A stretch of DNA of 64,000 bases, taken from positions 1,728,001 through 1,792,000 of the forward strand of contig OY729426.1 of assembly GCA_963422365.1 (NCBI GenBank), given 5' to 3'. The notes under the pieces were generated by a model that made no database searches, was not told the DNA's origin, and saw nothing but the letters and a program-made list of their open reading frames with translations. Below are positions 1 through 64,000 of the stretch, in pieces (the stretch's first letter is position 1; each line of letters opens with the position of its first letter). The stretch comes from Nitrospirales bacterium (lineage in GTDB: Bacteria > Nitrospirota > Nitrospiria > Nitrospirales > UBA8639). The position numbers and the translations under genes are program-made.

Positions 1-927
1 ATATTCAAGGATTTCCCGCCATTTACTATCTTCGTGGGCACTGCCGCGGTGGCATTCGTCCACGATAACGAGATCAAAGAAGCCCGGGCTGAACTGTTTG
101 TAGGCGTCTTCGCCGTTGTTATCCGAGAGTCCTTGGTAGAGCGCGAGATAGATATTGTAGGCGGTATCGATCTGCTTGTGTTTGACGACGGTCATGGCCT
201 CTTTGAAATGGCGGAAATCGCCGCGCGCCGTCTGGTCGATCAGTGCCGTGCGGTCGGCAAGAAAAAGAATGCGTTTCTTAGAGCCGCTTTTCCACAGGCG
301 GTAGATGATCTGGAACGCAACGTAGGTTTTTCCTGTACCCGTTGCCATGACAAGGAGATGGCGGTTGTTGCTCTCGCCTTTGGCAACGGCCTCTACTGTA
401 CGGTTGACGGCGATTTGCTGGTAGTAGCGGGGAGATCGTCCTGAAGCATCGATAAAGTAATCTTGCGAAACGGTTCGTTCGGCAGTACTCGGGATCTTCT
501 TGAAGGTCTTGTATTTTTCCCAAAGCCCTTGAGGAGATGGGAACGCATCAAGTGCGAGTTCGGTTTCAATTTCTCCGGACGTGATGGTGCGGTCGTGAAA
601 CAGGAAGGCGTCACCGTTGCTGCTGAAGACGAACGGGAGATCAAGAATCTCGGCGTACTCCAACGCTTGCTGGATGCCTGCGTTGACTGAGTGGTTGTTG
701 CCCTTTGCCTCAATGACGGCGATGGGAACGTTCGGTTTGTAATAAAGAATATAGTCGGCCCGCTTTCGATCGCCGCGGGTATGGATTCTCCCCCGGACCA
801 GGATACGTCCGTCTGTGAAGTTGACTTCTTCACGCACCTGGGTCTGGACGTCCCACCCGGCTGCGATGAGATGAGGCGTGATGAATTTTGTGCAGATGTC
901 ACGCTCGCTGAAGGATTTTTTATTCAT
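1..927 (-). CDS. hsdR: Type I restriction enzyme R subunit, EcoAI/EcoEI-like (5' part; runs off the window edge)
   Basis: Manual translation from the ATG at 927: MNKKSFSERDICTKFITP...RADYILYYKPNVPIAVIEAK...RYYQQIAVNRTVEAV...LLVMATGTGKT (Walker A)...IVDECHRG (DEAH-box). Absent from the ORF track because no stop lies in the window. Confidence 0.93.
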   Translation of the reverse strand, partial: MNKKSFSERDICTKFITPHLIAAGWDVQTQVREEVNFTDGRILVRGRIHTRGDRKRADYILYYKPNVPIAVIEAKGNNHSVNAGIQQALEYAEILDLPFVFSSNGDAFLFHDRTITSGEIETELALDAFPSPQGLWEKYKTFKKIPSTAERTVSQDYFIDASGRSPRYYQQIAVNRTVEAVAKGESNNRHLLVMATGTGKTYVAFQIIYRLWKSGSKKRILFLADRTALIDQTARGDFRHFKEAMTVVKHKQIDTAYNIYLALYQGLSDNNGEDAYKQFSPGFFDLVIVDECHRGSAHEDSKWREILEY

Positions 928-1030
928 GCAGCCATTGTCAAGACAGGTTCCGCCATGTAGCGTGCCTCATTAAGGGGAACTCACTTTACCGTCGTTCCCA
1001 CAAAGTAGACAAAATCATCGTTCGGCTTGT

Positions 1031-1057
1031 CTGGATTCCCGCCTTCGCGGGAATGAC
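1031..1057. repeat. REP-like palindrome CTGGATTCCCGCCTTCGCGGGAATGAC
   Basis: ATTCCCGC-CTTC-GCGGGAAT hairpin of the widespread GGATTCCC...GGGAATGAC intergenic repeat type. Confidence 0.75.
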
Positions 1058-1507
1058 GACACGTCGCTCCCACAAAATAGGCCAAATCGTCGTCCGACGG
1101 CCAGTCACGTCAATCCGGCGGTAACAGAGAAGGTTGGTTACGTTCGGCGTGCACCAATTTTCTCATGGGTTTCGCCTCAAAATCGTTGCTGCGGGTGAGC
1201 AAGCTAAGTGAGTAGTATACCCTAATCGCGAACCTAAGTCAGACAGATTGCGAGGTAGTCTCATAGAAATACCTTTTATCAGCCGGCTCCCGAGCTGCGG
1301 GCCTCATTCGTGCCTGCTATAATTTCGGACAATCGTCTTCCTGTCGATCTTCCGCAAAGGCCGAGTGGCCAGCCGAGGGCGTCGGATAGCTTTCGTGTGA
1401 ATTGAATCCATCTATCCTTCCTCCTCCATCGCATTCTGCTGTTACTGCAGTGCGGAGTGACCGTCACCTATGTCACCGGGCTGGATAGGAATCGAAGAAA
1501 ACAGACA

Positions 1508-3343
1508 ATGGAATCCATCCGACCCACCGCCGCTCTTCGTATTCTTCAAACCGTCTTCGGACATTCTGCTTTTCGTTTTCGACAGGAGGAAGTGATTGAG
1601 GATCTGCTGGCCGGCAGAGATGCTTTGGTTCTGATGCCGACCGGTGGGGGCAAGTCGTTGTGTTATCAAGTGCCGGCCATGATGCGTGACGGAGTCGGCG
1701 TTGTGGTATCGCCGCTGATTGCGTTGATGAAGGATCAGGTTGACGCGCTGCGCCTGTGCGGGGTGCGGGCAGCCTGTCTGAACTCCACGCTCGATCCCAA
1801 GGAAGTGCGGGCGGTGGAGGCAGCGGTCAACGGCGGGAGACTGGATCTGCTTTACGTCGCCCCGGAACGCCTGCTGCAGGCGCGGACCCTGGAGTGGCTG
1901 GACATGCAAACCATTGCCTTGTTCGCCATCGACGAAGCCCACTGTGTGTCGCGTTGGGGGCACGACTTCCGTGCGGAGTATCTGCAGTTGTCCGTGCTGC
2001 ACGAGCGTTATCCTTCGGTGCCACGTATCGCCCTTACGGCAACCGCTGATTTCGCGACCCGCCGTGAAATCATGACCCAACTGCAACTGGAGGGGGCCCA
2101 TGCCTACATCCACAGTTGTGACCGTCCCAACATTCGTTACGCCATCTCCGACGACGATAACGGACGCGAGCGTCTGTGGCGCTTTCTGCAAAGCGAGCAC
2201 CCCACCGACGCGGGCATCGTCTATTGCCTGACGCGCAAGAAAGTGGAGGAGATCGCCGAGTGGCTGCGCGCTCGTGGGCGCGACGCGCTGCCCTACCACG
2301 CGGGCCTTTCGGACCACACTCGTCGCCGGCATCAGGAACGCTTCCTGCGTGAAGAGGGCGTGGTGATTGTCGCCACCATCGCGTTCGGCATGGGCATCGA
2401 CAAGCCCGACGTGCGCTTTGTCGCCCACCTCAGTCTGCCGAAGAGCATTGAGGCCTATTACCAGGAAACAGGGCGTGCAGGCCGCGACGGCCTGCCGGCC
2501 AGCGCGTGGATGAATTACGGCCTCCGGGACATCATCATCTTTCGTCAGTGGCTGGACGAGTCCGAAGCCGATGAGGCGCACAAGCGGGTGGAGCGACAGA
2601 AACTGGAAGCCATGTTAGGTCTGTGCGAACTCGCGACTTGTCGTCGCCGCGCCATCCGCGCCTACTTCGGCGAAGTTCCTGGAAAGGACTGTGGCAACTG
2701 CGACAATTGCATGGACCCGCCGCAAACCTGGGAGGGTGCCGAGGTCGCACGGAAGGCTATGGCCTGCGTCTCCCGTACCGGCGAACGCTTCGGCGTGAAT
2801 TATCTGGTTGACGTTCTCATCGGCAAGACGAATGTACGCATCCGCGACCGCCGCCACGACCGACTGCAGGTGTTCGGCAGCGGCGCGGAGTACAACGCCG
2901 CCGAGTGGCGCTCCATCTTTCGCCAACTCATCGCCCAGGGGTGCCTCCGGGTGGACGCTGATCGCTTTGACGCTCTGCGCCTGACGGAGCAGTCGTCCCC
3001 GGTGCTGAACGGCGAGCGGGGGTTGACCCTGCGCAGATTGCGGCGCGCCGTGCCGGTGAAAAAAGAAAAGGTTGCCGTCCCCCATGCGCTGATTGCGCCG
3101 ACTGATGAGGCCCTTTGGCAGGCTTTGCGAGAGACGCGTACGACTCTGGCTCGGGAGCAGGGAGTGCCGCCCTACGTCGTGTTTCACGACGCCACGTTGC
3201 GTGAGTTGGTACGGCTCAAGCCCATGAAGCGGGAAGAAATGGTACAAATCCAAGGTATTGGCAAGCATAAATTGAGGAAATATGGTGAAGTTTTTTTACG
3301 GGTCGTGCGGGAACATTTGCCAGCGGAACCTGACGGTGAATGA
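1508..3343 (+). CDS. recQ: ATP-dependent DNA helicase RecQ
   Basis: MPTGGGKSLCYQ, IDEAHC, ALTATA, ATIAFGMGIDKPDVR, YYQETGRAGRDG, Zn-binding CGNCDNC, RQC domain and C-terminal HRDC (VPPYVVFHDATL). Confidence 0.97.
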   Translation: MESIRPTAALRILQTVFGHSAFRFRQEEVIEDLLAGRDALVLMPTGGGKSLCYQVPAMMRDGVGVVVSPLIALMKDQVDALRLCGVRAACLNSTLDPKEVRAVEAAVNGGRLDLLYVAPERLLQARTLEWLDMQTIALFAIDEAHCVSRWGHDFRAEYLQLSVLHERYPSVPRIALTATADFATRREIMTQLQLEGAHAYIHSCDRPNIRYAISDDDNGRERLWRFLQSEHPTDAGIVYCLTRKKVEEIAEWLRARGRDALPYHAGLSDHTRRRHQERFLREEGVVIVATIAFGMGIDKPDVRFVAHLSLPKSIEAYYQETGRAGRDGLPASAWMNYGLRDIIIFRQWLDESEADEAHKRVERQKLEAMLGLCELATCRRRAIRAYFGEVPGKDCGNCDNCMDPPQTWEGAEVARKAMACVSRTGERFGVNYLVDVLIGKTNVRIRDRRHDRLQVFGSGAEYNAAEWRSIFRQLIAQGCLRVDADRFDALRLTEQSSPVLNGERGLTLRRLRRAVPVKKEKVAVPHALIAPTDEALWQALRETRTTLAREQGVPPYVVFHDATLRELVRLKPMKREEMVQIQGIGKHKLRKYGEVFLRVVREHLPAEPDGE

Positions 3344-4221
3344 GGTGACCCCTGTCTGCCGTGCCCTGGTTATGATGTGGCAATTCATGGTTCTTTGTCG
3401 GACTACTGGCTGGTGGGGGCTGTATGCCGGTGCTGATGCGTGGGGACAGGCCAAGCAGTCCAATGCGGCGACTGGTTTACCCCTGATGTCAGGTCGATCC
3501 TTGGCGACTCTTGTCGAGTACTATCTCACGGTTGAGGATCGTGCTCAGGCTGAATCGTTCTTACAGGCAATTCTTGGTCATCCTAATGCACGTCTGGATC
3601 GTATGAGCCGGTTGCTTCAAGAAAGCCGACCTACGAGGCTGCTCCGGTGGGCATGCTTCCGAATCAGCCGATTCGGGTTCGCGGACGAACCTTATCGTAT
3701 GGGTTGTTCGTGCCTCCGTCCTATGATCCTGAGGTGGCCTTGCCGTTGGTGTTCTGTTTGCATGGTGCCGGGTTTACGGGTGATCCTATTTGGAGCGATG
3801 GGCCACGCGGTTGGACGAGTCGCATATTCTTGCCTGTCCGATGTCCACGGCGGGGACGTGTTGGACCCTGCTGAGCGAAGAATTAATGCTCTCGCGACCA
3901 TCAAAAAAGTCCGTACGCAGTATCGAATCGATCCTGACCGAATTTATCTGCCGGGTATGTCGAACGTCGGAATTGGGGCCTGGATGATCAGGATGCATCA
4001 TGCCGATCTGACTGAGCCGGAACATGACGAATGAGTTGGCCAGGCTTGGTATCGCGTTTACGTATCGTGAACATGAATGGTTGCATCCGCATGCCGGTCG
4101 CCATTTTCCCACTCGACAAGAGTTGCCGGCCCTGGTGGAGTGTTTGAAGAAGCAGCGTCGTGATCCGTATCCGCGGATTTTGACTGTGGTTCATGATGCG
4201 AGCCATTTGACTGAGTTCGAC
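3340..4221 (+). pseudogene. Secreted esterase / alpha-beta hydrolase-like gene, N-terminal part, multiply frameshifted
   Basis: Fragments in three frames: YGLFVPPSYDPEVALPLVFCLHGAG, IDPDRIYLPGMSNVGIGAW (G-x-S-x-G-like) and REHEWLHPHAGRHFP...HDASHLTEFD, which ends at the adhesin cassette. Confidence 0.7.
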
Positions 4222-4257
4222 ACGTTTCCCGCATCCCCCCCCAGTGGAGCAGAGCCC

Positions 4258-5987
4258 CCTCCCTACAAGCCCACCGTCCAGGAGAACACGATGCCGTGCT
4301 CAGTGGCGCTGTCAAGGGTGGTTTGCTGTATCCCCTCGAGGCTGAGGGCCATGGCCTCGTGGACCTGGAGGTGGCCGCCCAGCCGATACCGGCTGGTGGC
4401 CGGCCCGGTGGCCACTCCCCCGTAGGGCGTGACCCGCCACCCGGGCTGGCGCAGGGCCAGCCCATAGCCAACGTCCGCCGTCAGCCGGCCCACGGCCCCG
4501 CCCGCGGGCGCCCCGTTGCCGGCCGGCCCGGCCTCACGGCCCCACAACTGCTCCACGCCACTGGCCGGGGTGCCCCACGTCGGCTCGAACGCCACCCACA
4601 GCCCCTGCCCCCCCAGCCCCTCTCCTACTTTCACGGCGAGACTGCCGCCCCAAGCCTCAAAGTCCGTTGCCTGATGCGCCAGCAGATACCGGCCGCGAGC
4701 CGCGAGACTCACCCCCCACCACCTCTGCTGATACTCGACCCCGCCGCTGAGCTCTGCTCCCATCCCCGTCTCGGCGTCGCCGTTGTCCCAGCGCCCCCCC
4801 AGCTCCACACTGGGCTGCAGGGCCGACTCTGGTGACAGGGCGACATCCGTCTTCATCGCCAGCGCCACCCGCGCCCGGTGCGCCACCCCGGTCACCGCCG
4901 CCAGCCCCGCGGCTTCGTCCGCTTTCACCCGCACGGCAAACGCATCGGATTTTACCGCCACCTCGATCCCGTGCCACGTGGTCAGCGCCTGCCGCCCGCC
5001 TACCGCGGCCAGCAGCAACTGAACGTCCGTCTCCACGCGCCCGGCGGCGTCTTGCACCTCCAGCTCCCCTACGCCCGCGCCCGCGAGGCCCCACAGCCCA
5101 AGCCCCGGAGACGGCGTGTAGTGGACATAGGGCAGCACGCTGGTCATGGCTAGGTCTACCTCGCCCCGGATGCCCCCTCGCTCGCCGCTGACCAGGAGAA
5201 AGTCCCCCGCGACCTCGTAGTCCAGGCCCCCCACGCTGTGCGACACCGCGACGCCCGCTAGCCCCTTCTGCCCGAACCGGTAGTCCAGTCCTACGTAGCC
5301 CGTGTAGACCGCCCCGTCGGTCTCCAGGAGCTGACTGGAAAAGCCGCTGGCTGCCCCCGTGCCCCAGAAGGTCCAGCCCGTTGTCAATTCACCCTCGTTC
5401 GTCCCGGTCAACGGCACGGCAAACTCGCTGCGCGCAAACACGTCCGTGGCCGCAAGCCGCGGGGACCGGCTCGGGGCCACCCGGCCCTCGGCCGCTCGGC
5501 CTCGGCCGGCCGAGTCCCGGCTCGCTCCCGTCAGGCCCAGCACCCCGCCCAACACCCCCGCTACGGACCGGACGTCCAGGGCGGGGACTGCCGTGCCCCC
5601 CACCGTGACCGCCGGCTTCCCAACCGGCGGCGCCCCAAACCGGCGCCCGATCACGGCCACCGCCTCGGTGGCGGCTGTCCGCCCGAACGCCGCGAGGGCC
5701 ACCGTGAGCGCCCGGGAACGGTGCGTCACCTCAGCAGCCTGCACCGTCACCCTGAAGTGCAACTGCCCCGTCTGGCCATCGGCGTCCGTGGCCGTGTCGG
5801 TGAACCGCGTCTTCGCCACCGCCTCCGTGGGCGTGCCGGTGATGGTGCGCGCCTTTGCCTCAAAACTGAGCCCCGCCGGGAGAGCCGGACTCAGCCGGTA
5901 GGTGATCGGCCCGTCTCCCCCCGTGGCTGCCGGCAGCCGCACGTCAACGGCCTCGCCAACCGTCCAGTTGTACTCCTCAATCGAGGC
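4258..5987. repeat. About 1.73-kb near-identical direct repeat, copy 1 (copy 2 at 42313-44042)
   Basis: ORF translations recur almost identically at a constant offset of 38055 bp, with only a few substitutions seen. Confidence 0.95.
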
Positions 5988-8395
5988 CGACCCGAAAAAC
6001 GGCAGCGGCGACCCTACCTGAACGGCATCAGAGGTGAGGGTCTCCACGGTGCTGCCACTGTCGGTCCAAGTCACGGTGACGGTGATCTTGGCCCCGACGT
6101 CGGCTTGCGTCAGGGTGTACGTCGCCTGGGTGGCGCCGCTGATGGGATTCCCGCCGCGCGTCCATTGGTAGGTGAACGTCAGACGGTCAGGCCCGTCCGG
6201 GTCGACGATCGTGCTGGTCACCGCGGTCAGTGTCTCTCCCTGGGTCACCGTGCCGGTGAGGGTGACGGCCCCGGTCGGCGGGTCGTTGACGTTCGCCACG
6301 TTCGACGTTGCAGCAGAGGTGAGAGACTCTGATGCCCCATGAGCATCGGTCCAGCTCACGGTGACGGTGATGGCCTTCCCGACGTCGGCCTGCGTCAGAA
6401 TGTAGGTTCCACTGGTGGCGCTGCTGATGGCAGACCCGCCGTGCTTCCATTGGTAGCTGAACGTCGGACTGCTCGGGCCGTCCGGATCGGAGATCGTGCT
6501 GGTGTCTGCGGTCAGTGTCTCTCCCTGGGTCGCCGTGCCGGTGATGGTGACGGCCCCGGTCGGCGAGTCGTTGACATTCGCCACGTTCGCCGTTGCAGTC
6601 GAGGTGAGAGACTCTGATGTCCCACGAGCATCGGTCCAAGTCACGGTGACGGTGATCTTGGCCCCGACGTCGGCCTGCGTCAGGGTGTAGGTGCGGCCGG
6701 TGGCGCTGCTGATGGCAGACCCGCCCCGCTTCCACTGGTAGGTGAACGTCAAACTGCTCGGGCCGTCCGGATCGGAGATCGTGCTGGTGTCTGCGGTCAG
6801 TGTCTCTCCCTGGGTCGCCGTGCCGGTGATGGTGACGGCCCCGGTCGGCGAGTCGTTGGTGTTCGCCACGTTCGCTGTTGCAGCAGAGATGAGGGTCTCC
6901 ACGGTGCTGCCGGCATCGGTCCAGCTCACGGTGACGGTGATGGCCTTCCCGACGTCGGCCTGCGTCAGGGTGTAGGTACGGCCGGTGGCGCTGCTGATGG
7001 GATTCCCGCCGCGCGTCCACTGGTAGGTGAACGTCAGACTGCTGGGGCCGTCCGGGTCGGAGATCGTGCTGGTGTCTGCGGTCAGTGTCTGTCCCTGGGT
7101 CACCGTCCCGGTGATAGTGACGGCCCCGGTCGGTGCGTCGTTGAGGTTCGCTACGTTAGATGTCGCATCAGAGATGAGGGTCTCCACGGTGCTGCCGGCA
7201 TCGGTCCAGCTCACGGTGACAGTGATGGCCGCCCCGACGTCGGCTTGCGTCAGGGTGTACGTCTCCTGGGTGGCGCTGCTGATGGCAGACCCATCGCGCT
7301 TCCACTGGTAGGTGAACGTTAGACTGCTCGGGCCGTCCGGGTCGGAGATACCGGAGGTGTCCGCGGTCAGCGTCTGCCCCTGGGTGGCGGTGCCCGTGAT
7401 GGTGACCGCACCGGTCAGAGTGACGACCACGAAATCGGAATCCACCCCCGTAACACTGCCTGCCACCGCACGGATACGGAACCTATACCTCACGCCGTTG
7501 GTCAGACTCCTCACCGTGTGTGTGATCGTGTTCTTCCCACTCCCCGATATATCAACCCAGTTGCCAGGGTTAGTCTCGGTATTGCCAGTCCACTGCTTAT
7601 ACTGATAGCCTGTGACGGCAACATCATTAGGATTACTCCAACTCAACGTCACCTGACTGTTACCTGCTACCGCCGTGAGTCCAGTGGGACTGCCAGGCGC
7701 CGGTGTCGCAAAGATGGGAAGGGACCCATTCCCTATAACAGGACCTATCAACGCACGAATACGGAACCTATACCTCACGCCGTTGGTCAGACCCCTCACC
7801 ACGTGGCTGGTGGTGTCCGCATTACTGCCAGGAATCTCAGCCACCCTAGCTTTCTCGCTCTCTTCACTCCACAGCTCGAAATGGTAGTTCGTGATAGCAG
7901 GGTTACCAGGATTATCCCAACTCAATCTCACCTGACCGTCGCCCGCCTCCGCCTTGAATCCGGTGATACTGACTGCAATTGTCAGTTTGATGACCTCGGA
8001 CGGCGTCCCCGTAACACTGCCTGCCACCGCACGGATGTGAAATCTATACTCAACGCCTTCGGTCAGACCACTCACCGTATGTATGATTATGTCCTTCCCA
8101 TCCACCTTGCGTGTGATCGTGCCCTTCCCACTCACCGATACGTCAGCCCAGCCATCGGCCGGCTCGCTACTCCCAGTCCACTGCTTGATCTGATACCCGG
8201 TGATGGTGCTATCATCTGTAATCTCCCAGCGGAACCTCGCCTTACCGCTGCCCTTGGATTCAATAATCGCACTGATTTTAGGTGCGCCCGGGGGGGGGCT
8301 ACCTGCGCTTGAACAACGGTGACCATCGACAGGAGCAGCGTACCAACCAGGGCAAGGCTCACCCGCCCCACCGTCACAGAGGGAGCAGCATTCAC
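4263..8395 (-). CDS. Giant surface adhesin 1: signal peptide, 3 FN3 domains, 5 Ig-like repeats, He_PIG-like domain, C-terminal autotransporter-like beta-barrel; frameshifted at a C9 tract
   Basis: FN3 motifs (LSWDNP, LTNGVRYRFRIRA), 95-aa repeats, LPAGLSF...ITGTPT, alternating beta-strand C-terminus. The signal peptide VNAAP...LALVGTLLLSMVTVVQA-Q is in a different frame from the 1409-aa ORF. Confidence 0.8.
6020..7415 (-). repeat. Five tandem 285-bp intragenic repeats (TGAVTITGTATQGxTLTADTSTISDPDGP...YTLTQADVG...W)
   Basis: The 285-bp period is visible, e.g. at 6742, 7027 and 7312. Confidence 0.9.
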
Positions 8396-9382
8396 CCCCC
8401 CCCTCAATGGCGGGTTGGCGCGTCCTTATAGCAAGTAGCTCAAGTATGATGGGATCCCTCCTCCTGTGACAGGATACAGGTCGAACCATCATATCCCATC
8501 ACGGTCAACGGGCGTCAACCGTCCCTCTTCGTTCTCCCTGAACGCAACACCTTCATTCCACTCACAAGCCGCTATGTGCAAACGGATGGGGCGGCCCCCC
8601 TCACCAACCCCCCCCCCCCACGGGCTTGCCGCGCCCGTCCTCTGCTGCCTCGTCGTCGCCAACAGTCCTCAGATGAAAGCCCGCAGATCTCCAAAAGGGC
8701 GTCGCTCCTAAGAAACGACGAAGACAGGCCCCACAAACGACCCACCCCCGTCTGTCGCCTCCTGGCTGACGGTAGCTTGCCACAAGGCGAGCCCATGCCA
8801 TATTCGCCACTCCTCACTCGCCTGGGCTTCAGGCTGGCGGCAAGACACGCCGGCAGCCATTCGGCGAGGTGGTTCCCACCGTTAAAAACAGAATTTGGCG
8901 GAATGTAGCAAAGCCGGACTGGGGACACACTCTACCTGAATCCGGAGACGCTGTTCCTGGTTGCTGCCACCCGGCACGCGGTGCTTGGAACCGGAGCCCG
9001 GCGCCGGCGCACCGCCTTGACGGTCAAGACATGCTGTGGCTGATACCCGAATACAAGGAGACACCGGAGAATTCACGCAGAGCGTTGTTGGCAAGGCGCC
9101 GCGATCAAGACGCCAGGCACAAGAGCGTTGCTTGAGGCGCTGGCCCCATGGACGGAGACCCCCACGGCCCGGAGGGGCAGCACCCTAGACGAGTCTGTTG
9201 ACAAGGGGTATAGTCTAGACTGAGTCCCCTCAGAAACTGAGTCAGTGAATCTTTGGCTTTCTCATTCAGTCGGGTAGCCTGTCCAAGCTGATGAACGAGA
9301 GGGGAGCGGCGACCACGGGTCTATTTTCATGTAGAACTGGCCGCAACGTTGCGCGGCTTGTCGGCGACGACCGGAGGAGTCG

Positions 9383-10756
9383 ATGAAACGCATCTTTGGC
9401 CTTGAATGTGAATACGGGCTAATCTTTTCTCCTCATGGCCGAGTGAGGCTGCCCGTTGAAAAGATTTTGGGGTATATTTTCGAAGGGTTGATTCCCAACC
9501 GTTGGCCGTCGAACGCTTTTCTGACGAATGGCGCCCGGGTTTACCAAGACACCGGCTGTCACCCGGAATATTCCACACCGGAATGTGATGATATTGTCGA
9601 GCTGGTGGTTCATGAGAAAGCGGGCGAGCGCCTGCTCGAATCCTGTGTCCCCACGGCCGAAGCGCGTCTTCGAGAAGAAGGCCTTGCCGGCGACATCTAC
9701 ATTTTCAAGAATAATACCGACTCCTGGGGGAACACCTATGGGTGCCATGAAAATTTTCTGATGCGGCGCGACGTGGAGTTTGGGAAGGTGGCCGAGCACC
9801 TCATGCCCTTTTTTGTGACGCGCCAAATTTTTGCCGGATCAGGCAAAGTGCTGAAGGTCTCCGGCAAGCCTCACTATTTTCTCTCTCAGCGAGCCCAGCA
9901 TATTCACGAACCCACCTCGGCCTCCACCACGTCGTCCCGAAGCATTATCAACACGCGGGATGAGCCGCATGCGGACGCCGAACGGTATCGACGGCTTCAC
10001 ATCATTCTGGGGGATTCGAATCTGTCGGAGTTTGCCATGTATTTGAAGGCCGGCACGGCGGATCTGGTGCTGTCCATGATCGAAGCCGGGCACTTGGTCA
10101 AGGGCATTGAATTAGAAGATCCCGTCAAGGCCCTCCGGGACATTTCCCGTGACCCCACGTTGAGACAAAAGGTGAAGCTGGAGGATGGCCGGGAATGCTC
10201 CGCGTTGGATATTCAGCGGCTGTATTGGGAGCAAGCCTCCGAGTTTCTCCTCACGCAACCCTACGATCAGGTGACAGCGGACGTCTTGAAAGAATGGGAA
10301 CGGGTCTTAACGGCCTTGGAGGCTGATCCCATGCAACTGGTGCGAGAGATTGATTGGGTCACCAAACAATGGCTGATCCAAGCGTATCTCGACCGAAAAG
10401 GGGGCGGGTGGGATGACCCGCGTGTGGCGATGATGGATCTGCAATATCACGACGTGAACCGGAAGCGGGGCCTCTATTATCGGTTAGAGGCGCAGGAGAA
10501 GACGGTGAAGCTGGTGGATGAGCGAGCCGTTACCCGCGCCATGGCCGTGCCGCCCCAGTCGACCCGGGCCAAGGTGCGAGGAGATTTTATTCGCTTTGCC
10601 CGTGCCCACAATCGATCCTACACGGCCGATTGGACCTCTTTGAAATTAAATGGATATTGGGAAGAAACGATTTTGTGTCTGGATCCGTTTTGTGCGGTCA
10701 ATCGGCGGGTGGATGACTTGCTGGCTCAAGTGCCGGCGGCGAGCCTGGAGCCATGA
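9383..10756 (+). CDS. pafA: Pup-protein ligase (PafA/Dop family)
   Basis: RIFGLECEYG, FLTNGARVYQDTGCHPEYSTPEC, KNNTD...YGCHENF, NTRDEPHAD, RRLHIILGDSN, DLQYHD; GGAGGAG ribosome-binding site. Confidence 0.88.
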   Translation: MKRIFGLECEYGLIFSPHGRVRLPVEKILGYIFEGLIPNRWPSNAFLTNGARVYQDTGCHPEYSTPECDDIVELVVHEKAGERLLESCVPTAEARLREEGLAGDIYIFKNNTDSWGNTYGCHENFLMRRDVEFGKVAEHLMPFFVTRQIFAGSGKVLKVSGKPHYFLSQRAQHIHEPTSASTTSSRSIINTRDEPHADAERYRRLHIILGDSNLSEFAMYLKAGTADLVLSMIEAGHLVKGIELEDPVKALRDISRDPTLRQKVKLEDGRECSALDIQRLYWEQASEFLLTQPYDQVTADVLKEWERVLTALEADPMQLVREIDWVTKQWLIQAYLDRKGGGWDDPRVAMMDLQYHDVNRKRGLYYRLEAQEKTVKLVDERAVTRAMAVPPQSTRAKVRGDFIRFARAHNRSYTADWTSLKLNGYWEETILCLDPFCAVNRRVDDLLAQVPAASLEP

Positions 10757-11679
10757 AAGGGGCTTCTCGTTGGGGCTCAGACCCCCCGATCGTCACTCGC
10801 CGGTGGCTCATGGGGTTGGTGCTGGGGCTGGCGAGCCTGTTCCCGGTCCCTCTCTCTGTCACGGACGGGGCTCAGCCGGCCGGGGAGGCCGATGGCCCAT
10901 TAAGGGGCACACAAGGGGCCGTGGTGGTGGTGCGGGTTCCAATCCAGGACCGGCCGGACCGAGTCACGGGGACATTTCTCAAACGAACGGTGACGTTTTT
11001 TCCTGTCAAGGAACAGGTCTATGCCGGCCTGTTGGGGCTGGATATGCAAGATCCTCCCGGTCCGCATGAACTCACGCTTGAGGTCGTCTATCCTCAGCGG
11101 ACCGACCATCGTCGGCTGTCGGTGCTGGTGAGGAGGAAAGCGTACCCTGAGCAACGGGTGACGTTGCCCCAACACATGGTGGATCTCGATCGGGACACGC
11201 TGGCTCGCGTCAAGGCCGAAGCCCAAGTCCTGCACCACGCCTTTGAGCATGTGGTGCCGTATCCGTTGTGGAAGGGAGAATTTCTTGAGCCGGTGCAGGG
11301 ACACGTCTCCGGACGCTTCGGCAGTCGCCGGGTCATCAACGGACACCCCCGACAGCCTCATAGCGGTGAGGACATTGCGGCTCCCGAAGGTACGCCCGTG
11401 GCGGCAATGAATGAGGGGATTGTGCGGCTGACCTTGAATCACTTTTTTACAGGACACGGGGTCATCGTGGACCATGGGCTTGGCCTGTTCTCCATGTATT
11501 TTCACTTATCCGGCGTGGTGGTAGAGCAAGACCAAGCCGTGACGAAAGGGCAGGTGATCGGGTATGTCGGTGCAACGGGACGGGCGACCGGGCCACATCT
11601 TCATTGGGGCGTGCGACTGAATGGAGCCCGGGTTGATCCCTACGCGTTGCTGGCGCTGCCCTTTGACACCCTCTTCTAA
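10753..11679 (+). CDS. M23 family metallopeptidase
   Basis: HSGEDIAA (HxxxD), YFHLS, GATGRATGPHLHW (HxH); N-terminal hydrophobic segment. Confidence 0.92.
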   Translation: MKGASRWGSDPPIVTRRWLMGLVLGLASLFPVPLSVTDGAQPAGEADGPLRGTQGAVVVVRVPIQDRPDRVTGTFLKRTVTFFPVKEQVYAGLLGLDMQDPPGPHELTLEVVYPQRTDHRRLSVLVRRKAYPEQRVTLPQHMVDLDRDTLARVKAEAQVLHHAFEHVVPYPLWKGEFLEPVQGHVSGRFGSRRVINGHPRQPHSGEDIAAPEGTPVAAMNEGIVRLTLNHFFTGHGVIVDHGLGLFSMYFHLSGVVVEQDQAVTKGQVIGYVGATGRATGPHLHWGVRLNGARVDPYALLALPFDTLF

Positions 11680-11761
11680 CCGCAGCGCGTGATCCCCCCG
11701 CTGGTTCTGCCCAACGGCTGTGTCTGGTGCGGCTCCGGGATTGGGCTGAACAATCGGTACG

Positions 11762-12340
11762 TTGAGGTGGCCAAGCTCTGGGGCTGACACCGGGCGGGTC
11801 GTGGCCGGGGATTCGTGTCCGGCGGCGGCAAGAGGGGGGGGGATGGCCGTGGTCGCCGAAGCCTGTCTTGCGGAATCCGGGCGAGTGATCGGCGTGCTTC
11901 CTAAGTGTATGGCAGAGCAACATTTCGCCCGGCACAACGTCTCCGCTCTTCACGTGGTTGGGTCGATGCATGCGCGTAACGCCCTCATGGCGAAGGTGGC
12001 CGAGGCCTTTATGGGGCTGCCTGGCGGATACGGTACGCCGGCAGCGTGTTGTGAAATGATCACCTGGCCACAGCGTCGGATTCAGCCGAACCCCTGTGGG
12101 CTCTTCAACGTCAAGGGCGTGTTTGAGTCGTTCCTCACCCTTGTTCGATCAGCCGCTCCTTTCCCACTTCTGCCTTCTGCCTTGTTCCTTCTGCCTTTCG
12201 TGTTTGAGTCGTTCCTCACCCTTGTTCGATCAGCCGCTGCGGGAAGGGTGTATCGCCCCGGAGCCTCGTGCGTTGGGCAGCGCAGCCTCTGCTCCGGAGA
12301 CACGGCTCGATCTGTTCGAGCCAGCCGTCACGCCGAATCC
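11762..12340 (+). pseudogene. LOG family (TIGR00730-like) remnant
   Basis: Degenerate GGMAVVAEA...GRVIGVLP...VGSMHAR...PGGYGT motifs; internal duplication plus insertion. Confidence 0.7.
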
Positions 12341-12405
12341 CGCTTGAGCCGGGCGGCTTTCTTAAGGAGAAAACAGCCCCGATTGGTTTTAGATGGACAC
12401 TGGGC

Positions 12406-13242
12406 TTAGTAGGCCGGGGGGCGCGAAAGGGGGCGGCTGGTGACCAGTTCGACAACCCGCAGGTTATCAAAGGCAAAGGCTCCTCCCCCGGTGGTCATGA
12501 GTCCGATTTGTCCGGTTGAGAAGGTCGAATCAGAGACCGAGAGGAAGAATTGGTTGTCGAACGAAATCTCAAAAAAATCTTTGCTCACAATCGTATTTCT
12601 CTGGACACGCAGAAAATGCCACAGCGTTCTTTTCTTGGGCCGCACAGCCTGTGCTTTGATCAGCGTCGGGATCCCCTCGTCAAACCGATAGACCCTGACC
12701 ATATTGCTTGCCGGGGACACGAGCACAGCATAAAAATTCTTCACGTCCTGCAGCCCCAACACCAGCCCGGCGGCCGAGGTCGGGGTGCCGCGTTTCGAGA
12801 GAATGCCCACCGAGAGATCAAGATATTCCACACGCATCGTTTCATTGATGAGCAGGTGATAGCAGCTGGGATCTCCGCATGGGGTCGCTTGGCCCAGCGC
12901 GTGGGGCCGACTCGGGGCGGTTTCGTCTGTCAGCACGGTCCAGTCCCCAGGGTACCCGTGCCCCAACGTATGCGCGGCAAACCCGAGAGGGCGCACGGCC
13001 TCTCCGTTGGTTTCAAAGTCCCATTCGGCAACCAGGGGAGGGGTATGCCGTAAGACGGCTCGAGGCAGTTCCTTCAAGGGCTCGCCCTCTTCTGCAAACA
13101 GATTAGGCATCCCCGGGCACAGCACACACACAAGGGCTGCAAGGCCGAGGCAGAACGCACGAGCCAGCCTGCCGATCCGCCAAACGCATGCAAAGAAAGG
13201 GCGATGGGAAGCCCCAGGCTGCCAGCAATCTGTGTTCTCCAT
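12406..13242 (-). CDS. Exported beta-sandwich (concanavalin/DUF1080-like) hypothetical protein; start uncertain
   Basis: Hydrophobic leader, AAGLVLGLQDVKNFY, C-terminal GQIGLMT...FDNL. Confidence 0.6.
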   Translation of the reverse strand: MENTDCWQPGASHRPFFACVWRIGRLARAFCLGLAALVCVLCPGMPNLFAEEGEPLKELPRAVLRHTPPLVAEWDFETNGEAVRPLGFAAHTLGHGYPGDWTVLTDETAPSRPHALGQATPCGDPSCYHLLINETMRVEYLDLSVGILSKRGTPTSAAGLVLGLQDVKNFYAVLVSPASNMVRVYRFDEGIPTLIKAQAVRPKKRTLWHFLRVQRNTIVSKDFFEISFDNQFFLSVSDSTFSTGQIGLMTTGGGAFAFDNLRVVELVTSRPLSRPPAY

Positions 13243-13430
13243 AAACGTCACTACCTGAGTCAAAACGTGCCCATGGGGTGCTGCCTGCAGCATACAAAAA
13301 ACTGTCTCCTGCTGCAAGGAGACAAAATGGTCCTTATCATCCAACCAGCAGAAGAGAATGGGCCTTGTGGCTGGCTTTTATTCCGCTCCTTGCCACGGGG
13401 GTATTTTATAGTCTCCCTGCTGACCTTCAG

Positions 13431-13630
13431 TGTAGCCGCACGAAAATAATTCGTGGATCTGCACGAAAATAATTGCGAGTGGGGGAGAAAAATCTTTGGG
13501 GTTGTGTTGGGGAATTGGCGGGGCAAGGGGCTGAGGTGAGGTTGCCGATGCGGACGCGCCCCGCTGCGTCGTACACTAAGATGTGAACGTCGGAGATTTC
13601 GATACACTCGCCGGAGGCCGCGAAGCGGAC
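13431..13630 (-). mobile_element. Phage relic: 3' end of a tail-tip gene plus terminal motif, a diverged copy of 39089-39335
   Basis: Direct alignment: tgtagccgcaYgaaaataat and gaggtgaggtYgccgatgcggacgcgc...gctgcgtcgta...gtcggagatttcga are shared with the 39-kb relic. Confidence 0.65.
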
Positions 13631-13760
13631 TATAATCGTGTAGCCCGACCCAGTAGCCTGTGGTGGCAGCGGGCAAGAAGTCCTGCCCGCTTGACCAATT
13701 ACCGTATGCCGCCAACCACGCTGTTAAAACATAGCCGTCAGCAGACCGACTGCTCATCGG

Positions 13761-14147
13761 TTATTTCAGCTTTTTGACGTGAGCTTTCAGGATCTCCGAA
13801 TTCTGAATGTCAGGATTGTCTGCGCCGAGGTCTTGCGCCTTTTTAAACTCTTTGGCGGCTTCCATGTGCTGATCCGACGCGTCCAAGGCAAGCGCGAGGT
13901 TGTAGTGCGCTTCCGCTGACGCCGAATCGGCTGCGACCGCCTTCGTAAAGTGCTCCACAGCCTTATCCCAATGCCCTTGGTTGTAATGCTTGATGCCTTC
14001 ACTGTTTGACGCATTGGCTTTGGAGTCAGCAGCTGTCATGAGCGCTGGGGAAGTATCGGCAACGGCCGTTCCGACTCCAAGGCCCACCATAGCAATACAT
14101 GCCATGAAAGAAGCACAAATAGTTAATCCCACGAACTGTTTCATCAC
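13761..14147 (-). CDS. Secreted tetratricopeptide-repeat protein
   Basis: Signal peptide, TPR-like GIKHYNQGHWDKAVEHFTKAV and AEAHYNLALAL; AGGAGG ribosome-binding site. Confidence 0.85.
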   Translation of the reverse strand: MMKQFVGLTICASFMACIAMVGLGVGTAVADTSPALMTAADSKANASNSEGIKHYNQGHWDKAVEHFTKAVAADSASAEAHYNLALALDASDQHMEAAKEFKKAQDLGADNPDIQNSEILKAHVKKLK

Positions 14148-14243
14148 GTAACCTCCTTTTTAAAATGTAAATGAACGCACAACGTATCATCCACCACGCA
14201 GGTGTATCGCCCTGCACCCGAAGGGAAGAAAATGGCTTAGGTT

Positions 14244-14325
14244 GTCATCTTGAGCGAAGCGAAGGTTCTGCGTTTCCAGGCATTCGGTTGTTCATTGAGA
14301 GATTCCTCGCTTCGCTCGGAATGAC
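14244..14325. repeat. REP-type inverted pair (GTCATCTTGAGCGAAGCGAAGG / CCTCGCTTCGCTCGGAATGAC)
   Basis: Two nearly complementary arms flanking about 30 bp. Confidence 0.7.
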
Positions 14326-14393
14326 TGATGTCGTTGGTTCTGTTCTTACCAATACCCGAATTGGAACGGACCATACAGTCCGTAATACGGTCT

Positions 14394-14950
14394 TCAGTAT
14401 AGGCCCTCATACGGGCCGGCGTACCAATAGGGGGTCCCCATACAAGGGAGGGCAGGAGCGCCCGTATCGGTACGTACGGAGGCTGCATGGCTTCGGGCCA
14501 CACTTTCAGGAATTTAATGGTGACCGTGGGATACGTATATTCCATTTCATCGAGCAACTCAGTCGTGGCTCCCGACACTTCCCCGACGATCGTGATTCGG
14601 GTGCCGTTTGGCACCGTAGCCGGATCCAAGAACTCGGTTTGAAACGCAAGAAAGCGGCCACGGGACTGTGAGAGGTCCATGGTCGGTGCGTGATTCCCGT
14701 CCGTGGGAAGCTGCAGGATGGTCAAGCGGGTGCGATCTTTGAGACGCGTGGCGTCCAAGACTTCACCGCTCAGGACAATGACTGTTCCCCGATGAGTCGT
14801 CGGCGCTTCTTTGACCTGGGCAAACGACGCCTTGGGGTCGATTTGCTTTTCGAGATCCAACGGGATAATGGCCGGCCCGGCACAGGCCGGAAGCAAGAAG
14901 CCCATTGCCGGAAGTACTCCACAACGGGCTGTGGACGATTTTCTCCGCAT
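14394..14950 (-). CDS. Slp family outer-membrane lipoprotein, probably frameshifted near the 3' end
   Basis: Lipobox LPAC, SRGRFLAFQTEFLDPA, ITIVGEV, EYTYPTV; the Pro/Tyr-rich tail is in another frame. Confidence 0.75.
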
Positions 14951-15899
14951 GAGAACGCATTCCGGAACAGAGTGCCTCATCATGCTGTTTAGGGTACTAT
15001 CCATTTGTCCATTTCTCAAGCCCTGAAACAATGGAGACACTTCGGCTTTCTTGAAGTCTTGTGGGTGTGGCGCATGACAACGAGCTTTAACGCAAAACAA
15101 GGACTGAGTAAGGAGCCCACTCCGGAGCTCTCAGCCAACAAGCGGTATCCGTCTTGATGCCACACGCGATTTGACCAATGGGATCAGAAACGTCAGCGCA
15201 ATAACGATAAAGACGATGGTCGTACTCGTTGCTGCCGGAGAGGTCAAGTGCTCTCTGTGAGCCTCTACGTGAGCAAATGCTGCGAGGAGGAGGATGACAC
15301 CCGTCGCCCCCCGTAACCATTGGCCCATCAGGTCCGGTTTCGGAACTGCGACAGCGATACATCAAGCGAGGCTGAGGCTGAGCCAGAAGATTGCAGGCAG
15401 AGCTGTAGCAGATATCGCACCTGTAACATTGGCCAATAGGGTAAGGGAAAGTGCTGCAGGTGTTCCCCAAAGCACGCTTGCCCAGGCTGCTTCAAGACGC
15501 AGCACAGAGCCCCCTTCACGCCGTTTGAGAAGATAAACGGTGAATCCTGACGAAATAACATAAGCGAGCACCACACAAAAAGAGCATACACGATTTTGAC
15601 CGGAAGACCACCGAACGATCCGAAATGGACTCGATAGGTTGAGGCGACGGCTTATAATTTCCAATTCTCGAATGTGCAGGGGCCGGGACGGAGACTGTCG
15701 CTTGGGTATACGATGAAATGCTAAGGGACTGGACGGATGCGTTGCATGCGCCCTCGTCTCAGACGTGACAGCATCCAGTGCACCAAAGCATGACTGGCGA
15801 AAGAGCCCCGTTCGACTGTCAGCGTGTAAGCCATGGAAAGCCTTTTCATAAAATCGTGGCGGGTGCCAGAGAATGCAAATAATAGAGTACCTAGGGCGT

Positions 15900-16452
15900 C
15901 AACGCATCCGGTTTGGTGGCAATACGCCGGTTTTTCTCACCGCATCCATCACGGTAACGAAAATGCCGGCAGCCGTGCATATTAACGCCTCGGCGACGCC
16001 GCTCGTGACGGCGTGCAGTTGACCAATCCTCTGAATGGCTATGACGCCGAAGGAATCGATCATGCTGGATGGTGCCTAATAATCCCCATAAGGGTGCAAG
16101 CGTGATGATGGTGTCCAAAAAGGGCAAGACCCCGTTTCATGTGACGGACTTCTACCATGCCGGCGGATTCCATGGCTTTCTCCGGCATGGAGGCGCGCGC
16201 GAGGATGCCTGTCGTCAAGACTCGCAGGACAGGATGAGTGTTGCCTTCGTTCAGCGACAAAGCGTCGGTGAATTTCCCTTGTGTGACGAGCTTGAGCATA
16301 TGATCGGCATGTTCGAGAGCCGGCAAGTGGTCAAAATACCATCCTCGCTCCAGAGTGATGGTAACAGCCACTAGAGAACAGACGAGAATGGGAATGATCA
16401 GCCATCCGTCGGCTATGAGAATTTCGACAAACGCCAGTGATGTTTCAATCAT
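15900..16452 (-). pseudogene. exbB: ExbB/MotA/TolQ proton channel, frameshifted
   Basis: GWLIIPILVCSLVAVTITLER, then LDTIITLAPLWGLLGT in another frame. Confidence 0.75.
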
Positions 16453-16490
16453 GAGAATGGTGAAAGATGATTATCCTTGTTTTTGTTTTG

Positions 16491-17175
16491 TTAACCTAAA
16501 GTTGATGGGGATTCGCACGATGCTGCGAATCGGGATGTTGCCGTCTTTTTCAGGGTGAAAGGTCCATCGCGTGACCGCGTCAATCGTGCCTTCTCCAAAA
16601 CTCGATGCCCGCTGCTCCGTGGCACGGTGATCTCGTTCGGTCTGCCGTTAGGCTCAACCTCCATGCGAATGAGCACCTTTCCTTCCCATTCTCCTTTTTT
16701 GGCAATTCCCGGATAGATCGGGGGCATGGTTCGTTCCAGAACCACGCGTGTCTTTAAAGGCCCTTCGGACGTCGGGACTGACCGTAATGTTTTGCCGTGG
16801 CGTCTGAAGCGACACGCGACGGGGAAGGCAACGGCGAGACTTTGGTCGAGATTCCCCTTAAGGCAGGGATGGTCATCGATGGATTGTGAATGTTGGTTGT
16901 GGTTCGTGTCGGGGGGAAGGCACTGCGGGCTACTTTCGCGAACTTTTCAGTCTTAAGGCGTCGCCGGTACGCTCATCTTGAAGGATTCGTCGTTTCAACG
17001 GTGAAGGGGATTGGCGGGGTGACGATTGGGGAATGACCTTGGCTGGCTGGGTCGGTTCAGTAGGAACACGAAGTCTCGGCGATGTCGCCGACATGGAGCA
17101 AGACGGACCACGTCCCGAATCGCAGAAAAGACGGTTCAGGATAGGGCATGATGAAGGAGGCGCTGGGAGTCATGA
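16491..17175 (-). pseudogene. tonB: TonB energy transducer remnant
   Basis: PPIYPGIAKKGEWEGKV...SSGHRVL TonB C-terminal motif; the upstream Pro-rich part is broken. Confidence 0.65.
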
Positions 17176-17314
17176 ACCGGTTTTCTTGAGCAAGTTTCAG
17201 ACCCGTTCGTCTTTCCCGCCGAGCTCGACGTATTTACGGTATTGGGCGAGGGCGCGAGCTGTCTCTTTGCGATAAAACTCATAAAATACCCCTAGTGTTC
17301 GGGATTTGGGGAAA

Positions 17315-17651
17315 ATGAGCTACGGCGTGGCATGGCGCAACCAGGAGGGCCACGTCATCGTGGACGGCACGTTCGTGCCCTTGCAGGTCCACGTCCTGGG
17401 CAGCGGAACAGGCGAGATCGGGGTGGATGTCCAGGGTCTGCACGCACCCCTGCTCTTCGCTCAACCCCCAGCCGGGCACTGGGTCGCCCAAACACTGAAC
17501 GGCCGGGCACGACACCCCGCCTTGCAAACGTCTTCCGGCGCCCCGCAGTGGGGCATCAACGCCGTCCCCCCGCATGACACGACCCGGTGGGTGGACGTGA
17601 CGCACACCGCCTCCTATAACTCCACCCCACCATTATTTTCGTTGATTCACA
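17315..17651 (+). mobile_element. Phage tail-protein relic (MSYGVAWRNQEGHVIVDG) ending in a terminal-like motif
   Basis: High GC, MSYG-type start typical of small tail proteins; reverse complement of 17632-17651 reads TGTGAATCAACGAAAATAAT. Confidence 0.5.
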
Positions 17652-17804
17652 CCAGCAGGTATTCGTGTTGGCAAGAACGAACACAGATCAAAGCTTACAA
17701 ACTTAGGGCACTCACGCAGAGTGGCTCAAGTGTACGCCGCGCCTGCCAGCGCAGATCGACACGCAGCCTTCCTCATTCGTGTTGTGCTTGATTCGGTCGG
17801 CCCT

Positions 17805-18785
17805 CTAGTCGAGGGACATGAGGGCGGGATTCCAGACTGGCTTGAATAACGTGAACACGGCGGCCCTGTCTTGATCGACCGTGATCTCTACGGCGTGCAT
17901 GTCTTCCCCGCCGTACACCTCCACGGCGGTCAGATTGCCTGCCGAACGGGGAAAGGGTTGAAAAATCCGAAACTCGTGACTGTCCCCGAAAAGCAGAAGG
18001 ACCGGTTTCCGAAATGATTTTGCCTTGATGATAAGGGTTTCGCCGAACCCCTTGAACCCTGAGGCGCGGGAAAAGGTTTCCTGCTCCGGGTCGAATCCGT
18101 CTTCGAACATGTCGGCGTGAATGGCAACCACCACGGCCTCGGCGTTCGTTGCTGTGGCCTTGTCAAATGAGTCAGCAAGCCAGACTTGGTTCGCCTGGTC
18201 ACGGGCGAAGAATTCCTGAGCCGCATTTGAATCCCGAACATCGAGCTTCGTATTGAGATTGTTGTTCGAGCCGACCACGTGCGCGGTCATAAACCACACG
18301 TCGCCGCGGCTGAACCTGCTGTTCTCAACGAATTGCTCGAAGCCGCGCATGACGTCCGCCTGGCGCTCGATGCGAATCGGATGCCTGCCGAGACTCTCGT
18401 CCGTCTGAAAATAGTGCGCACGGATAAATTGCAGTCGGTCGAGCGGGTCAAACCCTCCGGCCTGCGGGCGGTGACAATCGTTCCACTCGTTGTCTCCCGG
18501 GGTGTAGATGACGGCGGACGCGAACCTGTTCATGAACTCCCGCTGATCGAGCAGCCTCTGGTCGGAGCACGGGGTCCAGCCCGATTTGGTATCGCCGACA
18601 TGGATGGTTAAGACGGGAGATCTGCGGTTGATCTCCGCGATCAACGCCTTGAACGTGCCGTAGGCCTGTTCCGGGAAGCCATAGGGCATATCGCCCAAGG
18701 CCACAAACGTGAACTCTGCGGCTGCGGCGGCCGTTGATACGACGAACCACGCACCGACGAGGGCCATTGCAAGTCGGCTGTTCAT
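17805..18785 (-). CDS. Secreted calcineurin-like metallophosphoesterase
   Basis: Signal peptide, GDMPY, HVGDTKSG, YTPGDNEW, GDSH; ATGA overlap with the upstream gene. Confidence 0.88.
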   Translation of the reverse strand: MNSRLAMALVGAWFVVSTAAAAAEFTFVALGDMPYGFPEQAYGTFKALIAEINRRSPVLTIHVGDTKSGWTPCSDQRLLDQREFMNRFASAVIYTPGDNEWNDCHRPQAGGFDPLDRLQFIRAHYFQTDESLGRHPIRIERQADVMRGFEQFVENSRFSRGDVWFMTAHVVGSNNNLNTKLDVRDSNAAQEFFARDQANQVWLADSFDKATATNAEAVVVAIHADMFEDGFDPEQETFSRASGFKGFGETLIIKAKSFRKPVLLLFGDSHEFRIFQPFPRSAGNLTAVEVYGGEDMHAVEITVDQDRAAVFTLFKPVWNPALMSLD

Positions 18786-19114
18786 TGACCGTGGTCGACC
18801 GATCGGGGAAGGCGCCCCACTTCCAGCAGCAACGCGCCCAACTGTTTGACCCGTTCGAAATAGCCCAGTGGCTCTTCGCTTAATTCCGGAAGCACGGCCT
18901 CCAAATCGGACAGGCAATCTTCAAGAATCGTCACGCGTTGCGGATCGAGGTGGTGCTCGTCGAAGAAATAGGTGACACACCCACTGACCACCGTATCCAG
19001 AGTCATGAGTTCGCCTTCACAAGGCCCCACTGAACCGGGCCATTCCGCCGCTTGGTGCCTCTCCCACAACCGGGTCAGGTCCTGGCTGTTTTCTGGGGTC
19101 ATGGCTTCAGCCAT
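18782..19114 (-). CDS. Hypothetical protein
   Basis: 110-aa acidic ORF, overlap-coupled within the operon. Confidence 0.7.
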   Translation of the reverse strand: MAEAMTPENSQDLTRLWERHQAAEWPGSVGPCEGELMTLDTVVSGCVTYFFDEHHLDPQRVTILEDCLSDLEAVLPELSEEPLGYFERVKQLGALLLEVGRLPRSVDHGQ

Positions 19115-19535
19115 AGAGAATGAGATCCGCGGCTAAGCAGACCGCGAAGGCCAGATTCACCATTCCGCCGAACCGATGCAGCCACACCGGCCAATTGTTG
19201 ACTCGTTGCAGCATCCAATCTCGACACGACACTGGGGCCCCAAGCAAAAGACAGGCTTTGGCCACGGCGATCCCGCCACACGCCACCCACAACCAAAATC
19301 CTTTGAGATCCACCGTGCCAATCATCAGGAGCAACCCCATCAGCAGCATCACTTGTGCAATCCAAAATCGCCACCAGGGCTCCAGGAAAAATCGTTTGGC
19401 ACAGGCGAGCCCCATCGTGGGCACAATGGTCATCATCAACCCAGCCAACCCCCAAACCAAACTTGTCAACCCCATGATGATGCTTGCGAACACCCCTTCA
19501 ACACCTTTTCTTGACGATGGCTCAAATCCATCCAA
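19107..19535 (-). CDS. Small 4-TM membrane protein; start uncertain
   Basis: Hydrophobic helices; resembles the neighbouring gene. Confidence 0.7.
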   Translation of the reverse strand: MDGFEPSSRKGVEGVFASIIMGLTSLVWGLAGLMMTIVPTMGLACAKRFFLEPWWRFWIAQVMLLMGLLLMIGTVDLKGFWLWVACGGIAVAKACLLLGAPVSCRDWMLQRVNNWPVWLHRFGGMVNLAFAVCLAADLILYG

Positions 19536-19899
19536 CGCTATGGATCAACAAAATCGAGAGCGTACACAACCCCAGGCCCCAAAAACGATAATCCACCGCC
19601 TGTCGGCTCAAGCACCAATTCAACGCGGAATGGCGCGTTTCGTCATCTGACAACAGAAAAAACCCTGCCTTCGCCACCATGGCGACCCCCGTGATCATCC
19701 ATACTCCTGAGTAGGTCAGATCAGTCGCTTGCAGAAGCAGGATCATGCCCGCCACCATGCTCACCCCCGACCATTTCATAAGTGAAGGGGAGGTCAAGAG
19801 GGCTTGTTTGATCTGCCCAACGATCCACAGAGGTGCCACCAATAAGGCCAAACCATCAGCCATCCATAACCCTGCAATGGCCATCAGGAGGTAGGGCAT
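19522..19899 (-). CDS. Small 4-TM membrane protein (DUF2065-like)
   Basis: AIAGLWMADGLALLVAP N-terminus, four hydrophobic segments. Confidence 0.7.
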   Translation of the reverse strand: MPYLLMAIAGLWMADGLALLVAPLWIVGQIKQALLTSPSLMKWSGVSMVAGMILLLQATDLTYSGVWMITGVAMVAKAGFFLLSDDETRHSALNWCLSRQAVDYRFWGLGLCTLSILLIHSVGWI

Positions 19900-20080
19900 T
19901 GCTTTGACCTATCCGTCTTTTCTGTATCAGGATGGTGTAAGAGAAAACGTCACGGCAAGACTGGCATTCACCAGGTTTCAGTGTCAAGCGAGGCGCTTGC
20001 TTCACCAATGTCCCTCTGCGTATGCTGCGCAAGCGATTATCATGTGCCTGTCTTCGTTCTTGCCGCCCTGAGCATGCCAT

Positions 20081-20578
20081 ATGACCGAGCTAGCCCAACA
20101 GACGGCAAAAGCCCTCGTTCAACTTATCCCCCCGTCCGTCGCACCCGATTTCCTCGAGGAATACGGATTGGTCCTGACCACCCAGCAGGCTCAAGCCATC
20201 ACCAAAGCGCTACTTGCACTGACCATGTATTGGATGACCTGTGCCGTTCGCGTGAGTATCCCGGAACCCGTCTGCGGCCAGATGCACCGAGCTATTCGTG
20301 AGCACGTTCGTGAAAAATGGGGCAGCAGATTCGGACTGGTCCACGTCCCCATCGATCAGTTTTTTGCCGTGATGGAACGCACGCATCAGACGTGGGAGCA
20401 GGTGACCCGACAAGGCGGGGAACCCATTGCGGTCTTGAGTGACGCGGCACGGGGGCTCGAGGATGACAACGTGATTGCCTCCCAGGATCGACAAAAAATC
20501 TTGGCGGTGTTTCTTGACTTGGTGCCTATCGAAGAAATAGGGGAGCTCATCGCTGAACTGGAGGAAACCCTGAGATAG
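20081..20578 (+). CDS. Hypothetical protein
   Basis: 165-aa ORF with natural composition. Confidence 0.7.
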   Translation: MTELAQQTAKALVQLIPPSVAPDFLEEYGLVLTTQQAQAITKALLALTMYWMTCAVRVSIPEPVCGQMHRAIREHVREKWGSRFGLVHVPIDQFFAVMERTHQTWEQVTRQGGEPIAVLSDAARGLEDDNVIASQDRQKILAVFLDLVPIEEIGELIAELEETLR

Positions 20579-20665
20579 GGTTGGTTACACATTAGAGCAT
20601 AACCGAATTCTCTAACAATACACATTCTTGCAACACCCGTTTTGCCAGGTTGGCTTGACATTTCC

Positions 20666-20880
20666 TGTCATTCACACGAAACAGGCTGTGTGAAAACTCC
20701 TGAAGCTGTAGCCGGAGGGCCGCGCATCGTATGCGTCCGGGACAGGCGTCATCTAACGGCTTTTGAACAAGGCAACCAGTTTTCATACAGCCTGGAAAGC
20801 GGGGGCATCCGGAGCGGGGGTACTGCCTGTTTCCCAAGGCGGTGGATTCCGGCGGAAAATATCATTTACGCCGGAATGAC
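20666..20880. repeat. REP-like element interrupted by the MITE
   Basis: Left arm TGTCATTCACACGAAA/GCGGGGGCATCC; right arm TGGATTCCGGCG...CGCCGGAATGAC. Confidence 0.6.
20682..20794. mobile_element. 113-bp MITE with 17-bp terminal inverted repeats and a GAAA target-site duplication
   Basis: CAGGCTGTGTGAAAACT ... AGTTTTCATACAGCCTG (16/17 match); GAAA at 20678-20681 and 20795-20798. Confidence 0.8.
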
Positions 20881-21052
20881 GAAATGAAGATTCAGAATAC
20901 CAACACAACCTAGTACAATAGGTACGCCGAATGGTAAAAAGCCATAAAATGGGACGTGCAAGACATAGAATCAACGAGTTACGCAAATCCGACACTCCGA
21001 CAGCCTGAAGCACTCAAGAGATTACCCACCAACGAATGCACAACGGATCAGC

Positions 21053-24000
21053 ATGGCGACAAAATTCTTCACCAATGACGGCGAGAATACGTTATTGGAA
21101 AAGTTCAGGGGGGTGTTTCGGCATAATCCGCATATCGCCGAATTTGATGCCCTGGTCGGTTATTTTTACTCCACAGGATATTTTCACCTGCGCCCGCATC
21201 TGCAAGACATAGGGCAAATGCGGGTGCTGGTGGGCATCGACGTGGACACAATTACCGCCCAGGCACAAGGGCGGGGATTAGCCTTGTTGTCCGGAGCGAC
21301 GCAAGAGCAGGCCAGCCGGGATTACACACGGCAGTTTCAGGAAGAAATAGATGGCGCCCGGTATGACCGGCAAACCGAGCGCAGCATTGAGCAGTTTGTG
21401 CAGGACATTGCCGATGGGAAAATTGCAATCAGGGCGCATCCCGCACGCAAGCTGCACGCCAAGATCTATATCTTCCGCCCGCAAGCGTTCAATGAACACA
21501 GCGGCGGCGAGGTGATTAGCGGCTCGTCCAACCTGACCGCGGCCGGGCTAGGCGCGGATGGCGACACTGCCAACTATGAATTCAATGTGTCGTTGCGCGA
21601 CTATGACGACATTCAATTCGCCACCAACGAGTTTGAAAAATTGTGGCATGAGTCGGTTGCGATCTTGCCCGAGGCCGTGATGGATGCCAGAAATAAGACC
21701 TACCTGCGCGGCGATTTCACGCCGTTTGAGCTCTATATCAAGCTGCTGGTTGAATACTTTGGCAGGGAAGTTGAGTTTGACCCGAACAGCATCACCGACG
21801 TACCCGACGGCTTCAAGCGCCTGAATTATCAGCTGGATGCGGTGGAGCAGGGGTACATCCTGCTGCAAAATCATCACGGCTTTTTTCTCTCCGATGTGGT
21901 GGGTCTCGGCAAAACGGTGGTGGCCACGCTGATTGCCAGAAAACACTTTTTCCTCAACAAATATCCCGAATACCGCTCGCATACGCTGATCGTCTGCCCG
22001 CCGGCGGTGTGCGCGAACTGGCGGGAAACCGTTGATCAATTTCAGCTTGACAATGTGGATCTGATGACCACCGGCAGCCTGCACACAATCACAGACCCGA
22101 AAAAATATGACCTGATCATCGTGGACGAGGCGCACAAGTTCCGAAACGACACCTCTACAAGTTATGCCGAATTGCAACGCATCTGCAAAACCCCGTGTCG
22201 CAATGACGGCAGAAAGCGGGTTATTCTGGTGTCTGCCACGCCGCTCAACAACCGCCCGGAGGATATACGCAATCAACTGCTGCTGTTTCAGGACGCCAGT
22301 GACAGTACGCTGGATATCAACATCGCCCGTTTTTTCAGCCGGGCGTCAAGGGAGTATAAGGACCTGATTAAACCCTCCGCGCCGGCTGACGCTGTCGAAC
22401 GGCTGGAATCGCTTTACGCCGGCATCCGGCGCAAAATAATTGAACCCCTGACCGTGCGGCGCACTCGTACCGACCTGTTGCGGCATCCGCTTTATGCCGA
22501 TGACCTGCAATGCCAGGGCATTGTATTTCCCAAAGTCGAGCCGCCGGCAAATCTGCTTTACCAGCTTGAGCCCGAGCTCAATGACACCTACCAGCACTCT
22601 TTTGACCTTATCCGGAACCAACACGGCAACGGCCTGCAATATATGCGCTACCGCCTGATCGAATATCTCAAGCCTGAGCATAAGCAGGACTATCAGCGCC
22701 CGGAATTTATTGCTGAACGCCTGGCGGCCATTATGAAAACCCTGCTGATCAAGCGGCTGGACAGCAGTTTTTATGCCTTTCACCAGTCGTTGAAGCGCTT
22801 TGTGCACGCTTCCCGGCAGATACTGGACATGATGGACAACAACCGCGTCTACCTTGCGCCCAAACAGCAAATTGACCAGTATCTGGAAGAAGACCGTGAG
22901 GAGGAATTACTGGAAAAACTGGTGCAGGAGCAACTCACCGACCCGAGCATCAAGGTACTCACCCGCGACGACTTTGAACCAGGGTTGTTTGCGCTGCTGC
23001 AGCAGGATCATGCGCTGTTGCAGCAGATGGAGGCCCAATGGCGGAAAGTTGTTGACCAAAAAGCCGACCCCAAACTTGAACTGCTGCTGGCCGAGTTGCC
23101 GAAGCGACTGTTGAACGCAGAGCATAACCCGGAGCGCAAACTGGTTATTTTCTCCGAATCCGCCGACACCACCGGCTATCTGTACGGGAAGCTCAGAGAC
23201 CAATACCGGGTTCTATCTATCGATTCGCACAACCGCGCCCTGCAGCAAGACATCATCCGGCAGAACTTCGACGCCAATCTGCCGCTTAAAGAGCAAAAGT
23301 CCGACTGCGATATCCTGATCGCCACCGAATCCCTGGCCGAAGGCGTCAACCTGCACCGCGCCAACACCATCGTCAACTACGACACCCCCTGGAACGCCAC
23401 CCGCCTGATGCAGCGTATCGGCCGCCTCAACCGTATCGGCAGCCCCGCCGGCGCCATTTATATCTATAACTTCTTGCCGACCGAGCAGGTGGAAGACGAC
23501 ATCGGGCTGAAGCGCCGTGCCCAGGTCAAGCTGCAAGCCTTCCACACCGCGCTCGGCGAGGATTCACAAATTTATTCCGTGGATGAAAAAGTGGAGACCT
23601 TTGGCCTGTTTGATAGAAACATCACCGAACCAGAAGAAGTCAGTGGACGGCTGGCGTACCTGATGGAAATCCGTGCGTTCAGGGAAAAGCATCCCGACGA
23701 ATTCAGACGCATCAAAAACCTGCCGCTGAAAATCCGCAATGCCGTCGCCGATCCTGAGCGCAGCGGCGCAACCCTGTGCTTTTTGCGCAACTCAAAACAC
23801 AACGCCTTTTATCAGGTAGACCACGACAATCAGGTAACCGACTTGGGCTTTCTGGAAGTTGCGCCGATTTTCAAAAGCCACCACAACGCTGCACTGATAA
23901 AGCCCCTGCCGGATGCGCATTACAATCAGGTGCAACGCGCCCTGGCGTATTTTATGGAACAGGTGCAAGATAAAATCATCAAAGAACAGCAGGCGCCGGA

Positions 24001-24325
24001 ACTCACCCCGCAGCAGCGCACGGCCATCAACTACCTCCAAGCCTTTATTAACCTCGACATTACCCATGCGAGAGAACAACAGCGTATTGCAGGGGCTATT
24101 GAATGGGTGAAACTGGGGCGTTATCAAAACCTGCCCAGAGAGATAGCCAAACTGCAAAGAAGCCAGAAAAATTCACCGGTGGTGCCCGCCAGACAACTGG
24201 AGGCACTGATAAAGATAATCGACAAGCATGCGCCGGAAACCACTGTGAACGACAGTGACGAACCGCCCGCCGAGCTGCAGGCCAACGAGCGGCCAAGGGT
24301 CGTTATTTCACAAAGCTATCTGTAG
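21053..24325 (+). CDS. PLD-nuclease-domain / SNF2-type helicase, RM-associated
   Basis: LHAKIYIF...SGSSNLT (PLD), SDVVGLGKT, VDEAH, SATPLNN, EGVNL, MQRIGRLNRIG. Confidence 0.92.
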   Translation: MATKFFTNDGENTLLEKFRGVFRHNPHIAEFDALVGYFYSTGYFHLRPHLQDIGQMRVLVGIDVDTITAQAQGRGLALLSGATQEQASRDYTRQFQEEIDGARYDRQTERSIEQFVQDIADGKIAIRAHPARKLHAKIYIFRPQAFNEHSGGEVISGSSNLTAAGLGADGDTANYEFNVSLRDYDDIQFATNEFEKLWHESVAILPEAVMDARNKTYLRGDFTPFELYIKLLVEYFGREVEFDPNSITDVPDGFKRLNYQLDAVEQGYILLQNHHGFFLSDVVGLGKTVVATLIARKHFFLNKYPEYRSHTLIVCPPAVCANWRETVDQFQLDNVDLMTTGSLHTITDPKKYDLIIVDEAHKFRNDTSTSYAELQRICKTPCRNDGRKRVILVSATPLNNRPEDIRNQLLLFQDASDSTLDINIARFFSRASREYKDLIKPSAPADAVERLESLYAGIRRKIIEPLTVRRTRTDLLRHPLYADDLQCQGIVFPKVEPPANLLYQLEPELNDTYQHSFDLIRNQHGNGLQYMRYRLIEYLKPEHKQDYQRPEFIAERLAAIMKTLLIKRLDSSFYAFHQSLKRFVHASRQILDMMDNNRVYLAPKQQIDQYLEEDREEELLEKLVQEQLTDPSIKVLTRDDFEPGLFALLQQDHALLQQMEAQWRKVVDQKADPKLELLLAELPKRLLNAEHNPERKLVIFSESADTTGYLYGKLRDQYRVLSIDSHNRALQQDIIRQNFDANLPLKEQKSDCDILIATESLAEGVNLHRANTIVNYDTPWNATRLMQRIGRLNRIGSPAGAIYIYNFLPTEQVEDDIGLKRRAQVKLQAFHTALGEDSQIYSVDEKVETFGLFDRNITEPEEVSGRLAYLMEIRAFREKHPDEFRRIKNLPLKIRNAVADPERSGATLCFLRNSKHNAFYQVDHDNQVTDLGFLEVAPIFKSHHNAALIKPLPDAHYNQVQRALAYFMEQVQDKIIKEQQAPELTPQQRTAINYLQAFINLDITHAREQQRIAGAIEWVKLGRYQNLPREIAKLQRSQKNSPVVPARQLEALIKIIDKHAPETTVNDSDEPPAELQANERPRVVISQSYL

Positions 24326-24359
24326 CATTGGAGCACTTCAGGTTGGGAAACAAAGAGTA

Positions 24360-25580
24360 ATGCCGGGTTTTGCTGACAAAGAGCTACGACAAATCATCGA
24401 ATCCGGCGAATCCGACCACGTCGAGTTCAAGGAGTCTTTATCCGGCGACGCCGCCACCAGAATCAGGGAAGCCATCTGCGCCTTTGCCAACGATTTGGCC
24501 GCTCACGACAAACCCGGTTTTGTGTTCGTAGGCGTGAAGGACGACAAAACATTTGGCAATCTGGCGGTTACAGATTCTTTGCTGCGACAGTTGGCCGACA
24601 TGAAAACCGACGGCAATGTCCTGCCGCCGCCCTCCCTGACCGTGCAAAAGCGCATCCTGCAAGATAAAGAAATCGCCGTCGTTATCGTGCAGCCCTCCAA
24701 CTCGCCACCGGTTCGCTGCAAGGGGGTTATCCATATCCGCACCGGCCCGCGTCGTGGTATTGCCACCGCACAGGATGAAAGGACGCTCAACGAAAAGCGC
24801 TGGTATGGCGACCGCCCCTTCGACCTCCAGCCAGTCTCTGTTGCCACCTTGAGGGATCTCAACCTCTTCCGGTTCGAGCATGAATACTTGCCGCAGGCCT
24901 TTGATCGCGCAATTCTGGAAGCCAACGAACGCAGTCTCGAAGAACGGTTGGCCGCGGCCAAGATGATTGCCTCTGCTGACGATCCCGTGCCTACAGTGTT
25001 GGGGATACTTGTATTGGTCAAACGGACACTGGATCACCTGCCGGGAGCGTATCTTCAATTCTTGAGACTTGCTGGTAACGAACTCACAGCCCCCATATCC
25101 GATGAAGAAGTAATCAGCGGAACCATTACGGATGTACTGCGCCGCCTTGACGAGAAGCTGAACGGGCACAATCGGACAGCGGTTGACTTCACATCGGGAC
25201 CAGTCGAGAGACGGGTCAGTACGTATCCGGTCCCAGCGATCCAGCAGATCGCTCGTAATGCGATCATGCACCGATCATACGAAGGAAGCCACGCTCCCAC
25301 ACGAGTGTACTGGTACGACGACCGTATAGAAATACTGAGTCCCTGGGGCGTATTCGGCTCGGTAACAGTAGAGAGTTTCGGCCGACCCGGCATTACCTCC
25401 TACCGCAATCCCAATCTTGCAGAGGCGATGAGAAACCTGGGGTTCGTGCAACGCTACGGCGTCGGCATTCCATTGGCGAATCGGCTGCTTCGACAAGCCG
25501 GGCATCCTGAAATGGAATTCAATGTCGATATGAACAACGTGCAAGTCACAATACTGGCTTGCAAGAAAGACCGGACATGA
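24360..25580 (+). CDS. AlbA_2 (Schlafen-type) DNA-binding domain + HATPase_c_4 / RecG-C-like domain protein
   Basis: ESDHVEFKES, ICAFAN, FVGVKDD, NAIMHRSY, YRNPNLAEAM, GFVQRYGVGI. Confidence 0.88.
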   Translation: MPGFADKELRQIIESGESDHVEFKESLSGDAATRIREAICAFANDLAAHDKPGFVFVGVKDDKTFGNLAVTDSLLRQLADMKTDGNVLPPPSLTVQKRILQDKEIAVVIVQPSNSPPVRCKGVIHIRTGPRRGIATAQDERTLNEKRWYGDRPFDLQPVSVATLRDLNLFRFEHEYLPQAFDRAILEANERSLEERLAAAKMIASADDPVPTVLGILVLVKRTLDHLPGAYLQFLRLAGNELTAPISDEEVISGTITDVLRRLDEKLNGHNRTAVDFTSGPVERRVSTYPVPAIQQIARNAIMHRSYEGSHAPTRVYWYDDRIEILSPWGVFGSVTVESFGRPGITSYRNPNLAEAMRNLGFVQRYGVGIPLANRLLRQAGHPEMEFNVDMNNVQVTILACKKDRT

Positions 25581-26620
25581 CCGTTCCCGTATTGACGTTT
25601 TTCAACAACAAGGGCGGCGTGGGCAAAACCTCGCTGGTCTATCACTTGGCCTGGATGCTGTCCGACATGGGGCATCGGGTGCTGGCCTGCGACCTGGACC
25701 CGCAGGCAAACCTGACCGCTGTCTTTCTGAATGAAACACAGCTTGAGGAGCTGTGGGAGACCGGCGACGGCGCGTCCGGGCGGACCATTCTGAACTGCGT
25801 CCGCCCACTGACGAAAGTGGGTGACATCAAAGCCCCGCTGCTGGCGGATATCACCCCCACGCTCCGCCTCATCCCTGGCGACCTGGCACTGGCCGGCTTT
25901 GAGGATACCCTGTCGGCGAAATGGCCGAATGCCCTGGGTTCCTCCGACAGTCTCTACCGTCCCTTACGTATTTTGACGGCATTCTCAACCGTCATGCAGA
26001 CCGGGGCAAAGCAAATGGAAGCGGATATTATCCTCGCCGACGTCGGCCCCAATCTCGGCGCGATCAACCGCTCAGCACTGATTTCGACCGACTCCATCAT
26101 CGTTCCTTTGGGCGCCGATTTGTTTTCTCTCCAGGGGCTGCGCAACCTGGGGCCCACCTTGAGCCAATGGCGACAGGACTGGCAACAGCGGAGAAACAAC
26201 TGGAAACAACCGGAATTTCCGCTGCCGAAAGGAGACATGAAACCTGTCGGCTACGTGGTGCAACAACACAGCGTGCGCCTGAGCCGCCCGGTTAAGGCAT
26301 ATGACAAATGGGTGAACCGGATGCCGGAAGAATACGCCCGGAATCTGCTGGACGATACAAAAGGCCCCTATCCGGCGACCCCGGCGCAAGACCATGAACA
26401 CGCCCTGGCCACCGTCAAGCACTATCGCAGCCTCGTGCCACTGGCACAGGAAGCGCGCAAGCCCATTTTTCACCTTACCCCGCCTGACGGCGCCATCGGC
26501 AGCCATGCCGCCGCGGTCACCGACGCCCGCCACGATTTCAGGGCACTGGCAGGGAAGATACTGGAAAGAATTGATTATCAGCGCCAGCCGAATCCCAAGC
26601 CACCGAGCCACCAAAAATGA
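25577..26620 (+). CDS. ParA family ATPase of the defence-island type
   Basis: FFNNKGGVGKT, DLDPQANLT, DVGPNLGAINR; ATGA-coupled to the upstream gene. Confidence 0.9.
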   Translation: MTVPVLTFFNNKGGVGKTSLVYHLAWMLSDMGHRVLACDLDPQANLTAVFLNETQLEELWETGDGASGRTILNCVRPLTKVGDIKAPLLADITPTLRLIPGDLALAGFEDTLSAKWPNALGSSDSLYRPLRILTAFSTVMQTGAKQMEADIILADVGPNLGAINRSALISTDSIIVPLGADLFSLQGLRNLGPTLSQWRQDWQQRRNNWKQPEFPLPKGDMKPVGYVVQQHSVRLSRPVKAYDKWVNRMPEEYARNLLDDTKGPYPATPAQDHEHALATVKHYRSLVPLAQEARKPIFHLTPPDGAIGSHAAAVTDARHDFRALAGKILERIDYQRQPNPKPPSHQK

Positions 26621-26635
26621 CTATTTCACAGCCCT

Positions 26636-29600
26636 ATGTCTGATTTGCAAACCTTATTAAGCAGTGGCTACGACCGCGAAAGCTGGCTAGCCCGATTGCA
26701 GCAGTTTTTCCCCGGCATTGAAATTTTCTCACAGCCGCAAGCTGTTGAAGACAACCGCGCAGCGTCCTTTGACTATCTCGGCAAGGTTCCCACTGCGGAC
26801 GGCCAGCAGTTGGGCATCTATGAAATAAAAGTCGGCGCTAACACCCAGCTCGCCCGCAACCGTGTGCAACTACGCCAGATGGTGGCCAAACAGGTTTCAG
26901 CGCATACCCTGGGTGGTGCACTGGCGGTTTACTACGACCATGGCCAACAGTGGCGGTTCAGCTTCATCAGCATGGAATACAAGCTGAACGAGCAGGGACA
27001 GATCGACAAGCAGGAAAGCACCTCCAAACGCTACACCTATCTGCTGGGCAAAGGTGCCAACGTCCGCACCGCGGTTGAGCGATTTGACCATCTACCGCAG
27101 CAACCATCGCTCGAAGACTTCAAAGCCGCCTTCGCCGTAGAGCCGTTGAACAAGGAATTCTATGAAAAACTGTTCAACTGGTATGAATACGCCAAATCCG
27201 AAGTCGTTTTCCCCAACGACGAACGCGAACCACAAGACAACCATACCGCTACCAGCCTGATCCGCCTGCTCACCCGTCTGCTGTTCGTCTGGTTTATCAA
27301 AGAGAAGAAGCTGGTCAACCCCGACCTGTTTGACCAGGAGCAATTGCAATCCATCATTGACTGGAAGAAAGACAGCAGCTACTACAAAGCCATTTTGCAG
27401 AATCTGTTCTTCGCCACGCTGAACCGCGAGATCAAAGACCGCAGCTTTCGCACGACTACCGACGGCAAGGCCAACAGCAGCAATTATCTCGTGACCAATA
27501 TCTACCGCTATCGGGACCATTTTCAGGAGAGCAATAAAGACAATATCATCGCCCGCTTTGCGCAGACCCCTTTCCTGAACGGCGGACTATTTGAGTGCCT
27601 GGACCGGCAAGCCAATGAGGATGAACAACAGAAATATGAAAAAGACAAAACCATCCGCAATGAAAGATATGCCATGCGCATGGACGGCTTTTCCGACCGG
27701 GCGGACAATCCCCTCAGCCTGCCCAATGCATTGTTTTTCAGCGATGACGAACGCAAACCCGGCCTGATCGACCTGCTGCATCAATACCAGTTCACGGTGG
27801 AGGAGTCCACCCCGCTGGATATTGAAGTGGCGCTGGACCCGGAGCTGCTGGGCAAGGTGTTTGAAAACCTGCTGGCGGCCTATAACCCTGAAACCGAGCA
27901 AACCGCCCGTAACGCCACTGGCAGCTACTACACCCCGCGTGAGATTGTCGGTTATATGGTGGATGAAAGTCTGAAAGCGTATCTGGCCGGCGCGGTGCCG
28001 CCGCAGGATGGCGATGCTGAATTCTGGCGCGAACGCTTGGACGATCTGTTTAACATGGCCTCTCAGACCGGGGAACTGGCAGAGAAAAATGGGAAAGCCC
28101 TGCTGTATGACGAAGAAATCCCCGAACTCATTCAAGCCATCGACCAGGTCAAAATCCTCGACCCGGCAGTGGGTTCCGGCGCCTTCCCCATGGGTGCTTT
28201 GCAGCGGCTGGTCGGGCTGCTGGCGATTCTCGACCCGAACAACCGGCAATGGAAAGAGCAGCAACTGCTCAATCTGCCGGATATGCAATCCATCCAGGCC
28301 GACCTGCAAACATCAGAAAACATCAACGACTGGCAAGCCAGACAAAAGGCGCAAGAGGAATTGCAACAGCGAAAGCAGGAAATCACCCGGGCATTTGAAA
28401 CAGAAGCCGACTACGCCCGCAAACTTTATCTGATAGAAAACGCCATCTGCGGCGTGGATATCCAGCCCATCGCCTGCCAGATTGCCAAACTGCGCTTTTT
28501 CATCTCCCTGGCCATAGAGCAGCAACCGACCGCCGACAAGAAGGACAATTACGGCATCAAGGCCCTGCCTAATCTGGAGACCAGATTTATTGCTGCCAAC
28601 AGCCTCATCGGCCTGGACAAGCCCAGGCAGACGGTAATACGCAATCCGGCCATTCAGGAAAAAGAACGGGAACTGAACCGGGTGCGCCGCCGCCACTTCA
28701 ACGCCAAAACCCTAAAAACCAAAAGGCAATATCGGGAACAGGATAAAACACTCCGTGAAGAGATTGCCGCGTTATTGATAAGTGATGGCTGGGGCGACAG
28801 CAATGCCGAGAAAGTCGCCCACTGGGATCCCTACAACCAGAACGCTGTCGCCGACTGGTTCGACCCGGAATGGATGTTCGGCATCAGCGACGGCTTTGAC
28901 GTGGTGCTGGGCAATCCGCCGTATATCCAATTGCAGAAGAACGGCGGCATGCTGGCAAATCTCTACGAAAACAGGGGCTTTGAAACCTTTGTGCGCTCTG
29001 GCGACATCTACCAGTTGTTTTATGAACGCGCCGGTCAACTGCTGGGTAACCAGAGCCACCTGTGCTTCATTACCTCTAACAAATGGATGCGCGCCAAATA
29101 TGGCGAGAAACTCCGCGCCTTCTTTACCACCCTAACCCCCAAAGTTTTGCTGGATTTTGGTGGGTTCAAAGTCTTCGAGAATGCCACGGTGGATACCAAT
29201 ATCCTGCTCATTACAAAGGAAAACGTGCAAGGCGAGTTGTGGGCAACGGCGTTCAAAGACGATTTCAAACAAGGCGACAGCATCGGCGATTACGCGCAGA
29301 ACAACGCCGTTTCTATTAACGTAACGCCCGATACCTGGTTTATCGGCAGCCGTGCGGAAGTCGCATTAAAAGAAAAGATTGAGCGCATCGGCACACCGCT
29401 AAAAGAATGGGATATAGCCATTTATCGAGGAATACTGACGGGACTTAACGCCGCCTTTATCGTCGATAAAAAGACCAAAGACGCACTGATTGCCGAGGAT
29501 CCCAGATCGGCGGAGCTACTAAAACCGATCCTGCGCGGAAGGGATATCAAGCGGTATCGGGCGGAATGGGCGGGGCTGTGGGTGATCGCGACTTTGCCGT

Positions 29601-30187
29601 CTTTACACGTTGACATTGAGAACTATCCGGCAATAAAACGATATTTGCTTTCTTACGGCAAAGAAAAGCTAGAACAGACAGGAGAAACGCTTGTTGATGG
29701 AAGCAAGTCGCGAAAGAAAACCCCTCATCAGTGGTTTGAATTACAGGATACATGCGCTTACCACGCGGAATTTGAACGCGATAAGCTCGTTTGGGGAAAC
29801 TTGTCTGTTCAGCCAAGGTTTGCTGTAGATACGGATGCCAGCTCTATTTCTGCACCAACCAATCTTCTTACGGGAACGGATCAAATAAAATATATTGCTG
29901 CGATTCTCAATAGTTCATTTTGCTATTGGAGCATGAGGCGATTGGCTTACAGCAGAGAACACGGATATATGGAATACAAGAAAATTTTTGTGGAACAGAT
30001 ACACATTCCGAAAATCTCCAAAGTGAGACAACAACCGTTTACAGATTTAGTAGATAAAATCCTTGCTGCCAAAAAGGCTAATCCTGATGCAGATACAAGC
30101 GAACGGGAAAAGGAAATCGACCGCCTCGTCTATGCGTTGTACGATCTCACCGAGAAAGAAATTCAGGTAATTGAAGGCATTGCCTGA
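26636..30187 (+). CDS. Type IIG (Eco57I-like) restriction-modification enzyme: N6-adenine MTase with C-terminal TaqI-like TRD
   Basis: PFLNGGLF, GSYYTPREIV, ILDPAVGSGAF (motif I), GNPPY (motif IV), FITSNKW, LRGRDIKRY, EIDRLVYALYDLT tail; possible N-terminal E-x-K nuclease motif (YEIKV). Confidence 0.93.
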   Translation: MSDLQTLLSSGYDRESWLARLQQFFPGIEIFSQPQAVEDNRAASFDYLGKVPTADGQQLGIYEIKVGANTQLARNRVQLRQMVAKQVSAHTLGGALAVYYDHGQQWRFSFISMEYKLNEQGQIDKQESTSKRYTYLLGKGANVRTAVERFDHLPQQPSLEDFKAAFAVEPLNKEFYEKLFNWYEYAKSEVVFPNDEREPQDNHTATSLIRLLTRLLFVWFIKEKKLVNPDLFDQEQLQSIIDWKKDSSYYKAILQNLFFATLNREIKDRSFRTTTDGKANSSNYLVTNIYRYRDHFQESNKDNIIARFAQTPFLNGGLFECLDRQANEDEQQKYEKDKTIRNERYAMRMDGFSDRADNPLSLPNALFFSDDERKPGLIDLLHQYQFTVEESTPLDIEVALDPELLGKVFENLLAAYNPETEQTARNATGSYYTPREIVGYMVDESLKAYLAGAVPPQDGDAEFWRERLDDLFNMASQTGELAEKNGKALLYDEEIPELIQAIDQVKILDPAVGSGAFPMGALQRLVGLLAILDPNNRQWKEQQLLNLPDMQSIQADLQTSENINDWQARQKAQEELQQRKQEITRAFETEADYARKLYLIENAICGVDIQPIACQIAKLRFFISLAIEQQPTADKKDNYGIKALPNLETRFIAANSLIGLDKPRQTVIRNPAIQEKERELNRVRRRHFNAKTLKTKRQYREQDKTLREEIAALLISDGWGDSNAEKVAHWDPYNQNAVADWFDPEWMFGISDGFDVVLGNPPYIQLQKNGGMLANLYENRGFETFVRSGDIYQLFYERAGQLLGNQSHLCFITSNKWMRAKYGEKLRAFFTTLTPKVLLDFGGFKVFENATVDTNILLITKENVQGELWATAFKDDFKQGDSIGDYAQNNAVSINVTPDTWFIGSRAEVALKEKIERIGTPLKEWDIAIYRGILTGLNAAFIVDKKTKDALIAEDPRSAELLKPILRGRDIKRYRAEWAGLWVIATLPSLHVDIENYPAIKRYLLSYGKEKLEQTGETLVDGSKSRKKTPHQWFELQDTCAYHAEFERDKLVWGNLSVQPRFAVDTDASSISAPTNLLTGTDQIKYIAAILNSSFCYWSMRRLAYSREHGYMEYKKIFVEQIHIPKISKVRQQPFTDLVDKILAAKKANPDADTSEREKEIDRLVYALYDLTEKEIQVIEGIA
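29412..29792. repeat. 381-bp inverted repeat, left arm (within the IIG gene)
   Basis: Reverse complement of 30573-30953; both arms translate IAIYRGILTG...FERDKLV identically. Confidence 0.96.
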
Positions 30188-30188
30188 G

Positions 30189-30953
30189 TTAATTCATCGC
30201 TTCCACAAGTTCAATTTCCTTCTCCGTCAGGCCGTATAATTGATATACCAGTCGGTCAATCTCGGCTTCTATCGCGGTGGTGTCCTTCCTTTTTTCCTTG
30301 CCAGCAATCACTCTATCCACCAAGTCGATGAAGGGTTGTTGCGTTATTTCCAAGATTCGCGGTGCTGGAAAATTCTCAAAAAACACTTTGCTCAATTCTC
30401 TTGTCCCGCCAAGCAATTCTGGGCAATTTTCCCGTAACCATTTTGCTCCAACTCTTGAATTCAGTATCGCGGTAAGAAATTTCAGATGTTTCCCAGTAAC
30501 TATGAAGCATTTTTGGTTTGTGAAAATTTTATGTATCAAATACAAAAGGTAAAAACTTCGTCATATTGGGATAAACGAGCTTATCGCGTTCAAATTCCGC
30601 GTGGTAAGCGCATGTATCCTGTAATTCAAACCACTGATGAGGGGTTTTCTTTCGCGACTTGCTTCCATCAACAAGCGTTTCTCCTGTCTGTTCTAGCTTT
30701 TCTTTGCCGTAAGAAAGCAAATATCGTTTTATTGCCGGATAGTTCTCAATGTCAACGTGTAAAGACGGCAAAGTCGCGATCACCCACAGCCCCGCCCATT
30801 CCGCCCGATACCGCTTGATATCCCTTCCGCGCAGGATCGGTTTTAGTAGCTCCGCCGATCTGGGATCCTCGGCAATCAGTGCGTCTTTGGTCTTTTTATC
30901 GACGATAAAGGCGGCGTTAAGTCCCGTCAGTATTCCTCGATAAATGGCTATAT
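30189..30953 (-). pseudogene. Silent alternative C-terminal TRD cassette of the IIG enzyme (one frameshift near 30530)
   Basis: KLVYPNMTKFLPFVFDT* then FTNQKCFIVTGKHLKFLTAILNS...EIDRLVYQLYGLT. Confidence 0.9.
30573..30953. repeat. 381-bp inverted repeat, right arm
   Basis: Boundaries read directly: atatagcc/ggctatat and gctcgttt/aaacgagc. Confidence 0.96.
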
Positions 30954-30979
30954 GCGTTACTAATCTCAACACTTATATT

Positions 30980-31015
30980 TGCTCTCCTTTCAATAAACCA
31001 CACATCAGGAGAGCA
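30980..31015 (+). promoter_or_regulatory. Hairpin occluding the recombinase ribosome-binding site
   Basis: TGCTCTCCT (30980-30988) pairs with AGGAGAGCA (31007-31015); AGGAG lies 8 nt before the ATG. Confidence 0.55.
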
Positions 31016-31019
31016 TAGG

Positions 31020-31994
31020 ATGACGAAATCTACTCATATCTGCACCGACAAAGCGATCTTCTCCGACAGCCTGCGCCACGCGCACATGGCCGACAACACC
31101 CGCCGCGTGTACGGCGAGGGCTGGGCGCTGTTTGCCGACTGGTGTACGCAAGCAGGATGTGAGCCGCTGGCGGTTTCACCCCAGGACCTCGTGGACTTTT
31201 TCACTGAGTTGGCACTTCGCCGCAGAAAAGGCACAGAGAAGCCGCTGGCCTACGGCACCTTGATGCTGGTGCGGTGTGCAGTACGCCGCCGGTATGCGGA
31301 CGCCAATCTGACGTCGCCGACCCATCATCCAGAAGTCACCAACCTATTCCGTGGCTTGGCCCGCCTGCGTGGCACAAAGCCGAGACGGGCCAACGCCCTA
31401 CGCGAAGATCACATGGCCGCGATCCTGGCCTGTTGTCCCCCGACCGCCCGTGGCGCACGGGACGCCGCCGTGCTGGCGATTGGCTTTGCGGCCGCCTTGC
31501 GCCGCTCGGAATTATGCGGGCTGTCGATAGGGGATATTGAACGGTTTCTGACGGCGGAGGGGGAACCCTCCGGTATCATATTGCATATCCGTCGCTCGAA
31601 GACGGACCAGGCAGGGCGGGGCCAACAGGTCGCGGTGCCCGCCGGGAAACGGATTCGCCCGGTCGCCGTCCTGGATCGCTGGCTCCGCATCCGTGGCTCC
31701 CACGCCGGCCCACTTTTTCAATCATTGCGCCGGGGCGGACGACTCACCGGCCGCCCGCTCCACCACTCTGACATTCCGCGCCTGGTGAAACAGTATGCCG
31801 CGGCCATTGGGCTGGACCCGGCCGGGTTCTCCGCCCACTCCTTGCGGGCAGGCTTCGTCACCAGTGCCGCGGTCCATCATGCGCGGATGGACAAGATCAT
31901 GGCGGTCACCCGTCACACCAACACGAATACAGTCATGAAATACATCCGCGATGCGGCCGTGTTTACGGACCATGCCGGACAGGAGTTTCTGTGA
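31020..31994 (+). CDS. Cre-like tyrosine recombinase
   Basis: Full catalytic set: ALRRSEL (R), RSKTDQ (K), HSLRAG (HxxR), TRH, MKY; N-terminal ADNTRRVY. Confidence 0.93.
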   Translation: MTKSTHICTDKAIFSDSLRHAHMADNTRRVYGEGWALFADWCTQAGCEPLAVSPQDLVDFFTELALRRRKGTEKPLAYGTLMLVRCAVRRRYADANLTSPTHHPEVTNLFRGLARLRGTKPRRANALREDHMAAILACCPPTARGARDAAVLAIGFAAALRRSELCGLSIGDIERFLTAEGEPSGIILHIRRSKTDQAGRGQQVAVPAGKRIRPVAVLDRWLRIRGSHAGPLFQSLRRGGRLTGRPLHHSDIPRLVKQYAAAIGLDPAGFSAHSLRAGFVTSAAVHHARMDKIMAVTRHTNTNTVMKYIRDAAVFTDHAGQEFL

Positions 31995-32055
31995 GTGGCG
32001 GCGGGCGGGGCGCTGTTCATTTGGCCACTGGACGGGATTGGCGCACACCATTGAA

Positions 32056-32095
32056 CAGGAAGCCGAAATCGACCGACTGGTGTATCAGCTATACA
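32056..32095 (+). repeat. 40-bp direct repeat, IIG C-terminal tail remnant, copy 1
   Basis: CAGGAAGCCGAAATCGACCGACTGGTGTATCAGCTATACA, identical at 35500-35539; encodes EAEIDRLVYQLY. Confidence 0.92.
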
Positions 32096-32132
32096 ATCTG
32101 ACCAAGAAATCGAAGTGGTAGAGGCATAGCTA

Positions 32133-32670
32133 ATGAAATCCCGGTGCAGAGAATTGACTGACAAGGCGATAGCCGCAACTGTGGCTGCTATCGAGATTTA
32201 CAACAAGCCGGACTTTCCCTATCGGGCGGAAACCTTTTGTATTCTGGCCATCAATGGCTGGGAACTGCTTTTGAAAGCGAAATGGTTGCATGAGAATAAC
32301 AACAAGATTCGGTCTCTCTATGTGAGGGAACCCTACCAGAAGAAAGATGGGACGCCGAGCAAGCGATTAAAAATCAAGCGCACTCGCTCAGGCAATGCAT
32401 TCACGCACGGTATAGATTATCTTGCCAGGAAGCTTGTCGGCCAGAAGCATCTAGATCAAACAGTACTAAAAAATATAGAGGTATTGCTTGAATTGCGAAA
32501 TTCTTCCGTCCATTTTTACCATCAATCCGACACAGCACTGGCAACCCAACTTCAGGAATTAGGCGCTGCCAGTCTCAAAAACTTCGTGCTAGCCATGAAA
32601 GACTGGTTTGCCCGCGATTTAAGTGAATTCAATTTTTACCTGATGCCGCTATCGTTCGTATGTCTGCCTC
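32133..32670 (+). pseudogene. DUF3644 family protein, 3'-truncated
   Basis: AAIEIYNKPDFPYRAETFCILAINGWELLLKA, LRNSSVHF, FNFYLMPLSF; then reads into antisense btpA. Confidence 0.8.
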
Positions 32671-33008
32671 AAGGAACGGCCGGCGGCAACGGCAACAGCC
32701 AGGGCGGAAGGGGCATCGCTGCGCAGCATATTGACCCCTACCGGCAACGACGTTGTCCGGCATACCCGGTCAACCGCCCGGGTCATCGCCGCCACTGTTT
32801 CCGGCTCCACTCGACCAATGCGGAAGGGCGCATCGCCGAAGTTTTCCACGATGATGCCGTTGGCCCCACCCCGTTCCATGGTCAGAGCTTCCCGTTCCGC
32901 CTGCTCCAGCACAGCGTCCATATCGCCGCCCCAGCGGGGCGCGCCGGGCAGCGGTGGCAGGTGAATTACGCCGATGAAGACTTTGCCTTTGCCGAATAGT
33001 AGGGTCAT
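32670..33008 (-). pseudogene. BtpA/SgcQ family, N-terminal fragment
   Basis: IGVIHLPPLPGAP, GIIVENFGDAPF, PVGVNMLR; truncated at the DUF3644 junction. Confidence 0.8.
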
Positions 33009-33190
33009 ACTCACCCCTTCTGCTAATTCCTTCCTCTCCGCAACTTCTGCTTATCGTTCCAGCGCCGAAGGGAACGCCGACAGGGACAACTAGGGAGCGA
33101 CTACGAGCAGGCCGGACAAGGCGGTTTACTGATGTTGCCGGTTAAAATTTGGACAGCGTATTGCGCTCCGCCAAGAGCCGGACATACGAC

Positions 33191-34063
33191 TTAACCTTTG
33201 CCATGGTTTTCGTGTAGCTGACCGCGTTTGCGATTGCGCTCCGCCAAGAGCCGGATATACGACTTAACCACTTGATCCAGATCGCTGGATTCTCCGTATT
33301 TAGCCGGGACTACATGGTGAACGCGCCCGTCCGTGCGGAACTGCTCCGCCTTTTCCTTGGCCCCCTTGGTATTCGGCGGGAAGACTGCTATAGACCGTCC
33401 ACCCTGCTCTTTCACCAGCCGGAAACAAGGGATATCGGTGGAACCGTCGCCGATATAGACCAAGTTCTCGAAAGGTATTGGGCGCCGGTGCGGTTCAATG
33501 AATTTGTTTATCTCGCGGTCACTGCTCAGGTCATAAGCCCCCTTGTTGATACGGAAGAGGTACTGGGTCTTAGTGGTATAGTTGACCGCTTGGGAAGCCC
33601 AAACTGCGACGCCATTTTCGTCGAACAGAAACCTGGAGGCGTATATCTTCTCAAAATTGGATGCGATGGAGCAGCCTTCGATAATTTCAGCATTGCCGGA
33701 AGAAATGATGTAATGCTTGATAGCGATGCCCTCTTGCTTTCCGTATTCATTAATCCGGTTAAACCAGCCGGTAACGCCCTCAAAACCGGTAACGCCCTCA
33801 AAAAACTCAATGTCTTTCCCGCGGGTTTGGAAGTCATCTAATCGCACTGGCATGCGAGCCGCCCGAGCTTTTTCCAGCATAAGATACATATAAATCAGGA
33901 CGCTATCGGCTTGCTTGTCCTTGGCGATGCTGTTAACCTCCGCCCAGAAATCTTTGGGTTTCATTCTGATGTCCGGGATAAATTGACGTTCCTGGACATT
34001 GCCGGGAGCCAGGGTGCCATCAAAATCATAGACGATAGCCATTGGTATATATCGGCTTGACAT
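33191..34063 (-). CDS. HAD family hydrolase
   Basis: YDFDGTL, IISSG, NYTTKTQYLFRINKG, YIGDGSTD. Confidence 0.9.
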   Translation of the reverse strand: MSSRYIPMAIVYDFDGTLAPGNVQERQFIPDIRMKPKDFWAEVNSIAKDKQADSVLIYMYLMLEKARAARMPVRLDDFQTRGKDIEFFEGVTGFEGVTGWFNRINEYGKQEGIAIKHYIISSGNAEIIEGCSIASNFEKIYASRFLFDENGVAVWASQAVNYTTKTQYLFRINKGAYDLSSDREINKFIEPHRRPIPFENLVYIGDGSTDIPCFRLVKEQGGRSIAVFPPNTKGAKEKAEQFRTDGRVHHVVPAKYGESSDLDQVVKSYIRLLAERNRKRGQLHENHGKG

Positions 34064-34068
34064 CGGCG

Positions 34069-34551
34069 TTAACTCCTGATACGGGGGTTCTGGCGGGCGC
34101 CCACGTTAGGACTCTCCGGATAATCCTCACGTAGGGCATAGCGTCCTTTCTGATACGGGCGTATGAAACGGCCGTCTCGGGTCATCCGGGAAACCAGGGT
34201 TGCCTCAGGCGTGGCCCCGCCTATAATGCCGCCTCGTCTCATTACTTCTACCGCCAAGTCTTTATAATACATCGGTTTCTTGTCTTGCTCCCGTAGAATT
34301 TCCGCAGCAAGGTCGCAGATGTTGCGGTTGCTGTCAGGATGAAAACTACGACCTTCTGGCATAGCGCCGTCGTCTGGGAGTTCAGCAGGAGATTCAGGAA
34401 GTCCCAACAATCCTCGCACGTGGCATAGTCGGGAAAAGCTGTCCGCCTTTTTGCGCTTCAATTTAACAATATCTTGGCGAAGCCCGGTCAGTTCTTGCTC
34501 CAGTTTTACCCGCTCTTCTTCGAGCAACTGAATTAGTTGGGAATTATCCAT
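34069..34551 (-). CDS. Coiled-coil + winged-helix (HARE-HTH-like) protein
   Basis: AAEILREQDKKPMYYKDL...GATPEATL...GRYALRE; GGAGG ribosome-binding site. Confidence 0.75.
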   Translation of the reverse strand: MDNSQLIQLLEEERVKLEQELTGLRQDIVKLKRKKADSFSRLCHVRGLLGLPESPAELPDDGAMPEGRSFHPDSNRNICDLAAEILREQDKKPMYYKDLAVEVMRRGGIIGGATPEATLVSRMTRDGRFIRPYQKGRYALREDYPESPNVGARQNPRIRS

Positions 34552-34779
34552 GCTACCTCCGGCATTAAGTAGATTTGTGGAACCGTATTAATACATTATA
34601 ATACGAAATTCTAAATTTCAATCGTATAATGATTTATATTTTGTATTATCAGCATATATTATACAATATAATATTGTTTATAATGGTAAAATTAGATAAC
34701 TTTTCTGACTAGCAACTGAGCCAGAGGTGTGGCTTGTAAAAGAGAGGCGGCGGGCTGATCTATATCAGCACTCCCTAAT

Positions 34780-35095
34780 CGACAGCAGCGTAAGAAAACA
34801 GAGAACCGAAACCATAGATATGGTAGAAGATTGGCCGGCTGGTAATTCCCCGTCGCGTAGCAGCGTCGGGGATGATGTAAAGCATCATTGCATCTTCAGG
34901 GGCTATCGGGAGGGAACCTCCAGCCGCCAGGTAGCGGCTTTGCGTGAATACCAAGTAGCAGCTATACATGCCAGCATGTCCCAATATGTTGATTGGTTTA
35001 AAGAACACCATCATTGCAGTCGGGTTTGCCGGAGCTTTGCGCCGTTCAGAAATATGCAATTTGATTGTCGATGACGTTGAGTTTCTCGATTCCAG
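34780..35095 (+). pseudogene. Second tyrosine recombinase remnant; 5' limit uncertain
   Basis: IIAVGFAGALRRSEICNLIVDDVEF matches LAIGFAAALRRSELCGLSIGDIE of 31020-31994. Confidence 0.7.
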
Positions 35096-35195
35096 AGAGA
35101 ATGATCGGGTTTATCACCGCATCCATGATTTGTGCGAAGTGCCTGCCCGAGTGCGTTTTCTGTCGTGTGAACCACCCAGCAGGCTCAAGCCATCA

Positions 35196-35485
35196 TAATC
35201 GGAAGCCAAACCGCTCATAGCAAATGGGTCAAATACGAGATAGAGCAAAGCATAGAAAAGCGGAATGGTTTAATCGGGATATATATCCACAATGTTAAAG
35301 ACAGGTATGGTTCTACATCCTGCAAAGGAGCGGATCCGATTGCCCTACCTCCTCCCAACTTTTTTCCGCTATTAACCCTAATCCGGCTTACCCCTGTTGT
35401 TCTTATTATGACTGGGGAGATGACAATGGTTATGACAACCTTGGCGACTGGATTGAAAAAGCCCGCACAGCAAGCCGGAAGATAG
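35196..35485 (+). pseudogene. TIR-like (ThsB / DUF1863) domain, C-terminal fragment
   Basis: Manual translation IGSQTAHSKWVKYEIEQSIEKRNGLIGIYIHNVKD...YDWGDDNGYDNLGDWIEKA. Confidence 0.75.
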
Positions 35486-35678
35486 GGACACCAGCGCATC
35501 AGGAAGCCGAAATCGACCGACTGGTGTATCAGCTATACAGGCTGACGGAGGAAGAGATTAAACTTGTGGAAGCGATGAATTGACTCAGGCAATGCCTTCA
35601 ATTACCTGAATTTTTTCTCGGTGAGATTGTACAGCGCATAGACGAGGCGGTCGATTTCCTTTTCCCGTTCGCTTGTAT
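35486..35678. repeat. Diverged inverted copy of the tail-to-tail TRD junction (about 30093-30285)
   Basis: cttgtggaagcgatgaattgactcaggcaatgccttcaattacctgaa...tcgatttccttttcccgttcgcttgtat matches the reverse complement of the junction. Confidence 0.9.
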
Positions 35679-35746
35679 GTATATCGATGATGTCTGACTT
35701 TTCATCAGGCCATATTGGGGACCATCTCTGAAACATTGGGCCTGTC

Positions 35747-36490
35747 TTACATGAATTTCATGAACTTCTCTTTGGCCTCATCCATGAGTTCGGCGGAGAC
35801 CGTGGTTGCGCCACGCTCTTTGGCCAGCCGTTCAATCTCCTTGCGGGCCATGGGTTGAATAAAGTCCGGAATGTTGTCCAATCGCTGTTCGGCTTCGGGC
35901 GACCAAGTCATGCCGTTCGATGCATTCTTCGAATCATCCATGACTTGCAGTGTGACGGTGGCATAGCCGTTCTTCCGCGCATATGATTCCACGCTACCCT
36001 TGACCATCGGCTGCACAAACGACGGCAAGTTGCCTAACCGTTCCTGCGCATCAGCGGTCCATTGAAGATCGGATGGTTGCGTGCCGATGGAAGCTTCGCC
36101 GGGGGTTAATCCCATTTGCGCGACCATCGCGGAAAAAGGACAACCGCCGGACTCTCCTTCCTTCGCAGGGGTACCGGCTGCGGGGCTCGTGCCCTGTCCC
36201 GCGTGAATTTTTTCGTTCAGATAGGCGGCCATGGACCCTGACGCTGCCGGCGCACTGACTTCTTCTTTTAATGTACCACGAGTCATTTCCAAGGGAGATG
36301 CGGCCTCTGTCCGCCCACCAAGCTGGACACCCAGGGAACTGACCATTTGCGTTTCGCCCGGATTCGTCACCATGGAAAACTTCGCACCACAGGAGGGGCA
36401 GGCGAAAAAAACTCCGAGGGACCCTTCGGCGGGTTTCTCGACCTTTTCAAAACTCATATAGGTTTCACAGGTTAAGCAGATAAATTTCAT
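35747..36490 (-). CDS. PCP_red-domain protein with an N-terminal Cys motif
   Basis: CLTC...CPSC; two W(T/S)xxAxxRLxN(L/I)PxF(V/I)QPM repeats. Confidence 0.8.
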   Translation of the reverse strand: MKFICLTCETYMSFEKVEKPAEGSLGVFFACPSCGAKFSMVTNPGETQMVSSLGVQLGGRTEAASPLEMTRGTLKEEVSAPAASGSMAAYLNEKIHAGQGTSPAAGTPAKEGESGGCPFSAMVAQMGLTPGEASIGTQPSDLQWTADAQERLGNLPSFVQPMVKGSVESYARKNGYATVTLQVMDDSKNASNGMTWSPEAEQRLDNIPDFIQPMARKEIERLAKERGATTVSAELMDEAKEKFMKFM

Positions 36491-36544
36491 AACAGCCTCA
36501 CTCGGGAGAGTTGAAAGTAAAAAAGGGGTGTGCCCTCTTGTTGC

Positions 36545-37459
36545 TTATAGTTTTTCGGCCAGCACTTTTTTGTAATCCAACATTGATTGAAGACGCACGA
36601 CAAGATCCGTATAGCGCTGGCTCGTCGGATAGTGCTCATCCAACAACGGTGTTCCTTTATCAAACGTCTTGGCAAAATTCCGGTCAAATGGAATGCGGCC
36701 GAGCAACGGCAGATTGAGGGCTTCACACAGGCCTGCGGTATTGCCTTCGAACAGCTCATTCTCGGCGCCACAAGACGGGCACCGGTATTGACTCATGTTT
36801 TCAACGACTCCCAACACGGTGATCCCCAACTCCGTCGCATACCCAATCGACTTCTGCACAACCGTTGATGCCACTTCCGAAGGGGTCGTGACCACAACCG
36901 CGCCGGCAAGATCCGGAAGAAAGCTGGCGAGGACCGGAGGTTTATCCGCAGCGGCTCCCGGGGGAAGATCGGCCAGCAAATAATCCAAGTCTCCCCAGAG
37001 AATATCGGCGAGGAACTCCCGAATCACATTCATTTCCATGAGCCCCAACCAGACGGGACTCAAATCCATCGGACCTTTCCACCGTACCGGAGACGTGTCA
37101 TTGAGCAAGAAATCCATGGAGGCCACTTTGATGCCATAGGGTCCTTCCGGCGGTCGCGCCCCTTCCGGCGTGACCTCAAGCTCCTTGCCAAGCATCCCCA
37201 TCATTCGGGGAATGCAGGGCCCGTTGAGATCCACGTCGATGATCCCAACGTTGTGGCCTTGTCGTCCCAATGCCAAGGCTAAATTGACCGTGGTCATGCT
37301 CTTCCCGACTCCGCCTTTGCCGCTCATCACCACGATCTTGTGCGTGATCCCCGACATGCGGTCATGGACCTGCCTGGTCTGCTGGGTGATTTGCTGCACG
37401 ACCTTGGCGTCGTCGGTGTATTGCAATTTCCTGAGAATGCTTTTCAGGTCTTTTTCCAT
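36545..37459 (-). CDS. mrp: Mrp/NBP35 (ApbC) Fe-S carrier ATPase
   Basis: MSGKGGVGKS, DVDLNGP, WGDLDYLLADLPPG, VENMS...CPSC. Confidence 0.9.
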   Translation of the reverse strand: MEKDLKSILRKLQYTDDAKVVQQITQQTRQVHDRMSGITHKIVVMSGKGGVGKSMTTVNLALALGRQGHNVGIIDVDLNGPCIPRMMGMLGKELEVTPEGARPPEGPYGIKVASMDFLLNDTSPVRWKGPMDLSPVWLGLMEMNVIREFLADILWGDLDYLLADLPPGAAADKPPVLASFLPDLAGAVVVTTPSEVASTVVQKSIGYATELGITVLGVVENMSQYRCPSCGAENELFEGNTAGLCEALNLPLLGRIPFDRNFAKTFDKGTPLLDEHYPTSQRYTDLVVRLQSMLDYKKVLAEKL

Positions 37460-37664
37460 AGCAGGTTCGTCTCCCATTCGCACACATCTGGAAATGTTGC
37501 AAACAAAGACGGTCTTTCCTGGACAAAGAAGAGAAGAAAACCCGCGTTACCCTAAGCCTACACGGAACGAGTCTAGTCTATTCGCAAGTATCCGGATAAC
37601 GGGATGGGGGTTTCCATGTTTCCATCATCGAATCCCATCGAATACACCAAATTCTCGAATGCTC

Positions 37665-38111
37665 TTAGTCACTACCATAGATTGACCAACCACTGCCGTA
37701 AGGGTTGTTGGGGCTGTCGGACCGATATGGATTACCAGCGCCATAGGGATTGTTGATACTGTCCGACGAGTATGGACTTCCGTAACGACCATAGGGATTC
37801 GAGATCGAATCTGGGTCATACGGGTTATCGCTGAACGTACCCCGATAATTTCCATCCCGGTCGTAGAGCCTTGGCGCGTCCGTTGCGTATGGATTTGTTG
37901 CACTTTGGCTCGAATACGGGCTTCCATAACGGCCATAAGGATTTGTTACGCTGTTGGAATTATACGGGTTACCGGTGCCATACGGATTGGCTATGCTGTT
38001 GGGATCGTAGAGATTGGTACTTAAATTACCCAGATACTCGTCTGCCAGTGCGCCAGTGCCGAATGCCAACAACGCAATGGTCAGGAGTGCCGTGAATATT
38101 TTGAATTTCAT
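37665..38111 (-). CDS. Secreted protein with NPYG repeats
   Basis: Signal peptide ending ALA; duplicated NPYGRYGSPYS. Confidence 0.8.
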   Translation of the reverse strand: MKFKIFTALLTIALLAFGTGALADEYLGNLSTNLYDPNSIANPYGTGNPYNSNSVTNPYGRYGSPYSSQSATNPYATDAPRLYDRDGNYRGTFSDNPYDPDSISNPYGRYGSPYSSDSINNPYGAGNPYRSDSPNNPYGSGWSIYGSD

Positions 38112-38429
38112 GACACACATTTCCCAGTCTGCATGTGAAAAGATTGGCGTACGTCATTCTCAGAGGTAAAATTAGGTATCACTCTCTTTTTCCTTCATTG
38201 CAACATTTCCTTCGCTTCTTAAAATGCCCAGATTCTCCTCTTCTTGCCCCTTGTCTCTGTCTCAATTGTCCCGAGACATCCTCACGTCCTATAGGATGCC
38301 AACTCTTTCCCTCATTTTAATTTTTACAATTCTACTCCGTTGAAGTCTTTTGGGCAACTCACTACGGAGTCGGTGAATCAAAGCCACCGGGGTTCAACGT
38401 TCTCTTGCCTAGAGGGCCTATCATCGACT

Positions 38430-38775
38430 GAGAGACGCCTTCAGAAGTGTATCAACATCGGCGAGACCCAATTCCAGGAGCAACGTTCCCAACGGCTTAA
38501 CCCGTTCAAAGTAGCCCGGATATTCTTCGCTTCATCCCGGAAGTCTAGGACAAGGCAACGGATGGCTTTTCTTTTGTCCAATCTTCTGTTCGAAGAAGAA
38601 GTAATCCAAGCAAACAGGGCAATGCTTCCATTCTCGGGATTTCGATTTCCGTTTCTCCACAATCAGGACACTTGTACAGAGGAACGTTCACCAACGTGAC
38701 GTGTTTTAATCCTGATTCTTCATAACGATCTGTCCCTGTGGTTCGGTTCAGGTCATAACCACGGAGGTGCATTTC
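38430..38775 (-). pseudogene. YgiT/MqsA-type zinc-finger antitoxin remnant
   Basis: YEESGLKHVTLVNVPLYKCPDCGETEIEIP, followed by a frameshifted HTH-like LSRWE segment. Confidence 0.6.
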
Positions 38776-39234
38776 ATAGCATCCCCCCACCTTTTTTCTC
38801 ATTCTATGCTGAGAGGTTGTAAAAATAAGAAGCATTAATCCGTTAAAACCATGATGAGCCGAACGAGTTCTGCGTCGAGGATAACAAAAACCACTTTTAA
38901 CTCGTCCGACTCGATCGCTGCAGGTCCGCTGCTGGATTGAGTTGCAAGATTTGGGAATCTTAAAGAATTGCCAGGTTGAGGAGGAAGACATGACGCAACA
39001 ATTGAAGGAATAGCTGAATGATTCTCTTAAAGCGTCTAAAGAGTGCTTAGAAACCTGGTATGACAGTGTTCATACACGAAAGACCATCTGTAGCCGCATG
39101 AAAATAATTGTGGATCCGGACGAAAGAATTGCGAGGGGTCTAGAAATTTCTCTTGGGTTTGGAGGGGCAATCGGTGATGGGGAATGGGCGGGGCAGAGGG
39201 GCTGCCATGGGGGTGCAGGGGCGGGGCAGGAGGG

Positions 39235-39553
39235 GGTGAGGTGAGGTCGCCGATGCGGACGCGCACCCGGCTGCGTCGTAGACGGAGAGGCGATTGTCGG
39301 AGATTTCGACGCGCTCGCCGGCGGTTGCGGAGCGGAAGGTGCCCAAGGTGGCGGAGAGGGCCGAGAGGGTCTGCACGTTCATGGCGTTGGCCGTGACGCT
39401 GCCCGGCATCAAGAGCTGGCCGTCGAGGCGCTTCTCGACCGGCCGCCACCCCTTGCCGTCCCTGACCCGAGTCTCAATCCAAGTGAGGGCGGGATTGTAG
39501 AGGGTGACCGTGTCGGAGATCACCGGCGCCTGCGCATTCGGCAGCGCGGCCAT
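39235..39553 (-). pseudogene. Phage tail-tip / host-specificity protein C-terminal fragment
   Basis: TLSALSATLGTFRSATAGERVEISDNRLSVYDAAG, then frameshifted RVRVRIGDL. Confidence 0.6.
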
Positions 39554-39899
39554 CGCCGCGTAGTAGACAAAGGCGGGTACTCAACCGGCGTGACCCACTG
39601 CCCGATCACCCGTCGCGTGGCGATCCAGCGCTGCTTGGCCTGCTTCCGGCTCTCGGGGAGCCTGGAGCGAGACCAGCCGGCCTGACTCTTGGCCGGGTCG
39701 CCGGGCCCGCTGCGGGCCGTGGTCTGGTAGATGAAGCGTATCCGGTTGTACGTGCCGAGGATCGACAGGTGCAGGTAGAAATCGCCACGCGGGCAAGAGA
39801 GGGGGGATGATCCCCCGGCGGCCGTGACGGCGACGAGAGCCAAGTGCAACAGGCCCACGTGGCATCGCGGCCTCCGGTGCGGATCTCATACCCAACCAC

Positions 39900-41000
39900 C
39901 GTCGGCGAGGAGGAGCACGCCCATGCGTTCACTGTGGCGACGGCCCTGCAGGTGGACCTGCTCGCCGAGATCCGCAGCGCCCTCGACACCGCCCTGGCCG
40001 AAGGGCAGACGTTCGCGCAATTCCGTGAGGCCCTGGAGCCGCGCTTGCGGCAGCGGGGCTGGTGGGGCACCCAGCAGGTGACGGACCCGCAGACGGGCGA
40101 GGAGCGCGTGGCGCTCCTGGGGTCACCGTCCCGCCTTCGGCTCATCTTGAACGCTAACGTCAGCACCGCCTACGCCGCCTGGCAGTGGGCGCGCATCGAG
40201 CGCGTGCAGGCGGCGCGGTCTTATTTATCTGCGCTACGTCACCGCCGGGGACGCCCGCGTGCGCCCGGCCCACGCCGCTTGGCACGGGCTGATTCTGCCC
40301 GTGGACCCCTGGTGGACCACCCACTATCCGCCAAGGTGGCGCTGCTGTGTGGTGCCACTCTCCGCTGCCGAGCTGGCGCGGCTGGTCGGTCGGTCGCGTG
40401 CCCCGCGTCGTGACCGCGCCCTGGCGCAACACGGGCACCGGGCAGGTCTCCCGGGGTGCCCGTGGGGATTGATCCCGGCTGGGCGTATCACGTGGGCCGG
40501 GCTGCGGCCGGGCCTGACGTGCTCAAGACGCCGCCTCGCGCCTCGTCGAACAGCTGGAGGCGCAGCCGCCCGCAACCGCGCACGCGGTGACGGCCCCGGG
40601 GCTGGCGAGCCCGGCGTTTGCCGCGTTCTTCCGGCAGCCGATCCCCGGAGCGCAGCCTGTCGCCCGGCTGCCCGAGTCAGTGGCCACCGCCCTCGGCGCG
40701 ACCTCGCCCACTATGCGCCTGTCGGTCTGGACCGCGGCCAAACAAGCCGAACGGCATTCCGACGTGACACCCAGGGATTATCAGCGCCTGCAGCACGTAC
40801 TCGACGTGGGGGCCGTGTTCCAGTCGGCCGAGCGCCCGGGAGTGCTCGGGGGCTTCGTGGCAGAGGATAGCTGCTGGTGGTGCGCCGTGATTAAACGCAC
40901 AACAGACGGGCGGGAAACGTATCCGGTGAGCTACACGCGGGCTCGGCGGCACCAGGTGGAGCAGGGACGGCGGATGTTGAAGCGGGTGGGCGGGGTATAG
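39900..41000 (+). pseudogene. Phage Mu gpF-like minor head protein with a C-terminal PBECR2-like domain, frameshifted
   Basis: HAHAFTVA...QFREALEPRLRQRGWWG...GSPSRLRLI, RPAHAAWHGLILPVDPWWTTHYPP, WCAVIKRTTDGRETY. Confidence 0.8.
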
Positions 41001-41488
41001 GTGGCGCCGGGCGGGCCGCAGCCACCCCGCGCTGCCCCGAAGGATCAGGTCATGACGAACATGACTCCGGCGCCACGAACACGCTCCCCTCTCGCCCCGA
41101 GGCCGTCAAGCCGGCAGCGGGGTAGGGGGGTGTGGAAGGATGAAGGCAGCAGGGGGAAGGGACAGGGCCGCCGTGCCCGCCCTGTGCGCGACGCTCAGAG
41201 CCTGGCTGCCGACCCCCGGGAGGCCGCATGAGCTCTGGCCTGGCAGTCTACGATGAGAGGGGCGTCGCCACGTTTCAGCAGCGCCGTGTCTACCCACGCG
41301 TGGTGGCGGCGTTTTCGACGGCGGCGAATCGGGCGGGGGCTCGGCAGGTGCCGGGGATGCAATCCCACAGATCGGGTGCTGCTGATGGCAGAGCGGGTGG
41401 CCGACTACGATGCCCGAGTGACCATCTTGACCGTCTCCGTGAGGGGGGCGAGGGTCTCGTGGACGAAGGTGCGGACCGCGGGGACGGG

Positions 41489-42049
41489 GCGGACAACCCG
41501 AGCCGTTCATTGTGCAAGATTTCGGAAATTTACGATACGATTGCCTTCTCGGGGGCGGGGCAATACAGTGAATTTGAACAGCTGCGCACGGCCGGCATCC
41601 GACACGCCGATTTAAAAGGGTTTCTGTATAGCCGTGAAGACGTCACGGCTCGTGCGTTGGCCAATGCCTATTCGCAAACCCTGGGCACGATTTTCAGTCA
41701 AGACCTGAAACCCTTTGAAGTCGAAATTCTGTTAGCCCAAATCGGGAACGGGTCTCGGGAGACGGAGTTGTATCGCATTGCGTTCGATGGGTCCATTTGC
41801 CACGAACAACAATGTGTGGCCATCGGAGGACGGGCCGAGGCGTTGGTTGCGGCCCGTCGCTCGCAGGGGGGCGGGAGCATGCCGGATCTGCAAGCCGCCC
41901 TGCTTCATGGCATGAAGGCTCTTGACACCGCCACGAATCAGAACGTGTCCCTTGAAGGTCTCGAGGTGGCGGTCCTTGATCGAACGCGTGTCGGGCGTCG
42001 TAAGTTTCGTCGGGTTGCCTTTGAAGAGGCCAGGGCCCTTCTCTCCTAA
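41489..42049 (+). pseudogene. prcA: 20S proteasome alpha subunit, 5'-truncated and fused in frame to phage sequence
   Basis: NPSRSLCKISEIYDTIAF, YSEFEQLR, YSREDVTARALANAYSQTLGTIF, KPFEVEI, LEVAVLDR; native N-terminus absent. Confidence 0.85.
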
Positions 42050-42312
42050 TCCCTCCTCCTTCTTGTTTGGCTGCGATTCGGTTGAAAGCGGGACGCGAAG
42101 CAGGATTGACAGCATGAACTCACCCTGGAGGTCTTCTTGGGCGAGGATACACTGGTGTAGTGTGTAAAGCCCAAGAAAGGCACCCCCCTAGAGACCGGCA
42201 CGTTTCGAGCATTCCCCCCCTGTGTCAGATCCAGCCCTGCCTGAAAAGCCGGGGCGCCCTGCTCGCTGTCTGCCGACCTCTTGCAGTGGGGGGGGGATGG
42301 CCGAGGCCCCTT

Positions 42313-44042
42313 CCTCCCTACAAGCCCACCGTCCAGGAGAACACGATGCCGTGCTCAGTGGCGCTGTCAAGGGTGGTTTGCTGTATCCCCTCGAGGCTGA
42401 GGGCCATGGCCTCGTGGACCTGGAGGTGGCCGCCCAGCCGATACCGGCTGGTGGCCGGCCCGGTGGCGACGCCCCCGTAGGGCGTCACCAGCCACCCGGG
42501 CTGGCGCAGGGCCAGCCCATAGCCAACGTCCGCCGTCAGCCGGCCCACGGCCCCGCCCGCGGGCGCCCCGTTGCCGGCCGGCCCGGCCTCACGGCCCCAC
42601 AACTGCTCCACGCCACTGGCCGGGGTGCCCCACGTCGGCTCGAACGCCACCCACAGCCCCTGCCCCCCCAGCCCCTCTCCTACTTTCACGGCGAGACTGC
42701 CGCCCCAAGCCTCAAAGTCCGTTGCCTGATGCGCCAGCAGATACCGGCCGCGAGCCGCGAGACTCACCCCCCACCACCTCTGCTGATACTCGACCCCGCC
42801 GCTGAGCTCTGCTCCCATCCCCGTCTCGGCGTCGCCGTTGTCCCAGCGCCCCCCCAGCTCCACACTGGGCTGCAGGGCCGACTCTGGTGACAGGGCGACG
42901 TCCGTCTTCATCGCCAGCGCCACCCGCGCCCGGTGCGCCACCCCGGTCACCGCCGCCAGCCCCGCGGCTTCGTCCGCTTTCACCCGCACGGCAAACGCAT
43001 CGGATTTTACCGCCACCTCGATCCCGTGCCACGTGGTCAGCGCCTGCCGCCCGCCTACCGCGGCCAGCAGCAACTGAACGTCCGTCTCCACGCGCCCGGC
43101 GGCGTCTTGCACCTCCAGCTCCCCTACGCCCGCGCCCGCGAGGCCCCACAGCCCAAGCCCCGGAGACGGCGTGTAGTGGACATAGGGCAGCACGCTGGTC
43201 ATGGCTAGGTCTACCTCGCCCCGGATGCCCCCTCGCTCGCCGCTGACCAGGAGAAAGTCCCCCGCGACCTCGTAGTCCAGGCCCCCCACGCTGTGCGACA
43301 CCGCGACGCCCGCTAGCCCCTTCTGCCCGAACCGGTAGTCCAGTCCTACGTAGCCCGTGTAGACCGCCCCGTCGGTCTCCAGGAGCTGACTGGAAAAGCC
43401 GCTGGCCGCCCCCGTGCCCCAGAAGGTCCAGCCCGTTGTCAATTCACCCTCGTTCGTCCTGGTCAACGGCACGGCAAACTCGCTGCGCGCAAACACGTCC
43501 GTGGCCGCAAGTCGCGGGGACCGGCTCGGGGCCACCCGGCCCTCGGCCGCTCGGCCTCGGCCGGCCGAGTCCCGGCTCGCTCCCGTCAGGCCCAGCACCC
43601 CGCCCAACACCCCCGCTACGGACCGGATGTCCAGGGCGGGGACTGCCGTGCCCCCCACCGTGACCGCCGGCTTCCCAACCGGCGGCGCCCCAAACCGGCG
43701 CCCGATCACGGCCACCGCCTCGGTGGCGGCTGTCCGCCCGAACGCCGCGAGGGCCACCGTGAGCGCCCGGGAACGGTGCGTCACCTCAGCAGCCTGCACC
43801 GTCACCCTGAAGTGCAACTGCCCCGTCTGGCCATCGGCGTCCGTGGCCGTGTCGGTGAACCGCGTCTTCGCCACCGCCTCCGTGGGCGTGCCGGTGATGG
43901 TGCGCGCCTTTGCCTCAAAACTGAGCCCCGCCGGGAGAGCCGGACTCAGCCGGTAGGTGATCGGCCCGTCTCCCCCCGTGGCTGCCGGCAGCCGCACGTC
44001 AACGGCCTCGCCAACCGTCCAGTTGTACTCCTCAATCGAGGC
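42313..44042. repeat. About 1.73-kb near-identical direct repeat, copy 2
   Basis: Matches 4258-5987. Confidence 0.95.
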
Positions 44043-47000
44043 TGCCCCGAAACCCGGCAGGGGCGACCCCACGACAAACACCGAAAAGCTGCCTGTTTCG
44101 CCGCAGACATACCCGCGGGGCGCCGCTGCCGGCGACAGTTTCTCCCACGTCTGGGCCTTATCGGCAAGATGATACACAAACAGCGTCCCCGACAGCCCGG
44201 CGGGCTGCTGCAGACAGACCGTGGCCGCTGAGGCGAGCGGCGCGTCCAGCCGGATCTCCAGGGAGGCCGGCTCGGCCCCAAAGGTCACCCCGGCCGGCAG
44301 CGTCAACTGCACCCCCGCCCCGTCTACCTGTGTGGTGATGGTGTAGCCCTCTATCTTGGTCGTGCCCAGGACAACCCCGGTGAGTGCAACGAAGAACGCG
44401 CCCGTCGAGGTGACCACCACATCATCAGGCTTGAGCCCATTGTAGTGGCTGTCGCGACTGGCTGCGATACCCAGTTCGATCTTGTACGACTGCTCGCCAT
44501 CATCCAACCGGTCATCCACCCCGGTGACCGTGATCACCTGCGCGGTGGCCCAGTTGTGGGGGGTGAAGACCAGGCGGCTCGTGTCAACAGTGCCTTCACT
44601 CACGTCGGAACTCGAGACGGTGAGGGTGACCTCGGCCGTGGGCTGGCTGTCTAACACCACGCTGACGCTGTCGCGACTCCCCCCTTCGGTGGTCACGGTG
44701 TGGCCATCCGTCTCGGTGACGGTGATGCCGGCCACGTCGTCATCCGTCAGCGTGACGGCCACGTCGGGAATGCGCACCGCGTCGTAGCCGCCCCCAGAGA
44801 CGGTATGGGTGATGGTGGTGCGTCGGTCTCCCCCATCAACGTGGTCGTCCACGCCGGTGACCGCGAGGCTCTGTGGCTCGGCCCAGGTATCAGCGGTGAA
44901 GGTGATGGATGAAGGGGTGACGGTGGCTACGCCGGTCTTCCCGCTGGTGGGAATGATGGTGACGGCGCCGGTCGGCTGGCTTTGCAGGACGATTTGGTAG
45001 TAGGTGCGGTGCATGGCGCCGTCGGCCTCGGTGACGGTCAGGGTGTCCCCGGCAAAGCCGAAGAGCCGGGCCGCTACCGTGTCGTCATCCGTCAGCGTGA
45101 CGGCCACGTCGGGGATACGTACCGCGTCATAGCCCCCCCCGGTGACGGTATGGGTAATGGTCGTCCGGCGATCCGCATCAACGCGGTCATCCACCCCGGT
45201 GACGGTGACGGCCTGGGCCGTGTCCCAGGTGGCGGGGGTGAAGGTGATGGATGAGGGGGTGATGGTGGCCACGCCGGGCTCGCCGCTGGTCGGGGTGATG
45301 GTGACGGCGCTACTCGGCTGGGCCGTGAGCCCCACGGTGTAGGTGGCGGTGCGCCCGGCACCACTGGCTTCGGTGACCGTGACACGGGTGTCGGATAACG
45401 TGACGCCCAGGGGGTCGGCGTCACGGGTGTGGGTGGCCCCCTCCACGGTTCGGGTCCCGACGACAACCGGCGACCCACTTCGCAGGCTGCTGCAGATGTC
45501 CCCCGGTCGCCGGGCCTGATGCTCGGGGCCGGCCCCGGCCAGTGCTTCCCACTCACGGCCCTGCTCGGCCAGGTGATAGACCGCGGCATGGCCCGACAGC
45601 CCGGCCGGCCGGTGCAGACAGACCGTGGCCGGTGAGGCTGAGGGCAGCGGCGGGTCTAGCTCCACGTTCACGTAGGCCGCTGCCGCTCCAAAGGTCACCC
45701 CAGCCTGCGGTGCCGGGACGGCTGCCCGCGGCGGCCTCGAGAAGGTGACCCGGGTGACGCCGTGTGCAGACGGCAGCGTCAGCCCCACCCCCGTGCCGCC
45801 CACCGTGGCGGTGATGCGGTCGCCCGTGATGTCGAGCGTGCCCGGGTCCGCCCCGATGACGGTGAGCCCCCCGGCCGCCGCCGCTCTCGTCACTCTGCCG
45901 GCCCTCGGCGTGGCCCGGACAACATCCGACGGGGGACCCACGATACCGTTGTTGCCCACCGCACGAACGCGGAAGGTGTAGGCTAGACCATTGGTCAGAC
46001 TACTCACCACGTGACGGACGGTGTTGGCATCGCTGCCCGATAGTCAACCCAGCCATCGGCAGGCTCGGCATTGCCAGTCCATTGTTTATATTGATAGCCG
46101 GTACAGAGGGTGGGATTGGTCGGATCACTCCAGCGTAACGTCACTTCCCCCTCGCCCGCCACGGCCCTGAGGGCGGGCTGGCCCGGCGTGGCCCCGGGGA
46201 TTACGACGGCGGTGTAGGGGGACTGCGACCCCGTCACCTTGCCCGCGACCGCCCGAATGCGAAAGCTGTATTTCACCCCGTTGGTCAGCCCACTCACGGT
46301 ATAGCCGGTGGTGGCTTTGTCGCTGCCCGGGATGTCGCTCCAAGCACTCCAACTGCCTCGCTCCCCACCGCCCGTCCATTGCCGAATCTGATAGCCGGTG
46401 ATGTCGCGGTTGTTGGGATTGGCCCAGGTTAACGTTATTTCACCGTCGCCGGCCACCGCCTGAGGGCGGGCGGGGGTGTTCGGCGGCGGCGCCACCGGGC
46501 TCGCTTGCACGCGGTTGGACTCGGTCACCACAAACCCGTTCGTCAACCCACGAAGCCGGAAATTGTACGGCACGCTGTTGGTCAGCCCCGTCACGATGTA
46601 GTAGGCGTGTCTGGTGTTGATCGTGGCGGAAATGTCCCGCCAGGCCCCCGTCTCGCTCGGGCCGCTCCAGTATTTGATCTGGTATTTGGTGATGGTGGTG
46701 TCCTTCTGATCCCTCAGACTCGGATCACGCCAGATCAACTCGACTTGTCTGTACCCGGCCTGCGCACTGATTGCAGTCGGCGCGGCCTGCACCGGCGGGA
46801 CCGCCGGTGTGGCACTAGTGGAACGGGACTTCACTCCGGCAACCCGCCCGACCAGCGCCCGAAGGCGGAAGTGGTATTTGGTGCCGTTGGTCAACCCCGT
46901 CACCACGTGGCTGATGGTGTCTTTGTCACTGCCCGACACCTCGCTCCAGCGGCCGCTCTCGGGGGTGCCACTCCAGTATTTATATTGATACCCGGTGATG

Positions 47001-49237
47001 GCAAGATTGTTGGGATTGTCCCAGGTTAATGTCACTTGGCCGTTGCCAATGACCTTCGCAAGGCCGGTGGGTTTGGGCGGCGCCGCCGCTGGCGCCGCGA
47101 CCAGCTTGACCCCGATGACACTGGATGCCGGCCCATGAACATAGTCACCGGCCACCGCCCGAAGGCGAAAGTAGTATTTCACGCCGGCGGGTAACCCGGT
47201 CACCACGTGCCGGATGGTGTCTTTGTCGCTGCCCGGAATGTCGCTCCAGGCATTCCAGTCGGGTTTACTCCCGACGTGTGCAATCGGCACGCCCCGCCGC
47301 CGGATCTGATATTTGATAATGGCACCATTATTGGGATGACCCCAGCTTAACGTGACTTGTCCGTCGCCACGTACCGCGGTGACGACAGGCCTGTTGCTAG
47401 GCGCGGTCGGCGTGCGCCCCGGGGTCACGGTCATCACGTCGGACGGCGCCCCCGTCACATTGCCGGCCACCGCCCGAAGGCGAAAGTGATACTCTGTGCC
47501 GTCGGTCAGTTTCCGTACCACGCGCTTCTCTGTAATCGCAGTTATGGCACCTGAAAAGTCAACCCAGCCGCCGGCAGGCTCGGTCTTGCCCGTCCATCGT
47601 TTATACTGATACCCGGTGATGGCAGCATTGTTGGGATCGGTCCACCGAAACTTGACTTTGCCACTGCGCGCAATCACTGTGAGCCCGACAGGGGCCGCCG
47701 GGGGGGGGTACTGTAGAGGAGGTCACTGTCACTGTAGAGGTGGCAGCAGAGGTGAGTGATTCGGCGGCGCCGCCAGCATCGGTCCAGCTGACGGTGACGG
47801 TGATGGCGGCCCCAACATCGGCTTGCTTCAGGACGTAGGTGTTGCCGTTGGCGCCGCTGATGGCGGTGCTATCGCGTTTCCACTGATAGCTAAATATCAA
47901 ATTACTGGGGCCATCGGGGTCGGAGATGCCGGCAGTCGCTGCGATCAGTGTCTGGCCCTGGGTGGCGGTGCCGGTGATGGTGCCGGTCGGGGAGTCGTTT
48001 ATGTTCGCTACGTTCGCTGTCGCAACAGAGGTGAGAGATTCGGCGGTGCCGCCGGTATCGGTCCATCTGACGGTGACGGTGATGACCGCCCCGACGTCGG
48101 CTTGCGTCAGGGTATAGGTGCTGCCGGTGGCACTGCTGATGTCAGTCGTCAGCACGTGGGTGCTGCCGCCACTGATGACAGTCACGCCGCGCTTCCATTG
48201 GTAGGTGAAGGTTAGACTGCTGGGGCCGTCGGGGTCGGAGATCGTGCTGGTATCCGCGGTAAGCGTCTGGCCCTGGGTGGCGGTGCCGGTGATGGTGACG
48301 GTGCCGGTCGGGGCGCTGTTATCATTATCGGTCAGGGTAACGCTGACGTTGGGGATGACCACTGAGCCGTAGCCGCCGCCACTGATTGCATGGGTGATGG
48401 TGGTGCTGCGGTCGGCACTGGTGCTGTCGTCCACGCCGGTGACGGTGATGGGCTGTGCCGTATTCCAGTTGGCAGTGGTAAACCTCAGGGCCGCAGACAC
48501 GGTGGCCACGCCGGTATCGCTGCTGGCGGGGGTGACGGTGACGGTGCCCGTGGGTTGGGTGTCCAGTACGACGGTGTAGGTAGCGGTATTACTGCTGCCG
48601 CTGGCTTCGGTGACGGTGACACTGCTTTTCGATACGGTGACGCCGGCGGTATCGTTGTCGTTATAGCTCACTTCTAAATCAAAGGTATCCGACCCGCCAC
48701 TGATGAAGCCACCGCCGGACGGAGTATGCCAGATGACGAGTTCAGGTATACTGCCATGATCGACTTGGTTATCCACGACGGTGACGGTGACGGTCTGCGG
48801 GGTGTTCCAGTTGGTTCTGTTGAAGGTCAGGGAGGCCTGGGACACGGTGACTTGAGTATCATCTTCGCTTGCGAGCGCTACGGTCACGTTCCCGGTCGGT
48901 TGTTGATTCAGTTTCACGGTGTAGGTGCGAGAGCTCGGGTATGTTTCGTCAGTACCTGTGCCACCTTCTGCCAGATTTGTTATCTGCGCTACGGAAAACG
49001 TGAGGGCGATGAATCCAAACTGTGCGGCGACCGGCAGGACACAGATGAGAGAGAGGATCAGGCCGAGGGTCGCGGCGAGGTACCGCCGGGGTTCAGAAGT
49101 TAGGGTGCCGAACAGAAATTTCAGGGGGGGGGGAGGGGGGGGGGGGGGGGGAGGGTGATGAAGGAGGCGGTGAGAGCCCGCAGACCAGGGACGTGGTTCA
49201 ATCTCTTCACAGGGTGAAAGTGTCGGTGTCGGTTCAT
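42318..49237 (-). pseudogene. Giant surface adhesin 2 (about 2300 aa if repaired): signal peptide, Calx-beta/cadherin-like domains, 2 Ig-like repeats, about 6 FN3, He_PIG-like domain, beta-barrel; three frameshifts
   Basis: GGAGG-led ATG at 49237; breaks at the 49124-49151 tract, the 47700-47708 tract and near 46041; ORFs 47601-48917, 46004-47677 and 42318-46010 are domain-contiguous. Confidence 0.8.
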
Positions 49238-49789
49238 CACGGCCCTCCGTCCACGTTCAGTCACCACCCTCTCCGTCACACCCTATGATGGGCTGGCTCG
49301 TTCTGATGGCGACTAGCTTTGGTCTGATGAGGTCTTTCCTCCGGTGACTTGCTTCAGGTCGGACCACTATATCCCATCACCGTCCCGGTCGTCAACCGTC
49401 CCTCTTCGTTCTCCCTGAACGTAACGCCTCCCTTTCACTCACAAGCCGCTAGGCGCAAACGGATGGGGCGGCCCTCTCACCACCACACACCGCACGGGCT
49501 TGCCCCGCCAAGGCCGCTGACGCCTCGTCGTCGTCAGCTGAAGGCGTCAGCTCTCCAAGAGGGCGTCGCTCTTCGATGGCAGGCTCAGGCGCCTCTTCCA
49601 GGCAACAGAAAATGCCGCTCTGCCAAGGCGGCATGACAGCCGGGAGCCGCATGCCGCCCGGCCTTGTCTCCGAGCAGGCATGCCGCCGCTACAGATTCGT
49701 TCGCTGCGTTCCGCATGAGAGAAGACGGGGGCAGGCTCGCAAGAGCCCGGAGCGTCACGGCCAACCCCGGGGGGGGGCACGGCTACAAG

Positions 49790-49946
49790 GATTCCGGATT
49801 GTGCAGCGGCGGCGGTTGGTGAATCACGTTGAAATCTTTTTGCGTCACGAAGTGCAGATGAGACTCTTTTTTCCGGTCAAACGGTCGTGGATCACTGAGT
49901 CGCACACCAGAAACGCCTGCACGCTAGGTTTGACAATCTCGTTCAT
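49790..49946 (-). pseudogene. Remnant of a small hypothetical gene
   Basis: MNEIVKPSVQAFLVCDSVIHDRLTGKKSLI, then a premature stop. Confidence 0.5.
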
Positions 49947-50012
49947 CGGAACAGGAACCTCGGCACGAAGACGACCTACCCGATTGCCGAATGCGCAGCC
50001 GGTTGACGGAAA

Positions 50013-50308
50013 TCACATCAGTGCCGTTTGAACGCTGAGATACAGGATCATCACCTCAATGGCATGAGCCATAATAACCGTCACCAAGTTTCGCCATCGC
50101 AAAAAGAGCGCTGCCCAAAGGAATCCATCCCATAGAGCGATCCAGTGGAGATGCCGAAACGTCATCACCAGAAAAGGGTCACAGGCAAATACCAGAGCCA
50201 AGATCAGCATCGCAAGCACGGACCCATCGACAACGTTGCCCACCTCGGTTGCGTGCAAGACCCGGCAGAAGACGGTCTCTACCCACCCAAGCAAAATACC
50301 CGAAAAGT
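50013..50308 (-). pseudogene. CAAX / CPBP intramembrane protease C-terminal fragment
   Basis: WVETVFCR..., FLRWRNLVTVIMAHAIE. Confidence 0.55.
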
Positions 50309-50650
50309 TGGGTACGCATTGATTCAACGGACCGTATCGCCATGTTTTCAGAACAGTTGCCGGATCGGCACGATGACCTGATAAAACACAAGATCTACGA
50401 GAAGTGAGCCGTTGAAGTGAGAGGAGAGAATCATCTTGAGGTCAGCACCAAACGAGTCCGGCGATACCCCATGTTGTTGAATGATGCCTTCATTGATTTC
50501 TCGAAACCCGTGACCGTGGTGACTGATGGTCGAATCAGTTTTCAAGGTCGGGTGACTCCTCGAATCGGAATGCTGCTCCGTCACGTGCGACGGCGTCAGG
50601 ACGTTGATCGCCTCTTTCCCGCTCGCTTGACGATTAATGTCCCGCGATAA
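50309..50650 (+). pseudogene. Probable C-terminal part of the esterase-like gene at 3340-4221
   Basis: WVRIDSTDRIAMFSE...*...NHLEVSTKRVRRYPMLLNDAFIDFSKPVTVVTDGRISFQGRVTP; no native start. Confidence 0.6.
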
Positions 50651-50683
50651 CGTTTCCCTGCACCTGTTCATGCCTCCTTTTGC

Positions 50684-50713
50684 TTGACAAACGGATTTCT
50701 GCTTCCCTACAGT
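50684..50713 (+). promoter_or_regulatory. Putative sigma70 promoter of the btuFCD leader
   Basis: TTGACA-N18-TACAGT just upstream of the riboswitch. Confidence 0.5.
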
Positions 50714-50739
50714 CTTATCACAATCGTAATCTATGGTAC

Positions 50740-50888
50740 GCATGGGTGCAGGGAAGAAGGTGCAACTCCTTCGCGGTCCCGCCGCTGTCACTGGAAACGA
50801 CCCCCGCAAATGCCACTGTCAAAAATCGAGTTTTGATGGGAAGGCGCGGGCAGTAGGTTTGAATCCGGAAGCCAGAAGACCTGCCCGA
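50740..50888 (+). ncRNA. Cobalamin riboswitch
   Basis: AGGGAAGAAGGTGCAACTCC, CCCGCCGCTGT, GCCACTG, GGGAAGG, AGCCAGAAGACCTGCC; upstream of a B12 ABC transporter. Confidence 0.9.
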
Positions 50889-51028
50889 GCGGAGAATCCC
50901 GTTGCCGTTTCAATCGGAGTCATGAACGGGATTCGAGACCTTCGATCCCTCGTGGGCTGGGGAGCGGGTGAGGATGAAGACGCGGGAATAATCCTCAGGG
51001 TCGTTCAGGCCTTGGGGATTTTTTTATT

Positions 51029-52054
51029 GTGTCACGTCTTCAGTTTTTTCGAGATTGCCATCGTATACAAGCGTCTAAGCGGCTGGTCCATTGTACTCTT
51101 GTCAGCATGGCGATCGCGCTTCTTTTGTTTCTCGCAGGTGAACCGCTTTTTGGTTTTTCCGATCACCCCACGACCATGAAACGTCGCCAACAAGGCATTC
51201 TTACCGGGATGCCGTTTATGGCCAATGTGGCTCCTCGGACGTTTGTCGATGAGACCGGGCGAAAAATTTATTTAGCCAAGACTCCGGAGCGCGTCGTTTC
51301 CCTTGCTCCGAATATCACGGAAATGTTGTTTGCCATTGGTGCAGGGGACTCAGTCGTCGGCGTGACGGAATTTTGCGATTATCCCCCCGAGGCACAGACC
51401 AAGATGCACGTGGGGGATTCCCGCCCCAATCTGGAAGCGATTCTTGCTTTAGAACCGGATCTCGTCCTGGGCATGGAAGTGGTTCGGGATGATGTGCTGG
51501 AGACGTTGCAACACCTGAAGATTCCGTTGTTCCTCATGGAAGCGAAATCGTTTGAGCATGTGTATGCCCATATACAAACATTAGGACGGATTTTTCATCG
51601 TGTCAAAGAAGCCGATGCCTTGGTGCATGCCATGCGCAGGGACATCCAAGCCATTGGTGATAGAACGAAGTCCTTACCCAAACCCCGTGTCTTGTATGTG
51701 GTGTATCACGAGCCGTTTCTTACCGCTGGGCCAGGCAGTTTTATTCATCACCTCCTCGATCTGGCGGGTGGAGACAACATTGCGAAGGATGCCGGAAATG
51801 CCTATCCACGCTTGAGCATGGAAGTCGTGCTGCAAAAGGACCCTGAGATACTGTTATTTCCTTCAATGGGAGGACAAGGTTCTCCTGAAACCGTTCTCGA
51901 ACAATGGACGCGCTGGACCACCATAACGGCAGTGAACACCAAGCGCCTTCATTTCGTCCCGTGGACGCTGACGAGCAGGCCGGGGCCAAGAATTGGTCAG
52001 GGTCTCGCAGCGTTAGCTAGAATCATTCATCCTGAAGTGTTTCAGGGGAACTGA
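51029..52054 (+). CDS. btuF: Cobalamin ABC transporter substrate-binding protein; start uncertain
   Basis: PERVVSLAPNITEMLFAIG, VGVTEFCDYPPEA, SRPGPR; riboswitch context. Confidence 0.88.
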   Translation: MSRLQFFRDCHRIQASKRLVHCTLVSMAIALLLFLAGEPLFGFSDHPTTMKRRQQGILTGMPFMANVAPRTFVDETGRKIYLAKTPERVVSLAPNITEMLFAIGAGDSVVGVTEFCDYPPEAQTKMHVGDSRPNLEAILALEPDLVLGMEVVRDDVLETLQHLKIPLFLMEAKSFEHVYAHIQTLGRIFHRVKEADALVHAMRRDIQAIGDRTKSLPKPRVLYVVYHEPFLTAGPGSFIHHLLDLAGGDNIAKDAGNAYPRLSMEVVLQKDPEILLFPSMGGQGSPETVLEQWTRWTTITAVNTKRLHFVPWTLTSRPGPRIGQGLAALARIIHPEVFQGN

Positions 52055-52056
52055 TC

Positions 52057-53184
52057 GTGGGCAACAGTCAATTGGGCATTCCGACATCCAATTTCGAGGC
52101 CTCTGGTTTTTCTGAGACCGGGAGGGCGGAAATCTCGCTTGCCTCCCTCTCGGCACGTCGCTGGTTCACCCATGTGACGGGTTTAGTCCTGTTGAGCCTG
52201 TTGGTTGGAGTTGGGTGTCTCACCTTTGGAGCGAAATCCCTTCCCGTAGGGGCCGTGTTCCGGATTCTGGGAACCGTGATTCAACCCGAGGGGGAGTCAC
52301 CAGAATCGGTTGGGGTGTCCAGTATCATCCTCTTACAGGTTCGCCTTCCGCGCATTGCGTTGGCATTTTTGGTTGGGGGATCATTGGCCGCCGTGGGTGT
52401 CGGGTTGCAGGCGCTGTTGCGGAATCCCCTGGCCGAGCCGTATGTCTTGGGTCTTTCCAGTGGTGCGGCGTTTGGCGCCACGCTTGGCATGCTTTTGGGT
52501 GTCGGCGGAACGATTATGGGGTTTTCGATTCTCCCTGTTTGGGCGTTTCTCGGAGGCCTTCTCTCCATTCTGGTCGTGTATCGAATCAGCGTGACGTATC
52601 GTACGTTATCCGTGCACACGCTGTTATTGGCCGGTGTCATACTGAATGCCCTGTTTTCAGCACTGATCATGTTTGCCGTGTCCATTGCCGATCCCACACG
52701 AGCATTCGAAATGATGATGTGGTTGATGGGAACATTGAGCGCTCCGGAATACTCGACGTTGCTGGGGCTGAGCTTGTTCCTGGGAATCGGAGGCGTTCTC
52801 TTGTTCTGGTTGGCTCGACCGCTCAACATTCTGACGATGGGAGAAGACACCGCTAGGGCCTTAGGGGTTGAGATTGAACGAGTCAAAAAACTTATCTTTG
52901 TGGTGGCGGCCTTAATGACCGGTGCCGTCGTGTCCATTGCCGGTCTGATTGGATTCGTCGGGATGGTCGTGCCCCATACGGTTCGAATGATCGTGGGAGC
53001 GGATCATCGCCTTCTTTTGCCGGCTTCCGCATTGGTGGGGGGCATGTTTCTCATGGTGGCGGATACCGTGGCCCGTACGGTGTTGTCCCCGACTGAACTG
53101 CCGGTTGGGGTGGTGACCGCGTTCATTGGGGGCCCCATTTTTCTTTATTTGTTGGTCAAACGTCGTGCTGGAGTCGCCTTGTGA
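52057..53184 (+). CDS. btuC: Cobalamin ABC transporter permease (FecCD family)
   Basis: VRLPR, LRNPLAEPYVLGLSSGA, GEDTARALG, IGFVGMVVPH. Confidence 0.9.
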   Translation: MGNSQLGIPTSNFEASGFSETGRAEISLASLSARRWFTHVTGLVLLSLLVGVGCLTFGAKSLPVGAVFRILGTVIQPEGESPESVGVSSIILLQVRLPRIALAFLVGGSLAAVGVGLQALLRNPLAEPYVLGLSSGAAFGATLGMLLGVGGTIMGFSILPVWAFLGGLLSILVVYRISVTYRTLSVHTLLLAGVILNALFSALIMFAVSIADPTRAFEMMMWLMGTLSAPEYSTLLGLSLFLGIGGVLLFWLARPLNILTMGEDTARALGVEIERVKKLIFVVAALMTGAVVSIAGLIGFVGMVVPHTVRMIVGADHRLLLPASALVGGMFLMVADTVARTVLSPTELPVGVVTAFIGGPIFLYLLVKRRAGVAL

Positions 53185-53999
53185 GAGAGACATCAGAGAA
53201 CCCCGTGGCGTTTCATGTTCGAGATCTGTCCTTTCGATACGATCCCTCTCCGGATCGCGGATTGACCCTCAGCAAGTTAGGGTGTTCGATCCAGGCTGGA
53301 ACCATTGTCGGAATCATTGGCCCCAATGGATCGGGAAAAACGTCGTTTCTTAAACTGTTGATGGGGCTTCTGCGCCCGGAGTCCGGCGACATTCATTTTT
53401 TTGGGAAAGACCTCAGGAGCTTGTCACCGGTCATCATTGCCCAACAAATGGCTTTTGTTCCGCAAGAGACCTCGCAAGTGTTTCCCTTCACCCTGGGGGA
53501 GGTGGTGCTCATGGGGCGGTTTCCCTTTCATCGCCCGTTTGATGGATGGGGATGGGATTCATCGGCAGACGTCCTTCGTGCGACCCAAGCCATGCACGCC
53601 ATGGAGATCGGATCGTTGGCCGGTCGTATGATGTCAGACGTGTCGGGCGGCGAACGACAGCGCGCCATGATTGCTCGCGCGTTGACGCAAGATGCCCACG
53701 TGCTCCTCTTGGATGAACCAACGGCATTTTTAGATCTTCATCATCAGCTTGATATCGCACGGAAGCTTCGACAACTGAATCAGGAGCGTCGGTTAACGGT
53801 GCTGATGGTATCGCATGATTTAAATCTTGCAAGTCAGTGTTGCGATCAATTGCTCTTGTTGCATCAAGGGGAAATTGTCAAGCGGGGGTCTCCTCGTGAC
53901 GTGATTCGGCCGGAGATTCTCGATCCTGTGTATCGTTGTCAGATCGTCGTGGATCAACATCCACGATCGCAGGCCCCGCGCGTGACGTTGCCCGTCTGA
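53181..53999 (+). CDS. btuD: Cobalamin ABC transporter ATPase
   Basis: GPNGSGKT, VSGGERQR, LLLDEPT, SHDLN. Confidence 0.9.
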   Translation: MRETSENPVAFHVRDLSFRYDPSPDRGLTLSKLGCSIQAGTIVGIIGPNGSGKTSFLKLLMGLLRPESGDIHFFGKDLRSLSPVIIAQQMAFVPQETSQVFPFTLGEVVLMGRFPFHRPFDGWGWDSSADVLRATQAMHAMEIGSLAGRMMSDVSGGERQRAMIARALTQDAHVLLLDEPTAFLDLHHQLDIARKLRQLNQERRLTVLMVSHDLNLASQCCDQLLLLHQGEIVKRGSPRDVIRPEILDPVYRCQIVVDQHPRSQAPRVTLPV

Positions 54000-54180
54000 G
54001 ATATTTTCTGTAGCGGTAGCATCTCGGGTCACGGCCCGGGACATGCCTCATGTTGCTTTCCTTCGCTCCTGGAGAGAGGTCTGTCCCGTGGATGCGGGGT
54101 GAAGGGTGATTGTCCCATCACCTGCTTGTTCAACCATTACTTGTTCAATCATTCACGAAAGGAACGGGATAGAAGAGTAA

Positions 54181-54365
54181 TTCGGCATGTGTCGGGGAAG
54201 ATGGTGCAAAGCCATCACGGTGCCGCCACTGTAAGCGGGGAATAACTCTGTAAAAATAGCCACTGGCCTGGAAAGATATGCGTGAACATTGTTTTTCGCT
54301 ACCACGCATAGGCCGGGAAGGCGCAGGGAAGTGACGATCCGCAAGTCAGGACACCCAACTGCCGT
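54181..54365 (+). ncRNA. Cobalamin riboswitch
   Basis: GGGGAAGATGGTGCAAAGCC, GCCGCCACTGT, GCCACTG, GGGAAGG, AGTCAGGACAC; upstream of a TonB-dependent receptor. Confidence 0.88.
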
Positions 54366-54407
54366 TGACTTCTCAATCCGCCCTTCGAGCCAAAGGGAGG
54401 TTGGTGT

Positions 54408-56564
54408 ATGTTTAGAATTTCTGGGTGTTTCTTGTGCTCCGCGCTTGTCCTTCTCGCTGCCTTCTCTCCAGCCTGTTTTGCCGACGCCGCACAATCTGAT
54501 TACGACACTGATGATCAAGACGTTCAGCAATTGGACGACTATGTCATCAGCGATACTCGTCTTCCCTCCCTGAAAGTCGATACGTATTCAGTTCCGGCTA
54601 AAATCACGGTCATTGCGGCCGAAGATATTCAAAAAATAGGTGCCAGAACGGTCCAAGAAGCGGTCCAATACGCGACTGGCATTGTCATGTACAACGAAGT
54701 GGGTAATGCGTTTGAACACCGCATCGATTTACGAGGGTTTAATTCGACTCCTGTTCCGTCGATCAGTGTCTTTCTTGATGGTATGCGGATCAATGAGCCG
54801 AATTTCAATACCATCAACTTTGATCTTATTCCGTTTGAAACAATTGAACGAATTGAGATCATTCCGGGACCTAACACGATTTTTGGGCAAAACACTTTAG
54901 GTGGAACCATCAATATCGTGACAAAAACTGCCTCTCGCAAGCATCAAGTTTCAGCGGAAGCGGCGCGTGGGAGTTTTGAGCATGAAAGGTTCAATGTAAA
55001 TGTGAGTGGTCCAGTTGGTGATTTCCAGTACTATCTTAATACCATACAGGAATCGGAGACCGGTTTTCGAGATGAAAGTGGTGGCCAGGTATTCCGGTTT
55101 TTTAGCAAGTTTGGATATCAGCCGTCGATGAATACTGACGTGAATTTGTCCTATACGTATGTCAAAGATCGACTCAGCCAGGCAGGGGCTAGCCCAATCA
55201 GGATTGCCGAAGTCGACCCTGAAGCCAATGTTTCTCCAGGCGACTTTTTTGACCGTGAAAATAACGTTGTTCGACTAAATGTCAAGCAAGAACTCTCTTC
55301 AGGGTTTGTTTTCTCAGGAAACGGGTTTTACCGTAATCTTCAGCAAGCCTCATTTCTTGTCAGCAACCCATTCTTTTTAGGAGGAACTTTCCCGAAAAGT
55401 ATTACTCTTGATGATACCGAAAGTTGGGGAGGGACTTTTCAGCTGTCACAAAATTTTTCTCCTTTTGGGCTCGAAAATGAAGCAGTGATAGGCGTCGAAG
55501 CCACGTGGAATGATTTTGAAAGCCAAGCGGCTTCAGCCTTTTCAGTGAGTTCTTCGGATTCGACGGAAGAAATCTTCGGTGTGTTTGCCCAAAACGCACT
55601 TCATGTTCTGCCTGAGCTGATTCTTTCAGGGGGGCTGCGTTTTAATCAGAGTGAAATCGATTTCAGCAAAAGTGAAATTTATCTCGTGACAAACACCGAG
55701 ACAATATTAAACGGCTCGAGAGCATTCGATCGAGTCACTCCCCGAGCAGGAGTGACCTATCTTGTGACGCCAACTACCAGTCTCTACTTCACCTATTCAC
55801 AAGGGTTCAGAATCCCGACCGTCCAGGAAATGTTTGCCAGTGCGTTCACGTCTAATCCTCATCTGAGACCTGTTCGCTCGAAGAATTTTGAAGTTGGCGG
55901 AAAAGCCCAAATTGGAGTATGGGGGGATGTGGCCCTTGCGTTCTATCAGTCGAATATCAAAGATGAAATTTTTCTCACATGTATCCTGTGCGATTTTTCT
56001 CCATTTGATGGGATAAACCGAAATCTCGAAAAAACGAGACGCCGTGGCATTGAAGCGACGGTACGAGTACGACCGGTTCAATTTTTTGACGGAACAATCA
56101 ATTATACGTTCACCGAAGCGCAATTCCGAAGCAGACAAAGGTTGGGATCGGGAGGGAGTGGAGTCAGGGTCGTGGATGTGGGAGATACTTTGCCGTTAGT
56201 TCCTAAAAATCGCTTGAGCATAGTTGGAAATTTTTACCCGGGCGAGGGAGTCACCGTTTCAATGATGGGCCTGTATGTCGGCACCCAGTTTTTACAAAAT
56301 GATGAGGGCAATAACCTGACACGATTGCCGGCGTATTTTGTGATCAATGGCAAAGCTTCTTACCAACATCAGATCCCGGGAGGAACCCTTAAAGCCTTTT
56401 TGCAAGTTAACAACCTGTTGGATTCTGAATATTCTACCAGGGGAATTTATGCGCCTGATAGGCTTCCTGGCGGCGATGGATCCACGGTCAGGTTTGTCGT
56501 CCCTACACCGGGGATTGCGGTGTTTGGGGGGATACGTTATCAATTTAGCGCCTTTCCAGGATAA
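54408..56564 (+). CDS. btuB: TonB-dependent receptor, probably for cobalamin
   Basis: Signal peptide, plug motifs (IDLRGF, IERIEIIPG, LGGTINIVTK), VNNLLD, aromatic C-terminal strand. Confidence 0.85.
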   Translation: MFRISGCFLCSALVLLAAFSPACFADAAQSDYDTDDQDVQQLDDYVISDTRLPSLKVDTYSVPAKITVIAAEDIQKIGARTVQEAVQYATGIVMYNEVGNAFEHRIDLRGFNSTPVPSISVFLDGMRINEPNFNTINFDLIPFETIERIEIIPGPNTIFGQNTLGGTINIVTKTASRKHQVSAEAARGSFEHERFNVNVSGPVGDFQYYLNTIQESETGFRDESGGQVFRFFSKFGYQPSMNTDVNLSYTYVKDRLSQAGASPIRIAEVDPEANVSPGDFFDRENNVVRLNVKQELSSGFVFSGNGFYRNLQQASFLVSNPFFLGGTFPKSITLDDTESWGGTFQLSQNFSPFGLENEAVIGVEATWNDFESQAASAFSVSSSDSTEEIFGVFAQNALHVLPELILSGGLRFNQSEIDFSKSEIYLVTNTETILNGSRAFDRVTPRAGVTYLVTPTTSLYFTYSQGFRIPTVQEMFASAFTSNPHLRPVRSKNFEVGGKAQIGVWGDVALAFYQSNIKDEIFLTCILCDFSPFDGINRNLEKTRRRGIEATVRVRPVQFFDGTINYTFTEAQFRSRQRLGSGGSGVRVVDVGDTLPLVPKNRLSIVGNFYPGEGVTVSMMGLYVGTQFLQNDEGNNLTRLPAYFVINGKASYQHQIPGGTLKAFLQVNNLLDSEYSTRGIYAPDRLPGGDGSTVRFVVPTPGIAVFGGIRYQFSAFPG

Positions 56565-56778
56565 AAGGCAGGAGAAAGAGTATTTTTTTATGAATTCACC
56601 ACGACTGGTCATTTGTCGAAACCCATCATGGGGTTGGTACGAGATGATCAGCCTGGGGAGTCAGCCTGAAGGAGGTTGTGAAACGATTGCCGTTCACGCA
56701 AAATAGCAATACCATCATGAAGACTGTCAGTGTGATGTTGGGGTGTGATAGGGCTGAAGAACCCTGTGAGGGTGAACA

Positions 56779-57372
56779 GTGAGGATCTCTAAAGTCTATA
56801 CAAAAACCGGTGACGGTGGAAAAACTCGGCTTGCGGGTGGCCAAGAGATCGAGAAAGATGCGATCCGAGTGGAGGCCTATGGAACGGTTGATGAGTTGAA
56901 TTCCCTTCTTGGGTTGGCTCGTGTGTTTAATAAGGAACAGGCAGGGCTTGGGGAGACTTCCATGCAATTGGAAGCGCATTTGAAGTGGATTCAGCATAAA
57001 TTATTTGATATTGGGGGACTACTGGCCACGGCTTTTGGCCAAAAATTCAAGAATATGCCTCAGGTGACCGCTCAGCACGTGGCACAGTTGGAATGTTGGA
57101 TTGATGGGTGTCAGGAAGATCTGTCGCCGTTAAAAGAGTTCATCCTGCCGGGAGGCGGAAAAGTCTCCGGATTTTTGCATCACGCCCGGACCGTGTGTCG
57201 GCGCGCCGAGCGTGTGTGCGTTCACTTATCTCATGAGGAATCCATGAATCCTCAGATTGTTCCATTTCTGAATCGTTTGAGTGATGCGTTGTTTGTCTTT
57301 GCCCGGTGGATAGCCCATCATCAAGGAGAGCCGGAATTTTTATGGGATCGAGCAGAATCAGAAGCGTCCTAG
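56779..57372 (+). CDS. pduO: PduO-type ATP:cob(I)alamin adenosyltransferase
   Basis: KVYTKTGDGG, YGTVDELNS, FILPGG, ARTVCRRAER, LNRLSD. Confidence 0.93.
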   Translation: MRISKVYTKTGDGGKTRLAGGQEIEKDAIRVEAYGTVDELNSLLGLARVFNKEQAGLGETSMQLEAHLKWIQHKLFDIGGLLATAFGQKFKNMPQVTAQHVAQLECWIDGCQEDLSPLKEFILPGGGKVSGFLHHARTVCRRAERVCVHLSHEESMNPQIVPFLNRLSDALFVFARWIAHHQGEPEFLWDRAESEAS

Positions 57373-57827
57373 GTCTTGGGGTGTTAGTGCTTCTTCTCGT
57401 CGTGGGTTTTGTGTTTTCCCGACCGAAGGGGGGAACTCCCGATATTCCGGATGATCCTCAGGCTTACGAAGCGCTGGAATTGGTTCGTTTCCATCCTGCT
57501 CGAAATTCGCCAACGTTAGAAGATGCGATCAATACGTACGTCGACGAGTTGAAAGCTCAGGGAACTCCCCTCCATAAAGGTGAATGGCAGGTCGGAAAAG
57601 AACGCTCCGGCGTCTATGCGGTCAGAATGCTGGTTCGTGAGAAAGGGTTTAATGAATGGATTGAACGAGAGTTTGCCTGGCGGGTCACGTTAAAGGATCA
57701 AACTGTCCGAGTGATTTCTCTGGCTGCCATTCACTTTATGCCGTTTCATGAGTTGCCGCCGTTGCCGCATCAAGACCAAATATCAGGGAAACTCATGGAG
57801 CCTCCGGTGGAAAAGCAACTTGGATGA
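57342..57827 (+). CDS. Membrane-anchored hypothetical protein
   Basis: N-terminal transmembrane helix. Confidence 0.7.
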   Translation: MGSSRIRSVLGLGVLVLLLVVGFVFSRPKGGTPDIPDDPQAYEALELVRFHPARNSPTLEDAINTYVDELKAQGTPLHKGEWQVGKERSGVYAVRMLVREKGFNEWIEREFAWRVTLKDQTVRVISLAAIHFMPFHELPPLPHQDQISGKLMEPPVEKQLG

Positions 57828-58119
57828 CGCCATTTTTCACACGAGTCCGGTAGCAGGTCACGGCCCAGGCTGGCGTAGGATTTTTCAGGTATTGTCCCGT
57901 GCGTACATTAAATTTCCAGCCGTGCCACGGGCACTGTACGATTTCCCCTTCCAGCGTCCCGTCGCCGAGCGGGCCTCCTGCATGAGGACACGTATTATTC
58001 AGCGCCAGAATTTCTCCATCGACATTAAATAATGCCACACCGGGAGCGCTCTCGACTTCAACCGATAAGCAGGTTCCGGGTTCCAGACCTTCGAGTTTTG
58101 CAACGGGGATATATTTCAT
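57793..58119 (-). CDS. Rieske [2Fe-2S] ferredoxin
   Basis: CPHAGGPL, CPWHGWKF. Confidence 0.92.
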   Translation of the reverse strand: MKYIPVAKLEGLEPGTCLSVEVESAPGVALFNVDGEILALNNTCPHAGGPLGDGTLEGEIVQCPWHGWKFNVRTGQYLKNPTPAWAVTCYRTRVKNGVIQVAFPPEAP

Positions 58120-58243
58120 AACGGTCAATTTTTATGGAAAGGTCCGAACCTTACCAAGGCATTCGTTCCGTCGCAAGTCATGAATTGGGAGCTGTTATTG
58201 ATTCAGTCCCGTTCCTGATGCTATACAAACAGCCCAACTCGTG

Positions 58244-58783
58244 ATGCAGTCGATGACGCTCTTGTTAAACTCTACATATGAGCCCCTGCGGGTCGTGCAA
58301 TGGCAGAAGGCCATTACCCTTCTTTGTCAGGGGAAGGTCGAGGTCCTTGAATTCTATGATCGGGACATTCGAGGGGTCACGATTAGTTTTAAACTTCCTT
58401 CGGTGATGCGGCTTCTGAAAGTCGTCAAGTTGAAGTCCAATCATCGGTCGGTCAAGTTTTCCCGGATTAATATTTTTACTCGCGATAAATATACGTGCCA
58501 GTACTGTTGCAAACGGTTTCGCACTGAAGAACTCACGTTTGACCACGTGGTACCCATTGCGAAAGGCGGAATGAAAACCTGGGGAAATATTGTGACGGCG
58601 TGTTGGCGTTGTAATAATAAAAAGAGCGGAAGAACCCCGGAAGAAGCGAATATGTCCTTGAAGAAAAAGCCACAAAAGCCACGATGGAATCCTACCCTCA
58701 CCATCATGATCGGCATTCGGAATGCTCCGGAGAGTTGGCGTGATTATCTCTACTGGCACATGGAATTGGACTCTGATGAGTAA
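58244..58783 (+). CDS. HNH endonuclease (McrA-like)
   Basis: LLLNSTYEPL, RDKYTCQYC, TFDHVVP, WGNIVTACWRCNNKK. Confidence 0.92.
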   Translation: MQSMTLLLNSTYEPLRVVQWQKAITLLCQGKVEVLEFYDRDIRGVTISFKLPSVMRLLKVVKLKSNHRSVKFSRINIFTRDKYTCQYCCKRFRTEELTFDHVVPIAKGGMKTWGNIVTACWRCNNKKSGRTPEEANMSLKKKPQKPRWNPTLTIMIGIRNAPESWRDYLYWHMELDSDE

Positions 58784-58815
58784 CGGGGCTCAGGGGGTAA
58801 GAGAGAGTTGGCATA

Positions 58816-59448
58816 ATGAATAATTCTGGTTTTCAAATTTCTTTGGATCTGCAAGGCCGGTTCTGTGTGGTGATTGGTGGTGAGGATGAAGCGGCACACA
58901 AGACCTCACAGTTGTTGCACGTTGGAGCCAAGGTCGTCGTGGTGAATCCCACCTTGAATACGCCTCTTCGGAAGCTCGCGGCCGCTGGAAAAGTTCTTCA
59001 TCGGGGACGACGTTTTCGATCGACTGACACACAGGGGGCCTTTGTTGTCCTCAATACCCTCCCGGATGATACGGATCTGGCACAGTCGTTACGTGATTTA
59101 TCGGAGGCAGAGCGGTTTCTGGTGTGGTCGATTGATCAGCCTGAGTTGTCGAATTTTATGATGCCCGCTGTGGTCCAACAAGGGGCTCTTCGTGTGGCGA
59201 TTAGTACAAGTGGTGCTTCTCCTGCACTCGCCAGCACCTTGCGGCGGAACGGCGAAGAAATATTTGATGAAGAATTTGGAAAGTTTTTGGATTGGCTGGG
59301 AGCATTGCGCCAAGACGTCCAAGCCGATGAGCCGAGTATGGAAAAAAGGAAAGAACGATTGAAAGCGGCAGTCGAAGGGTTCCAATTGACCGGCAAAGTT
59401 GAATATCCCCCGGCATGGATCGCTCACAAAGAGTCTTCTGCTTCATAA
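58816..59448 (+). CDS. Precorrin-2 dehydrogenase (SirC / CysG N-terminal-like)
   Basis: LQGRFCVVIGG, FMMPAVV, VAISTSGASPALA. Confidence 0.85.
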   Translation: MNNSGFQISLDLQGRFCVVIGGEDEAAHKTSQLLHVGAKVVVVNPTLNTPLRKLAAAGKVLHRGRRFRSTDTQGAFVVLNTLPDDTDLAQSLRDLSEAERFLVWSIDQPELSNFMMPAVVQQGALRVAISTSGASPALASTLRRNGEEIFDEEFGKFLDWLGALRQDVQADEPSMEKRKERLKAAVEGFQLTGKVEYPPAWIAHKESSAS

Positions 59449-59470
59449 TGTTCTGAAGGATGGTGTGGAT

Positions 59471-59779
59471 ATGGTCTTATTAGAATTCAGTATGTCTCCT
59501 TTGGGAAAAGGCGAAAGCGTGGGGAAATATGTATCCCGGTCTTTAAAGATTATTGACAACAGCGGAGTCGATTATCGACTGAATCCGATGGGCACGGTGC
59601 TTGAAGGAGAATGGGATGAGGTGCTTGATGTGGTTCGTCAATGCTATGAGCGGATGCAGAAGGATTGTGCCCGCATATCCTGTACGATGAAAGTTGATTA
59701 TCGGAAAGGACACAAGGGACGCTTAAGCGGGAAAGTCGCCAGCGTGGAAAAACGGCTTAAGAAGAAATTGAAGACATGA
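59471..59779 (+). CDS. MTH1187 family thiamine-binding protein
   Basis: EFSMSPLGKGESVGKYV, YRLNPMGTVLEGEWDE. Confidence 0.9.
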   Translation: MVLLEFSMSPLGKGESVGKYVSRSLKIIDNSGVDYRLNPMGTVLEGEWDEVLDVVRQCYERMQKDCARISCTMKVDYRKGHKGRLSGKVASVEKRLKKKLKT

Positions 59780-59911
59780 ATGGTCGAGACGCTCGCGTCT
59801 CTCGGTATTTGTAGTGCCGGCATCCCTGCTCGGAGGCAGGGACATGCCTCATGCGGCCAGACGAAGGCGGGATGAGCCTGCCCTCGACACCCTGAGGGGG
59901 GTCTCCGCGCC

Positions 59912-61099
59912 CTACGAAGAGATCTCATCACGAATTTCCGTCAGAGGTTCATACACGCGATTCACTTTTGTCCCGAGATTGCAGAGGACTTCATAGGGAA
60001 TTGAGTCCTGCCAATTAGCCAGATCGTAGGCTGTGATTTCCTGAGTCTCCGATTTGCCCATCAAAATCACGTCGTCACCCGGTTTGATCGTGGGGCCATC
60101 GGTCACATCGACGACCGTCATATCCATACAGATTCGTCCAACAATTGGGAAGCGTTGATCATGAATGATGACCTCTCCTTTGTTCGAGAGCCTGCGATTG
60201 TACCCGTGGGCATAGCCGATGGGCAGCACGGCTAACCGAGAATCCCGCCGCGTGCGATAGACGTCACCGTAACTCACGGATTCTCCTTTTCTAGCCGTTT
60301 TCAGGTGCACGATTTTGGTGGTCAGGGTCATGACCGGTTGAAGGGAAACTGGCGTGGTTCTGTCGGGTGTCGGGGTGTACCCGTATAACAACAGTCCAGG
60401 GCGAACCATGTCCAATTGCGAATGAGGATGCCAGAGTAGCCCTGCGGTATTGGCCGCATGACGGTAGAGACGAGGTCTATCGATGGTATGCAGACTCGAA
60501 ACGGCTTCGAGAAATTGGTCAAGTTGGTGAAGGGTAAACGTCTGGTCCGGGTTATCGGCATCGGCGAGATGAGTCATGAGCCCCTGACAAAAAAAGGTGT
60601 GAGGAAACAAGGGAGACTGCAAGAGTGGGAGCACCTCCTTGGGGTTGAATCCTAATCGTCTCATTCCTGTATCCACTTTGATATGGACAGGGTAGGGGCA
60701 CATCTCTTGTGAAACTTCTTGACTCAGGGCATGGACAATGTCGGTATCGGAGAGAGTCGGAATCAGGTTGGAATGAACCAGATCTTTGACTTGCCAGGGG
60801 AAGATGCCTCCCATCACAAGAATGTCTTCGAGGATTCCAGCTTCCCGTAGGACAAGGCCTTCTTGGACTGTGGCCACTCCGAGACGCCGAATGCCAAGTT
60901 GCGATAAGGCTTCAGCCATGGCTCTGCCCCCATGGCCATAGCCATCAGCTTTGATCACCGCTACAATTTCAGTTTGTGGTGCGAGAATGCGACGAAGTTC
61001 ACGGAGATTATGGGCTATAGCGGGAAGACGAATGGTGGCAAGCGTTGGAGACAGCTCAGAAGAAGTGGTCAAGGAGGCTGGAGAAGAGGGGGAGAACAC
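59912..61099 (-). CDS. alr: Alanine racemase
   Basis: AVIKADGYGHG, HIKVDTGMRRLG, GRICMD, IPYEVL. Confidence 0.96.
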   Translation of the reverse strand: MFSPSSPASLTTSSELSPTLATIRLPAIAHNLRELRRILAPQTEIVAVIKADGYGHGGRAMAEALSQLGIRRLGVATVQEGLVLREAGILEDILVMGGIFPWQVKDLVHSNLIPTLSDTDIVHALSQEVSQEMCPYPVHIKVDTGMRRLGFNPKEVLPLLQSPLFPHTFFCQGLMTHLADADNPDQTFTLHQLDQFLEAVSSLHTIDRPRLYRHAANTAGLLWHPHSQLDMVRPGLLLYGYTPTPDRTTPVSLQPVMTLTTKIVHLKTARKGESVSYGDVYRTRRDSRLAVLPIGYAHGYNRRLSNKGEVIIHDQRFPIVGRICMDMTVVDVTDGPTIKPGDDVILMGKSETQEITAYDLANWQDSIPYEVLCNLGTKVNRVYEPLTEIRDEISS

Positions 61100-61109
61100 G
61101 AGCAGGACC

Positions 61110-61670
61110 TTAAATCTCTAAGATTTCTTCCTCCTTTTTCTTTAAAAGTTCATCGACGAGTTGAATCTTCCCATCCACGACTTTTTGAATGTCAGCTTCG
61201 CCGCGTCGTAAGTCGTCTTCGGCAATCGTTGAGTCTTTTTGGAGGTGTTTGAGTTCATCATTGCCCTCTCGACGAATGCCTCGAATATGGATTTTCGTAT
61301 CTTCCCCATATTTCCGACACACTTTCACGAATTCCTTCCGACGTTCCTCGCTTAAGGCAGGAATCGGAATCCGAAGCACCTTCCCATCATTAGACGGATT
61401 TAAGCCGAGATCCGAGGAAAGAATGGCTTTTTCAATGTCTTTCATGCTTGAGGGGTCCCACGGCTGGATCATGATTAATCGGCTATCCGGCATCGAGAGG
61501 TTCCCCACTTGTTTTAAAGAGGTTGGTGTCCCATAGGAATCGACTTTAATCTGATCGAGGAGTGACAAGGATGCCCGACTGCCTCTGATCGAAGCGAGTT
61601 GTTTTTGGAGGTGCTTGATGGCCCCTGCCATCTTTTGTGTCAGCTTTGCGACTGTTGCCTGATATGACAT
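61110..61670 (-). CDS. frr: Ribosome recycling factor
   Basis: IQPWD, IEKAI..SDLGLNPSNDG, LSEERRKE. Confidence 0.97.
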   Translation of the reverse strand: MSYQATVAKLTQKMAGAIKHLQKQLASIRGSRASLSLLDQIKVDSYGTPTSLKQVGNLSMPDSRLIMIQPWDPSSMKDIEKAILSSDLGLNPSNDGKVLRIPIPALSEERRKEFVKVCRKYGEDTKIHIRGIRREGNDELKHLQKDSTIAEDDLRRGEADIQKVVDGKIQLVDELLKKKEEEILEI

Positions 61671-61686
61671 ACGTGCTGAACCTTGG

Positions 61687-62418
61687 TTAATTGAGGACCG
61701 CGTCTTGTTTCACGAGGGTCCCAATTTTCTCGCCTGAGACTACACGTTTCAAATTGCCCGGTTCGGTGAGATTAAACACGATCAACGGAAGATGGTTATC
61801 CATGCACAGCGTAATGGCTGTGGCATCCATGACCTTCAAATTTTTGTTGAGTACAGAGAGGAATGGAAGTTCATGAAACATTTTTGCTGAAGGGTTCGCG
61901 AGTGGATCTGAATCATAAATTCCATTGACCTTGGTTCCTTTCAAGATCACGTCGGCTTTTATTTCCATCGCTCGTAGAGCAGCGGCCGTGTCGGTCGTAA
62001 AATAGGGGTTTCCGGTCCCGGCGGCAAAAATAACGACCCGCTTTTTTTCAAGGTGCCGAATGGCTCGACGACGGATGTACCCCTCTGCTAATTGCCGCAT
62101 TTCGATGGCAGATAATACGCGTGTCGCAATACCGGTTTTTTCAAGCGCGTTTTGCAGCGCGAGGCCATTCAGCATCGTTGCGAGCATGCCCATGTAGTCG
62201 GCAGCCGCTCGTTCCATCCCGCCTGCGCTAGCAGCAAGGCCTCGAAAAATATTCCCGCCACCGATCACTAACGCGACCTCTATTTTCATAGTGACGACCT
62301 CGCTGATTTCATCGGCGAGAGTGGTCAGGATGTCGGGATTAATGCCGTAGGGTTGGTCCCCGGCCAGCATTTCCCCACTGATTTTGAGGAGAATGCGGTG
62401 ATACTGAACAGGCGTCAT
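61687..62418 (-). CDS. pyrH: UMP kinase
   Basis: [27 protein letters not shown]. Confidence 0.98.
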
Positions 62419-63011
62419 TCCTGGCCTAATTGATATCGCGTGAACCGAGCAATTGTGATGTTTTCACCAAGCCTGGCAATTTTTTGTGTGAGGATGTCGG
62501 TGATCGTGATAGTGGGATCTTTGATGAAGCTTTGCTCTAGGAGGCAACTTTCTTGGTAGAATTTCTCCAATTTACCGCGAACGATTTTTTCAATAGCCGC
62601 GGCAGGCTTCCCGAGTTCTTGGGCCTGTGCCAAGTAAATAGCCGTTTCCCGTTCAACTTGCGTACTGGGGACCTCGTCGCGTTTGACATAGGAAGGGTGG
62701 GCGGCGGCAATTTGCAGGGCGACGTCTTTGACGAATTCCTGGAACGCTTCATTGCGAGCGACAAAGTCTGTTTCACAATTGACTTCGACAAGGACGCCGA
62801 TTTTGCTCCCGGCGTGGATATAGGAGGAGACAACGCCTTCCTTGGTTTCTCGTCCGGCTTTCTTTTGAGCTGCAGCCAAACCACGTTGACGAAGGAGGTC
62901 AATGGCTTTTTCAATATCCGAATTGGTTTCTTTCAGCGCGTTTTGACAATCAAGGATTCCGGCTCCTGTTTTGCCACGTAGTTCTTTGACCAAGGTACCC
63001 ATGCTGGACAT
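62415..63011 (-). CDS. tsf: Elongation factor Ts (short form)
   Basis: [21 protein letters not shown]. Confidence 0.98.
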
Positions 63012-63077
63012 CGTGTATCCTTCTCTCCTGTTTGGCTAGGTGTAAACGAAAAAAATATTGCTGGCGAAGTTCCCGTT

Positions 63078-63866
63078 CTATGAGGAAGGTGCTTGAATGC
63101 TTTCCACCTGATTCTCGGTTGAACGGGCAGAGATCAACTCAGTCATAATCGTGTCCTCTTCCCCTCTGCTCGACCTCTCTTGCTTGTTTCGGAGGTCCTG
63201 GCCTTCAAGACAGGCGTCTGCAATCTGAGCGGTAAAGAGTTTTAATGATCGGATGGCATCGTCATTTCCAGGGATTGGATAATCAATCCGAGTGGGATCG
63301 CAATTGGTATCCACGATGGCGACAACGGGGATGCCCAGACGGTTGGCTTCTTTGACGGTAATGTGTTGAATGCGAGTATCGAGGATGTAGATACAACCGG
63401 GCAAACTTTCCATTGCCTTGATGCCGTTGAAATATTTCTCCAGCTTGCCGCGTTCTTTTTCCATAAGCAAAATTTCTTTTTTCTTCAGGCGTTCATGGGT
63501 TCCATCCGTTTGTGCATCTTCGAGTTTCTTGAGTTGTCTGATACTTTTTCTAATCGTTTGGAAATTGGTGAGCATGCCCCCCAGCCATCGTTGGGTCACA
63601 TAATACATTCCGCACCGTTTGGCTTCTTCTTCAACGATGTCGACCGCTTGACGCTTGGTACCCACGAAGAGGACCGATTCCCCAGCCGCAACGGTCTCTC
63701 GGATAAAGTTATAGGCATCAAGAAAGAATTTGGAGGTTTGTTGTAAATCAATAATGTAGATGCCATTTCTTTCTCCGAAAAGATACGTCTTCATTTTTGG
63801 ATTCCAGCGATTGGTCTGATGTCCGAAATGGACACCTGCCTCTAACATGTCTTTAATGGATACCAT
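63078..63866 (-). CDS. rpsB: 30S ribosomal protein S2
   Basis: [34 protein letters not shown]. Confidence 0.98.
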
Positions 63867-64000
63867 ATTGGGGTTTTTCACCTCCACTCGATTAGAGAGA
63901 TTATGGAACTCATGTGCGAATCACTGTTTCGAAACATGCTTCAGTGAGAGGGGCCACATATCTATAATCTAGCGTGAACTCTAGGTGACACCAACTCAAA

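Follow-up and report, generated by a model that had tools for sequence, protein, structure and literature searches.

Inversion within a Type II restriction-modification gene has been described by Milman, Yelin and Kishony (2023, PMC9881135). Table 3 of that article includes an inversion, confirmed by long reads, within a Cj0031-like Type II RM gene that directly follows a PLD + SNF helicase gene, as in Bacteroides ovatus CP083813.1:5322008-5329826; in its accessible part the recombinase clade is unnamed and the crossover core unmapped. A comparable arrangement is the pneumococcal SpnIII/cod hsdS inverton (PsrA/CreX; PMC7672463), where a tyrosine recombinase lies beside silent TRD copies in inverted repeats and combinatorial alleles result. 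Cj0031 itself, a Type IIG gene of C. jejuni cited in PMC9881135, undergoes ON/OFF variation via a polyG tract. The closest solved methyltransferase-TRD is CamA (PDB 7LNI/8CXZ; PMC8187626). In the accessible parts of PMC5903667, PMC12839542 and PMC4618763, nothing on IIG inversions was found. Statements on all of these articles refer to their accessible parts.

The window analysed here comprises 64,000 nucleotides of a Nitrospirales bacterium (GCA_963422365.1, contig OY729426.1), and its locus is a partly decayed example of the switch type described in 2023. The original prediction had regarded such a system, particularly with a PLD-helicase partner, as less commonly described; with the report of Milman et al. 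this claim is not supported. Both loci share an IIG-type gene of similar size (3.4 kb there, 3.55 kb here), a preceding PLD-SNF partner gene, inverted repeats towards its 3' end, a truncated silent copy nearby and recombinases enriched nearby, the likeness to Cj0031 and the CP083813.1 protein being a family-level match only. They differ in that the spare TRD of the window is broken, two accessory genes separate helicase and methyltransferase, and the long-read proof belongs to the published locus alone. SpnIII is a Type I system with separate HsdS and an HsdR partner, whereas a CamA/TaqI-like TRD is here fused to the methyltransferase and partnered by PLD-SNF2. The ON/OFF outcome known from Cj0031 is likely at the window too, by the proposed inversion instead of a polyG tract. 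CamA, in contrast to the window protein, is orphan and invariant, with neither an N-terminal nuclease-like domain nor a cassette, but its base contacts map to the three swapped modules. Overall, the locus is probably a TRD shufflon in decay, linked to a recombinase and seated on a defence module of two genes (the PLD-SNF2 helicase and the IIG-type methyltransferase); its flip would now most likely turn the enzyme OFF.

Table 1. Features of the locus in window coordinates.
Feature	Position	Strand	Basis or remark
PLD (HxK) nuclease + SNF2 helicase, 1090 aa; probable motor/nuclease partner	21053..24325	+	Pfam PLDc_2, SNF2-rel_dom, Helicase_C; PADLOC HKD+Snf2 4e-47
AlbA_2 + HATPase_c_4 protein, inserted accessory gene	24255..25580	+	Pfam
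ParA/AAA_31 ATPase, inserted accessory gene	25559..26620	+	Pfam
Adenine methyltransferase of IIG type (Eco57I/TaqI_C), intact, 1183 aa, TRD at the C-terminus	26636..30187	+	PADLOC REase_MTase_IIG 8e-159; Pfam Eco57I, TaqI_C; NPPY
Outer shared core ATATAGCCATT, immediately ahead of the TRD start codons; putative crossover region	29412..29422	+	
Left arm, comprising the start module of the TRD (YRG type), module A (alpha type) and the conserved inner block	29412..29792	+	
Expressed inner half-TRD B1 (WGNLSVQ...), intact	29793..30187	+	60% identity to L124 expressed half
Silent inner half-TRD B2 (YPNMTKF...), broken	30189..30572	-	68% identity to L124's intact silent half
Right arm, same sequence as left arm; without in-frame start codon of its own	30573..30953	-	
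Cre/XerD-like tyrosine recombinase, 324 aa, GC 0.64, full catalytic set	31020..31994	+	Pfam Phage_integrase; PDB matches XerD 2e-5, Cre 2.3e-5
Remnant of TRD C-terminal tail, downstream of recombinase	32056..32109	+	int-then-tail unit also in L011, L028
Chimeric remnant: TRD tail (+) fused to inverted cassette centre + expressed tail	35486..35678	.	89.7% over 194 nt to 30285-30093

Residues 753-1095 of the methyltransferase align to CamA (E 2.6e-14), and by this alignment the published CamA contacts (PMC8187626) fall into the start module (Q346/I349), module A (R425/Q438/W439/R441) and module B (Y455/K456/S472/A473); S514/I517/Y521 are located more C-terminally. The single-chain IIG enzyme predicted earlier holds for the architecture only. 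In the predicted model residues 1-170 reach pLDDT values of mostly 74-94, and the fold resemblance is weak: with VIA the best match was DrdV (Z 6.0, rmsd 3.9, 108 aligned), BpuSI reached Z 5.2 (rmsd 5.0, 136 aligned), and unrelated folds tie with these at Z 5.8-5.9. For the N-terminal domain, Foldseek returned nothing useful. Among 120 homologues the PD-(D/E)xK residues D55 and E63 are present in 110 and 119, respectively, K65 in 30. Since the E-x-K lysine is this rare, cutting may depend on the PLD partner.

As predicted, the two 381-bp arms are 100% complementary and enclose a spacer of 780 nt. They sit within two close, oppositely oriented coding sequences, one a gene and one a pseudogene: nothing that precedes the first repeat is present in the silent copy, whose homology stops at 30953, leaving 66 nt to the recombinase. 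GC content is 0.40-0.48 in the TRD parts versus 0.64 in the recombinase. A promoter/terminator scan stayed at chance level (2 versus 1.6 expected). The tail-to-tail half-TRDs begin with WGNLSVQPRF (expressed) and YPNMTKFLPF (silent) as anticipated, but the silent half is broken. Its reading frame ends with TAA at 30531-30529, 14 codons beyond the arm, and coding resumes in a different frame at 30545-30189; compared with the intact relatives L124, P0175 and P0230, the spacing in B2 is 2 nt too short. According to the CamA alignment the break lies ahead of the S472/A473 equivalents. B2-type halves occur expressed in the full-length proteins P0175 and P0230.

An assembly error in repeat or frameshift might be suspected in a one-contig genome with further frameshifts nearby. 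It is highly improbable in view of the sample evidence, which consists of contigs of X1, X4 and X6 that cannot phase a 381-bp repeat; of the 19 runs available a fourth, the Hi-C run X12, gave no aligned reads. X1 and X4 are distinct samples of one study, one of which may have given the assembly. The repeat itself is no assembly artefact: contigs of X1 end 30 nt into it at three arm ends (29441, 30602, 30924), and arm depth is doubled (129.7 compared with 65-68 in the flanking contigs). The B2 lesion is covered identically, with 0 differences and 0 gaps, by contigs of two samples, 30160-30602 in X1 (depth 68) and 30160-30588 in X4 (depth 395); the X6 contig (30190-30459) ends before it. No long homopolymer lies at the break.

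Computed inversion of the cassette yields a product of 1066 aa compared with the present 1183 aa, and no alternative full-length allele. Because the spare is broken, a flip would not swap specificity in this genome; it would most likely act as ON/OFF rather than change the target, the 1066-aa form being presumably OFF.

The design itself is conserved in relatives. Eleven of 25 loci of the recombinase clade combine the same IIG-type gene, an inverted spare TRD and the recombinase, and in nine of these 11 the spare is an intact frame of 243-263 aa. A helicase homologue lies in the region fetched around 10 of the 11, L026 having a weak short match only. In comparisons between species, inner modules were found in swapped positions in three pairs: L099/L100 (77% and 76% identity; 20-23% to their own partners), L103/L104 (81% and 63%) and L102/L106 (72% and 65%). 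L124 carries the same B modules as the window in the same positions. Comparison supports the predicted invertible TRD (11/25 loci, three swapped pairs); the predicted change of specificity is not supported at the window, where the spare is broken. The two copies within a locus have unlike start modules in 8/11 and unlike A modules in 10/11 cases. In the relatives, arm homology begins at a common codon, and in eight of nine loci measured the 7-11 nt ahead of the Y/N codon match perfectly. As the arms of relatives differ and show nested homology points with this outer core, the perfect 381-bp repeat looks secondary. Alpha/alpha arms occur in two loci, the window and L129, both with broken spares. 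No flipped near-identical strain was found (the cluster of the protein consists of a single sequence, the next N-terminal match being 88%), and none of 15 regions from the own and genus genomes contained an inverted TRD pair.

The recombinase is intact and Cre-like as foreseen, its ORF beginning 66 nt beyond the right arm with R161, K194, H273, R276, H299 and Y308 present; these catalytic motifs are kept in 119-120 of 120 homologues. Among 25 loci of close homologues, 14 are without such a cassette, and in a quick tree the cassette-linked copies are spread over more than one clade (6 changes), so that by descent the recombinase is no dedicated invertase. The query gave no match in 114 other genomes of the family, and visual inspection of 20 site sequences yielded no definable symmetric loxP-like site. 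A literature search yielded no paper on this recombinase clade. Separately, a metagenome scan returned 34 distant matches (25-50%), and 20 of 23 matches of one homologue search were distant actinobacterial sequences.

In the history we propose, a complete silent TRD would originally have followed the gene in inverted orientation. Three nested homology points, i.e. the 7-11 nt outer core, a block of ~100-170 bp and an inner block of ~45 bp, would have served as sites of inversion, by which the base-reading modules start, A and B, three in number, were reshuffled. In the lineage of the window, start and A may have become identical between the copies through gene conversion, which would have created the 381-bp repeat, and a frameshift would have hit the spare copy of B. 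A present flip, via the recombinase or via RecA over 381 bp, would produce a 1066-aa protein without the distal base-reading loops and presumably without function. To the published switch type the window adds anatomy: the putative crossover location, three base-reading modules as shuffled units and the look of a decaying copy. A long perfect inverted repeat is not in itself evidence of a working specificity switch. Intact relatives (e.g. L124, L102, L106) test switching better and constitute natural module libraries linking TRD modules to recognition motifs.

The loose X1 end at 29422 runs on into an alternative start module, and at 29777, a predicted point like 29422, other modules are joined in X1 and X4; these variant joints were placed at 88% likeness, and other island-carrying organisms are a possible source. 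In X4, at depth 255, the 63 nt ahead of B1 do not resemble module A, and module A may therefore still vary in some populations. This joint, together with the nine of 11 related loci of that appearance, would suit an active two-specificity switch whose flip expresses a working second C-terminus. Such a switch is nevertheless very unlikely here, given the stop and frame deficit of B2 in contigs of two samples the flipped ORF of 1066 aa and the absence of a long homopolymer at the break. As contigs drop rare alleles, a minority with intact B2 may exist in the population.

It is unlikely, if less so, that the locus is a frozen relic with no meaningful flip rate, its repeat stemming from one conversion event and its recombinase a passenger or active elsewhere, e.g. 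on int-tail units of the mosaic island. The broken spare, the truncated DUF3644 gene in a mosaic island, the frameshifted paralogous recombinase, the 14 solitary homologues and the broken spares of both alpha/alpha loci would fit, but the recombinase retains every catalytic motif and the remnant at 35486-35678 has the layout of the flipped state (its tail differs at 3 of 97 nt; an X6 contig spanning the remnant matches it without any difference). Long perfect inverted repeats are substrates for homologous inversion, and the 381-bp repeat would by itself permit it. Beyond the decaying-shufflon reading that we prefer, a bolder version is doubtful yet worth considering: a Cre-like clade across Chloroflexota, Gammaproteobacteria and this Nitrospirota genome would drive the three-point start/A/B shuffle of a CamA-like TRD by crossover at a ~7-nt core, and the window would hold a switch, working today, that turns the entire defence module ON or OFF, with module A still varying within populations.

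A clock argument from the diverged remnant versus the identical arms was dropped, 3/97 differences being too few. The 25-bp direct repeat at 20177/35171 was ruled out as att sites because flanking genes are reordered in genus relatives and the right copy lies between pieces that are separate in L028. In G023 the AlbA_2 + HATPase_c_4 gene is missing between helicase and methyltransferase. L011, a decayed paralogue in the same genome, retains an arm stub beside the paralogous recombinase. That recombinase is frameshifted. The DUF3644 gene is truncated, and the island as a whole is mosaic.

The original prediction of a 381-nt inverted repeat was confirmed in position, identity and spacing, as was that of an intact recombinase 3' of the IIG-type gene; the recombinase has R161, K194, H273, R276, H299 and Y308. 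The gene holding the repeat is preceded by genes for a PLD-SNF2 protein, an AlbA_2 protein and a ParA-like ATPase, and the clusters of a neighbouring core gene have Nitrospirota as their commonest known phylum, so the host probably belongs to that phylum. The N-terminal domain weakly matches the nuclease domains of DrdV (Z 6.0) and BpuSI (Z 5.2), unrelated folds tie with these, and the E-x-K lysine is retained in 30 of 120 homologues; the PLD-SNF2 partner appears to be the likelier nuclease. A second, distant PLD-helicase and methyltransferase pair occurs in the same genome (L012:6410-12333; G000:C1:1.178-1.184 Mb) without inverted repeat.

Coordinates of features in the window
Feature	Position	Remarks
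IIG-type gene	26636-30187	1183 aa; PADLOC type IIG model score 8e-159; Eco57I and TaqI_C domains
Left arm	29412-29792	381 nt, within IIG-type gene
Right arm	30573-30953	381 nt, 100% identical, spacing 780 nt
Tyrosine recombinase		324 aa
DUF3644/PDC-S19 gene	32133-32999	fits model up to residue ~180
Direct repeat, 37 bp	33160-33269	97%
HAD-family PDC-S34 and HARE-HTH genes	33191-34551	PDC-S34 3.8e-116
Direct repeat, 25 bp	20177-20201; 35171-35195	perfect
Permuted blocks	19500-20590; 35747-37483
Large repeat proteins	4263-8492; 42318-48917	ZirU-like repeats in the former
Sequence common to both	4258-6017; 42313-44072	1760 nt, 99%

Both predicted alternative half-TRDs are present, but the silent one is broken. 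A stop is reached 14 codons beyond the arm, the reading then resumes in another frame, and the half is 2 nt short compared with three intact relatives. Four sequencing runs were compared. Contigs of X1 (depth 68) and X4 (depth 395) span the lesion with 0 differences and 0 gaps, the X6 contig stops before it, and X12 gave no matching reads; X1 and X4 belong to one study, and one of them may be the source sample of the window. In-silico inversion gives a product of 1066 aa versus 1183 aa, so the predicted full-length alternative allele is not obtained at this locus. Residues 753-1095 align with CamA, the closest solved methyltransferase-TRD, whose contacts were taken from PMC8187626. Q346 and I349 correspond to R931 and L934 in the start module, R425, Q438, W439 and R441 to 1024-1041 in module A, within the arm, and Y455, K456, S472 and A473 to 1055-1073 in module B, beyond the last shared residue 1052; S514, I517 and Y521 lie outside the aligned stretch, deeper in module B. 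Since the end at 1066 removes the later contacts, the short protein is, judged from this alignment, most likely unable to read its site.

Relatives were gathered by recombinase search (E <= 1e-60, full-length, distinct places) and inspection of the neighbouring DNA. The searched sets gave 2/53, 7/301 and 14/201 genomes and, with one further search, 25 distinct places. Eleven of these share the order of the window locus (IIG-type gene, inverted spare TRD, recombinase), and the other 14 do not. The spare TRD is an intact frame of 243-263 aa in nine of the 11 linked loci and broken in two (L129, L130). Most arms consist of an outer block (115-180 bp) and an inner block (44-56 bp) rather than a long perfect repeat; L129 alone has a 363-bp repeat (97.8%). 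The codon at which arm homology begins is shared, and the 7-11 nt ahead of the Y/N codon match perfectly in eight of nine loci measured (L103 and L129 left out); the exception, L106, has 6 nt in common, one base earlier. The start module is unlike between copies in 8/11 linked loci and module A in 10/11. Because a different in-frame spare start module is usable only with a crossover upstream of it, one crossover would fall in this short core. In L100 the expressed and silent TRDs are separated by ~1.4 kb of extra DNA (2888 nt from start codon to start codon versus ~1500 elsewhere), and module A in the silent TRD of L104 fits neither the alpha nor the beta type and represents a third.

Three locus pairs (L099/L100, L103/L104, L102/L106) carry the inner modules at opposite positions, with 63-81% identity across loci versus 20-51% within. 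The homologues P0175 and P0230 express B2-type halves. These comparisons show module swapping over evolutionary time and say nothing on its present rate. Linked recombinases are intermixed with solitary ones (6 changes on a quick tree), a scatter that counts against a dedicated invertase. Solitary copies in L097, L125 and L126 adjoin inverted repeats of 120-250 bp without tie to an RM gene; these may represent dispersed repeats or further invertons.

Taken together, we consider it probable that a TRD shufflon was handed down to this lineage, that its arms were then homogenised and that the spare B module died, so that a flip today would switch the enzyme OFF. A frozen relic appears unlikely. 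Still less probable is a working switch between two specificities. An assembly artefact is very improbable: at three of the arm ends X1 contigs stop 30 nt into the repeat, and the arms are covered at roughly twice the depth. The expectation that such switches are less commonly described, particularly with a PLD-helicase partner, did not hold. Milman et al. 2023 (PMC9881135) used long reads to confirm that four Cj0031-like Type II RM loci invert; a PLD and SNF helicase neighbour accompanies two of them, and an RNA-seq test is listed for the B. ovatus locus. In that class, as described there, a full-length alternative allele is a defining feature; because the window locus lacks one, it is a degenerate member, working like the class and descended from it.

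Traces of other arrangements were detected in the same genome and samples. A decayed paralogue (C1:617.6-619.1 kb) contains a beta-type module A, the arm stub in inverted orientation, a recombinase with a frameshift, and a tail. Two X1 contigs depart from the window at 29422 into an alternative start module, and two join it at 29777 out of beta-like letters; a 409-nt X4 contig (depth 255) consists of 63 unlike letters and 29777-30122 with 0 differences. These joints fall at the places predicted by the model but may originate from other organisms: 2.3 kb of the IIG-type gene and some downstream pieces have counterparts with 92% nucleotide identity in an Arenicellales assembly, where the cassette is missing. 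No copy of the recombinase turned up in 114 other genomes of the family, and in the comparison genome G023 a helicase-MTase pair adjoins the same core gene without repeat; the cassette therefore looks horizontally acquired.

Elsewhere in the window, the DUF3644/PDC-S19 gene continues into unrelated sequence as a truncated defence gene, and a stretch 92% identical to this region occurs in L028. The HAD-family PDC-S34 gene, a candidate defence gene, and the HARE-HTH gene lie within the island, and the 37-bp repeat duplicates the 3' end region of the HAD gene. The right 25-bp copy is flanked by two pieces that are separate in L028 and resembles a templated patch at a rearrangement joint. PCP_red/Mrp genes lie downstream of the island here and a few kb upstream of the 20081 gene in genus relatives, so the block order is permuted. 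The second large repeat protein (42318-48917) is apparently split across three ORFs.
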